Source of the DNA: Macrostomum lignano
Taxonomy: Eukaryota
Assembly (NCBI GenBank): GCA_002269645.1
Contig: NIVC01000753.1
Location: 124,001 to 188,000, forward strand
DNA: 64,000 bases
Direction of reading: 5' to 3'
Translations under genes and position numbers: made by a program
Shown: in pieces, positions 1 to 64,000 of the stretch
How positions within the stretch are numbered: position 1 is the stretch's first letter
Layout of the letters: each line of letters starts with the position of its first letter
Notes under the pieces: model-generated
The model's database searches: none
Told to the model about the DNA's origin: nothing
The model's input: only the letters and a program-made list of their open reading frames with translations

Positions 1-199
1 AGGGAGGGGGAGCAGAGAACAGCGGGTCAGAGCCGGTCCGTTGAGCACCCGCAACGCCGTTTGGAGTCAGTGAGGCGGGGCTTGAAAACTGCTTGGCAAA
101 TATTGAGCTGAACTGCCTTCCACTACCAAGGAGACCACGAAGCCGAATATGGAGTAAAAACTTTTCCTTAGACTCACCATTTCCAGAGTTGTTGGCGTC

Positions 200-440
200 A
201 ATTTAGCGGCCAAGGCAAGATTTAGCGCTAATTTAGCGCCGAAGTAGAGATTTAAGCGCCGAATGAAATTTTAGCGCCAATTTAGCGCCAATTTAGCGCT
301 AATTAAGCGCCAAAGGAGACTTGGCGCCAATTAAACACCGAAGGCTAGATTTTGGCGCCAATAAAGCACCGAAGTAGGGATTTATGCGCCAATTTAGTGC
401 CAAAAGCTAGACTTTAGCGCCAATTTAGCGCCGAAGACTA
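200..440. repeat. Degenerate short-unit satellite (TTTAGCGCC/TTGGCGCC-type units, ~10-20 bp)
   Basis: Repeated tttagcgccaa, ttggcgccaa and aagcgccgaa units. Confidence 0.7.
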
Positions 441-1083
441 GACAGATTTTAACTTTCAATTTTTTTGCAAGTTTTAGCAAATGAAGATTCGAAACTTCAG
501 TACTCAAATAATTCAGTCGGCCTTTCTTGAGTTGTCTTCTGCATTTGGGTTGGCTTGAGCAAGGGTTCCCAACCCATGTTGTGCTTGTAGGCGTCCTTGG
601 CACTGCTCACCGGTCCATAACTCCCTCGCCTCAGCTCAGTCAGTTCAGCGGAATCCCCAGCAAGCAGAGCTCAAGGGATATTTGATGCATCTTGAATTAT
701 TTCGCGAGTACATCTCGTATGGCATGAAAAATGATTGATTGCTTTGAGCGAAATAAGACACCAAAAAAGCCTCCAAAAAGTTTTTGTTTAAATTATACAG
801 CCGACCATAAAACATGCCACGCGAAATGGAAACCCGGTTAATGAAAGGAGACGGTTGAGTAATGTGCGCTGGCAGCTGCTTCTTTATTGCTGCTTTTTTC
901 TTAATGGCGAGCTATATAGTAGAGTGATGGCTTCTGATGGACTGGCGAATAGTAGGACATTGTGTACTTTTATATGCAGATGGCAAGTAGAATTAAGCAT
1001 TTTAACAGCAGATAAATTAACAAGTGAGTATTAAAGATGCAAAGTGCTGTGCAAAGTGTTGGTGCAAAAGTAGGATTGCTAGT

Positions 1084-1590
1084 CTACATCAAGGATGGAG
1101 TAGAATGGACTGCTAATCTGGCCTCTACATCAATGATGGAGTAGAATGGATTGCTAATCTGGCCTCTACACATCAATGATAGAGTAGAATGGATTGCTAA
1201 TCTAGCCTCTACATCAAGGATGGAGTAGAATGGACTGCTAATCTTGCCTCTACATCAAGGATGGAGTAGAATGGATTGCTAATCTAGCCTCTACATCAAG
1301 AATGGAGTAGAATGGACTGCTAATCTAGCCTCTACATCAAGGATGGAGTAGAATGGATTGCTAATCTGGCCTCTAACATCAATGATGGAGTAGAATGGAT
1401 TGCTAATCTAGCCTCTACATCAATGATGGAGTAGAATGGATTGCTAATCTAGCCTCTACATCAAGGATGGAGTAGAATGGATTGCTAATCTGGCCTCTAC
1501 ATCAAGGATGGAGTAGAATGGACTGCTAATCTAGCCTCTACATCAAGGATGGAGTAGAATGGATTGCTAATCTGGCCTCTACATCAATGA
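1084..1590. repeat. 41-bp minisatellite, ~12 copies
   Basis: Unit ctacatcaaggatggagtagaatggactgctaatctggcct starts at 1084, 1125 and onward; no spacers. Confidence 0.95.
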
Positions 1591-2178
1591 GGGATGGACT
1601 GGATGCAAAAAAGCGGATTAAAAGCTTGGGTACAAAAAGCAGAGACTAATAGAGCAAAAAAGCATGCAGACAAAAACAGGCAAACATCAAAGCCTGTGGC
1701 TACAAAAAAATCTCAGGTCAGGTCCATTATATCGAAAAGCGTTTAAAAAAGCTGCGTACAATATCGCTTACATGCGAGGCAGGCAAATGTCTCAAGATGT
1801 CACACAAACGACAACAAAGATAACATTTTTGCCTAGATCGTTGCTTATGAGAAATTAAGACTTACTGGCGATTATGAACAATGATAGTTACAGAAACATG
1901 CGGCCACCGATATGTATAGAAAAAACACTTTTAATGGCTGAAAAAATATATAGGCTAGGAAAACTGGCTTGCATGAGCCGAGTCGCAATTTACACGGAGA
2001 CCACAATTTTTTCACAATTAAGCACCTGAGAAGACAGCGCTGGACTATAAAGAAACAAAGCCACAAACAGGAGGCGTCATGAAAGAGTGAGTATGGCTGA
2101 AGCTTCTTGAATAAATAGAAAATAGATAAAAATGGGACTGGCCCAGAGACATACAGATACGTTTTTTACAGTCTTCGG

Positions 2179-2609
2179 CACAGATACTTGTAATAACTAT
2201 ATATGCATCTATTAAGCACATTTGCGTGTAAGCTACTTACAATTCAGTAGGCAGTTTCAGTAGGCAGTTGAATTAAGAAACATTTTTTTATCTTTTATGA
2301 CAAGACTCGTTTATTGGTTCTCTAATTACCCACACAACTTTCACTGCCTCACTGCCCCCCCCCCGGAGGCCGCCGCCCATTTTTATTGCCTTGGTCGGAG
2401 TTGCTCCAGCCTAAAGCTGCCATGATGTACGCTGGCGCCGGGGCCAATGTACATTAACGGCTGCACCAATAGCAAGCTGTTTACGCTTGCAATTCGCTCC
2501 AACTGGCTTTCTTTGCGTAAAAAAGCTTACGCATTCTTCCTTGCTACTGAACTGCAAGTAGAGCAACTGCTTTACCACGTGTCCCATCAAAGTTATTGCA
2601 GCATCTGTG
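2179..2609. mobile_element. Degenerate MITE, same family as 36250-36698
   Basis: Imperfect TIRs cacagatacttgtaataact / agttattgcagcatctgtg; eroded 8-bp flanks gtcttcgg/atcttggg; internal homology to the 36250 copy. Confidence 0.7.
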
Positions 2610-2776
2610 ATCTTGGGCGCTGCTTGGGAAAGAGGGAAAGTGTACTTCATCAAAAGAAAACTATGCCGGATTCAAAAATATTATTAATGGTTTTGCAAAA
2701 AAGTCTATATCGCTACTGTCAATAGGCGACGCGAATTTTGACTAGAAAAATCCTCAAAAAAGAAGCAACAACGCAA

Positions 2777-4539
2777 TCAAAGCAGAGCCGAAGCCGACGA
2801 GGCCATGGGACCGCCGGTGGCGACTTGCAGAAGCCGTTGAAAGCGTTCCAGCTGATCCTTGACCGCGGCGGGGTCGGCGGCGGTGGTCAGCTGCTGCTGC
2901 TGCTGCTGCTGTATCTCCAGAATCATGCGCAGCGCGCTCGGCGGCGCGTCGGTGGCTGAGGCAGGCAGGATGGGCCGGAACAGGCCGTCGCTGATGCCGC
3001 CTCCAGGCTGCTGCACTGAATGGTCGGCAGTGAATCCGGGCAGCGGACTGCTGCTCAGGCTGGACGGCGCCAGGGGCCGCGGACGGGCCAGCGGAGCGAC
3101 GGAGTTGGCTCCGCCTGAGGTGGCGCTGGCGGCTGAGCTGGCGGCCGAGCAGAACGGAATCGGAGCGAAGAGCTCGGGAGCGATTGGCTGTCCGGTTGTG
3201 GGTGGTTCGAGTTCGTTGTGTACTTTGCGTAGAGTTTACCCTGTGTCCTATGTACAGTTTATACTGTGTCCTATGTACAGTTTACCCTGTGTCCTATGTA
3301 CAGTTTATACTGTGTCCTATGTACAGTTTACACTGTGTCCTATGTACAGTTTACCCTGTGTCCTATGCACAGTTTATACTGTGTCCTACGTACAGTTTAC
3401 CTTGTGTCCTATGTACAGTTTACACTGTGTCCTATGTACAGTTTATACTGTGTCCTACGTACAGTTTACCCTGTGTCCTATGTACAGTTTACACTGTGTC
3501 CTATGCACTTCCTGTGTTGCACGCATAAGATTGGCACGGTTCCATCTGTCATTCTGGTTCGCAACTCATAGCAACTCACACTGTGGCAGTAGGGCGAACT
3601 TCTCAGCGAGTGCAGAGCCGCCATCGCCAGCTGCTGCAGCGGACCGCCAAAGCCGCCGCCAGAGGAGCCGGCAGCACCTGCGGCGGCTGCGGCCGCGGCG
3701 GCGGCGGCTACGGCTGCGGCAGATGTTGAAGCCGAGTCTTCGCCTGACGACGGCTGCGACAACGGCGAGTGATAGAAGCTGGACGGCTGGGTGATGGCGG
3801 CCACTTCCTCCTCTTCGGCCATGCTTAAACTGTCGCTGTCCGGCTGCGGCGGCGGCGGCGGCTGCTGGACTGTCAGCCAGTTACTGATCGGACGGCTGAT
3901 GGGCTCTGAGGAGAGGAGGTAGAATTGCATGTACAAAGTTCTCAAAAATTTTCTGCCAGAAGGGGGCAGCTGACCTCCTTGACCTCCCCCTGGATGGCTT
4001 CCCCTTAGCAGGTAAACAGTAATCTCAAATGTCAGTGGGGGCAGTTGAGGCCAGACATCCTCACAAAAAAAAGCTTTTACTTTTCTTAGTTGCTACTCAA
4101 CTCAGTAGAGTAGTGCGATTGTCAAATATTTAGAAGATTATTATAAAAACTCACGAAAAGCCGTCAGCCGGGACGGCGGCGCGGCGAAGTCGATGCTGCT
4201 GACTGGCCGGCGCTTCTTGGGCGGCACTCGCAGATCGGCGGCGACAGCAGCTGGAATCGGCGGCGCCGCGACAGTCGCCGCAGTCGAAGTCGATGCGGGT
4301 GGCGCAGGCCGACGCCTGGACGAGGCGGCTGCCGACAAAACGGCGGAGCTCAACGGCGCCTCACCGATCGGAGCGAAGCCGGTGTGGCTCTGCGGCCGGG
4401 ACGGGCAGGCGGCCAGGGGGGCCGGCCGGCTCAGCAGGTCCCGGTAAGCCGACCACAGCTGCGGGTGCCGCGACCGGAGCAGCGCCGCGTCCTCCCCGGA
4501 GACGGGGTAGCGGTCCAGAACTCGGCCCGCGATCGGCAT
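2777..4539 (-). CDS. Orphan low-complexity protein, multi-exon (exons 4539-4155, 3905-~3580, ~3200-2777)
   Basis: ATG in a GCCACCATG context at 4539; phase-1 donor C|GTGAGT at 4155 matches acceptor ctcctctcctcag|AG at 3905; donor GTGAGT after 3580; Ala/Pro/Gln-rich open frame to 2777; the last junction is not resolved. Confidence 0.5.
3233..3505. repeat. 23-bp minisatellite, ~12 copies (probably intronic)
   Basis: gtgtcctatgtacagtttatact units; explains the Cys/Val-rich spurious ORFs. Confidence 0.95.
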
Positions 4540-4550
4540 GGTGGCTGGCG

Positions 4551-5602
4551 GGAGATTGGAGTGGGTGAGATTGGAGTGGGTGAGATTGGAGTGGGTGAGA
4601 TTGGAGTGGGTGAGATTGGAGTGGGTGAGATTGGAGTGGGTGAGATTGGAGTGGGTGAGATTGGAGTGGGTGAGATTGGAGTGGGTGAGATTGGAGTGGG
4701 TGAGATTGGAGTGGGTGAGATTGGAGTGGGTGAGATTGGAGTGGGTGAGATTGGAGTGGGTGAGATTGGAGTGGGTGAGATTGGAGTGGGTGAGATTGGA
4801 GTGGGTGAGATTGGAGTGGGTGAGATTGGAGTGGGTGAGATTGGAGTGGGTGAGATTGGAGTGGGTGAGATTGGAGTGGGTGAGATTGGACTGGGTGAGA
4901 TTGGACTGGATGAGATTGGACTGGGTGAGATTGGACTGGGTGAGATTGGAGTGGAGTGAGATTGGAGTGCAGTGATATTAGACTGAGTGAGATTGGAGTG
5001 GAGTGATATTGGAGTGGAGTGAGATAGGAGTGGAGTGAGATTGGAGTGGAGTGAGATTGGACTGGGTGAGATTGGAGTGGAGTGAGATTGAAGTTATGTC
5101 AGATTGGAGTGAGGTGAAATTGGAGTGGGGTGAAATAGGAGTGGGGTGACATTAGACTGAGTGAGATTAGACTGGTGAGATTAGACTGGGTGAGATTGGA
5201 CTGGGTGAGATTAGACTGGGTGGGATTCGAGTGGGATGAGATTGGACTGGGTAAGTTTGGAGTGGGTGAGATTGGAGTGGGTGAGATTGGACTGGGTGAG
5301 ATTGGACTGGGTGAGATTGGATTGGGTGAGATTGGACTGGGTGAGATTGGAGTGAGTGAGATTGGAGTGGGTAATATTGGACTGGGTGAGATTGGATTGG
5401 GTGAGATTGGACTGGGTGATATTGGACTGGGTGAGATTGGACTGGGTGAGATTGGAGTGAGTGAGATTGGAGTGGGTAATATTGGACTGGGTGAGATTGG
5501 ATTGGGTGAGATTGGACTGGGTGATATTGGACTGGGTGAGATTGGACTGGGTGAGATTGGATTGGGTGAGATTGGACTGGGTGATATTGGACTGGGTGAG
5601 AT
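4551..5602. repeat. 15-bp G-rich minisatellite (gagattggagtgggt)n
   Basis: More than 20 perfect units followed by diverged units; the ORFs over it are repeat artefacts. Confidence 0.97.
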
Positions 5603-6299
5603 CGAACTGGATAAAGGGAGATTGGAGAGAGGAGAAAATGATAAAGCATCCAAGAGCAGTGCGATTTCGTGCATTCTTATATTTTACTTTCTTAATCTTG
5701 CTGCTATGAGTAGTATGCTTCAGAAAAACGCAATAAAAGATTTGGAGCTCCGGATGTCGGGGAATTGGCTTGGGTAATCCAGCATTTCCGAATTGGTCGC
5801 GAAGTGATTCAACAGGCCACAATGCCTCGCTAGGCCATCTTAATGGCTCTTTGTTTTTCTATTCGGCAAATCTAGCGTGGCAACAAAGCACCTGAACTCC
5901 ACAATTAGCAGCAGATCAGATTGTGCTGGCGGGGTGGCGCTGGGAACAAAGCCTGTTTCCCCTGCTAGAAGCGGAAATTTCCTCGGGTCAGACGGTCTGG
6001 CGTCGCGACCCAGCCGGATCAGAGGGAAAGAAAGTGAAGGAAGAATTATTTGGCTCCATTTAGCGTGCCAATGCGGTTTGGAGTTTCTTCATTCTGTGAG
6101 TTTTTCCTGCCCAGAAACCGTTGGGGCGCCAGGCGGATCCGGGTAGAGCTTCTCATGAATTGTCTATCAGTGGCCTGCCGGTCTGCGGCCGCTGTCGCTG
6201 TCTGCGCGGCTCTTTGGTGACACACATCCAGCCTGCCTTGATGGCGGATTAAGTGATTGAGAAAGGCAGAAGGAATGGTGGAGTTCGGAATGGCTCTAT

Positions 6300-7190
6300 T
6301 TGGTGTTTCGGGACTCTGATTGGTGTTTCGGGACTCTGATTGGTGTTTCGGGACTCTGTTTGGTGTTTTGGGACTCTATTCGGTGCTTTGGGACTCTGTT
6401 TGGTGTTTTGGGACTCTGTTTGGTGTTTTGGGACTCTGTTTGGTGTTTCGGGACTCTGATTGGTGTTTTGGGACTCTATTCGGTGTTTCGGGACTCTGTT
6501 TGGTGTTTTGGGACTCTATTCGGTGCTTTGGGACTCTGTTTGGTGTTTTGGGACTCTGATTGGTGTTTTGGGACTCTGTTTGGTGTTTCGGGACTCTGAT
6601 TGGTGTTTTGGGACTCTATTCGGTGTTTCGGGACTCTGTTTGGTGTTTTGGGACTCTATTCGGTGTTTTGGGACTCTGTTTGGTGTTTTGGGACTCTGTT
6701 TGGTGTTTTGGGACTCTGTTTGGTGTTTCGGGACTCTGATTGGTGTTTTGGGACTCTATTCGGTGTTTCGGGACTCTGTTTGGTGTTTTGGGACTCTATT
6801 CGGTGCTTTGGGACTCTGTTTGGTGTTTTGGGACTCTGTTTGGTGTTTTGGGACTCTGTTTGGTGTTTTGGGACTCTATTAGGTGTTTAGGGACACTATT
6901 CGGTGTTTTGGGACTCTATTCGGTGTTTTGGGACTCTATTCGGTGTTTTGAGACTCTATTCGGTGCTTTGGGACTCTGTTTGATGTTTCGGGACTCTGTT
7001 TGGTGTTTTGGGTCTCTGTTTGATGTTTCGGGACTCTGTTTGGTGTTTCGGGACTCTGTTTGGTGTTTTGGGACTCTGTTTGGTGTTTTGGGACTCTATT
7101 CGGTGTTTTGAGACTCTATTCGGTGTTTAATGACTATTCGGTGTTTTCGGACTCTGTTTGGTACTTCGGAACTCTGTTTGGTGTTTTGAA
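6300..7190. repeat. 20-bp minisatellite (tggtgttttgggactctgtt)n, ~44 copies
   Basis: Direct tandem units with recurrent variants. Confidence 0.97.
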
Positions 7191-7454
7191 GCCTTTACGA
7201 GCATCTGGTGTCTTTGGACTTTCTACATGTATTTCAAGTGTTTGTCTTTCTCGCAAGTAGCTGCTAATGCTGAACCTTGAGAAGGAGTCCGGTTTTTTAA
7301 TCCTAAGAGGATTAGCAATCAGCCCCCAGTCCTCTTTGTCTTTTCTCAAGACTTTAACCATATTTACGAGTAATTTAAATATAGCACGGGTTCTGCATTA
7401 CTCAACTGAACCTAAACACGATTAGTTGGGACAGCTTCAGCCTGAGGCCTCTCG

Positions 7455-8438
7455 TCAGTCAGTCAGTCAGTCAGTCAGTCAGTCAGTCAGTCAGTCAGTC
7501 AGTCAGTCAGTCAGTCAGTCAGTCAGTCAGTCAGTCAGTCAGTCAGTCAGTCAGTCAGTCAGTCAGTCAGTCAGTCAGTCAGTCAGTCAGTCAGTCAGTC
7601 AGTCAGTCAGTCAGTCAGTCAGTCAGTCAGTCAGTCAGTCAGTCAGTCAGTCAGTCAGTCAGTCAGTCACCCACTCACTCAAGTCAGTCAGTCAGTCAGT
7701 CAGTCAGTCAGTCAGTCAGTCAGTCAGTCAGTCAGTCAGTCAGTCAGTCAGTCAGTCAGTCAGTCAGTCAGTCAGTCAGTCAGTCAGTCAGTCAGTCAGT
7801 CAGTCAGTCAGTCAGTCAGTCAGTCAGTCAGTCAGTCAGTCAGTCAGTCAGTCAGTCAGTCAGTCAGTCAGTCAGTCAGTCAGTCAGTCAGTCAGTCAGT
7901 CAGTCAGTCAGTCAGTCAGTCAGTCACCCACTCACTCAAGTCAGTCAGTCAGTCAGTCAGTCAGTCAGTCAGTCAGTCAGTCAGTCAGTCAGTCAGTCAG
8001 TCAGTCAGTCAGTCACCCACTCACTCAAGTCAGTCAGTCAGTCAGTCAGTCAGTCAGTCAGTCAGTCAGTCAGTCAGTCAGTCAGTCAGTCAGTCAGTCA
8101 GTCAGTCAGTCAGTCAGTCAGTCACCCACTCACTCAAGTCAGTCAGTCAGTCAGTCAGTCAGTCAGTCAGTCAGTCAGTCAGTCAGTCAGTCAGTCAGTC
8201 AGTCAGTCACCCACTCACTCAAGTCAGTCAGTCAGTCAGTCAGTCAGTCAGTCAGTCAGTCAGTCAGTCAGTCAGTCAGTCAGTCAGTCAGTCAGTCAGT
8301 CAGTCAGTCAGTCACCCACTCACTCAAGTCAGTCAGTCAGTCAGTCAGTCAGTCAGTCAGTCAGTCAGTCAGTCAGTCAGTCAGTCAGTCAGTCAGTCAG
8401 TCAGTCAGTCAGTCAGTCAGTCAGTCAGTCAGTCAGTC

Positions 8439-8470
<32 letters not shown>

Positions 8471-8472
8471 AG
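7455..8472. repeat. (CAGT)n microsatellite with recurrent cacccactcactcaag interruptions
   Basis: Direct reading; the 500-aa SQSV ORF is an artefact. Confidence 0.98.
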
Positions 8473-8479
8473 ACGGGCC

Positions 8480-9130
8480 GCAGAGTTCACGGGGACCGCT
8501 TTCCCTGTTCCATCCATGGTGAGCCGCTCCCTGCCGTGCGTGTCAGCCATGACTCACGGGCGGCCTCCGCGTGCCTGAGACCCCTGGGCCGCGTTTCAGC
8601 CCGACAGTTTGCGCTCTGCCCGTTATCAGGAGGCGCTCTGAACCAGGCAGGCCATCAGTCGCTTCCCAAACAAAGACTCCCTCCCCCCTTCCTGCTCGGG
8701 GAAGAAGAGGAGGGCGGGCAGCCGACCGCCTCCAACCCCTGCCTGACGTCATTTCTCAGTCACCTTTTTATAGTCCCGATTTCTTCTCCCCCCTCTCTCC
8801 CCCTCTATCCTAAGCCATTAAGTCCACGCCTGTATTGCACTGGCCAAATACACCTGGCTCCGTTTCTGCAGCCCTCTAGCCTTGGCAGGGGTAGTGGGGG
8901 GTGGGCCAGTGACACATTTATGATTTAGAGAGAAAGAGAGAGGAGACATTCCCTAAACAGGGGTCCGGCTTATTTTCCGACTCCCCCAATTCCCTTTAGC
9001 CCCCGAATTTCCCAGCTAATCCATATCAGTGCTAAGGGTCAACTGGGCGTTTATGAAGCTGCATCTTCCCCGCTGGTGGAAGCAGAGCAGTCACGTGACC
9101 TCAGTCCGACTCGAGCGTGGATGGGAAAAA
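8480..9130. promoter_or_regulatory. GC/CpG-rich, promoter-like segment
   Basis: CpG-rich; TGACTCA near 8550, TGACGTCA near 8744 and CACGTGAC near 9092; no transcript assigned. Confidence 0.25.
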
Positions 9131-9519
9131 TAAAAAACAGCCATAAATAAGCGCAATGCTGAGAGCTATTTTTAGCTATAGTCGGGGCTGAGATATGACT
9201 GACAATATCCCTTACAACAAGTAAGTGACTCACTGGCCCCCTAAACTTCATCAGTAGTCAGCATCCCTGCCTTGAGATTTGTGGGGCAGCCGAACTTAAA
9301 AAAGGTTTGATAAATTTAGTGACAACAAAGACGGGAGGGCGGACATGTTCAACAGCTGCTGCTTGGCTGTCTGTCAAGTTTCATGCCGCACTCGCAGGCT
9401 GCTTCGCTTTGGAATTTCACTGATCAGCTCTGCTTGCTGCGGTTTCAGAAGTGCAGGGGGAATGGGGAAAATTATGCCTGACCGCAGAGCCGCTGGCCTC
9501 TCATATCTATCAGATATTA

Positions 9520-9700
9520 TCTTCTCTACTGTCCACTCTACTCTGCTGCCTCCTCTCTACTCTACTGCCCTCTCTACTTTACTACCCTCTCTACTCTACT
9601 ACCCTCTCTACTCTACTACCCTCTATTCTACTGCTCTCTCTACTCTACTCTCCTCTCTACTCTACTGCCCTCTCTACTACCCTCTCTACTGTCCTCTTCA
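9520..9700. repeat. Degenerate ctcta/ctact low-complexity repeat
   Basis: Pyrimidine-rich pentamer units. Confidence 0.8.
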
Positions 9701-10062
9701 CTGTATTACTATTTCCCTTTCATCATCTTACGTCATGCTCCCTTCGCCATCAACCGCAAGATGGGTGGAAGTAGCCAGCATGCAGTTAACAGCCTGCTGG
9801 GGCCAATGTTTATATTTGCTCATAATTATCCTTCATAAAACTGAAATCCCTCCCGAATCAGGCTGCAACGTTACAGACGGCGCTCTGAAAAAACGCAATT
9901 ATTTTTCCAACGATGGTTGAACAAGCGTAGCTGGACACACAGACAGAGGGTGTCGGGTTCCTGCCCGGCAGCGGCACACAACACCTGATTGGCGGGTGAA
10001 TCAGTCACGGCTTACAACTATGGTCTGCGCTACAGATGGCCTTCGTCAACTACCTGCGAGCA

Positions 10063-12029
10063 TCAGGCATTGACCAAAACACTGGGCTGCGGGATACCTG
10101 ACACTCGGCGGTAGGGTAAGTTTGCTGCATGAATGAACTCACCGCTCATCTCCTTGCGAATGACGTCGATGGGAAACGGCGAGGCCAGCTGATAGTGCCG
10201 CATCTCCGCCGAAGACTCCGAGCAGTCGTTGAGTCGCAGCATCTCCATGGCAACGGCCATAGTTGCCGGGCTGCACTGGAAGCACAGGTGACCGGGATTC
10301 ACGCACAGGTCCTGTTCGCACCGGTGCACCAACAAACCGGTGTCGGTGCTGTCCATGGGCACGCCGTGGTACAGCATGGCGACCAGGGTGTCCAGCCGCC
10401 ACACTTTGTCGGATCCGCGCAGCCCGTCGATTCGCTTCATCTTGCCCTTGGCGTCCGGCACAGTCAGCACGCAGGAGTCGCCTCCGTCCGCTCCCAGCCA
10501 GGCTCTCGTGAAGGCCTCGCGACCTTCCGCTGGATCGGCGACCTCCTTCAGGATCTTCTTCAGCAGGTTAGCGATCACGTCCGCCAGCTCAGCCTCCGAC
10601 ATGTCCTGAGCGGCAGTATAGAGACCACCGCTAGCTCAGCGTCCCTGATGCACCCTCCCAGTCTCCCGCTACCTCCCCTCAGTGTCCCTAATGCACCCGC
10701 CCAGTCTCCCTCTACCTCCCCTCAGCGTCCCTGATGCACCCACCCAGTCTCCCGCTACCTCCCCTCAGTGTCCCTAATGCACCCGCCCAGTCTCCCTCTA
10801 CCTCCCCTCAGCGTCCCTGATGCACCCGCCCAGTCTCCCGCTACCTCCCCTCAGTGTCCCTGATGCACCCTCCCAGTCTCCCGCTACCTCCCCTCAGCGT
10901 CCCTGATGCACCCACCCAGTCTCCCGCTACCTCCCCTCAGTGTCCCTGATGCACCCTCCCAGTCTCCCGCTACCTCCCCTCAGCGTCCCTAATGCACCCG
11001 CCCAGTCTCCCTCTACCTCCCCTCAGCGTCCCTGATGCACCCACCCAGTCTCCCGCTACCTCCCCTCAGTGTCCCTAATGCACCCGCCCAGTCTCCCGCT
11101 ACCTCCCCTCAGCGTCCCTGATGCACCCGCCCAGTCTCCCGCTACCTCCCCTCAGTGTCCCTGATGCACCCTCCCAGTCTCCCGCTACCTCCCCTCAGCG
11201 TCCCTGATGCACCCACCCAGTCTCCCTCTACCTCCCCTCAGTGTCCCTAATGCACCCGCCCAGTCTCCCTCTACCTCCCCTCAGTGTCCCTAATGCACCC
11301 ACCCAGTCTCCCTCTACCTCCCCTCAGCGTCCCTGATGCACCCGCCCAGTCTCCCGCTACCTCCCCTCAGTGTCCCTGATGCACCCTCCCAGTCTCCCGC
11401 TACCTCCCCTCAGCGTCCCTGATGCACCCACCCAGTCTCCCGCTACCTCCCCTCAGTGTCCCTGATGCACCCTCCCAGTCTCCCGCTACCTCCCCTCAGT
11501 GTCCCTGATGCACCCGCCCAGTCTCCCGCTACCTTTGAAGCCCCTCCTCCGCTCCTTAGACCCCACCCGATCAGATCACAGCCTTGATCCGCCAACCCAA
11601 AGCTCACCAGGGCGGTGCTCCTGGCCTCCCTCAGTCTGGCATAGTCAGCAGGTAGAAGAGTTCGCTTCTTCTCCTTCTTGTTCCGCTTGCCTGTGCGCAG
11701 GTGTGACACAGCCTTGTACCACAGGCCGGACAGTCGCCTGGCCCGGCTCATGCACAGCACGATGGCCGCGCTCTCGCTGAGTCGGCTGTGCTGCTGCTGT
11801 TGCTGCTGCCGCTGCTGCTGCTGCAGATACTGCCGGCAGAAGTCGGACTCCGAGACGGTCCTTGCAGCTCCGACAGGCTCTTCCTGTTTAAACAAAGTCG
11901 GCGGAACTTCCCTCTCCATTCGGCAAGTGTTGCTCGTATTGGGAATGAAAGTTTCTTGGGAATAATTCGCGATGTCTTGAGCTGGCTTTGCTTTCTGCAC
12001 TAGGGAGGACTGGGGAGCAGAGCCTATCT
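10063..12029 (-). CDS. Orphan protein with a His-Cys-box / His-Me-finger (HNH-like) zinc module; exons 12029-11533 and 10605-10063; 5' exons further upstream
   Basis: Acceptor tttatttcatgtcag at 12030; donor AAG|GTAGCG at 11533 and acceptor ctctatactgccgctcag|GAC ATG at 10605 are both phase 0; motif SCVL...LVAMLYHG...VHRCEQDLCVNPGHL; poly-Gln and basic KRNKKEKKR in the upstream exon. Confidence 0.7.
10636..11532. repeat. 43-bp minisatellite, ~21 copies, filling an intron
   Basis: Unit ccctcagcgtccctgatgcacccgcccagtctcccgctacctc; the array starts at the splice donor. Confidence 0.97.
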
Positions 12030-12464
12030 CTGACATGAAATAAATTATATCCAAATCTATTTATGGACTCCGGCGGAGGGGGTTGGGGAAATTGGCGGGC
12101 AAATGGGGAGGTGGGGTGAGGTTCAGCGCTGCCAGTTTGTCAGTATCAAGGGGGGACTCCACTCAGCACAGTAAGCACAGTCATGCCTTAGCTTTTGCTG
12201 CGCCAAGGATCCTTGGGGCTAGAATTTGGAGTGCAGTTAGTATTGTCTAACTACATACATTGAATATTAGTGATACAGATGTGTGTTTTCATTCCTAACT
12301 TTGAAAGATTTAAATTTTTTCTTCGGTGTCACACTCACTCAACAGACCAGCTTTAAAATGGCATCAATCAAACAGTGATTTTGATACGTAGTTTAATGAT
12401 GAAATGAAAATAAATGCTTGCGAGAGATCTGAGGCGTCATCGTGACCACAACCAGCTCTGATTC

Positions 12465-12620
12465 CCCTGACTCCTGAGCCGATGCAAGCACCCCAATACT
12501 ATACTCAGACACGCACTCATACACACGCTCACACAGGGTGCACAGCGGTCCTGACTGTAATCAAACCAGAGAGGGTCGTGGCGCAAGACAGAGTCAGACG
12601 CCCGGCCGCTGAGCTGCTTG
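12465..12620 (-). mobile_element. tRNA-derived SINE, internally deleted copy
   Basis: Reverse complement reads agcagctcagcggcc...gtcaggaccgctgtgcaccctgtgtgagcgtgtgtatgagtgcg...gctcaggagtc, matching the 18400 and 57606 copies. Confidence 0.75.
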
Positions 12621-13424
12621 GTCTGTTTGGATTGGAAATCCAAATCCAGATTGCAGCTCTATGAGTGTGCGCTGCGCTGCCACGCTGCTATGACGCACCC
12701 AGCGTCGCCAGCGAATCGCGTCGCTTCCTGAACCCTGTCCCGCATGACGGCAGGGGTCTTTATTCCTGTATTTTTTGAGAGGCCGTTCAAAATATGCGCC
12801 TCTCTTCCCATGTGTCTGCATCCCGCATCTGCTGCCCTCATATTCACTTACACTTCTCTTTCAACTGCAGCCATCCCCATCGATGCTTTCTCTCCGGTTT
12901 CTGGGGGAACTGACTCACTTCAACAGTCGCACCGACTCACCTAGAGTTATCCCCCATCCATCCTTTTCCCTACACAGTAAAAACACTGCCGCGATTCTGC
13001 AGATGACGGCTGGGGGATTTGAGACTGGTTTGAGGCTGTTGGTTAGGGGGAGGGGATTGTTGGTGAGTCAAAGTCGGCGGACAAAGACCACCAGCCGATC
13101 TGTAGCTGCTGTTCTAAGAAAACCGCTAACCTAGAAAGTGTGTCAAGTGCAACCTGCTTCTGGTTCAGATATACAATTCTGCGCCCCATCATCTGACCCC
13201 ATTGAGTAATTACCGGTGCAGATCACACACATGGCATGGAGCAACTGTTCAAGTGGCTCTGCAAGGCCTACCTTGAGTGTTTCTTTTGAGAAATATCACA
13301 TCCATCCAGCCACTTGAACACTGAGCCGAGGTAATTGACAGGGGAAGCACCCGGCCACTTCGATAATCCACTTTTTACAGGTCAGAGAATATTGTAATAA
13401 CGGTGACATTCACACCAATTTCAG

Positions 13425-14008
13425 TGCCCTTTCACCCAACTGCAATGCCCTCTCACCCAACTGCAGTGCCCTCTCACCCAACTCCAGTACCCTCTCACCC
13501 AATTCCAGTGTCCTCTCACCCAACTGCAGTGCCCCCTCACCCAATTCCAGTGCCCTCTCACCCAACTCCAGTGCCCTCTCACCCAACTGCAGTGCCTTTT
13601 CACCCAACTCCAGTGCCCTCTCACCCAACTCCAGTGCCCTCTCACCCAACTGCAGTGCCCTCTCACCCAACTGCAGTGCCCTCTCACCCAACTCCAGTGC
13701 CCTCTCACCCAACTGCAGTGCCCTCTCACCCAACTCCAGTGCCCTCTCACCCAATTCCAGTGTCCTCTCACCCAACTCCAGTACCCTCTCACCCAATTCC
13801 AGTGTCCTCTCACCCAACTGCAGTGCCCCCTCACCCAATTCCAGTGCCCTCTCACCCAACTCCAGTGCCCTCTCACCCAACTGCAGTGCCCCCTCACCCA
13901 ATTCCAGTGCCCTCTCACCCAACTGCAGTGCCCCCTCACCCAATTCCAGTGCCCTCTCACCCAACTCCAGTGCCCTCTCACCCAACTGCAGTGCCTTTTC
14001 ACCCAACT
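13425..14008. repeat. 21-bp minisatellite (cagtgccctctcacccaactg/c)n, ~28 copies
   Basis: Direct tandem units; begins right after a minus-strand GTGAGT donor near 14012. Confidence 0.97.
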
Positions 14009-14012
14009 CACA

Positions 14013-14248
14013 TTGAATCGGCAGCAGACCGGAGGCTGCATAAAAAATTCTGCCGGTCGAACCGGAAACTGTCCGAACGAAAATCCGAAAGTCGAGGTCG
14101 AGGTCGAAGCCGCGGAGCGCCTGCAGCGCTGTCGCATTCTAGCGAGACGATTCGGCAGTCGCAGCGGTGGCAGCAGAGGCGGCGGCGGAGGTGGAGGCAT
14201 CTCGGAACAGTCGGCAAAATACGGCAACACAGACGATTGAAAGTACAT
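14013..14248 (-). CDS. Candidate exon (Pro-rich), possibly an upstream exon of the His-Cys-box gene
   Basis: GC-rich open frames ending at a strong AAT|GTGAGT donor; reading frame and partner exon unresolved. Confidence 0.3.
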
Positions 14249-14512
14249 CGGGAATCACAGAGAATTTCACAGAGTCGCTACGATTTGTTGTTGCGATGCA
14301 ACACCAGACAAATAACACAGAATTTTGATCGTAGAAAAAATAATGATTTCTGAATTCATTGCTTTAGTGCAGGTAGGTAGCAACAGAGCGGTGCATCATT
14401 GGGCGAGAGAAGTTTGTTGCCTTGGTAACTGCGGGCGGGAGCCTGGAACCAATGGCGATTGCTGCCGAACTCAACCAGCCAATGATGAGGCTGCCGATCG
14501 GCAACTGCCTTC

Positions 14513-15794
<1,282 letters not shown>

Positions 15795-15947
15795 TGAGTT
15801 GATTCAAAATCAGCTGTCTATGGTAGAACTTTTTTATTTTTAGCAGACGCGCATCTTTCACGCAACCCAAGTCCGTGAGATCCCAGCAGCACCACGCCAG
15901 TAAGCAGCCACTCAATTCGATCGGAAGGATTTGAACCAGCCAGCAAG

Positions 15948-17015
15948 ATGCAGCAGCTGCCTCCACCCAAGGGGGAGGGTTTTCCTGGTTTTTTCTTCGC
16001 CTTCAGAGAGCACATGGACACCATCGAGCCGGAGCTTTGCCAGCTATTCGACAACATCTTCCTCAACAGAGAGTACTACGAAAATGTGGACTTGTCAATC
16101 GACGGGCACTACTGCATGCTGCGCCGCAAGTACATGAACACGCACCGGCGGCTGTACCTCAGCACCGGGCAGGGCAGCGAAGACATCAACCTGTTCAAAG
16201 GTGTCTTCATTAAGACGCTCGAGGATGGCATCATGCTCAGATTGATGATGCTGGAGATGCTGGAGTCAAATGGACTGCCGAGGAAGCTGATTGAGGCTAA
16301 GTGGGTGAACTGGAATTGATGAGAGCCAATTCTGAGTTATTTTAACTAGTCTGCAATCTACTTACAGGTAGTTCACAGCACTCCATCTGCTTACAGATGG
16401 CTCACAGCACTCCATCTGCTTACAGATAGCTCACAGCACTCCATCTGCTTACAGGTAGCTTACAGCACTCCATCTGCTTACAGATAGCTCACAGCACTCC
16501 ATCTGCTTACAGATAGCTCACAGCACTCCATCTGCTTACAGGTATCTCACAGCACTCCATCTGCTTACAAGCTCGGGCTGTGCCCAAGCCCACTGTGAAA
16601 TAACCAACCAACCTGAAACCTGCACCGCAACGTACTCCATGCCAGGATTCGCAAGTACGTTCTAGACACGCACAACCCGCGGCACAGGGGGCTGCGCGCA
16701 GTCTACTGGTACATTCACGAGGTGTGCATCAGCCGCTGGCCGGAGTCGCTGCACGGCATGTGGGCTGCCGACTGCCTGCTGTTCGGCGAGATGCGCTGCT
16801 GCAGTCCGAACATGGTAGGCATGCACGCTCTGGTGCTGGGAGTGATGATGGGCGTCAAACAGCTGCACATGTACTTCCCCGTCGAGTTGAGACGACACGA
16901 GACGTTTACTAATCCGCATTTTGGCAACTACTTTGACTTTATTGGCTTGCAGAAGCCGGCTGTTATACCCTATACTCCCAAGGATGTGCCCTACAGAGCT
17001 GGCGATCCACTGTAA
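15948..17015 (+). CDS. Orphan ~240-aa protein, two exons (15948-16300, 16646-17015)
   Basis: Phase-2 donor GCT AA|GTGGGT at 16300 fits acceptor ctccatgccag|G at 16645, giving ...LIEAK-IRKYVLDTHNP...; high-complexity sequence with coding-like codon use; no family recognised. Confidence 0.6.
16365..16570. repeat. 29-bp minisatellite, ~7 copies, intronic
   Basis: gctcacagcactccatctgcttacagata units. Confidence 0.95.
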
Positions 17016-17339
17016 CCAAAGGTACATTAACTAGTACTGACAGTAGTGCTTTTAGTTGAAGCACATTTACACTAAATCAGTCAGATGCTATCCATGCATA
17101 GACAACGCGAAGTTTTATTGGATGTTAATTTCTGCAAAATTTATTTTGTGCCACACTACTTACTACAGAAGGAGTTCAGTAGGTGGTGCGCAAAAAAGTA
17201 TCATTTTTGGATCTATAGACTCTCAGAAATTAAAATATTAGAAACAGCGTGAGAGTGCGTGGTCGCATCACAAATTCAATCGGTTTGAGTGTACTTATTG
17301 TTCCTGCATTCAATTAATTCAGTACATCCAGTTCAGTGG

Positions 17340-17510
17340 TATCAAGTGATAGAATCACGTGACACGTTTGATATCAGTGCAGGAACAATGTACATTGGTC
17401 AGCGCAGCTGATAATGTACATGGCAGCTTAAACCCCTCCCTCCAGGACGCGAGCGATGGGGGGTGGGGCAGAGAAAGCAGACACAGGCGCACAGTTAGCA
17501 GGGAATGGCC
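17340..17510. mobile_element. Dispersed repeat fragment; inverted homolog of 61960-62170
   Basis: gatagaatcacgtgac...aatgtacattggtca...ataatgtacatggcagcttaaacccc matches the reverse complement of 62060-62165. Confidence 0.65.
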
Positions 17511-18319
17511 CAAATCGATGATAAACAGATAAGTGAGCCAACATACTAGTTTGGGAGAAAGGAGAGAATATCACTACCGAAAGAAAAGCAGCTTAAATAG
17601 CGCATGATCTTACCCATCTGGGTATTTATTTCGATTTTAAGGTAAATGTATTATGGTACTACTGTTAGTAAACGTGGCTTGAATAAAAAATAAACTAAAT
17701 TACTACGCTCATAACTAATTGCTCGTATTAACAGTCTTTGTTACAGTGCATATTGTCAACAGTGCAGATAGGAACATTGTTTAACAACCTGTGCTTTAAA
17801 ATATGATTAAAATAGTAATTTTACAGAATCTTTTTCCTGGGCGATAGATAGATAAAAATCGTTTGGGCTTTTTATTATAATGTTATACAAATTGCACGTG
17901 CATGTAAAATTACCTTATATTACCAGGGGTATTATTACACGAATTACATTCACAATTTTATCAACACTTAAAGTGTAAAATTAGTGCATTACAATTACAA
18001 TCAAGTTTCAATTATTTTGCAACATGCCCTTTGGAATCATCTGGCAACAAATAGTTCAAATTCATATTTGATTGTTGAGCACACCCCTAACTCCTCTAAA
18101 TCCCTTTGCATCTACCTCTAAGCACCAAAGTAAATCCCATCGCCACTACCTGTTTAGCTAGATCCGAAATCAGCCAAGGACAGGTGTGAATACAAGGGAC
18201 GGGAATCTTGCGATTCATGCTGAAAAGTTACATGCCGACTCAGTTCATTATACGTAAGGCGTGCTCATTTTCAGTAGATAGAGTAGATTCACAGCAGTTT
18301 TTCATCTACACTCCAACTC

Positions 18320-18910
18320 TGGCGCAATGACCCCTCGTTCGATTCCGTGGCAAGGTCATTTTAATTAATTTTTTAAAACTGAACCGGGGAAGTTGTCTTG
18401 CGATTCACACCCATGAGGGTCAGCTCAGAGAGTGTACATGCCTCATGCCTGACGATTGGAAAGCCAGGACCGCTGTACACTCTGTGTGAGCGTGTGTATG
18501 AGTGCGAGCCTGTGTACATTATTGGCGCGCTTGTATGTTCTCAGGGGTCAGCGAAACGGGCAGAATTGCCTCAGAGCTGGTTGTGGGACGATTTCACCGA
18601 AGTCATTGCGCCAGAGTGCCCGCAACTCTCCTGCGAATGGTTTATAAAGTTTACACAACCCAATCCCGGTGGCCATAGCCAGGTGGTCTAGCGCGGCGCT
18701 CTCATGTGCCAGCGGCCCAGGCTCGATTCCAAATGCAGTCACATTAATTTTGAGCTAGATTGAAATCTCAGCTTGGGTCTGCTGGTGCAATTAATGCCCT
18801 TGAGGACCAATTCCCAAAGTGTGTGTCTGTGCGTATGACTGCGTGCGTATCCACGCGCTTGTGTGCCTGCTCAGGGGAGTCTTCGGAATGGGCAGTAATG
18901 CCTCTCGACG
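18320..18910 (+). mobile_element. Cluster of tRNA-derived SINE pieces (body 18400-18660; tRNA-like head 18668-18735; 3' fragment 18810-18910)
   Basis: B-box-like gttcgattcc (18340) and ggctcgattcc (18720); body homologous to 57606-57965. Confidence 0.75.
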
Positions 18911-19120
18911 GTTGTGTATATGTACGCCTGTCGTACACTCCTCCTAATCCCGGACAGTTTTGGTTGGTTGGTGATTTGTAGTGAAAAAACACCAGCCCAA
19001 GTGTCAATGGCTATGGTGTAAATCGGTGTCACTCTCCGGAGTATCAAGTCGGGGGGTGTTGCTGTCTCATCCTTGTGTTTCTGGTGCTCAACCTTTACCT
19101 TTAAACATTGCAAGATGATA

Positions 19121-19364
19121 CACTCAGCAACATGCTAAAGTTTCCACCCCAAAACCAGTGGTCACCTTTCCTCAGATCTCAGCCCCAAGTGACGCAATTC
19201 ACACCACGTCCGCGGGCTCGTTTGGGCTGATTTCTCAATCAAGCCGATAGGAAGAAAAATAAACTGATATCAGTGTATTGTCAATGATAATATGTCAATG
19301 TCAATCAATAATTCATCAGTTGACCACTGGCTTCGGCGTGGAAACTTTAACATGTTGCTGAGTG
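19121..19364. mobile_element. TA-flanked MITE (Tc1/mariner-type), 244 bp
   Basis: ~44-bp TIRs cactcagcaacatgctaaagtttccac... / ...gtggaaactttaacatgttgctgagtg; TA on both sides. Confidence 0.85.
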
Positions 19365-19545
19365 TATATTGAATCTAAAAAGTGCTCACTTACTCTGAGT
19401 AATTGCGTATTGGAATGTTTATAAACAGTTTATAGACAGACAGACAGAGACAGCTCAGATTTAGATATATAGATTTTGCCAAAGCGCATTCGATCTCAAT
19501 AGACAAGCTGCGGTCACCGGCTGAGCTCAGTCATCAGTCAGCCAG

Positions 19546-21054
19546 TCAGGATGGATCGTCGGCGATGCTGCTGAACTGCGAATGCGTCGGCGACGGCACT
19601 GGATTGTTGAGCATGGCGGTGAACTCGGCGTAGTCAACCTGGCCGTCCCGTTGACGTCGACCTCCTTGAGCATCTCTTCAACGTCGTTGTCGTCGCACTC
19701 GTGCCCGAGTCCCATGAGCACGTGCTTGAGCTCGGAAGCCGATATGAAACCGTTCTTGTCCTTGTCGAATACCCGAAACGTGGCCATCAGTTCGTCCTCC
19801 TCGCCGACGTTGTCGGACTCGTCGGTTGGCGAGTCGGCGGCCAGCCGCTTCTCGGACTTCATCAGCTCGATGAACTCCTCCAGCTCGATGGTGCCGTTGC
19901 CGTCTTTGTCGATGCGGTGCAGCATCTCCTTTTTGTTGGGGGTTCAGGATTAATTGACGAAATTTTTTTTCAATGCTCAAATTCCTGTTGTCGCGCCACT
20001 TTCATGAGGGCCAACCCACAAGGCACAGAGGGTGTACATGCCTTACGATTAGACAGACTTGAATGTGCTCAGGAGTCAGCCGAATGGGCAGAATTGCCTC
20101 AGTGCTGGCTGTGGGACGATGTCGCTCGTTGAAGGCGTTGCTCTAGGATGCCCAAAGCCCTCTCATGCGAATATGATCATTATCATTGCATCTGATGCTA
20201 TTCTGCATTTGTTCTACAGTTGTCTTAAGTCGTCCTTGATTGGAACGTAGATCTTAGCAGCTATACTCTACGAGACAGATAAGCCACTGTTACAGCAATC
20301 GGCTGAATTTAAACGTTGAATTTTAGAGCAACTGCAACTTTACGCACTGATTCTACATGCATGGTCGCTCATCTAGAGAATAAAGAATCTGCTGATTTGG
20401 AAGTTTCAGCCAATCAGGGACTAGCTGGTGTTGGTGTGAGGTGGGGCACGGTGAGATAGATATAGCAGCCAATCAGCGACTGACACTGGGAGTGAGGGGG
20501 TGTGATCAATAATCCGCTATGGAGTGATGGGGTGGCAAGGATGAACCGAGAAAGCCATAGTTCCCTGATTGGATTTTTAATGATGTACGATCGTATCGAA
20601 GTGGCGGATGCTCTCACCTTCAACTGGCCTGCACTAGGCGATTGTCCGATGCAACGCAGCACGATGCCCAGCTCCTCTGTTGTGATGCAGCCATCGCCTA
20701 AGATCAGTGAGAAGATCACAAAGTTTAGATTGGTACTCCATCATGGATAAATAAATTAGAATATGCAAAATGCATTAGCAGGAAGTTTCCAGTTTTGTAG
20801 CACTAAAATGGCAACGTCTCAACTTCTGAACTTTGCATTGCTAATGAAGCAAGTATGCGTTCTGTTCGAGGTTGGGGCTCGCTAGTGCAGTTCCATTCTC
20901 AAGTCAACCAAACCTACTATGGCTCGTATGTGTACTCACCGTCCTTATCAAACAGTTGGAACGTCTCGTGCAGCATCTGCAGTTCGGACGCGGACACCAG
21001 GGTGTTGTCATCGCCGACTTCCGCGTCGGAATCGCCAGTTGACGAGGTTGCCAT
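19546..21054 (-). CDS. Calmodulin-like four-EF-hand protein; exons 21054-20940, 20697-20618, 19928-19546; 1-bp frameshift in EF-hand 4
   Basis: EF loops DKDGDGCITTEE, DKDGNGTIELEE, DKDKNGFISASE and DVNG/DGQVDYAE; GT-AG junctions are phase-consistent (1, 0). Confidence 0.9.
19990..20171 (+). mobile_element. SINE fragment in intron 2 of the calmodulin-like gene
   Basis: gagggccaacccacaaggcacagagggtgtacatgcc...gctcaggagtcagccgaatgggcagaattgcc matches the other copies. Confidence 0.75.
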
Positions 21055-24000
21055 GGAGACACACCGGTCAGCTAAGTAGAACCGCCAAACAGGGTTAGAA
21101 CCCCACACTCGGCTGCGAATGCAGTCCCCGGCAAAACTGCTCCTAGACCTGCTGAACTGGCCTCAAGTCCTCTTCCATTTGGAGCCGGCAAAAGGCGAGA
21201 GAGACTCATGCAGGACAAGAGCCAATCAAGGACAGCTTCTGTGCGCAAGCTCTCCGCTATAAACGGGTCGTTAATTACTGCAGTTGCGCTTCGCACTCTC
21301 TGCCTCTGTCTCTCCCTCTCTCTCTTAGACACCTGTCTGAGCATTTTTATGTCGTCATCAGTAGCAATTTTTTGCCGCGAACGATGCGGCACAAAAGACA
21401 GTGGCAACTGCTATTAGTTTCTGTGCACGCATTTCAAACAGGGCAGCCGCCCAATTACCCGTTTGATTGAGACGCCACTTCGAAGGAGTCCGGGATAGGT
21501 GGAGATGAAGCAGCGATGGCATCCCAATCTTGTGGAAAAGTAAAGCCAAGCTTTGTGCCGCAGTGTACTTTACCCTCATAAGCTCCCTCCCAACTTCCTG
21601 GTGCCTCGCGAAGGTAATTAAAGTAGGCTTGGGCGAAGCACAGTTAGCTACTTTCTCTCCTGGGAGTAGCAAGGGGTAATGGTGATCCTGCGTGTTTTTC
21701 CATACTACTTTTGCATCTTGGTTGTCAGCGTCAGCAAAGCTTTTCTGTAACGACTGTACTACTGAGAATAACATGCATGCAATTTTTTAGTAGCACCAGG
21801 GACCTCTGCGATACATCACGCTCGTACCATGGATACTTCGTAGATAGATAACCGAATCACTTAAGCTAAGTTTCTCGTTCCTTCTATTCCCGCACTAATT
21901 CTGGTGAAAGTAAACTACCCTTACACCACAAAAGCTTGTATAATGGTCCGCTCATTTTTCGAGAATGGGCTTGTCTATGATGGCCACAATTAAGTATCAC
22001 TGGACCATTATCTAGAAAATGAGTTTGCCATAATCTTCCATTATATAGATAATGGGCTGGTTGACATATATGCACTGACCGTAAGAAACGTAAAACAACA
22101 GTTTCTTCACGAAGGTGAACATCTCACCGACAGTCAATCTCCACCTTGTCAACCGAGCGTTTGCTTTTTTCTCGGCAGTTGGTACAGTATCTTGACCTGT
22201 CGATTCAAGAAGTTCAACACGAACGTCAATCTTTTGAAAGCGGGAGACAACTTTGCCTTGCGAAGCATTGGATGCATTGGATTCTATCTATTTCAGCTTG
22301 TTCAAGGCCAGAGTCTCGCAAGGCTGTTGCACATGTTTTTTTGGCGTCTGGTTAATGTAGCGTCAACCAATAGGTGTCGGCAGTCCAGCAGTCAGACTCC
22401 AAGGACTGCTCAAGTAACATATATATAGAACGCTATACTCGAAATCTGTGGTAAATGTTTTGAAGGCAACTTTTCGCCGAAAAATACACTACAGCGATAG
22501 GAGTTTTTAATTTTTTCCAGCACAAAAATTGCTATTGCTTTTGATGGGAGGCAGATCCAGTGTTCATCTTTTGATATGTTGTGCCTTTCTTATTGCTCTG
22601 TCGGTATTCATGAAGCTTTTCGTTCAGAAATAGTTTTAAAGGCAGGTTTAACCGGAAAAGTACACTACGGAGATAGGAAATTTCACGATTTTCAACACTA
22701 AAGCAGTGATTGGGTCTCTTAACAGTGTCAGAGAAAGTTCTAATCACACTATTCTGTGCCTCAAATGCTGCTCTAACGACGCATTAATCGATTTTTCATG
22801 TTAAATTGGTCTTGTCATTATTTTAAACGTTTTTTGTAATAAGACCATAGATTTCGAGTGTTGCGTCCTTCTACTTAAGTTGTCCTTGTCAGACTCTTGA
22901 CTACTCGCCCAATCTCACCTCGTTATTGTCGATTTTGGCAGTCCATCGTCCAGATGCTGTTGTAGATCTTCAGCCGTCCGCATCTTACCAAACGGTCGTC
23001 GCTATTGGCTTTTGTCGCATCTTGACCTGACTCCATTTCCACTAAGAATTGGTCGAACGACAAATTAATTTCGTCTATATCGACGTATAGAATGAGTTAA
23101 AAAGTGGTTAAAGCCTGCTCAAGCTAGTTAGCTTTTGTGTGTCTTAAATGATTTTCCAATACTGTACGTTTGTCTATGGCATTTGAAATTTTGCTAATCG
23201 TCCTGCTCTTTGAAATCCATACAGTTTGGCGTGAGTGAGTTTACCTTAGAATAGCATTATAATGCGATGTCTAAGGCCAGAAAGTTAGAGCTCACCACAG
23301 AATGTGCATTAAAAAGCCATTATCTTTACATCATTGTGTAAGCCTAAAAATGTTTCACTATTCGCCAAATAATTGCGACGGACGCTTCGAACCAAGGCTG
23401 CTGTTGCAGACATCAAGTCTGCCAGACTGCAGCCCCGACAGACCTTCATCGAGCGGACATTTGCGTGCATTTCAAAAATGTCAGCTGAAATGTTTTCTTT
23501 TATTCGAGTGAAGGAATTTTCGCTTTTATATATACACACATGGATAGACATTTTACTGTGTATTGTGTCGCATTCGGACCTGCACACATTTTGCTGCCTA
23601 AAATCGCAAAAAATACTTTGCATCAGCAGTGTTTTAACAGAGAGATCAGGGTTTGGTTGTTGGCATGACCTGAAACAGAAATGATGATGGCAGGTAGGCA
23701 GGCAAGGTGCCACCAGGGAAAGACTGCATATCCTGCCACTTTGATCCTGGGCCTCTGTATCGTAACTTTGCAAAACACGAACGGGGACGATCAACAAAAT
23801 GCAGTACGGATCAGAAACAGAGCTTGGTGACATGGAATTCTCTGAATCCACCCTGTCTTTCTCTATCTCGCTATTTCGCTATAGATCGCTAATATAGAGC
23901 CAACACGAGGTATTTGTGCCAATCTGGGCTAAATGAAGTTTATTTGCACGAGAAACTCTTTACAGACGGCGCGGCAACCTCCCCGTAAATTAATGGTCAG

Positions 24001-25736
24001 GGTAAAGTCGTCGCTAGTTGGGTGCAATCTCGCAAATTCGGGTCAGAAAAAAGTTATTACGATGAATTACTAATACAGCGCTGTGTATTGACATGTGAAC
24101 ACTCGTAAAGAGCCTAGAGCGCTGGCACGGGCAGCTACCAGGCATGCACCCCGACCTTATTGACCCCAGTGTTTGTATTGCAGTAGCAGTCACTTCATCA
24201 ATATTGATTATTGATAATAAAGTCTTCGGCGCTTCTTCATTCACCCCAACCTGCCTGCTTTGTGTCCATTCCCAAATCTTAATCGGACCCGAAGCAGCCA
24301 GAAACACGCCGTGGACCACCGCGCCTTGAACTGCTCCTTTTACGGTGTCCAAACAGCACTCAGCCATAGTGGTTAACCTGGTTAATTAGTTTTTCAACGG
24401 AGGCTTCCTCACCCTGCCTGCCTGTGCGGCAACCAATATTTGCTGAATTGATTCGCGTCACCCTGACAGATGCGAGACGTTGAGCGTGTTGTTCTTTTGT
24501 TCGCTGAATGTTGGCGTTTGCTACCCTACAGAAGAATCTTTGTAAATTATTCTAACATTGTTAAATATTTGATTACCGTTCAAGAAATCTGCAAGATGAA
24601 ATCCTAAAATGATCCTTAAAAATTCACAGGTAGTGGGCAATTGGTTGCTTCTAGTCCAGACCTTTTTCGCACGCACGTTCGAATTTCATCCTCGAGCCCA
24701 TCAGCGCATTGAACTGGATCCCCGTCACACGTTTGGGCTCGATGTGTAGAGATTGTAGAGCGTTCCAACACAGAAGCTTTGGCCCGGAGGCCTCGAATTT
24801 GGGTCTTGACTTACTTTGACTTAGCTGACTTACTTTTACTTTGGCTAAGTGCATCCGGATGCAGCGAGGAGGCGTTGCAGCCCATTTTGCTAACCCCTGG
24901 CGACCACGGTGTCACTCAGGGAGATCCGGTGGTGCCGGTGTCCGCATCGCAGTACCCCTCCGAAGAATCCAGGAGGTGGATGGTCGCTAGTCCGGTAGCT
25001 CTTAGGTAGCGAACGAGCTGGCAGAGATTCTCGGGCCACCAATTTGGGTCATCTTCGAAGTACCTGGAGCACACCTTTAGTAGGTTTCTTGAGCGAACGC
25101 ATTACAGAGTCTCATTGGGCAGAATATAATAGAATTGCCCCAGAAGTTTCCAGCCTGCATCGCTTAAGGCGAGTCGGCTGCCCTTTTATCAACCTAGCGG
25201 AATAGTTTTGAGGCGAAACCGGCATTCAATGCATTGAATGCAAGTGACCACTTTTTACACTGAGTTGACATATCTAGGGTTTCTAAGATCTGTGGTTATG
25301 GCATCATAAAGTATCAGAGACAGCAAACAGAAAGCATCGCGAAAGTTGCTAGTAAGTATTCTATGGTACTTGGATAATTACGGAAATTTCGGAAGAGTCT
25401 TTGAAAATTTTTGCAAGATCTTGCAGGATCATCTCGAGGATGAATTAAGTATTGTTTATTATTATAATACGAGCGTAAGTGACCGTAAGGTTTTCGCACA
25501 AGGGGCATCATACCAGAGTAGCTTGAACACTCGTACGCACACATGCACACGAAAAATTAAATTCACTATCAATATTAAAATGGCATCATGATAGTTCCGG
25601 CAATACAGGTGTCAGTCATGCATTTATCGACGTTGAGTCGATTGACTCGCTGAGCAATCAGCGGCCACATCAATGAAGCAAACTAGAATATAAACTGCTA
25701 AATAGGCATGCGAATTCAATCTCTGCGACAATGAAC

Positions 25737-28700
25737 TCAGCTGGCTCCGCCAGTATCCGTTCCCGTAGCGACTCTGTCGTAGAAGAAATCGTCACTTGAG
25801 TAAAGAGTCTTTGATCGCGTGATCGACAGCAGCCCAGGCTCCAGACTCTGCTGTTGCGGCTGCTGCCGCTGATGTTTCAGCTCCACCTGCTGCTGCTGCG
25901 GCTGCTGTCGTTTAGGTCGACGGCTCGGGCATCGGTAGGAGAAATCCGGCTGGCCGGCGCTTCTGGGTCTCCAGCGCGACGTTCGTCCATTCTGATGCAC
26001 CTTCATCGGCGCCGCCGTCGCCGAATCTTCGTTCTGCTGCCACCAGCGCGGCGGACAGCAGGACACCGTGGCAGTCTTGCCTAACAGGACCAGGACTGCT
26101 AGAAATTCGCACAGTCCAATCACGGAGACTCCCAGGTACAGTCCCATCAGGCCACCGATGTCGGAGAGCAGCTGGGAGGCTGGGAATTCGGGCTCCTCAA
26201 CAATCATGTCGCCTTTGTCCTTGGCGGCCACCAGGATGAGGTTACTGATCTCTAGGCGGACTTGGCGCAGCACGCTGGCCATGCTCATGTTCTCGCTGCT
26301 TTTGGTGGGGCTGTCCGATGAGAGAGTGGCATGCGGGTGAATATATGCGATGGCGCAATTGTAAATTGGCGCAGACTGAACCCTTTTAATGGTGAAATAG
26401 CGGCCCCTAATAAAATCTAAGGAGTTTGACTGCTTGCATGTAAATTCCTATTGCCCAAAAATAAACAAAATCGCCGCAAAGTTTCTGATGAAGATTTCAA
26501 ATTTCCTGTGTTGAGGAATCAGTGTTCTGGTTAAGTAACTCTTTTAAAGAACCGCCAATTAAAAGGTTCTTAATCATGTTTGTGAAAAAAAAGCAAAAAT
26601 ATGTGTTGGTCTGGAGGTTAAGCATGCTTTTATTTCTCAAATAAAGATAGTACATTGTATTTTTAATTATTTTAAACGCATCCAAAAATTAAGTGAATAA
26701 GCAACACCTTTTACAAAACAAGGGATTAGCAGTGAGTGTATCAGGACGCTACACAGATTCGCAGAAAAAATTTGAAGGCCGATTTTCAGATATTGGTTCT
26801 GACTCTTCAGAAGTATGTATAGAGATAATCTTTGTCCAATAGGTGTGTCATAATGAGTAAAATACTTCAGGAGACTTTTATTTTGTGTGGGTCATTCTCG
26901 TCGCCCTACTACGAATGATTCCTGTAGTTGTACAGCAGCTATACTTTTACAGTAGCGTAGTTTAAGTATACTTTTGCACACTGCTGACTCATTTAGAATC
27001 AATGATAATCCTCTTGCAGCCTTGGAAAGACCAGTTGAGAATTAAGAAAAAATATTCCAGGACAACAAATAAATAGGTGGAATTCGATAGACGGATCAAT
27101 GCACAAGACTTTAAGTAACTTGGTTTAGTGCTTCTCCGTTGCAATTGGAAAATTGTAATTAGCCTCAAAAGAGTTAAAGGTCGAAAACACTCTTATAATG
27201 CATCACTCGTCTCGTCCTGTACGAACATCGATATGAAGAAATCGGCCTTCAAAATTTTTTTTCACGAATCACGAATGTAGCGTCCTGATGTACTGCTAGT
27301 GATCCTAAATATAATACCAATAATTACTTCATTCTATGATTCTATGATGCTTAAAACGAGCTTTAACTTAAAAAGTAAAAACCACATGATCTAAAATTTC
27401 ATTTGCAAGTACCGGAGACTTATCAAAAAGTAACTTCCGTTTCCCAAGTCCGGCATTCTAAAAAAAGAACCGAAAAAACGTGCCGCTTTAACAAAAGTAA
27501 CTTCCGGTACTAAATGTGCCGGAAGCGCCGGAACTTTGCCCAACACTGCAAATTTCAGATTTCTAGTCTCTTCTTCTGAACTTCAGGGTTGCAAATAAAG
27601 TCTCGATGTCCGTAGCAGTTAAGGAATTTTTAACTAGAGGTTACTGGGGATAGTTTTTATATTTTTTGTAGCCTACAAGTAGCAAGCATAAATTCGGGTT
27701 GTTACTTTTTTCGAACTTCAACGCTAAGCTATGGCGCTTTTTATATTCGTTTGTCTGTGCTGGCTGCCTGCCCTTCTATTACATGTATATGTTTTATTAG
27801 ATGAAGATATAACTTTTACAGGGCTAAATAAGAGTAAGAGTATTAGTAAGATACTCTTACTCTTATTACTCTTAAGAGTAAGAGTAAGAGTAAGAGAGAT
27901 TAAGAGTAAATTGTCCAACAAACATGCAAGTGTCTACATACAAATGCGCTAATGCCAAATTTTGTCTATGGACTCGCATGCACTCAGGCTGCTTGTTCAG
28001 CTGATCCAGTCCAGTTCACATTCAATCCATATCGCAAGTATAGAGTTGCCGATGCAGATGCCACACTCGCCCATTTGCCTGATTGAGGGCTTAATCAAAT
28101 CAGAATAACAACAAGTCCGACTAAAACCGGGAAAGGGACTAAATACGGCGAAGAATTCAAGTATATGCCGGGCTCTCTGTGCTAACACTCAGTTCTTTCT
28201 CTGTGTTTTTTCCGCTTGACTGACACCTCGGCGAACTGCTTGCTTTGACAAGGCCTTAACACCCGCCACTTACTTCGCATAAGGAATTTTTGCTTCAACC
28301 CCCGCCCTCACCCGCTCTATCGGGAGTGAGGGGAGGATTATCCTCACTCTAGGGATGCCTGGAAATGGGATAACGTTGCGAAAATTTCTACGAGGCTTCG
28401 GCGCTGAGGCCGGCGTTTCTAGGAAATGCAGTTAATAAATTCGAAGTGCCAGGGAATACCATATAGTGTCCGCGTCTGTCAACTTGGGGCTTCTGCAACC
28501 ACTAGGATTCCATATTAGTTACTATTAAAGCACTGATTCTCCCTCCAATCAATTAACTCCGTCTCATTGCATCCCTATCCTAATCCTCGACGTAATACTC
28601 ACTCTCTTTCCCATCCTCAGCCTCATCCTCGTCCCCATTCTCATTCTGATTCTCATTCTGATTCTCATCCCCATCCTCATCCCCATCCTCATCCCCATCC

Positions 28701-29369
28701 TCATCCCCATCCTTATCCTTATCCTCATCCTCATCCTCATTCTCATTCCCATCCCAGCGCAGAGATATATGAACTCCTGACTGACTCACCAGAGTAGCCA
28801 TCGATCAGAGCTCATACATTAAAACATGTCTCCCTACAAAGTCCCTCCCGGACCGAAGTACGTGTGATTTCTCACTACCCAGTGACAGAACGCAGCAAAA
28901 TATCCCGCTAAGATTTCCCCAAGAGCTTCACTCTCATTTTTCACTCCTTCACTTCCTTCCGCTCCATCTGCGCTCTGCTTTAACGCACCGTCTATTTTTC
29001 TTCTTTCACAAATAGAAAGTGCTGGCAGGGGTCGGGGCTATAATTGAATCCGGGATGAATCCCCTGGAGCTGGGATTCCGCACAACCCGGGAGAAGAAAT
29101 TTCATTAGCCATAATTATAGGATCTTCCATCACCGTCGGGGCACCGACACAGTCTCTCCTGGTCGCCCCTGTTGCATCCGCTTTATTTTACATTGGAGGG
29201 GCCGCCGATACTTCACAGTATTATATGGTATGGATACTAAAATTTTGCCAAGAGAAACTAGAACGCATTATTGTTCAAGCCATAGTAACATTGGGAAAAC
29301 GCGTCTATCAAGCTTACTGAAGCAGTAAATAGTTTCCCTGCTGGCGCTGCGTGAGCCCTATCAGCAAGG

Positions 29370-29427
<58 letters not shown>

Positions 29428-32400
29428 ATGTGTCATTATTATTTTTTTGCGTTGTGGTCGTTGTTGCTGTTGTTGACTGCAGCTTTGGCTCAGACTATCT
29501 GAACCCAGCGTCAATCCCCCGTCATCAACAGAGAGAGCCGAATACCGAGGGCTAGACTGAGCCACACACCGCATCTGAATCAGGGACGGTGTCCGATTCA
29601 CGGCGCTCTTCGCCGCCCCAAAAGAGACGTCGCCTCTCCCCCCCCACTACAAAGACAAAGGATTGGGCCTACCGGTTGCCCAAGAGGCTAGGACAAAATC
29701 ACAGGGGTGTTGTTTTGGTTGTTATTCTTGTTGTTTTTGTAGCCGTTGCTGCTTTTTTGGCTATTATTACTATTATTATTGTTGCTGTTAATGCTGTTTC
29801 CGTTGTTGTTACGATTTTTATTATTATTGTTGTTGCTGTCGTTATTTTTGTTAGTGGTGGTATTGCTGTTCTTGTTATAAAGCATTCATAAACCGGTTCA
29901 ACGTTTCCGTAACCCCTGTAGAGTACGCTCGTAATACTTGATACTTCCTGTCTACATTACAAAGAATACCGTAAAGCTCAAGGTTCAGTGGAAACCAGCT
30001 TACTCAATGTCACTCAGAGCGGCCCTGATGAAGGCCAGCCGGGCCGGGTTGGCGGTCTCCGCCCACATCTCTCTGTAGAGCTCGCGCTGCTTCTCCGGCT
30101 CCCAGGACAGCGAGTCGCAGCGCTTTCTGCGCAGATCGGCGCACTCTTTGCGCAGCAGCCCGCGGAACTGCGACCTGAAAGAAGGCAGCGAATTGCTGTT
30201 TGGGCAGCTGGCAATGATCTCGAGTGGCTGGGTAGGCGCTAAGGCACCAGGGCACAAGGGCACTAGGACACTAAGACAAGTAGTAGGAAAGTGGTCCCCT
30301 CCACCGCCATCGCACGGGATTGGCAGGGGCACCTGGCCAATGAGGGGGGACGCCCCCCCCCCAAAGACGCCCACCCCGACCCCAAACCCACCACCGCCAC
30401 GCACTCACCCCCGACCCCAAACCGGGCCCCCAAAGACGCCCGCCCCGACCCCAAACCGGGCCCCCCAAAGACGCCCACCAAGAAACCAAACCCACCACCG
30501 CCACGCACCCACCCCCGACCCCAAACCGGCCCCCCAAAGACGCCCACCAAAAAACCAAACCCACCACCGCCACGCATCCACCCCCGACCCCAAACCGGGC
30601 CCCCCAAAGACGCCCACCAAGAAACCAAACCCACCACCGCCACGCACCCACCCCCGACCCCAAACCGGCCCCCTCCTGTCCTGCACCCCATCCCAAACCA
30701 AGGCCCCTTCCTGTCCTGCACCCCATCCCATACCAAGGCCCCTTCCTGTCCAGCACCTCGTGCATCCCATACCAATGAATGGCTGGTCAATCAGCGAGGG
30801 GGAGTCAATCAGCGATGAGGAGGCCCCGGAGGCGGGGCGGGGCAGGCCGGAGGTAGGGATCGAGCAGGCCAACGGTGGGGTCGGGCAGGCCGGTCGAGCA
30901 GGCCAGATGAGGGATCGGGCAGCTGAGTGTCTGGGTGAGAGACTTGATTTCCCCCACTCGATACTGCCCGCTCTTCATCACCACTGCCAGTGTTCGAGGA
31001 TGAAACAGACGATGGATTGTGTGATACTGAGGCAGATGAAGAGTCAGGAAATTCGCTACTTGTGGCAGACCCACCCGGGTCGCCAGATCGGCTCCTGTCA
31101 CGATGTTTGTCACGCGAATTGTTGCGATCATCTTTAGACAATCGAGAGAAACGCCAGTGCCTGCTGTAGATCGCTACTTTTATAGACCCGTAGCCGCGAG
31201 GCCGCAGCCAATCAGCGTACAGCGCCACCTTGGCCAGGGCGCAGGGTAGCACGTACTTTGAGGCACTCGGAAAGGCCAGGTGTGCTAGGTCGTAGACAGG
31301 CTGCAGCAGCAGACGCGACAGGAACTGGCACTTGACATCCCCTTTGCTGAATACTCCTGTCCCAGTCTAGACCGTGCCGCTTATTGGTGAGCCAGTAGCA
31401 GGTTTGTCGCTGTCCTCTATCAAAGAGCTCAAAACTGTGCGGCGGCCGGTAGCAATAGTAATGAGCCGTCGTTTGACCACATGCAAACTCAACCCACGCA
31501 AATACCTTAATCACAAAAGTCCTCTGTTTTGTAGAGGTGCGGAAATCCTTCAAAATCAATGAAAATCATTTTGGCCACTTGATTCACTTGCCGTATCCTT
31601 TCTGAGACTGAGTCTTCTTATAGTCTTGCAGTCGAGGTTTTTTAGGACTATACTTTTTTCCCGAGGCTTTTCCAGCAATTTTTTCATATTCAAATCAGCA
31701 GCAGACAGAGGTACATGGTTTTCTTGAAGACACGTAACAAACTCATTAATCCCATTCGGTGGCTGAAGGTACTTAGAGTACGTATCTTTAACTATGAAAT
31801 GCAGCAGGTCCACGATCTTTGAGTTGTACAACGGTTTACCATTGACAGAAACTTCATATGTATCATCTATGCTAATCGACTTGCACTTTACGGTTATGAA
31901 GCTAATCAATGCCTGCAGGCGATGATGCCATTTCTGATTCACCGTCAGATAAAACACCTTCCACTGCGGTTCTTTGTGAATTACTGGAGACTGTTCTTGG
32001 GTCGCACTTGCCTGCAGCTGCTGCAAACAACGCTGGTCTCTAATCTTGCGCAACTGTTTTCCGCCTCTAGCTCGGGTTCACAGACTCTCTCCATGCCCCT
32101 CTGATTCACAAGTGCCTCATACTGCAACCGGGGCACCAGTATTATTTCCTTGTAAATGTCTTTTTATACAGGTGAGAATCAGAGGAAGACAACGAAGAAT
32201 ATGCGGGTGTGAGAGATTGCGCCGAGCCTCTTTCGCACTTTTGCTTTGTGCAACAAGCCGGAGATTATTTCGATATCGCCTGAGTCTCCGTTTCAAGCTA
32301 TCTTCACAGCAAACTTTTCCTGCTAGTAAGTTGATAATACACTCGACCAAAAAGCAAATGGTGCTTTTATTTGCATAGGTAAGTATGCAGCGACGCAAGG

Positions 32401-35271
32401 ATATAATGCCCTCACAAAAGACAGTTATTAGTGCAATGTGTTTTTCCATGTTTAACTCAGTGGAGGGGGCCACTTTCCTATCACTAAGACACTAGGGCAC
32501 TAGGGCACTAGGACACTAAGACATCTGGACACTAGGACACTAAGACACTAAGACACTAGGGCACTAAGACACTAGGGCACCAAGACACTAAGACACTAAG
32601 ATACTAAGGCAGACCACATGAAAAAAACCACATGTATTACTTTAACCAACGCATCACAATTTCATTATATCCAAATCAAGTGCTTCACGCTCGCATGTCA
32701 CTAAATTTGCATCAACAGATTATCCCGTCATTTCATCCGACTAATTCGATCGCGACAATCCAACGCAGTCCAAAGGCCTACTAGCATTATTGGACATTGA
32801 ATTGGACGAGTTAGATCTGAGCTCTGATGCTCAAAACTGTTCATTTTCTCTGATCCAGGCGGCTCCTCCCCGCTAATGCTCTTCCACTCTGCTCTTCGCC
32901 TTGTTCGCCCCTGATCCCAGCATATCAAAGTGTCACCCTGTCCTAGTGGAGGCGTGTCCTAGCATAGCCGCCTGTCACTCAAAACCCGCAGCGAGGGCAC
33001 TATACTACTCGCCCGAGGGTGAGGGGCTAAGGATCCCGGCTCTCTCCTTCTCTTCCTCCAGTCCCAGTAGCCTTCTAAATTATCCTCGGAATACTTTCCG
33101 AGGCCGGGTCCTGTCAAAGATAATTGCGCTCGGGCATATCGAGTTGCCTTGGAAGCCAAACTGGACGGGAGAGGGGGAAATGTTTGCTCGGATGTGCGGT
33201 GCCATTTCTGCATGATTAGGATTTTGATCGGAAGGAGTGTTCTTCTCTTTCTCAGCAGAGCAGCGGCTCACGCAATGCCCGCCCATATTCGATTAAAAAT
33301 CGCAGTTTGCTCATGCGCAAAACGTAATGCTGGGGTCCTTGAGGCCTGCGTGCTCAACTTTTATTTTCAAAGAGAGAAAAAAGCAGAACTCCCAAGTAAA
33401 TATTCAGTCTGCAACTCCGGCAGTGAATAGTCAATCCAGGTCGACTGTGCAGTGGTTGAGTATTGAGAACACGCCTCTGAGCGAGTCCTGTCTATTCCGC
33501 GGCGCATTCCAGCTTGTTTCACTGCTGTTTGGCATAATTATAATTCTTCCTCTGCCGTTAGAGAGGGGCATTCGGAGCAGACAGAGTTGACTCTGGCCCC
33601 AGTCCTTGTCCTGATTATCGTCCTCCAGAACTTTCTGTTCCCTCTCTTTATTGTTAGTGTCGCCAAAATCTGTGGGGTTACTGGGCTGACTAGGGCTTCG
33701 ATTCTAATCTAGATTTTGTCCAACACTCATTAAGGCGGATACCTCTTCAGAACTTGGTCATTGCATTGTATACCATAAGTCTACTACTTGTCGTTCGTTG
33801 CTCAATAAGCAAAGCTCTGCACTCTGCACTCTCTATGCAAGTAGCTTTGGATGCAGTTGGATTTTCCTGTCATTCAACTTCATCAATCTAAACGTTTGCC
33901 GACTCGAAACTTCACCAAATCGAAACTTTACCAACCCGAAACCACACCTCACTCATATCACCAACCCGAAACTTTACCAACTGAAATTTTCATCAACCCA
34001 AAAAATCTTACTCGATGAAAAAAAAATTATTATAATTCAGAAACCATTCAGTTGTTAAGCTTGTTGAAAACTCAAAAAACCAGAGCTCACTCGTCTCTAT
34101 AGCGCACCGCAGTCTTGTCCAAGCATTCCAAGTTTTCCGCCAACTGCTCGAGTCCGTAGACGCTCAGGTTGAAGCAGAGCACAGGCGGCCTGTCGTCCAA
34201 CTTAGGCACAATCAGGTGCGGATTAAAGCAGCGGCAATTCTCGTAGAATAACCGCTGCGACAGCAGCTGATGGCAGTGAAAGTAGCTGAGGTTGTACGGC
34301 CTGGCGAGGCGCAAGTCGTAGTCGTATATATAAGCCGTTTTCTCTGTCTCTCGGCAGTCGCTCTTCTGCGGTATGAGCCGGCGTCTCTTCTGGTCGAGCA
34401 GGATTGTGGTTGTCACTCCGGGCGGCGTTTCAATCATTTCACCTTCCTCTGGCAGAGTATTTGGCAGGTGAATGTAAACCCGGCCGCCGAATTGATAATT
34501 GGAAGAGTTAAAGCGCACGTAGGTTAAATGGTTGCCCCTGAGGAAGAACTGAAGCGACTCAATGGCGTTGACATTCTTCTTGAAGATGAAGTCGTTCAGC
34601 TTGAGAGTGTAACAGGCGCAACGGTAACGCAGCGAGATGCTGTTGCTGTGAAAGTACGGAGCATAGTCCTCAAATATTTCGCACATGGAGTCCATGTTTA
34701 TCTCAGTCTGAATCAATTCTTTCTGTTGGCAGAACGCCAAGTTGGAGATTACTCTCCGCACCTCATCGGCCTGGAAAACGTGACTGTCGATGGTAGACAG
34801 GGTGATGGACCGCACCAGGACGTTAAGGGCTTCATTTAAAAGCGAATTGTTGTGAAATTTGTCCATCAGGCTGCTCAGATTTTGCACTCGAGTATCAGAG
34901 CTCAACCAGTTGGTGAAGTTGCGGAACTGCTCAAACGCGGTATCATTATCTAGCGAGATTGGCGAGTTATCGCAGAACGTGATGTCTGGCCAAGTGAAGT
35001 TTTCCTCATTTGAGTAGTAGGCTGTGAGCACAGGGAACTGGTTGTAGCGCTGCACAACGGAGATCAGATTGCCGACAAAGGAAGTGACTCCGAGCACTAC
35101 CAGGATCAGCCAGAAAAGCTGCTCGTAGCGGTTGGACGAGCTGGCTGAATGCGATATGCCGTGCACTGTAGAGCGGGACAACAGAGCCACCAACTGGGAG
35201 CGAAGTGCGATGCGTCGCCGCAAAGTCGGGCTCTGCTGACTGGAGGAGTTCGGCACTGCATCTGTGTCCAT
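25737..35271 (-). CDS. DEG/ENaC (amiloride-sensitive channel) family subunit; exons 35271-34091, 30174-30004, unresolved exon(s), 26375-25737
   Basis: N-terminal STVHG (HG motif), TM1 FWLILVVLGV, WPDITFC, Cys-rich domain, TM2 LLSDIGGLMGLYLGVSV with GxS filter; exon 1 donor GA|GTGAGC and exon 2 acceptor ttcag|G are both phase 2. Confidence 0.85.
27420..27550. mobile_element. End fragment of a hAT-type element related to 42433-43273
   Basis: Ends in ...gcccaacactg with subterminal aaaagtaacttcc motifs; partner end not found. Confidence 0.5.
27820..27906. repeat. (TAAGAG)n / (CTCTTA)n microsatellite in inverted arrangement
   Basis: aagagtaagagt...actcttactctt...aagagtaagagt. Confidence 0.8.
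28565..28752. repeat. Hexamer microsatellite (catcct/catccc/cattct)
   Basis: Direct reading; the HP/MR/DE ORFs are artefacts. Confidence 0.9.
29369..29427. repeat. (GTT)n microsatellite
   Basis: Direct reading. Confidence 0.95.
30360..30670. repeat. ~69-70-bp C-rich tandem repeat inside the mini-Maverick left end
   Basis: caaagacgcccacc... units at 30466, 30535 and 30605. Confidence 0.9.
31150..31559 (-). pseudogene. Polinton-associated DEDD-exonuclease-like protein, deleted and frameshifted
   Basis: FVIKVFAW...HYYCYRPPHSF...CYWLTNKRHGLDWD, then in another frame VFSKGDVKCQFLSRLL..VYDL...CALAKVALYADW; resembles from memory a conserved Polinton accessory ORF. Confidence 0.55.
31556..32094 (-). 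pseudogene. Conserved Polinton hypothetical protein, 5' frameshift likely
   Basis: EVSVNGKPLYNSKIVDLLHF...PPNGINEFVTCLQENHVP matches the recalled Polinton pattern G.I..S.IVDLL...P.G..EF...L....VP; the nearest ATG (32094) is out of frame. Confidence 0.65.
32117..32449 (-). CDS. Polinton small basic (putative virion core-like) protein, ~110 aa
   Basis: RRCILTYANKSTICFLVECIINLLAGKV...KRRLRRYRNNLRLVA resembles the conserved Polinton ORF (ECxxNxLxGxV...KxxLRxYxxxLR). Confidence 0.7.
   Translation of the reverse strand: MEKHIALITVFCEGIISLRRCILTYANKSTICFLVECIINLLAGKVCCEDSLKRRLRRYRNNLRLVAQSKSAKEARRNLSHPHILRCLPLILTCIKRHLQGNNTGAPVAV
32486..32612. repeat. 9-bp minisatellite (gacactaag/gggcactag), split by the mini-Maverick (left remnant 30245-30278)
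   Basis: The same units lie on both sides of the element. Confidence 0.85.
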
Positions 35272-36249
35272 ATCGCCACCAGTGGCCGAAGGCTCGATTG
35301 GTTGAAGCTACGCCGAGTGTCCGGTCGGAGAATTAATACAAAAGCATCGAGAAAGGAAAGTGAGGAAATACTTAGCGGGTGGGGATTGGTTTTTGCGGAA
35401 ATTCTGACAAAATTTGGAGAGCCGATTCTATTGGCTGTCGGAGAAACTTTCACTGCGCTGGATCTGGGAACACTTTGTATTAGGCATTAAGCCTAGCTCG
35501 CGCTATGCCCTTTTCAGCATGCAATTAGCGGATAAGGCGTCGAAAGGCCATCCTTATTCTTGTTTGAATAAAAAAAACTTCGACCGTAATGTCAATTCCA
35601 ATTCGTCAACGTATTCCATCGTCTGCCTACCGTTTGGGGACTCGTTAAATACTCAGAATTTGGGCTAGTTAATTTAGAATTCCTACCTGTTGGGGCTGGG
35701 CAGTGAATAGGAAACAGCGGTGAATAAGCATGCAGGCCCTGCGATAGTAAATCTATGCATGCTCGTTCCAATAAAGTTGTAGTGAGATCTAGAATGTTGA
35801 ACGTTGAATTTGTAGCAACCGGGGTCGATTCGGGTTCCCAGCCCACGGCCTACTATACGTTTGTACCAGCAGGCATTGTGACGCTCTGCCAATGAGATAC
35901 TGCTACTGACAGGCGTGATGACGCTCTGAGTACGAAATTGCTCGTTCTGGCGAGATGACGCACAGAACTAGCGTTGCTCCCAGAGGTGTTGTGACACTCT
36001 CTGGTGCTTATACGAGCGTACAGTGGTACAGTATAATAGAAGTAAAGTATGGTATCTATAGGGTCCGCTCTCCCGGCGTTATGACGCTCTGGCGAGAACT
36101 CCCTGCAGCCTAACAAGCTTCCCAGAAAAGACTGAACCGGTGGCCGGGTTATCAGATGCGCGTTTAAGCTGGCTTCTGGCTTGCTCTTGCCCTTCTGGGT
36201 CGTTGTCGATTTTTTTGCGGTGTCGTACAACTTGAAACTTTGTTAGAAC

Positions 36250-36698
36250 CACAGATACTAGAATAACTATGGACCACTCAGCACATTTGCGTGCAAGCTA
36301 CTTTCAGTTCAGTAGCAAGTTAAACTGAAGCATTTTAATGTATTTTAAAGCTAAGGCTTCTTTATTGGCTCTTACCCCAGCTTTAAACCTCCAACCGCCC
36401 CTTTCCACACTACCTCCGCCCCGCCCCAGTTTTTATTGCCTTTCTCGGAATTCCAGCCTAAACCAGCCGTGTACATTTCAGTGGACTGGCTAATGTACAT
36501 TATTGCTGAACCAATTAGCCATTTATTTACGCCTGCAAGCTTGGGCTTCTAAACTTATCAAATTCATTTCAGCTGCGGTTATGTTTATAAAATGGCTTAT
36601 GTATTCTTCTTTGCTACTGAACAGAAAGTAGAAATCTGATTTACTAAGTACGAGCTATATATGCCTGAGTGGCCCATCTAGTTATTCTAGTATCTGTG
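36250..36698. mobile_element. MITE with 20-bp perfect TIRs and 8-bp TSD (hAT or P superfamily), 449 bp
   Basis: TIR cacagatactagaataacta / tagttattctagtatctgtg; TSD gttagaac at 36242-36249 and 36699-36706. Confidence 0.92.
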
Positions 36699-38015
36699 GT
36701 TAGAACTAAATTTATTATTACCTAAACAATTTTTTCTCAATGTCGCAGTGCGAAGTGAGCGGGAAAAACCCGGGCGCAAATTAATACGGGTAAATACCAC
36801 TACAGGCCTGGGGGTGGGGGGGAGCCCTACCGGCTAAGCCCGCAAAAATAGAGCACAACAACAAACAAATAGACTGGACGCACTGGCCAGCCAATCAAAA
36901 CCTCGCCTAGGGGGGGGGGGCGCAAAGCCGGCCCGGCCGCAGCCAACCAGCCCTGAGCACGGGGCAGGGCACATGGCGGGGGAGGGGCATGCACAAAGCC
37001 CGGCCGCCAGCCAGACCCTGCTACGCCCGCCAACCCCCCCCCCCAGCCAGCCCCAAAGGGCATCGCGCCCTGCAAACAGACAAGGACGCATGTACTACAT
37101 ACTCAACAGCGATTTCTCGCAGCAGAATTAAACACTGCCAAAACACAACGCAAGAATATTGTTATGCAGAGACGTTTTAGTGCTGTCAATTTGAGCATGA
37201 CAGATCAAAAGTACCCGCAAGCCATAAAAAATCTGGATATCGCAAGATTCATTAGGATTGCAGCTAAAATTGCTGCTTGGCCCGATCGAGAGCGCCCATC
37301 GAGGGTCGATCCCTAAGGCGCAGTATCGCAGTATACAGACATGCATGCCTTACAGCGAGTTAATCTGGGCCGAAATGTTACACACTCCGATTGTGTGGTT
37401 GGGTATGTATCCACAAGGGAGCAGCTATAGCCAACCAGAAATTTCCCAAAGGAAATTGTTTAATATACACCAAACAACAGTCAAAAGTTCCACCCACCAA
37501 GCAAGAATATTTTTATTCACTTTTTACTGTGCATTTTAAATGAAAAAAATTCTCTCTAACTACATGTACGCCTGATTTGTACAGGTGGAACTTTTGACTG
37601 TTGCTGAGTATATTGGCGTCAATATCTATAGAGCGCAGAGACGAAATCCGCCACAGAAGGCAGTTTACATTACGTAGCTCAGCCAACTGGTAGAGGACTC
37701 GTTCAATATTTTCAACCAATTCGGTGTTTTCCGGTATAGATCGTATGCTAAGTTTAAAAATTCGGACGTCCAGAGTTGAAAGCTCGTATATAACAAAGCT
37801 AGGGGTTGGGCCATAGATGACACGCCAATGTCTGACTGAGAAACTCGACTGAGAGACATGCAAGATTCTCGTGTTGTCTATGGCCCAACCACATGTTGTG
37901 AAGAAAAAATGATTGCTTGTGAAAGGAGTTCTATGATTAGGCATTAGGCATTAGACATTCTAGAATTCTAGCATTCTAGCATTTAGGCATTATAGGCATT
38001 ACTATGATTAGGCAT

Positions 38016-38076
38016 TAGACATTCTATCTGCTCAAACCAATTACATGTAAATTGGTTTAAGCAGATAGAATGTCTA
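38016..38076. repeat. 61-bp near-perfect palindrome
   Basis: 27-bp arms tagacattctatctgct(c/t)aaaccaatt, one mismatch, 7-bp loop. Confidence 0.9.
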
Positions 38077-38180
38077 TGGTCAAAACCCATGTTACTTTAC
38101 AGAGAAAAGAGTGTCCTAGACTTGGAGCAAAATTTGTGCTAAATACAAAAAAGTTGTTGTCTCCATGTACCATACATGTA

Positions 38181-38458
38181 TACTCAGCAACATCGAAAAG
38201 TCGCCATCACAGAAGATTCCATCTGTGATCACCACTTGTGAGTGCAGGTAAAGTCTCTCAATCTTAGCGCGAGTGACGCAACTTAGCTACTGTACTTCGC
38301 GGCAGACTTGAGTTGAGGAATGAAGTGGGGGCAGCGGTGTGCGAGAGTTGGACGGATTAAAGCTACCCCGATCAGTTTTCTCAGATCTTTTATTTCAGAA
38401 TAGTCCAAGAGAAATTGCTCACTGGCGCATAGTGGCGACTTTTCAATGTTGGTGAGTA
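38181..38458. mobile_element. TA-flanked MITE related to 19121-19364
   Basis: TIRs tactcagcaacatcgaaaagtcgcca / tggcgacttttcaatgttggtgagta; TA flanks. Confidence 0.8.
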
Positions 38459-38828
38459 TATGTCGAACCTATGCAATACAACCATGAATTGCTTGTCCGC
38501 CATGAATTTAGGGGGCAAAAACGCAAAAATTCACCTTCGCGAGACTTTGTTCCCTTTAATTTGCCGCGGTTATGATCAGCTAGTTTTTAATGTATTGTTT
38601 TCTTTTATTCGTTTATGATTATGGGCACTTTCAAACTAAAAATAGAAACATAAATTGTTTTGATTTCTATGGCAGCAAAGGCCTAGTGAGATAGACGAGG
38701 CGTACAGCCTATGCGGAATGCATTTAAGGACGCTCAGGCTAAAAGTAAAAACTGGCTGTGTATGGCATCCAAACAGAAGCATTAACGTCGGACCGCGCAT
38801 TAATTTTACAGGCCTGTTCTGTTTATCC

Positions 38829-40875
38829 ATGGACGACCAATCGGAACAGCAGACATTAACTTTATTGGAAAAGTGCGGCGCTCTGCTAATTGGTCAGTGC
38901 CAACAGTTGCAGCAGATTCTGCAACAGCAGCAACTGCAACAGCCGTCTGAAGCCGCTTCAGCAGCAGCAACTGGGGACGCCCTATCGAGAAAGCTAAGCT
39001 CCGCTCTGCTCATTCTGCAGCTGCACAGCAACTACAGCGGCCGGCTATTTGACCTGCTCAGGTCGGAGCTGCGCTCGGCTCTGAGCTTCAAAGTGGATAA
39101 TAGTCCAGACTTAATCAGCGTCAAATATCGCGAGACAACCAAGCTGCTGAAGGACTTGTGCCTGCGTAGCAAAGCCATGTCGCACGACGTCATCAAGGGT
39201 AGCCGCGAGCTGGTGAAGGCATTCAAAGCTATCCAACGGTCAGACGAACGGCGGCGCAGCAGCAGCGCCCTGAGCCGGGTTCGGGACCTGGCCATGGCCC
39301 CGATCCGCTGCCGCTCGAGCTCTCGGTCCAGCCGTCAAACGACGACGGCTTCAAGCGAAACAGGCGCTACTGGTAAATCTGCCAAGCCTGCAGCTCAGGA
39401 GCCGTCGATGATGGGCAAGTCATTCGCTCTGCTCAGTCTGGAAAGGAGCCCCAGAAATCGCTCGCCAAAGCAGACGACCCCTGCCGCTGTATCAGAATTC
39501 AAGAGTCCCGTGCCACCAAGGCGAAGCAGTTCGCTGAACTCTGTGCCTCCCGAACTGCATCGGCTCTTGCAGCGACATCAAAAGCTGCAAGAGCCACCGC
39601 AGTGCCAGCCATCAGGCCTTCGGTGCACAGAAAACTGTGTGAAAATTATGTCTAAGACCGAGAGACATCGAATAGTTGAACCGTCTGTCACGTTGCAGCA
39701 ACAGTATCATGCTCAACATCGGAGCCAGCGGGAGCATCAGCAGCACCAACAAGAGTATCAATATCAGCATCGTCAGGACTATCAGCAGCATCAGTACCAG
39801 CAAGAGCAACGGCAATATCGCAGTGAATCTTTGAATACGCCAGCGTCACCAAAGGCGTCCGTGAGCTCGGAAGGCACAGCTCAGTTGCCAAGCGAGGCAT
39901 CCTGCTCTCCGAATTCAGTTGGCGATGCCAAATCGTTTGTGGACAAAGGGAACAAGGAAGAATATTCAGATGTCAGAAAGATGTCTGACATTGCGACTAA
40001 AGTGTCCGAAGTGGACAGCGCTCGGACTGGATTATATAGGAGCACCAGCGCAAACATGTCGGAGCTTGACTGCACTGGGTCATCTGCGGTGCGCGATCAA
40101 ATAACGATGAAGTGAGTAGTCAGCTGTGTACATCTCTAACGATGAGAAAGCCAGTGTCGCTGTGCACCCTGTGTCCTCCTAGGTTGCTGGGGCCTGCGGG
40201 TGCGAGTACCTACTATGTTTCGGATAAAACAGTATTTAAACAGCTTTTTGATTTGCTCGTTTTAAATAATTGCTACAAGCAATTATGTAATTGATTATTA
40301 GTTTTACTTGCAATTAAACTTAAAAACTAAAAAAAATTATTTAAAGTAGCAAAGGTGCACGCGCCAACGAATTCGAAAATCCTCACCCCTCTAGCAGAAG
40401 CAGTCCAAAGCAAGAGTTCGCTGACTCTGCCGCAATAGTGGAACCAACAGGCAGCGTTCAAAAGCTTCGCAAACTTCAGACGCTGCCGGTCGAAGCGGAG
40501 GAAGCCCAGAGCCGGCCAGTTCAAGCGGTGGTGAAGCGTCGAAGACATCGACGGCCTAGGCGGGCTCATCCGACCTTCGGCGGCGGAACGAGTCGCAAGT
40601 CCGCAACAATGACCGTCGCCAGCCGGCGCGGCAACTTCTCTGAGGAGTCGACTCGCTACGGTCATCGTAGCGGCCTATTCAGCGACACCAGCAGCAGTGG
40701 CAGCAGCGGCGGTGCTAGCGGTGATGACGAATCCAGCAGGGCGCAGCCAGCGAAGCCAAAGCAGCAGCAGCAGCAGCAGCAGCATACACTGCCGCAGAAG
40801 CAGCAACAGCAGGAGCAACAAGAGTTCTGCGGGACTAGATTTTTAGCCAGCGGCGTCCTAGAGACAGATGTATAG
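38829..40875 (+). CDS. Orphan protein (helical N-terminus, Ser/Gln-rich tail, C-terminal ETDV); exons 38829-40111 and 40398-40875
   Basis: ~430-codon open frame ending at donor AA|GTGAGT; phase-2-compatible acceptor ctctagcag|A; stop at 40873-40875. Confidence 0.7.
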
Positions 40876-42432
40876 GACGAATTTTATCGATCCATTCATA
40901 AATATTATTGAATAGGAGCTCATATAATGCTAAAAGGTTTTAAAAACAGAGAAGCCGGACTGGAAGCACGAAAGCTACAGAAGACAATTGCTGCACATAT
41001 ACAAAAGCTTGCTTACAGAGCAGAGTGCAGCAGGGTACTTGAAATCCAACAAATCCCTAGCCAATTGTCGAGCAAAATTTGTCGCAGAAACAAATTAAAA
41101 GTTAGAAACTGCTTTTGATGCTGTTGCAAAAGGTTGTCAGTTTTTACCAATTTATATGTACTGGCGACAAGTCAGTTTCCAGTCCAGATGCTTCCAGACA
41201 GTCCGGAACGCTATAGTTGCTTTCCTATGTCTTGGCTGGCTTATTGCCAAGTTTCATTCGTATGTCGTAGATTCATTTATACAAGTTTTTCCCCTGCTAA
41301 ACAAACCCTTTTTCTAGAATTCTTTGTCCAAATCTGCAGTTTTCTTTGTACTAGCATTTCTGTACCCTAGGATTGTCATACAATGTATAGTGCTGATCAG
41401 TCGTACTTCTTTGTACTTCATGAGCTTCTAAGGCGGTGCCTCATTGTTACTACTTACAGTAACTTTGGAAAGCCAGTATCGTAGATATTAATTGTCAAAA
41501 TGTGCATGCTTGTACCTCAGTAGCTTACTACTGTGCATACTTTACGAGTGTACAATATTTAAGTGCAATTTAAAGAATAAACTTTCGCCTGAGTTGAAAG
41601 TGAAAATAATGGATTTATAATTTGTTTATAAAATCTCTTAATTTAAATACATAAGACCCTGAGTTAGGCAAAAATACAATAGGTCTTCTCTTGTTGATTG
41701 CATCCGTTTGTTTTCATACGATCGTAGCCTCGCATGCACTGAAGAAATGTTTTCAACTTGATGACTTTTAGCACTTGTATATATGGATTGAAGTATATAG
41801 CTGAAATCAGAAATTAAATACAAGTATTTGCAATAGAATATAACTATGTATAAAAAATTAGAGTTTAAATGTGCATCGAGAGGTTTTCAAAGCAGATAGT
41901 TTTATTATTTGTTTTACCAGTTATAAAAATTAAGATTTAAGAGACTGCAGGGTCTGTATAAAAGCAGGGCACCATTGGCACATTGGACACCCCTTATGTT
42001 AACAAAAATCGAGTTTTGATCGTTGTTTTGCTTGAATAAATATACTTTGGCTTTCGAATAAAAATGTAAATATTTATTTATAATTGCACTTTTTCATATA
42101 CTTCTAACAACCATGAGATTGGTAGTATCAACAAGTTTTATTCTACATTTAAATTCATTTCTTATCTTGCTTTATTGTCGAACTACTTTCGGTACGTCAT
42201 TTTCATTTACCTAGTTGGTGCACTTACAGAAAACATAGAAACATTAAATGCCGTTTCTTGTCCTCAATAAACGTTGGAAAAAGTGAGCAGCAGACTAGTT
42301 GCAGAATTTTATTGCCGGACATGGCATATTTGACTATTTGCAGCTGCTCTGGCTTGTTTACTGCCTTTCCATAAATCAACAGCAATGGTGAAAGTGAATC
42401 TAATCCTTCTCTCTCTCTCTCTCCCATAATGT

Positions 42433-43273
42433 CAGTGTTGGGCAAGTTACTCAAAAAAAGTAACTTGCGTTACTGTAACTTAAGTTACCAATTTTTAAAA
42501 GGTAACTTACGTTAGCCTAGTAACTTTAGACAAAAATCTGGTAACTTTTAAGTTACTGTCCGTTACTCACTTCCGTTACCCATGTTGTTAACAAAAATTT
42601 TCAGCTTTTTTTCACATTGCACATTTTTTCACATTGTTGTTACCGAAATTTGCCATTGGGCATTGGGATTAACCGATTAACAGACAGAGACAGGAATTGG
42701 CGACACGATGTGAGGCAAGTAGAAGGACCAATGGGCAATGGCAATCAATAATTAAAATTATAAATGATAAAATAAACGAATATCAATAATTCAATAGAGT
42801 AAAATAAATAGAACTGTATAAAATGGTGTAGTGTACTGCAGTGCCAGTGGAGGGACTTGTGGAGGCTACAGATGAATTTCTTTCTTTGGTTGTTTGTTTG
42901 AATCAAACTTGAAAATTTTTAGTAACGAAAATGAAAGGCGACAATATTTTACCGAAATTAACAAAGTAAAACATGTTTCAAGTATTTCTTCATTAATTAA
43001 ACGCAATACCATATGATACTATTCACTTAATTTTGAATTTAGGAATGAAAAATGCAAAAACATGTGACAACCGGCGTAATAGCTAAGCATTTCAGTTTTA
43101 AATTTAAATATTGCGATTGTTGCAAAGTAACTGTAACGGACTTCTGAAATTTGAGTAACTTACCGTTACTCCGTTACCAAAATAGGAAAGTAACTTGCGT
43201 AAGGAACGCTTTACGAAAAAGTAACTTGCGTTACCATTTGCAAGTTACTCGGTAACGGAAGTGCCCAACACTG
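42433..43273. mobile_element. hAT-type MITE, 841 bp, nested in MULE copy 1
   Basis: TIR cagtgttgggca / tgcccaacactg; 8-bp TSD cataatgt at 42425-42432 and 43274-43281; empty site in copy 2 near 47828-47835. Confidence 0.95.
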
Positions 43274-45550
43274 CATAATGTTAATGTTTGATTTGCTGTT
43301 AATATGGATTTTTAAAATCCCCCGTGTCTTAAATAAAAAAACGAATAATTTTTTAAGTTGTGATTTCCATCAAAATGCAATTAATTAATGTTTTAAAAAC
43401 ATTTAAACTCAATAAATTATTTATTCTCTTATCAAATAGAATCCAACTCTAGAATCTTTTTCAAGGAAGGAATACTAACTATCCTTAATATTCAATATGC
43501 ATGATAATAAAGCAGTGCATTACTTTTTCAATTTAGAGAATCTAACAAGGAAATAAATATAATTTAGTACAGTACCATTGTAAGCAAAAAACCATAAGTT
43601 TACAGGTACAATTTTTTGTAAAGATAGATACAGCGGAAAATTAAAATTTGACAAAAGAATACCACAAACACTAAAAATGGGGAGAAAAAGTATTACAAAC
43701 ATTGGCATTAATAAAAAAGTAATAAATATTGCAGCTGAGCAAATGAAATTACCAATTAAACAATGCAATGAGTTAAATGATAAATAACAAAGAAATGCTA
43801 AATAACATCTAGCAATGTATATTAAAGCAATTGAAGTGCACTCTGAGTTGAAAGGCTTACAACTCATAAAGTACAGTTTAAATGCAATGTAACTTTTTAT
43901 TTATTTGTAACTTTATAACAATAGAAATCATTACCATAAGCAATTGTATGAAAAGTTGCTATTAATAGTCTTATGTACTTTATCTCTACTCTAAGAGCTA
44001 ACTTTCTATAAATATATATGATTCCTTGTATAAAATTAGGGATTCTTTAAAAAATTCATGCTGCAATATGCATATATCACACTCTTGACCCAAGAAAATT
44101 ATTGAAAGTGGTCAACCAATTAGCACAAAAAAATTATAGACGGCTGTAATGGTGCAAGTGGTGTTTCGGCACACCACTTAAATTAAAGTTGAAATTTTTG
44201 GAGCAGTTACACTAAAGAAAATTATTATTTTATAAAATTAAGAGAGGCTAATAAAATTAGTAGGGCTTGAATTGAATAATATGCTGTGAAGACTCAAACT
44301 TGTAAGCCAAGAAGGCTAGAATTAGGGTTAGCAATTAGGCAATTAGGCGAACTATAGACATTAAGGAATGTGTAGGTATTAAATAAATAAATCATGCAGG
44401 TGCTAATAGTAGCTTAAAACCTATCACTTGGTCCCTTAGAATGCCATAATTTTGGACATTAGAATTAAAATATAGTGTTTTACTGATTGGGAACTTGTTC
44501 TTATTGGAAAACTTCTCATAAATATAGAAATATTAATATAAACAATACGAATAAATTTGCCTATTAAAACTTTGTGGCATTTGTAGGATTTTAGAAGAAG
44601 GAAGTATACCCTGCAACATACGTGCAGAATATTTATGTGCTAAAGGATTTAGGTCTGAAATAAATGACAATAAATGTTATGTGAAGATGGTTTATATGTT
44701 GTTTTTTCAAAGCGTCACATATAAACTTTCAGTAAAAAGACTTCTTGGTCTGTGAGGTAGATTTTTTACTTATATGCTTGCATTTTTTAACTCATAATTT
44801 AAATGATTAGCACAATTTCTTAAATATCATGACTTGGCAAATTATTCATAATAATGTTTTCTTAAAAGGATTGTATATAAAGAAGAGACTGTAATTTGAA
44901 CTTTCACTGAGTAGCTATTCCTTTTTTTGTTGGTTGAAATCATACAAAAAGTAATTGAACTAATAAAAGAAGAAGCTTGGAAATTATTAATTTAATCATC
45001 ATCTTACAAAGTAAAAAAAACTTTTTGGGTGCAATTTTTTCATCAAATAATCTGCCAATGTATTAACTTTTTTAATAAAGAAATACTTGCAATTTGGAAT
45101 ATCCAAAGTTCGTTCTTCATGAAGTAATCCTAACAAAATAAGTTGTGGTTTTTTGATAAGAGCAGAATGCTTCATCATTTTATGGAAAATTGAGTTCTGA
45201 CTATTAGTTTGATCATTTCATATATCAGGCATATTTAGCATTAAATCGGTACGCCTGTAGTACAGAACCTTCGGGGTAGTAAAATCACAGTGTAATAGCA
45301 TTGCAAGCTGCAGTTTTTGCATGTGCGATTATTTTAAAAAATCGAATGCCAAATTAAACATGTACAAAAAACGATAATACAAAGAATATTTAACAAATCA
45401 TCTATCACGAAAGCAAGGATGTCATTTCTATTATTATCAATTTTTTAAATTATTTAAAAGTATCTCCGCAAGTTTATTCTGCATTTTCATATCTAATTTT
45501 GTTATAAAAAGGGGTGTCCAATGTGTCCAATGTGCCAGTGCCAGCTTTTA

Positions 45551-48311
45551 GGGTCTGTATAAAAGCTGGCACTGGCACATTGGACACATTGGACACCCCT
45601 TTTTATAACAAAATTAGATATGAAAATGCAGAATAAACTTGCGGAGATACTTTTAAATAATTTAAAAAATTGATAATAATAAAAATGACATCCTTGCTTT
45701 CGTGATAGATGATTTGTTAAATATTCTTTGTATTATCGTTTTTTGTACATGTTTAATTTGGCATTCGATTTTTTAAAATAATCGCACATGCAAAAACTGC
45801 AGCTTGCAATGCTATTACACTGTGATTTTACTACCCGAAGGTTCTGTACTACAGGCGTACCGATTTAATGCTAAATATGCCTGATATATGAAATGATCAA
45901 ACTAATAGTCAGAACTCAATTTTCCATAAAATGATGAAGCATTCTGCTCTTATCAAAAAACCACAACTTATTTTGTTAGGATTACTTCATGAAGAACGAA
46001 CTTTGGATATTCCAAATTGCAAGTATTTCTATATTAAAAAAGTTAATACATTGGCAGATTATTTGATGAAAAAATTGCACCCAAAAAGTTTTTTTTACTT
46101 TGTAAGATGATGATTAAATTAATAATTTCCAAGCTTCTTCTTTTATTAGTTCAATTGCTTTTTGTATGATTTAAACCAACAAAAAAAGGAATAGCTACTC
46201 AGTGAAAGTTCAAATTACAGTCTCTTCTTTATATACAATCCTTTTAAGAAAACATTATTATGAATAATTTGCCAAGTCATGATATTTAAGAAATTGTGCT
46301 AATCATTTAAATTATGAGTTAAAAAATGCAAGCATATAAGTAAAAAATCTACCTCACAGACCAAGAAGTCTTTTTACTGAAAGTTTATATGTGACGCTTT
46401 GAAAAAACAACATATAAACCATCTTCACATAACATTTATTGTCATTTATTTCAGACCTAAATCCTTTAGCACATAAATATTCTGCACGTATGTTGCAGGG
46501 TATACTTCCTTCTTCTAAAATCCTACAAATGCCACAAAGTTTTAATAGGCAAATTTATTAGTATTGTTTATATTAATATTTCTATATTTATGAGAAGTTT
46601 TCCAATAAGAACAAGTTCCCAATCAGTAAAACACTATATTTTAATTCTAATGTCCAAAATTATGGCATTCTAAGGGACCAAGTGATAGGTTTTAAGCTAC
46701 TATTAGCACCTGCATGATTTATTTATTTAATACCTACACATTCCTTAATGTCTATAGTTCACCTAATTGCCTAATTGCTAACCCTAATTCTAGCCTTCTT
46801 GGCTTACAAGTTTGAGTCTTCACAGCATATTATTCAATTCAAGCCCTACTAATTTTATTAGCCTCTCTTAATTTTATAAAATAATAATTTTCTTTAGTGT
46901 AACTGCTCCAAAAATTTCAACTTTAATTTAAGTGGTTTTGCTGAAACACCACTTGCACCATTACAGCCGTCTATAATTTTTTTGTGCTAATTGGTTGACC
47001 ACTTTCAATAATTTTCTTGGGTCAAGAGTGTGATATATGCATATTGCAGCATGAATTTTTTAAAGAATCCCTAATTTTATACAAGGAATCATATATATTT
47101 ATAGAAAGTTAGCTCTTAGAGTAGAGATAAAGTACATAAGACTATTAATAGCAACTTTTCATACAATTGCTTATGGTAATGATTTCTATTGTTATAAAGT
47201 TACAAATAAATAAAAAGTTACATTGCATTTAAACTGTACTTTATGAGTTGTAAGCCTTTCAACTCAGAGTGCACTTCAATTGCTTTAATATACATTGCTA
47301 GATGTTATTTAGCATTTCTTTGTTATTTATCATTTAACTCATTGCATTGTTTAATTGGTAATTTCATTTGCTCAGCTGCAATATTTATTACTTTTTTATT
47401 AATGCCAATGTTTGTAATACTTTTTCTCCCCATTTTTAGTGTTTGTGGTATTCTTTTGTCAAATTTTAATTTTCCGCTGTATCTATCTTTACAAAAAATT
47501 GTACCTGTAAACTTATGGTTTTTTGCTTACAATGGTACTGTACTAAATTATATTTATTTCCTTGTTAGATTCTCTAAATTGAAAAAGTAATGCACTGCTT
47601 TATTATCATGCATATTGAATATTAAGGATAGTTAGTATTCCTTCCTTGAAAAAGATTCTAGAGTTGGATTCTATTTGATAAGAGAATAAATAATTTATTG
47701 AGTTTAAATGTTTTTAAAACATTAATTAATTGCATTTTGATGGAAATCACAACTTAAAAAATTATTCGTTTTTTTATTTAAGACACGGGGGATTTTAAAA
47801 ATCCATATTAACAGCAAATCAAACATTAACATTATGGGAGAGAGAGAGAGAGAAGGATTAGATTCACTTTCACCATTGCTGTTGATTTATGGAAAGGCAG
47901 TAAACAAGCCAGAGCAGCTGCAAATAGTCAAATATGCCATGTCCGGCAATAAAATTCTGCAACTAGTCTGCTGCTCACTTTTTCCAACGTTTATTGAGGA
48001 CAAGAAACGGCATTTAATGTTTCTATGTTTTCTGTAAGTGCACCAACTAGGTAAATGAAAATGACGTACCGAAAGTAGTTCGACAATAAAGCAAGATAAG
48101 AAATGAATTTAAATGTAGAATAAAACTTGTTGATACTACCAATCTCATGGTTGTTAGAAGTATATGAAAAAGTGCAATTATAAATAAATATTTACATTTT
48201 TATTCGAAAGCCAAAGTATATTTATTCAAGCAAAACAACGATCAAAACTCGATTTTTGTTAACATAAGGGGTGTCCAATGTGCCAATGGTGCCCTGCTTT
48301 TATACAGACCC
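45551..48311. mobile_element. MULE/foldback-like element copy 2 (2761 bp), inverted, inserted in the right TIR of copy 1
   Basis: TIRs gggtctgtataaaagc / gcttttatacagaccc; 10-bp TSD ccagctttta at 45541-45550 and 48312-48321; near-identical reverse complement of copy 1. Confidence 0.92.
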
Positions 48312-49562
48312 CCAGCTTTTATACACACCCAGAGACTGCACGATTTGATAGATGCGGCGATAATTCAGACGGTAAACTTTTAAATTTTCTAATAATTGAA
48401 TAGCTAAATTTTAGCAATGCGCTAGGCTAAGCTGACTGTCTCAGAGGCCATAAAAAACAGATAGAATTGCTACAAACGAACTGAAACCGAAATTTTATTC
48501 GTTAAAAGTAAATTTTGATAAGTCTATACAGCAAATTATTAAACTGCTGATTAAGTTTTAAAGTCAGAGCTGCTTTTGTACTGCTACTATAGTAACTTTT
48601 ATAAATGTTTTGAAATAATTTTTGCATAATTTGTTTTGAATCCATACTTAAAATAGAGGCTTAATTTATTCTATAACCTTGTTGCTATTAAGGGCAAAAA
48701 TATTAGCCCTAACTTAGTCTTAAGGCTTGTTATTGAAATGGCTACTTATTTCAGTCACACTCACCCCTACCATTTCTGTCCTATCTGCAGTACTTAGAGA
48801 CAATAAATTCATTTAATGAGATAAGAATTATAATATAATATAGTTAATATGTCAATAATTTTTTCAGAAGGCATAGAAATTGGTATAAAGGATTTTTTAA
48901 TATATCAGAGGAAAAACATATAAAGAATTCACTTAAAAAGCAGAACATGACAATGATATTCTCATTTGCCTTCATATCTATGAGAAATATTTTCATGCAT
49001 AAATGAAACTTTATTACCAACATGGTTTTGAAACTTAAACTGTCTAGATGATTTATTTTATTTTCTTTGTTGACCCTTAATAGTATTAAGAAATATAAAG
49101 GAATTATTACCCAAAATAATATGCAGGTCACAGAGCAGGAAGTTATTTGTCCAAATTCTAATAATACTAAGCATGTAATTTTCAAACTTTTTTTGAAGTA
49201 AAAGTGCATAGATTTGTTGAACAAAAGGTCTTCTAACAAGCTCATTAATATTTCATCTTCTGTGCACTATTTGAATATCAAATAATACAAATGTAGTTTT
49301 ATAAAAACCAATTAGAAATATACTATATTGTTCCTTCAATTTAACCACCTTAACTTTAAGGCCTGCATTTGCACTGTAGGGAACTGTATGGAACTGAATT
49401 GCCAAATGCAATTATGATTATAATTATTTATTACTAATCATGAAGAAAAATCTAGGAGGCTGATTTTATACCAGACATTGACACTGACGCTAATACTAAT
49501 ATAAATTTGGTGCTTGGCTAATCGTTAGCCATTCAATCTTTGAAGATGTAGGTGCTACAGCT

Positions 49563-49985
49563 GGGGGCAGAGCAGCTCAGCGGCAAACTCATCTGATTCT
49601 CACACCACGACCACCCTGGGTTCGATTCCGTGCGACAAACTCATCTGATTTTCACACCAAGACCACCCTGGGTTCGATTCCGTGCGACAAACTCATCTGA
49701 TTCTCACACCACGACCACCCTGGGTTCGATTCCGTGCGGCAAACTCATCTGATTCTCACACCACGACCACCCTGGGTTCGATTCCGTGCGCAGCCGCATA
49801 TTTTTGGGGCTTGTGTGCACGAAAAGGAGTGCGGCTGTCATGCAATTCACAGTCGTGAGGGCCAACCCCCAAGGCGCAGAGAGTGTACATGCCTGACGAC
49901 TAAAAAGTCAGGGCTGCTGTACACCCCTTTGTGAGCGTTTGTGAGTGCGCGCCTGCGTACATGCGTACAGTATCTGCGCGCTTGC
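49563..49985 (+). mobile_element. tRNA-derived SINE with the 52-bp B-box segment in four tandem copies
   Basis: Head ggggcagagcagctcagcgg; 52-bp units at 49585, 49637, 49689 and 49741, each with ggttcgattcc; body as in the other copies. Confidence 0.85.
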
Positions 49986-50085
49986 AGTAAATACCATTTT
50001 CTTGCATGCATCGCTATTCACCAGTATTTAGCCGTGCCTTCGTTTGTAAAATATTCTGCAACTTTATCAAACATCCGCAGCAGCC

Positions 50086-53000
50086 ATGAAATATGTTCGC
50101 ACAGATCTGGACGACAACAGCGAAATGAGCGGCAGCCTGGCGACAAACAGCAGCGCCACAGGCGGCAGTAGCATGGCCGCCATGCAAAGCGACGACTCGG
50201 TCCTGCCGGTTGGCAGTCCGGGTAACGGCGTCAGCCAGCCAAGGCGCATCACCCACCTGCACAGGCTGGGCGTTGTGATTAAGAGGTGCAGTTACTTGGA
50301 AAAGCTGGCTCTACTGGCGGTGCTGGTGCTGCTTCTGATAGTATTGATTCTGGCCTGCATGCTGTACAATGTGCGCCTCACCGCGTCCTCTGGCCGGCTG
50401 GGATATGCTAATCAGCTGTACAATGTCACCGCCAGTGCCAATTGTGAGTTTGATATCGTGTTCGTATACGCTCTAAGAATATTCACTTCTTAACCTCTGC
50501 TGATGTGCCCCAGGTGTGTGGCTAACTCGATGCGGTAGTGTAAACTTTAAAATATCCTTGATCTGAGATCCATGAGAATTGTAAGCTCTCTCTTAACGGA
50601 TGTCCTTCGGAATTATGACCCTCCCTTACCTGGTACCCTTTAAAATTGTGACTCTCCCTTATCTGATATCCTTCGGGATTGTGACTTCTTTACCTGAGAT
50701 CCGTGAGAATTGTAACCCTCCCTTACTTTCGATTCTTTCTGACTCTCCCTTACCTGAGATCCTTCGCGATTGTGACTCTCCTTTACCTGATACTCGTATC
50801 CTTCAGTATTGTGACTCTCCCATACCTGATATCCTTCGGGATTGCGACTAGACCTGATATCCTTCAGTATTATGACTCCCTTACCTGAGATCCGTGAGAA
50901 TTGTAACCCTCCCTTACTTTCGATCTTTCTTGACTCTCGCTTACCTGATATCTTTCGGGATTGTGACTCTCCCTTGCCTGATATCTTTCGGGATTGTGAC
51001 TCTCCCTTACCTGATATCCTTCGAGATTGTGACTCCCTTACCTCAGATCCGTGAGAATTGTAACCCTCCCTTACTTTCGATCCTTTCTGACTCCCTTACC
51101 TGAAATCCGTGAGGATTCACTCTCCCTTACCAAGTATCTTAGATCCCAAGAGCTTTGACCGCGTTTTCTAGACCAACTTGACTTTAAAGGTCTCTTATTT
51201 AATTATTTATACTCTTAGTAAAGTGCTCATCACGTATAAGATTTGTGGACTTCAAGTCGATTGGACCGTTAATTCCCCAAAGTCCTTCCCATAGGCAATT
51301 AGCCTGCAGATTTCCCAAATAATCTTCACGATCGAACTTTGAAAGCTAAAAATAGTAGCAGACATGGCGCTTCCTTCTAGAATCCAGTTGATTTTGTGAA
51401 ACAGTCGAACGTGTCAATCAAAGAGTTTCTTTTGGACCTGACCGTTGACCCGCTTTGTTATAATTGCAAGCGACAGCACGGCGAGATTGTGACTTAACAA
51501 CCGCTTGATCTGGCTAATGTTCCTCTTAAAAATTAGTACCAGCGTCCTTTTCAAGTTTTCTTGTCCGAAAGAAAGGTTTTTTTCTGTTCTTTTCTCTAAG
51601 GTAGCTCACCCCACAGTCACAAATCTCTGGTAATGTTTTTTTTCAAACTCCCTTAGTATCTGATTGAAAACAACCTATATTGTACATTACTATTCTATAT
51701 TGATTTACATCTGTAGACAGGCTTAGTACATAATCGTACTCCCACCCAGCTTAGTGAATCGGGTTGCAATAGGCAGGCTTAACTCCCATCCAGCTTAGTG
51801 AACTAGGTTGCAATAGGCAGGCTTAATTCCCATCCAGCTTAGTGAATCGGGTTGCAATAGGCAGGCTTAACTCCCATCCAGCTTAGTGAATCGGGTTGCA
51901 ATAGGCAGGCTTAATTCCCATCCAGCTTAGTGAATTGGGCTGCAATAGGCAGTCTTAACTCCCATTCAACTCAGTGAATTGGGCTGCAATAGGCAGGCTT
52001 AATTCCCACCCAGCTTAGCGAATTGGGTTGCAATAACAACGCAGCGTCTGATTTCCGCGTGTTCACCCCACCCGCCAGCCACTTGCACACATCCGGTGTG
52101 CGTCCAGCTAACCGCCCGGCTGCTGTCCTACATGAACGAATCTGCCGATCCATGCGAAGATTTTTACGAATTCTCGTGCGGATTATTTCGCCAACGAGTG
52201 ACCATTCCGGCTGGGCGGCAGCAGGCCAACGTGTTCAGCCTGCAGTCCGGGGCTAATGAGATCCTACTGCGCAGTCTGCTGGGTGAGGGCGGCGGCTGCT
52301 CGATTGGTCTTTGATTTTTCTCTCTCTCGATGGATAAATTTTTTACATTTTCCTAGAACAAAGCCTAGAGTGTGTAATATCTGCAAATGGCATTAAGAAC
52401 TATGAGAGGCTTCATTTCTAAGAAAATTTAGCTAAATTGGTCCCTCGAATGGGTAGTTCAGCCAAGCTAATGGTGCAAAAATTGCGCACTAGATGATTAG
52501 AGCTTTTCGAATTCTAGGGGCGCGCGGCTCTGGTGTCTTGACAGTCTTAGGCGCTGCTAAACTGAGTTATGTCTAAGCTATTCTGGTATTCTTATTGCAA
52601 TTCAAGCATTAAAAAAACTCCAACTTCCTGCCAATTCTGTCTGCAGAATCCGCCTCTCCATCAGTGTCAGCGGACGCCGACATCAACGCTGAGCTGCGGT
52701 CCAACCTGGCCGCGCTCTACCGGTCCTGCCTTAACGAATCCGCCAGAGAGGAGGCGGGCCTGCAGCCGCTGCTGGACCTGGTGGCTCCAGTCGGGCCCTG
52801 GGCCGCCTGCAACGCCACCGCCCGGGCCTACAAGGATGGCTGGACTATAGCCGACGGCCTGCTCAGATCCGCCGTGTTCTCCGCTGCCCACTCGGAGAAT
52901 CCACCATTCTTCTACCTCGGTGTCACGGTTGACATCTTCAACACCAAGCGACGCGCAGTTCACCTCAGCCAGTCCAGCACGCTGCTTCTGCGCGATGACT

Positions 53001-56000
53001 ACGTGCGCAATCGGACGGCGAATTTGGCCGCTCTGGCAGAGTCGCTTGAAGAACTGGCGAAACTGTTTGGCCTGACTATGACTGCCCAGGATGTCAGGAA
53101 TATTATCGAACTGGAGCGCAAGATTGCGGAGGTTTGACCGTTTTGTTCTCTGAGTGTCTTAGTGTTGTAGTGTGTAAACTAAGACATCAGGATACTACAA
53201 CAGTAAGACACATCGGGGGGGGGACACTAGCTCGTACAACACTTAGCTCGTAGACACCAGGACGCCACAACACTAAGACACTCGGCCACTAAAATACTAC
53301 ATTAGTTCTGGTCTCTTAGTTTTGTTTAATGCTTTAGTATTAGTGTTTGTTTTGTCCTAGTGTTTTAATGTGCTGATGTCTTTATGTTGTTGTGTCCTGG
53401 TGTCATAGTAGCGTTTGTAGTGCTTTTTGGTTTAGTGTCTTAGTGTTGTAGAGTCTCTAGTGTCTTATTGTAGTGTCCAAATGCCTTACTGCCTTAGTTT
53501 CTGCGTCTTAGTAAGCATCGACAAACAGAGAAACAGACAGGCACTTTCTCCGCAATTTTTCTACACCACAGATCTCTCTGCCCGAATGGAAGAGGCGCGG
53601 CTCCCTGCTAATGGGGAACTCCACGATTAAGCAGTTGCAGGAGGATTTTCCCTGTGTGAGATATCACTAAGTATTTATTCTCTCAAATCCTTTACTGTCT
53701 TCGCCTCTCCACTCCCAGATCCTTAAGTGACCTTCATCACTCCCAGATCCTTCAGTGACCTTCACCACTCCCAGATCCTTCAGTGACCTTCACCACTCCC
53801 AGATCCTTCAGTGACCTTCACCACTCCCAGATCCTTCAGTTACCTACAACACTCCCAGATCCTTCAGTGACCTACAACACTCCCAGATCCTTCAGTGACC
53901 TAAAACACTATCAGATCCTTCAGTTACCTACAACACTCCCAGATCCTTCAGTGACCTTCACCACTCCCAGATCCTTCAGTGACCTAAAACACTCTCAGAT
54001 CCTTCAGTTACCTACAACACTCCCAGATCCTTCAGTGACCTTCACCACTCCCAGATCCTTCAGTGACCTTCACCACTCCCAGATCCTTCAGTGACCTTCA
54101 CCACTCCCAGATCCTTTAGTGACCTTCACCACTCCCAGATCCTTCAGTTACCTACAACACTCCCAGATCCTTCAGTTACCTACAACACTCCCAGATCCTT
54201 CAGTGACCTTCACCACTCCCAGATCCTTCAGTGACCTTCACCACTCCCAGATCCTTCAGTGACCTTCACCACTCCCAGATCCTTTAGTGACCTTCACCAC
54301 TCCCAGATCCTTCAGTTACCTACAACACTCCCAGATCCTTCAGTTACCTTCACCACTCCCAGATCCTTTAGTGACCTTCACCACTCCCAGATCCTTCAGT
54401 TACCTACAACACTCCCAGATCCTTCAGTGACCTTCACCACTCCCAGATCCTTCAGTGACCTTTACCACTCCCAGATCCTTCAGTGACCTAAAACACTCTC
54501 AGATCCTTCAGTTACCTACAACACTCCCAGATCCTTCAGTGGCCTGCGCCATCTTCAGCTCAAAGAGTGCTGCCGAATCCCCCACGCAGATAAACTGGAC
54601 CAGTGTGCTGCTGACGCTACTGAGCAACTCAAGCTACGCAATTACGAACGATACTCCGGTAAATCTTCACGATCGATCCTTCTTTGAGCAGTTGTGTCCG
54701 CTGCTAAATCAGCTTTCGTCTGATGCGGAGCAGACTCGGTGAGCGCAAGTCTGCAAGCTTGGCAATGCATGCATTTTCCAAGTTATTTTATGGTGGTCGT
54801 CCAGGATTTTGTCGCGCTTGTGCGACCGAATAATAGTACATGTTCAAAAAGTAACCCGGCCGGACCACGAAGTTAGTGTTAGTGGCGAGATTAGCCATCT
54901 TTGGTCGTGATTCGTGATGCTTTTGACCTTGAATGCTTCTGGTGTTTTTATTAATTTTCCAAAACCGTTTCTCGTATTAAACTAGCTTTATTAAAGTTCA
55001 AAAGCTCGAAAATGCCAACAAACGAGAATGATAAAAATTTGTTCCTTGGGGGAGATGTCAAATTAACCGGGGGTTCAGCAACCCAGTTTTATATGGCCTT
55101 GGCTTTTAGTCCCTATTTCAAGTACAAGTACCCGAAGTGCCTTGTGCAGGATGGTTTGCGGAGGCTTGCCGGGGTCGAGCGATTCACGCCCGTAACATAA
55201 TTGCTTGCACCGTTGCTGGTCGACTGCCCCCCTCCCCATCAATCGCAGGCTGGTCAACAACTACTTGTTGGTGCGCAGCATCTGGCCGCTGCTTCCGTTC
55301 ACCACCCCCGCCGCCTACCGTATCCCGGAGAAGCTCACCTACAGAATACGCGGAGTCCACGGCACCGAAGCGCCCTGGAAAATTTGCGTCCAATCCGTTG
55401 ATGGCATTTTCGGCTTTCCGTTGGGCAAATTATTTGTCGACAGTTACTTTCTAAGAGACTCGCATTCGGCGATTGAGCGATTGATTGACAGCCTTATGGC
55501 CGCGTTCAATGCTAGCTTAGCAGATGCCCGCTGGATGGACGAGGCCACGCGTCGCCAGGCCGTCGGCAAGCTGGACGCCATCCGCCGCTTAGTTGGCTAT
55601 CCGCACTATTTCAACAATGCCACCGAGCTGCGTAGGGAGCTGGGCGGCTACCGACTGCGGCCGGATCGCTACTTTGACAATGTGGTGCAGATTCAACGGG
55701 AGAGCACTAACAGGGTAAGTGAGCGGCTAGTGTGGGATTTGAGTTTTCCGCTGTCTACTCAGAGTAGATTATCACTGATAGGGTTATCCGCTGTCTTGTA
55801 GAAAGAGCAATTGGCGTTTACCAGCCAAAAGTTCTTTGAAAGTTTCGTTTCTACGAGTACTAGAAGAAGATTCTTGACAAGCCGCTCCCTCCTCTGTCCG
55901 CAGGCTCTGTCCCGGCTATCCGAGCCGGTCCGGCTGACCTTCGGCATGACTCCGCAGTCTGTGAATGCCTATTATTCGCCTTCGTTCAACGCCATCGCCT

Positions 56001-58558
56001 TCCCCGCCGGCATCCTGCAGCAGCCGTTCTACCGGCCGCAGTTCCCAGCCTACGTGTCCTACGGCGCCATCGGAGCCGTCATCGGGCACGAGATCACGCA
56101 CGGCTTCGATGACAGCGGCCGGCACCACGACAGGGACGGCAATAAGCGGGAATGGTGGAGCAATGGCACCGTTGCCGCGTTCGACAGGGCCACCGACTGC
56201 ATTGCCAGGTTTGTTAACTGCTACTTATTAGTAAGCTGTGGTGTAAATCCTTGTTGAATATGCTGAGAGGCACGAGTAAACACACAGACAGGCACTAAAA
56301 CACAATAAGATAGGCAGTGTGCAAATAAGACACTAAGACACTAAGGAACCAAATGCAACAGTCTCTAAGACACAATAAGATAAGCAGTGTGAAAATACGA
56401 AAGACACTAAGGACACACACAATACAACAGTCTTTTAGACACAGTAAGACAGACACTAAGGACACAATACAACAGTCTTTAATACACAGTAAGACAGACA
56501 CTAAGGACACAAGACAACAGTCTTTTAGACACAATTAGACAGAAACTATTGACACAATGTAAAAGTCTTAAAGACAAATTGAGATAGGCACAGACACAGT
56601 AAGACAGGACTCTTAATCACACTAAAGGCTTGAGAAATCTTGACCACATTGTGCCACATTTCAATTAGCGACAGTGATATACAAATCCTATGACCTAGAC
56701 ACTAAAACTGACACCAAGATAAGTCAAGAAGACATGCAGACAGGCGGTGGAGAGACTGATAGACTGCAGACAGTCGTAATAAATTTACTATACCTGTTTT
56801 TTACTCTTGGTGTTGTATAAGCATAAAAAAACTTTTTACAGACAGTACGAAGCGTTCACGGTTGATGGCAACGTTCAAGTCAGCGGCCAGCTGGTGCTGG
56901 GTGAGAGCATCGCCGATAACGGTGGACTAAAGATGGCATACCGGGTGAGATTTTCATTCTTTATAATGAAACCTCAGGGTGTTTGTATTCAACCCCGTTG
57001 ACTTTGACTAACAATGAGTAACAATTGGTTTTCTCTTGTGACATTGACGTTTATTACCTCACACTTTATATCCTCATTCCGTCACACCGACTTTGATGTG
57101 CATACTTTATTCCATGACCTGGAACTCATTTTCTGAACTTAGTGTACATTTAGAATTACGAATTGACCATGTCTTATTCTAATGTAAAAGTTACCTACAG
57201 GTATAACGTTGACCTCAGTTCGGAACAATGGTGCTCTGCAGACTGTGAAAATATGATGCCCTGACCTTGAATACGACTTTATATTCATTTCTATACCTTG
57301 AATTTATGTCGTCGTATCTTGATAAAGTGCCATGATCTCAACCTAGCTGCATGACCGCGACTTCATTCCTAACATCGCCTTCTCCCGAATCCCGTAGGCC
57401 TACAAGCAGCAACAGAAACCTGACGAACCGCTGCTGCCCTACCTTGGCGATCGGTACAGCCGAGAGCAGGTTCTGTTCCTTGCCTACGCGCAGGTGCGTA
57501 CTCCGCAGTTTTGAATTTGCCTAATTAACAATTCAAAGTCTTCTTAGGGCGTGTCAAGTCAAGTGTTCGACTTTGTTTGAAAAGGCTAAGTGGGGTCTGG
57601 TCAGAGGGGCAGAGCAGCCCAGCGGTAAACGCGCGTCTGACTTTCGCGTCATGACTCCTTGGTGGTTCGATTCTGCGCAAGGCCACAATATTCGATTGGG
57701 GCTTGTGGACGAAAATTAGTGGGTGGGGGGGGGGGGCTGCAATTCACAGCCGTGAAGCCCAACCCCCAAGGCACAGAGATTGTACATCCCTGATGATTAG
57801 AAAGTCAGGGCCGCTGTACAAAAGGGGCCGAGTGAGTGTGTAAAAGTGCGTGTCTGAGTACAGTATCTGCGCGCTTGTATGCTCAGGAGTAAGCGGAATG
57901 GGCAGAATTGTCTAAGCGCTTGTGAGACAATGTTCTACCAGGGTGCCCAACAATCCTCCTGCGAATATTTGTTTGTTTGAGGTCAGGTCAAGATTGATCG
58001 TGGCAGGCCAGCAGCAGTACAGGTCATTTCCGATCATTATAGGCCGGGTCAGTTTACATATAGATGAGGTCTAAAACACTAAAACACTATGGACGTCCGT
58101 TTGGAGTTTTCATAAGTCTTCATTTGTAAAAATTCATAGCATACAGGATACAGCTAGTGAAGCGCAATCTGGGTTTTTATTGGTTCCAAGCTCCTGTCTA
58201 TGACCAAAGTCGACAAATCTGACGTGTCATCGCAAAATCCTGCAGTAATTCGCACACAATGGGCTTATAAGTAGGCGATTAGAAACGAAACATTTTTTGT
58301 ATTAAATAGGCAGCTAGTTAGCCTGGTAAAACCATTATTATGCTTGCAACAAAACTCGAACCCACATCGTGCTCTGCACAGACTTGGTGCGAGCTGATCA
58401 CCCCGGAGGCGCTGCGCCAGTTAATTACGGTGAACACACACCCGCCAGGCCAGATGCGAGTCTGGGGCCCCGTGGCCAACATGCCCGAATTCGGACGAGC
58501 TTTCGGCTGCCGACCGGGCTCGAAAATGAATCCGATTGATAAGTGCTCGGTCTGGTGA
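50086..58558 (+). CDS. M13 family (neprilysin/endothelin-converting enzyme-like) type II membrane metallopeptidase; exons 50086-50443, 52079-52282, 52647-53131, 53572-53655, 54590-54738, 55249-55714, 55904-56208, 56842-56944, 57398-57493, 58382-58558
   Basis: N-terminal TM; DPCEDFYEFSCG; VNAYY; HEITH zinc motif; GESIADNGG; HPP..RV; C-terminal KCSVW; all nine introns are GT-AG with consistent phases. Confidence 0.95.
50600..51130. repeat. Composite ~35-bp minisatellite in intron 1 of the M13 gene
   Basis: gattgtgactctcccttacctgatatccttcgg variants with higher-order blocks. Confidence 0.85.
51740..52035. repeat. 44-bp minisatellite, ~7 copies
   Basis: cccatccagcttagtgaatcgggttgcaataggcaggcttaatt units. 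Confidence 0.93.
53150..53520. repeat. Low-complexity gacactaag/cttagtgt-rich intronic repeat
   Basis: Same short motif family as the 32486 minisatellite. Confidence 0.6.
53710..54540. repeat. 27-bp minisatellite, ~30 copies, intronic
   Basis: cactcccagatccttcagtgaccttcac units. Confidence 0.97.
56275..56625. repeat. Low-complexity gacactaag/gacacaata intronic repeat
   Basis: Degenerate ~9-40-bp units. Confidence 0.7.
57606..57965 (+). mobile_element. tRNA-derived SINE, the most complete copy in the window (in the last M13 intron)
   Basis: A-box-like ggggcagagcagcccagcgg, B box ggttcgattc, conserved body with a ccctga...tcaggg hairpin and a gctcaggag...aatgggcagaattg 3' part. Confidence 0.82.
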
Positions 58559-59281
58559 AGTCGACGCTTTACCGGGCCGAATCTGACTGTACTCAAAACT
58601 GCTTCTATTGCAAGTTTTTAGATTACAAAATCAAGTCAAGGCTCAAATTTTATTTATTACGATTTTTTCGTCAGTATTTACAAGATGGAGCAAATTTTCT
58701 TCGATTCAACCTACCAGCTGAGTCGAATCAGTAGTATTTTAAGGTTTTTAAGCAATATTTTCACTATACAGTAATTATGTTTTCGACACCGATTCGAAAC
58801 GCGTACTCCAGCACAAATTGCTGCTTCTTTATGCGAACAAAGCAATCCTTTTTATTTCAGTTTTGTACATGCGTGGTTTACCAGATTTTATTAGACGGTC
58901 AGTTTAACTTATTTTCTCGATATTTTTAATTGCGTCACAATCGCTTGCAGCAGCTGATATTGAGCAACGTATCGCTCTGTTATCCTCCATTGAACCTTTA
59001 ATTTTTTATAAACGGACAGAACGTTTGCCCTTTCCGAAAATTTTTATTATTTTTTGCAGCGTGTTTTGTGCCCTGCCCCAGTTGGAAATTTACTAATAAA
59101 CTAACCTTAAAATAACTGAGTGCTCACTTTAGTTCACGGGAAATACTCTTATTATACTTTTTTACCGAGTGAATGAGACATTGAAATTTAATTTTTGATG
59201 ACGCTTTAATTTCAGAAAAATTGCATCCATTTCTTAACACGGTTAATGGTTTATTAGTCTACCAACCAAGGTGCTAATACA

Positions 59282-59610
59282 ACCAGTCTGACAAAAGAAC
59301 CCAATGTACTTAATACTCGTACTGTTGGTAGCACCAGTCTGACAAAAGAACCCAATGTACTTAATATTCGTACTGTTGGTAGCACCAGTCTGAAAAAAGA
59401 ACCCAATGTACTTAATACTCGTACTGTTGGTAGCACCAGTCTGACAAAAGAACCCAATGTACTTAATATTCGTACTGTTGGTAGCACCAGTCTGAAAAAA
59501 GAACCCAATGTACTTAATACTCGTACTGTTGGTAGCACCAGTCTGACAAAAGAACCCAATGTACTTAATACTCGTACTGTTGGTAGCACCAGTCTAACAA
59601 AAGAACCCAA
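59282..59610. repeat. 51-bp minisatellite, ~6.5 copies
   Basis: accagtctgacaaaagaacccaatgtacttaatactcgtactgttggtagc units at 59282, 59333 and onward. Confidence 0.96.
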
Positions 59611-60822
59611 CCTAACGAGTACTCAAAATTGTTGGTACAACCTGTATAAGAAAGGACCGTCAGAACGCAAACTGGCCCCAAGAGATCATTTTGAGCCCAA
59701 GGAAAAACAAAATGAAAAAGCAGCAAAAATGAACAAACTACGTAAATTTCTACGGTCAGACTGGCCAGTTGTTGATTATATTGTTGTCAATAGCAACAGG
59801 CAGAAGAAAAAACAATATATGGTACTGCGGGCGAGGGAAAAGGGCGGGTAAATTGTATGGGAAAATTTATGGGAAGATTTATGATTAAATAAGTTGATTA
59901 TGTATAGAGCTAGTGCTTATTATGGAGCACACGTACTGGGCACGAGGATGCGAGACTGAGATCATAATACAAGTATAGATAAATATCATGTAATAAGTAT
60001 TTACAGGTAAAAAGCGGTTCACTTCAGTAGAGAACACACGGTTATTGTTCAGGTTAAATAGGCGGCTACCCCAGACTTCAATAATCCAATTGCTGCAAAC
60101 TGGCCAATTATTGCCCTAATCAATTATTAACGGACAATAGCAGGTGTTAATTAGAGCTTGAAATCCGGCACTAATGACAGTCTCGAGTAAAAACAATAAT
60201 ATGAACACAGTTCGGGTGTGAAGAATGAATCTAGTAAAACAAAGCAAAAGCAAACAAAACTTAATTAGTTTCACAGCGGAACAATGTCTAGCAAACAGAT
60301 TTAAGTAACTAGAGACGATAGACAGAACCACAACACTGCATGTATATATATGTGTGTATATATTAAAACGATTAGCAATCGAATGCCCGAAACACCAGAA
60401 ATATAAAAAAGACATGACAAAAGTTGCCAAAAAGGCCAAAGGTTCTGATTTCATTAAAATAGGCAACAGCTCAGAACAGTCAATATAGGTTGGGTCATCT
60501 GGCAATGGAGAAAACTGGCATGCACTCGTAATGATGACGGGATTAAGAGTGTAATGGACTCACGGGATGTAAATATGCATCAGTAATCAATAAATATACA
60601 TGCCAGCTGCACAGAGAACAGGTAAATGAGTGAGCATAGAGACTGGCCAGAGAAATGATATTAATAGATATGAAATATGAGATACAATAAGGCAACAGAG
60701 CCGGGAACGAGGAAGCGGAGTTCGACCAAGAACTGCTGCGATCCAAACACTGCAATTTGCATGCACAAGACTGGCCTATTTGCTTAGCAACTAATGCGTG
60801 TCCATTCATTCATGCAGATAAC

Positions 60823-61390
<568 letters not shown>

Positions 61391-61889
61391 TGTCCACCGA
61401 CAACCGATATTTCTATATTTATACATTCCAACAGCCTAAACCCACTCAACTGCAAATTGCAGACCTGGTTAAACTCAGATTTGCAGGCTAAAAAAGCAGG
61501 GCTGATTAGGATAGGAAACACGATAGCCGGGCCTCAAGCTTGAATTTGCACTGCTTAGCAAGTCACGCTAAACACACGAACTGCGTTACCAAAGGACTAA
61601 AAATCCGGCTTCCTTCATCAAAAGCAACAATCAGCATTTCAGATATGCGAATAAAACTGTTAGATGAAGTAAAATCAATTAATTCAATCCATCAAGCAAA
61701 TTATAAATATAATCAATACATCTATTAACAGTTATAACAAGTGAAACTGCTATGTACAGCTTTAGTTAATAATCAGACAGGTAAATGGCTATTATTAACA
61801 GGAAAGATATTTATTGTTCAGAGTAAAAATCAATTAAAAGTGTCGGTCAACTCTGAGCACAGATATATTATAAAGTAGATGGGTTACTC

Positions 61890-62170
61890 AAAACATGCTA
61901 ATAAGCTACTATCAGCTCAGTAGTATCTCTCTTCCTCCCGACTTCCTATTGGCTCATTTAGCTGCCTTATCGTTCGCGCCATTCCGCACAAACTCTGCAC
62001 CTCTGTCGCTTCTCTGCCCCCTCCGATTTTATTGCCCCCATCGTTCGCGTCCTGACTGGGTAGGGGAAGGGGGTTTAAGCAGCCATGTACATTATCTGTG
62101 ACATTGGCCAATGTACATTGTGTCTGCACCGATAACAAAATAGGTTAGTCACGTGATTCTCTATCCTCAG
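61890..62170. mobile_element. Degenerate dispersed repeat related to 17340-17510 and to the interior of the 2179/36250 MITEs
   Basis: Shares aagctact..ca.ttcagtag, tttattgcc and gccaatgtacatt motifs. Confidence 0.55.
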
Positions 62171-62425
62171 CAGAAAAATAGCTGCCGGCCAATTTATTTA
62201 CTCGCTACTAACAGCAGTGTGTGAGAGCAGCCATCCAGTTATTTAATATCCGTGCCGTTAACCTAAAATAGTTTGAATTATTAATGAATTAAAAATCTTT
62301 ACACGGCAGTCACGTCAGATCGAATCGGTGAATTCAAGTCTACTATGAGCTACTACAGGCAGTTGACTTTTTCAGTGAGACGAGCTATAATTAAAAAATT
62401 GAAAATTCTCATGCTAGCTAGCCTC

Positions 62426-62511
62426 TCAATGATGAGCGACAGGCTTCATCAGAATCTGAGGCACATGCTGAGGCTGCTGGTGCTGAGGCTGCTGCATCTG
62501 CTGCTGATGGA

Positions 62512-62560
<49 letters not shown>

Positions 62561-64000
62561 TTGTTGCGTAGGCGGCGGCACCAGACCCGGATGCGTGCGC
62601 ATGTGCCTGCGCAGATGGGAAGAATCTGAGAAAGCCTTCTGACAGGCCGGACAGATGAAATTCTTAGCCGAAGGCGGTTTCGGTGCGCTGGGCGCTCCGC
62701 CGGGCGTGTGGCTGTGAATAATGTGCCGCTTGAGGTGGTCGGTGCGGCTATAGGCCTTGTCGCACATAGGGCAGCGGTGGTCGCGGACTCCGCTGTGGAT
62801 TTTCATGTGCGTAGTGAGGCTGTAGGACCGGCTGAACGCTTTGTGACAGGTGAGGCACTCGTACGGCTTGGCGTTGCTATGGGTGACGGAGTGCCTGCGC
62901 AGCCTATAGCTGGAGTTGAAAGTCTTCTGGCAGACCTCGCATTCGAAGGTGGCGCCGGAAGCGGCGGCCTGATGGTTAAACATGTGCCGCTTCAGCTTGG
63001 CGTTGTCGGCGAAACCTTTGCCGCAGGTTGGACAGAGCACCTGCGGCTGCGGCGGCTGCTGCTGCTGCTGCTGCTGGGATTGCGGCTGGTGCTGACTGGG
63101 ATGATGCTGCACCTGCTGATGGTGCGGCTGCGGTTGAGACTGCTGCTGCTGCTGCTGCTGCTGGTGCTGCTGTGGCTGCTGCTGCGGCGGCTGCTGCTGA
63201 TGCGGCAGGTGATGCTGCGGATGCGAATGATGAGGCTCCAGCTTTGTTGACGAAGGCTTTACCTCAGGTGTTGGCCAGGCCTGCGCAATAACAGTGGGTA
63301 AGTGCTGGATTGACGAGGGGTGTGCAAATAGAGCGCAGTAACTGCATCGCCACCCCTAACTGCATTAAACTTACCTATAAATGCGTCAAAAATACCCACA
63401 GATGCGTCAAATCCACCCGTAAATGCATCGAAACGACTAACAGATTGCTTTGAGGCTATCAAAGTCGCTTCAAAACCGTTTTTAACAGCGCACAACTACC
63501 CAAAAACAAGCAAAAATCCAAAAACGCATACACCCAGCTTACGTGCTGCAGATGATGCGGATTGACAGCACCGCCGCTGCTAGCAACATGCGATTTGGCG
63601 GTTGGCTCCATCTTAGGCAGCTGGGGCGGCTGATGATGCGAAGGCGGCGGGTGCGGCATGCCTGGCAGCAGCTGAGCGGTGGTAGGCACAATAATGGAGT
63701 GCGCAGGGAGGCCCAGCGGCCCGGCAGCGGCAGCAGCAGCAGCGGCCGCGGCGGCGCCTGGATGGTGATTATGATGATGATGCGGATAGTGCGGCACCTT
63801 AACGCCGCCCTGCGGTAGAGCGGCGTGATGCGCCGCGGCGAATAGGTCCTGGGCTCGACCCTGGTGCGCGGCTAACAACTGGTGGCCGGAGCCCAGAGCG
63901 GCGGCTGCGGCGGCTTGACTGGACTTGGGGTCCAGATGCGGGTAGCTAGAGCCGGCGCCGCCGTGCCCGCCAGGCATCTGGTGGCAGGCCGCCGCCGCCG
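62426..64000 (-). CDS. C2H2 zinc-finger transcription factor (5 fingers; poly-Gln/His/Ala); exons >64000-63543 and 63280-62426; 5' end outside the window
   Basis: Five CxxC-x12-H-x3/4-H fingers (CPTC, CEVC, CLTC, CPMC, CPAC); donor CAC|GTAAGC and acceptor ttattgcgcag|GCC are both phase 0. Confidence 0.93.

Follow-up and report, generated by a model that had tools for sequence, protein, structure and literature searches.

A probable flatworm Nuclear Factor I gene in Macrostomum lignano with a zinc loop spaced as in I-PpoI

The locus described here is very probably a multi-exon gene for a transcription factor of the flatworm NFI/CTF family, lying on the minus strand from ~12036 to ~2777 of the window (the whole 64-kb stretch of Macrostomum lignano DNA that was analysed) and encoding a protein of ~672 aa. 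Exon 2 and the 3' end of exon 1 together encode the Nuclear Factor I (NFI) DNA-binding domain (DBD). The outcome is one of annotation, in that a gene resembling a novel, dead nuclease is read as that of a flatworm NFI transcription factor; since the gene belongs to the NFI family, the "undescribed system" flag attached to it in a first-pass annotation can be lifted. The coordinates of the gene model and of the residues discussed below are collected in Table 1.

Table 1. Features of the M. lignano NFI locus in window coordinates (residues in ORF numbering).
Feature	Position	Strand	Equivalence or basis
Coding exon 1	11608..12036	-	ORF/translation; tblastn of M. lignano P0001/P0002; NFI antenna alignment; donor context
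Intron 1	10606..11607	-	1002 nt, GT..AG; TRF, sequence, intron ends
Coding exon 2 (the flagged exon)	10143..10605	-	phmmer against PDB NFI, E 1e-17; AF2 and Foldseek; homolog P0003; S. mansoni intron
Zinc-ligand codons	10288..10473	-	Codon coordinates; HMMER alignment to NFI chains; invariant columns; ligand identities from PMC12630593
Cys44 codon	10473-10471	-	NFI-X Cys103
Cys95 codon	10320-10318	-	NFI-X Cys156
Cys100 codon	10305-10303	-	NFI-X Cys162
His105 codon	10290-10288	-	NFI-X His167
DNA-reading beta-hairpin	10405..10434	-	Alignment with NFI; residue roles from PMC12630593
Arg57 codon	10434-10432	-	NFI-X Arg116
Lys66 codon	10407-10405	-	NFI-X Lys125
Stretch with I-PpoI-like spacing	10261..10326	-	Alignments; local Foldseek match to 1a74_A
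His93 codon	10326-10324	-	General-base position; invariant in the flatworm clade
Thr114 codon	10263-10261	-	Site of the metal-binding Asn (Asn119) in I-PpoI
Coding exon 3	4155..4544	-	tblastn of P0003; in-frame join; splice contexts
Coding exon 4	3580..3905	-	Sequence alone, without homolog support
Coding exon 5 (tentative last)	2777..3187	-	Open in-phase frame; weak acceptor; without homolog support

Sequence and fold matches to Nuclear Factor I

The ORF listing and translation of the window gave a minus-strand ORF of 179 aa (10063-10602) in which the three motifs flagged at 10063-10605 were all present, namely SCVL at aa 43-46, WRLDTLVAMLYHG at aa 68-80 and VHRCEQDLCVNPGHLCFQCSPAT at aa 92-114 (window 10329-10261). 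Their spaced order was as first described, with true spacers of 21 and 11 residues instead of the ~25 and ~10 given. In exact look-ups, neither this ORF nor two neighbouring ORFs of the window had an identical catalogued protein. Searched with phmmer against all PDB sequences, the ORF matched only the DBDs of NFIA/B/C/X, with E-values of 1e-17 to 3.5e-16. A profile made from seven flatworm homologs matched NFI chains in the PDB at E 3e-31 to 2e-27, with profile positions 5-199 aligned to chain positions 7-193, and Smad and I-PpoI were absent from this search at E<=10. Weak PDB matches of the profile to an ABC transporter substrate-binding protein, lethal factor, pyocin S5 and phospholipase A2, with E-values of 0.4-2.9, were dismissed as chance. 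An exhaustive HMMER search recovered 338 relatives, the named ones including an M. lignano "CTF/NF-I domain-containing protein", a trematode "nuclear factor 1 A-type" and C. briggsae NFI-1, and a profile search reached 1651 NFI proteins; M. lignano proteins were matched at E = 4e-83.

The AF2 model of the domain (pLDDT 76, pTM 0.75) gave the same assignment in Foldseek, where NFI structures took each of the top 20 places, with E-values of 1e-10 to 7e-8. In this predicted model the NFI matches extended over 166-181 columns, including the N-terminal helices, with target-normalised TM values of 0.77-0.87. The AlphaFold-based comparison proposed in the first-pass annotation bore out its suggestion of a Smad MH1 relationship in the form of a weak match (Foldseek E 0.016, TM 0.60), and gave no significant match to I-PpoI. 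The MH1 link was a correct lead; the NFI DBD adopts an MH1-type fold in the NFI-X structure (PMC12630593). Smad MH1 (6TBZ, 5MEY) resembles the present domain in its MH1-type core, CCCH zinc site, CVNPxH motif and a beta-hairpin that reads DNA and has this Arg and Lys conserved as well; it differs in that sequence similarity was undetected, Smad lacks the antenna, the protein described here lacks MH2 and the DNA-binding geometry is different (PMC12630593).

In Pfam searches, the ORF scored 14.5 bits against MH1 (PF03165; cutoff 25), and NfI_DNAbd_pre-N (PF10524) was matched by neither the ORF nor the full model. The other flatworm homologs were likewise below the MH1 and pre-N thresholds, both of which nematode NFI proteins pass. 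The zf-His_Me_endon family (PF05551), proposed at first as the domain's home, gave 13.7 bits (cutoff 27) over 17 residues only. The MH1 match (E 0.041) and the zf-His_Me_endon match (E 0.074) both fall below their cutoffs. CTF_NFI (PF00859) was not detected in the 672-aa model, nor was MH2 or any other domain. PF00859 is also unlisted for the non-vertebrate NFI matches, which are database proteins of unverified completeness, suggesting that the CTF_NFI region is not universal in NFI.

The assignment was further borne out at the level of individual residues. The four putative Zn ligands recognized at first, Cys44, Cys95, Cys100 and His105, align with the CCCH zinc ligands of NFI-X (Cys103, Cys156, Cys162 and His167; PMC12630593, from which the hairpin and backbone contact roles are also taken) and do not vary in any of the homologs aligned. 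Equivalents of NFI-X Arg116/Lys125, Lys113, Arg128, Asp124 and Thr145 and of the antenna residue Arg38 are conserved, and the antenna alignment showed those of R38 and K42 to be kept. Specifically, relative to the contact set of NFI-X (base-reading Arg116 and Lys125; backbone Lys113, Arg115, Arg121 and Arg128), the stretch KGKMKRIDGLRGSDKVWRLD retains Arg57, Lys66, Lys54, Lys56 (Arg replaced by Lys), Arg62 and Arg69. The sequence KRNKKEKKR, initially described as "NLS-like", corresponds in the alignment to the basic segment of the antenna in the NFI DBD. A helix is predicted at model residues 170-182, where NFI-X has helix alpha5. The domain is alike to those of NFI/CTF proteins (human NFIA, NFIB, NFIC and NFIX; C. 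elegans NFI-1; 7QQD, 9QKY, 9JH2, 9XVD) in homology over the whole DBD, predicted fold, CCCH ligands, base-reading hairpin Arg/Lys, basic antenna segment and a helix after the zinc site in the position of the NFI-X dimerisation helix.

From these features we infer a fold made up of an MH1-like helical core and the NFI-specific antenna, in which Cys44, Cys95, Cys100 and His105 would hold a single structural Zn2+ that places the beta-hairpin in the DNA major groove. Arg57 and Lys66 would recognise the GG in a half-site of the TTGGC type, and the helix after the zinc site probably serves dimerisation on palindromic sites; the conserved contact residues and the predicted helix suggest binding of TTGGC(N5)GCCAA as a dimer. 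Transcriptional activity would be expected of such a protein, with the Pro/Ser/Ala/Gln-rich C-terminal exons forming a putative disordered regulatory region.

Exon structure and splicing

The description of the locus as an intron-containing animal gene held up, with a multi-exon model and homolog-supported junctions. The predicted upstream exon with poly-Gln and KRNKKEKKR was found as exon 1, which has its start codon at 12036, with a second candidate ATG at 11919, and encodes a Gln-rich N-terminus followed by the first third of the NFI DBD, i.e. helix alpha1 and the basic "antenna" segment WYKAVSHLRTGKRNKKEKKR. The donor that closes this exon, CTG|GTGAGC, is in phase 0, and the tblastn alignments of the M. 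lignano homologs P0001 and P0002 stop at 11608/11605. The junction originally given, 11533/10605, keeps the frame; its donor, AAAG|GTAGCG, however, belongs to the opening unit of a minisatellite with a 43-bp period (20.9 copies by TRF) that occupies 900 nt of intron 1 (10635-11534) and carries a donor-like GGTAG(C/A)G string in every unit. The donor at 11533 was rejected in favour of that at 11608, the homologs reading ..AAM|DM.. with no extra 25 residues. The preference for 11608 follows from the M. lignano homologs skipping these 25 residues, from an S. mansoni intron at the same codon and from the other donors of the gene all being GTGAG. The predicted splice junction is thus 11608/10605 with its GTGAGC donor, as supported by the homologs, and the position and phase of intron 1 are matched in S. 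mansoni Smp_152430 (G210|E211).

Exon 2 supplies the DBD with its MH1-like core: the beta-hairpin that reads DNA, the CCCH zinc site and a helix with a putative role in dimerisation. Its 3' end is in phase 1 at the donor AGCG|GTGAGT, through which the 179-aa ORF reads into the intron. This donor is the splice point of homolog P0003, and the S. mansoni gene is interrupted at the matching place too (..YRS|EN), giving two intron positions in common with Smp_152430. The flagged exon had been taken as the last one; the ORF, however, passes the GTGAGT donor after 10143 and P0003 goes on into exon 4544-4155, with at least three further exons downstream of exon 2 carrying the gene to ~2777. The DBD is thus split by an intron here, whereas that of vertebrate NFI is a single exon.

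Exon 3, with an alternative donor at 4365, is Pro/Ala/Ser-rich and contains VLDRYPVSGEDAALL, in common with P0003, and a basic PPKKRRP motif. Another exon 3 motif, PPKKRRPVSSID, loosely recalls the KR(P/H)KS motif that follows the NFI domain, a likeness too weak to serve as evidence. The predicted exon 4 encodes a low-complexity Pro/Ala/Ser/acidic sequence in a frame open from exon 3 and ends at the donor CAGT|GTGAGT. The tentative exon 5 has a weak phase-0 acceptor (..GGACAG|CCA) and encodes a Gln/Ala/Pro-rich tail ending at a TGA stop (2779-2777). In the predicted gene model none of the five exons has its frame interrupted, and the donors are all GTGAG; the low-complexity, Pro/Ser-rich C-terminal half is a further likeness to NFI/CTF proteins.

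Some features of the locus would fit a decaying pseudogene or a copy carried on a repetitive or transposable element: the introns are dense with minisatellites, M. lignano has several paralogous copies and one cestode relative is called "Retrotransposon protein" in UniRef. Such an origin is nevertheless very improbable, given the unbroken frames of the five exons with canonical GTGAG..AG sites, the retention of all functionally critical residues, the intron positions in common with Schistosoma and the single copy within the 64-kb window. Around the gene, transposase/RT ORFs and terminal repeats were looked for and none was present.

Resemblance of the zinc loop to I-PpoI

The H-x-C-x4-C-x-N-P-x-H-L-C spacing of the flagged stretch is that of the I-PpoI string quoted in the first-pass annotation, with 8 of the 23 residues identical in a gap-free alignment. 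The positions singled out there were recovered: His93 matches the His98 general base by sequence position, the I-PpoI spacing being kept, and Thr114 aligns without gaps at the Asn119 position, which is occupied by Ala in the trematode, cestode and monogenean homologs. Motif and ligand alignment also agreed with a zinc-binding CCCH loop of the kind common to I-PpoI, Smad MH1 and NFI. In structural comparisons, the full model did not retrieve I-PpoI, and the core model matched 1a74_A locally, over 19 columns (rmsd 1.0 A, 42% identity) at E 1.8.

These likenesses, along with the marginal zf-His_Me_endon match (also seen in a monogenean homolog at E 0.037), are what would speak for a newly domesticated His-Cys-box homing endonuclease module of I-PpoI type in an undescribed class of nuclear DNA-binding protein. 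They are all sub-threshold and confined to ~19 residues, whereas the whole 190-residue domain matches NFI (E 1e-17 to 3e-31, TM ~0.85) and the homologs carry CTF/NF-I labels in UniProt. The CVNPxH motif is present too in canonical nematode and insect NFI and in Smad, and MH1, the fold shared by NFI, has already been placed in the inactive group of His-Me finger domains (PMC5714182); the relation of the MH1-type fold to His-Me finger nucleases had itself been published (Grishin 2001, as cited in PMC5714182). The His-Cys-box reading is therefore largely refuted and a new domestication is extremely unlikely, as the phmmer, profile and Foldseek matches assign the domain to the NFI family. I-PpoI (PF05551; 1A73/1A74) belongs with it to the same His-Me finger superfamily in published classifications and resembles it in the spacing of the zinc loop and the local structural match. 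It differs in the lack of a significant match at the domain level, in having the metal-binding Asn where Thr stands here and in being an intron-encoded mobile ORF. The domain described here is instead encoded by parts of two exons in a cellular gene that has five, and is not a free-standing ORF in a mobile (group I) intron.

That the domain might be an active His-Me finger nuclease, with catalysis kept or regained, is suggested by His93, which occupies the site of the general base and does not vary among the flatworm homologs examined. I-PpoI catalysis, however, depends on a conserved Asn together with the His (PMC11325842), and the Asn position, which holds Thr here, holds Ala in the trematode, cestode and monogenean homologs, leaving no conserved metal ligand. 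The overall fold also matches NFI and not nucleases, and MH1 domains are classed as inactive (PMC5714182), leaving an active enzyme with hardly any probability. As the first-pass annotation proposed, the module most likely serves a nuclear protein in DNA binding and is dead as a nuclease. It would not be expected to cut DNA or to function as a nuclease, and its likeness to I-PpoI is very probably a relic common to all MH1/NFI domains.

Divergence of the flatworm NFI clade

The search for orthologs and paralogs proposed at the outset recovered homologs from M. lignano, trematodes, cestodes and monogeneans. The closest were M. lignano "CTF/NF-I domain-containing" proteins, with 59-66% identity in BLASTP and 70% over the aligned DBD, followed by the trematode, cestode and monogenean homologs; DBD identity to cestode and trematode-like members was 43-46%. 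The M. lignano proteins A0A1I8H4G3, A0A1I8IAJ1 and A0A1I8FBQ4 belong to the same clade and show the same substitutions. S. mansoni Smp_152430, which shares two intron positions, and Clonorchis sinensis "nuclear factor 1 A-type" (GAA52456) also fall in it. The neodermatan members are much longer (1100-1500 aa) than the ~672 aa of the present protein. All flatworm matches for which the taxon was looked up were in this divergent clade. Literature searches for flatworm, planarian and Schistosoma NFI and for Smp_152430 returned nothing relevant, the matches being NFIL3 or NF-Y, and found no experimental study of flatworm CTF/NF-I proteins.

NFI DBDs are among the most conserved transcription-factor domains of animals, yet the flatworm clade stands at ~30% identity. 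Canonical NFI DBDs share 72-96% identity with one another across bilaterians, including annelid, bryozoan and mammal, as against 28-35% between the flatworm clade and the NFI of other animals and 31-35% between the present domain and canonical NFI. Besides this low identity, the sub-threshold Pfam MH1 and pre-N scores and the undetected CTF_NFI, the domain differs from canonical NFI at defined positions. Within the beta-hairpin, the redox-sensitive Cys-3 (NFI-X Cys119) is replaced by Gly60, with Gly in nearly all flatworm homologs and Cys in one monogenean. Also in the hairpin, Ala123 is replaced by Ser64, within a clade-wide change of Gln122-Ala123 to Gly-Ser. The zinc loop is shorter by three residues, and a His located two residues before the second zinc Cys is invariant in the clade. 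The loss of Cys-3, the Ala123 to Ser change and the shorter loop mean that DNA specificity or regulation could differ.

The low identity, these clade-wide changes and the placement in the clade of every flatworm match whose taxon was looked up would be consistent with an NFI lineage that has shifted in function, whether as an old paralog or as an ortholog evolving very fast, and in which DNA specificity and/or regulation is altered. Examples of such shifts would be that Cys-3 no longer provides redox control and that the zinc loop, with its conserved extra His, has been remodelled. On the other hand, the base-reading Arg/Lys and most backbone contacts are kept, so that core TTGGC recognition may be unchanged, and C. 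elegans NFI-1, though divergent, binds the mammalian consensus (PMC13637464). On balance a shifted lineage is possible but unlikely. A broader proposal is that the clade is functionally distinct, the I-PpoI-spaced zinc loop, the invariant His and the missing Cys-3 reflecting either a retained ancestral His-Me-finger character (an intermediate between nuclease and NFI/MH1) or changed DNA recognition or regulation; this is doubtful, and clearly less probable.

The position of the flatworm clade below the Pfam thresholds means that its members are easily missed or mislabelled in flatworm genomes, those of parasites included. The clade combines retained DNA-reading residues with three changes, in that the redox Cys is lost, the zinc loop is remodelled and one more His is invariant; together with the NFI structures of 2025, this mix of kept and changed residues provides a natural test of what in the NFI domain is indispensable. 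The Schistosoma homolog is annotated as "hypothetical protein". In the window, the neighbours of the M. lignano gene are ordinary animal genes, one of them including an M13 peptidase exon whose matches, at ~60% only, were to metagenomic proteins.

Assignment of the exon to the NFI family

An ORF scan gave a 179-aa ORF on the minus strand (window 10063–10602) with SCVL at residues 43–46, WRLDTLVAMLYHG at residues 68–80 and VHRCEQDLCVNPGHLCFQCSPAT at residues 92–114, separated by a 43-bp minisatellite of 20.9 copies from an upstream open frame (to 12054) that holds the poly-Gln run and KRNKKEKKR. The strings quoted in the first-pass annotation were all located and its description was therefore accurate at sequence level, apart from two spacers given as ~25 and ~10 residues that measure 21 and 11.

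Pfam by itself would not have settled the family of this ORF, with zf-His_Me_endon (PF05551), proposed earlier as a check, reaching 13.7 bits against a cutoff of 27 and MH1 14.5 bits against a cutoff of 25. A phmmer search against every PDB sequence returned nine distinct sequences, all DNA-binding domains of Nuclear Factor 1 (NFI) A/B/C/X (E 1e-17 to 3.5e-16), in alignments that begin at the LLxKLxK helix, take in KGKMxRID..DKVWRLD and STD, and reach the CVxPxH motif. The nearest database proteins were three Macrostomum lignano entries named “CTF/NF-I domain-containing protein” in UniProt (59–66% BLASTP identity, E down to 4e-83). Among the 338 relatives from an exhaustive HMMER search, these were followed by a trematode, monogenean and cestode group (E 1e-35 to 1e-22) including Schistosoma mansoni Smp_152430 (“hypothetical protein”) and a Clonorchis “nuclear factor 1 A-type”, and after that by C. 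briggsae NFI-1 and the main body of animal NFI proteins. The domain profile matched 1651 proteins, essentially all annotated as NFI with a Pfam MH1 + NfI_DNAbd_pre-N architecture, and a flatworm-only profile matched NFI structures over nearly the whole domain (E 3e-31 to 2e-27), with Smad and I-PpoI absent from its PDB matches even at E≤10. The locus, earlier put forward as the best candidate for an undescribed system, is a member of the well-known NFI transcription-factor family, homologs of which already carry the CTF/NF-I label.

Structure comparison, which had been suggested against I-PpoI and MH1, also pointed to NFI. The joined domain was modelled with AlphaFold2 (211 aa, 30-sequence alignment, mean pLDDT 76, pTM 0.75), and the model gave 49 Foldseek matches in the PDB, the best 20 of which were all NFI DNA-binding domains (including 9XVD, 9JH2, 9LC2, 9W7S, 7QQD and 9QKY; E 1e-10 to 7e-8, target-normalised TM 0.77–0.87). 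The Smad MH1 domain 6TBZ came next, as a weak match (E 0.016, TM 0.60), and none of the 49 was I-PpoI or an HNH protein. With a core-only model of the part encoded by the flagged exon (pLDDT 66), E values were 1e-6 to 7e-5 for NFI, 0.3–0.7 for Smad4 MH1 and 1.8 for I-PpoI 1A74, the last over 19 aligned columns (rmsd 1.0 Å, 42% identity). In these predicted models the I-PpoI/His-Cys-box resemblance noted earlier is thus a real but local feature at the bottom of a hierarchy NFI >> MH1 > I-PpoI; the earlier structural reading lay on the correct branch, with NFI far ahead as the identity of the module.

Gene model and splice sites

The flagged exon encodes only the C-terminal two-thirds of the NFI domain, the remainder being encoded by the upstream exon. 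The homolog-supported join runs in phase 0 from 11608 (CTG^GTGAGC, ^ marking the splice site) to 10605 (..CTCAG^GAC), in agreement with the M. lignano homologs P0001/P0002 across the junction, ..DYARL(N/R)EASDAAM^(D/V)M(T/S)DTELADIV.., and with Smp_152430, whose intron at G210^E211 matches it exactly in codon and phase. The donor at 11533 (AAAG^GTAGCG) chosen in the first-pass annotation is in phase, yet adds 25 residues found in no homolog; it lies in the first unit of the 43-bp minisatellite, and the GGTAG(C/A)G donor-like string in each unit accounts for this unsupported junction. Nor is the flagged exon the last one, as had been stated: the ORF passes through an AGCG^GTGAGT donor after 10143, and P0003, a third M. 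lignano homolog, continues beyond ..REMS with ..VLDRYQLSTDDAAYV.., matching VLDRYPVSGEDAALL in a window exon at 4544–4155. A Schistosoma intron is also found at the exon-2 end position (..YRS^EN..). Every chosen donor is GTGAG. With two further in-frame exons, the second of them tentative (see table), the model yields a 672-aa product whose C-terminal half is Pro/Ser/Ala/Gln-rich and had no match in a Pfam scan.

That the locus is a pseudogene or a copy borne by a transposon is unlikely, as the 64-kb window contains one copy only, reading frames and splice sites are intact, critical residues are kept and there are intron positions in common with Schistosoma.

Long, clean tandem arrays make up most of the introns of the gene (see table). 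Smp_152430 extends over 42 kb (NW_017386031.1, L002, locus 3001–45580) and is annotated only as “hypothetical protein”; two of the three introns in its NFI-type domain fall at window-gene positions, and the third, after GSDK, has no counterpart there.

DNA-binding residues and relation to nucleases

NFI-X combines an MH1-like core with an NFI-specific antenna; its structural Zn2+ is held by Cys103, Cys156, Cys162 and His167, and only Arg116 and Lys125 make sequence-specific contacts.PMC12630593 The four zinc ligands correspond to ORF Cys44, Cys95, Cys100 and His105, invariant in all aligned homologs, and the base-reading pair to the conserved Arg57 and Lys66. Backbone contacts in NFI-X involve Arg38, Lys42, Lys78, Gln110, Lys113, Arg115, Arg121 and Thr145.PMC12630593 Residues contacting or close to the backbone are conserved as Lys54, Lys56, Arg62 and Arg69 (NFI-X Lys113, Arg115, Arg121 and Arg128, with Arg115 replaced by Lys) and as Thr86 (Thr145), and Asp65 matches Asp124, which forms a salt bridge to Arg38. 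Two positions have changed: the redox-sensitive Cys-3 (Cys119) is Gly60, and Ala123, which faces the TT methyl groups,PMC12630593 is Ser64. In the upstream exon WYKAVSHLRTGKRNKKEKKR aligns with NFI WFNLQA(A/R)KRKYFKKHEKR, and the basic run KRNKKEKKR, previously described as NLS-like, is therefore the antenna segment, which contains the counterparts of Arg38 and Lys42.

Homology, predicted fold and residue conservation link the protein to NFI in sequence and model, and by analogy with the NFI literaturePMC12630593,PMC13637464 its zinc binding, DNA motif, dimerisation and transcriptional activity would be those of an NFI-type sequence-specific transcription factor. The zinc ion would steady the MH1-like core and place the beta-hairpin in the major groove, where Arg57 and Lys66 would recognise GG in a TTGGC-like half-site while basic residues of the antenna and hairpin would grip the DNA backbone. 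Beyond the zinc site, the helix at model residues 170–182 probably swaps to give a dimer on palindromic sites, and the disordered C-terminal half would recruit co-regulators. C. elegans NFI-1 binds the mammalian consensus.PMC13637464

The zinc ligands, the His at the I-PpoI His98 position and the Thr at the Asn119 position listed earlier were all seen in the ORF alignment. The His lies two residues ahead of the second zinc Cys and occurs in every flatworm homolog examined (VHRC, VHTC, IHTC or IHSC) with the same spacing as I-PpoI His98; in canonical NFI proteins other residues occupy this position and the loop is longer. The domain could be read as an active nuclease, but catalysis by I-PpoI requires the His together with a metal bound by a conserved Asn,PMC11325842 and the metal-ligand position is Thr in the window protein and Ala in neodermatans, so nuclease activity is unlikely. 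In the His-Me finger classification Smad MH1 (PF03165, the Pfam family to which the NFI domain is also assigned) forms group 16, which lacks the catalytic HisPMC5714182 and is viewed as a homing endonuclease that degenerated and was taken over for DNA binding (Grishin 2001, as cited in PMC5714182). Domestication of an inactive endonuclease, as first suggested, therefore holds as the accepted deep history of the fold and not as a new event at this locus.

Divergence of the flatworm clade and other features of the window

Over the domain, canonical NFI proteins of bat, insect, crustacean, horseshoe crab, nematode, annelid and bryozoan shared 72–96% identity among themselves; for the window protein and the related flatworm sequences, identity to any of them was only 28–35%. 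The window protein shared 70% identity with M. lignano and 43–46% with cestode and trematode-like members. All flatworm matches with a looked-up taxon fell in this divergent clade, and NFI of the cnidarian jellyfish Rhopilema esculentum scored among the canonical group. Clade-specific changes (alignments A3 and A4) comprise Gly in place of Cys-3, Ser in place of Ala123, shortening of the zinc loop by three residues, and the invariant His. The clade may represent a fast-evolving ortholog or an old paralog, and these sequence changes make a functionally shifted NFI lineage plausible. The modest interest of the locus comes from this extreme divergence and the I-PpoI-like zinc loop. A literature search found no flatworm NFI papers, and a 2025 NFI review mentions C. 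elegans and Drosophila as the only invertebrates.

Some relatives carry misleading database names, probably from chimeric gene models or propagated mis-annotation: the cestode NFI-like fragment P0011 (Hymenolepis diminuta) is named “Retrotransposon protein”, and P0395/P0397/P0398 (Strongyloides), in the nematode NFI cluster, “INO80 complex subunit E”.

Features of the window in addition to the NFI domain exons
Feature	Position	Strand	Remarks
NFI gene, further in-frame exon	3905-3580	minus	
NFI gene, further in-frame exon	3187-2777	minus	tentative
NFI-gene intron array	3229-3505		23 bp x12
NFI-gene intron array	4552-5602		15 bp x69
NFI-gene intron array	6294-7188		20 bp x45
NFI-gene intron array	7454-8472		(GTCA) x253
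NFI-gene intron array	10635-11534		43 bp x21
Satellite outside NFI gene	13410-14009		21 bp x28
Satellite outside NFI gene	14514-15795		(TATC) x322
Satellite outside NFI gene	53709-54545		28 bp x30
Satellite outside NFI gene	60823-61391		(CTAT) x145
EF-hand (calmodulin-like) coding exon	19527-19925	minus	two clear EF-hand motifs
DEG/ENaC (amiloride-sensitive sodium channel) exons	34087-35271, 25737-26288	minus	Pfam ASC
Ser/Gln-rich ORFs	38718-40115, 40438-40875	plus	465 aa + 145 aa
M13 (neprilysin-like) zinc metallopeptidase, three exons	52664-56257	plus	HEITH motif; Peptidase_M13_N + Peptidase_M13
C2H2 zinc-finger protein ORF	62426-63112	minus	five fingers; long poly-Gln runs on flanks
His/Ala/Pro-rich ORF	63459-63977	minus	adjoins C2H2 zinc-finger ORF

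The 394-aa DEG/ENaC ORF covers ASC profile positions 2–324 and a second, ~8 kb further on the minus strand (lower coordinates), the last 50. The M13 catalytic exon had best database matches only ~60% identical and unnamed. The His/Ala/Pro-rich ORF may belong to the C2H2 zinc-finger gene as an upstream exon, and the two Ser/Gln-rich ORFs, the longer giving no match in a Pfam scan, may encode a lineage-specific low-complexity protein. The mini- and microsatellites outside the NFI gene produce long spurious ORFs on several strands, for example with LSIY and HPTPVPS repeats.
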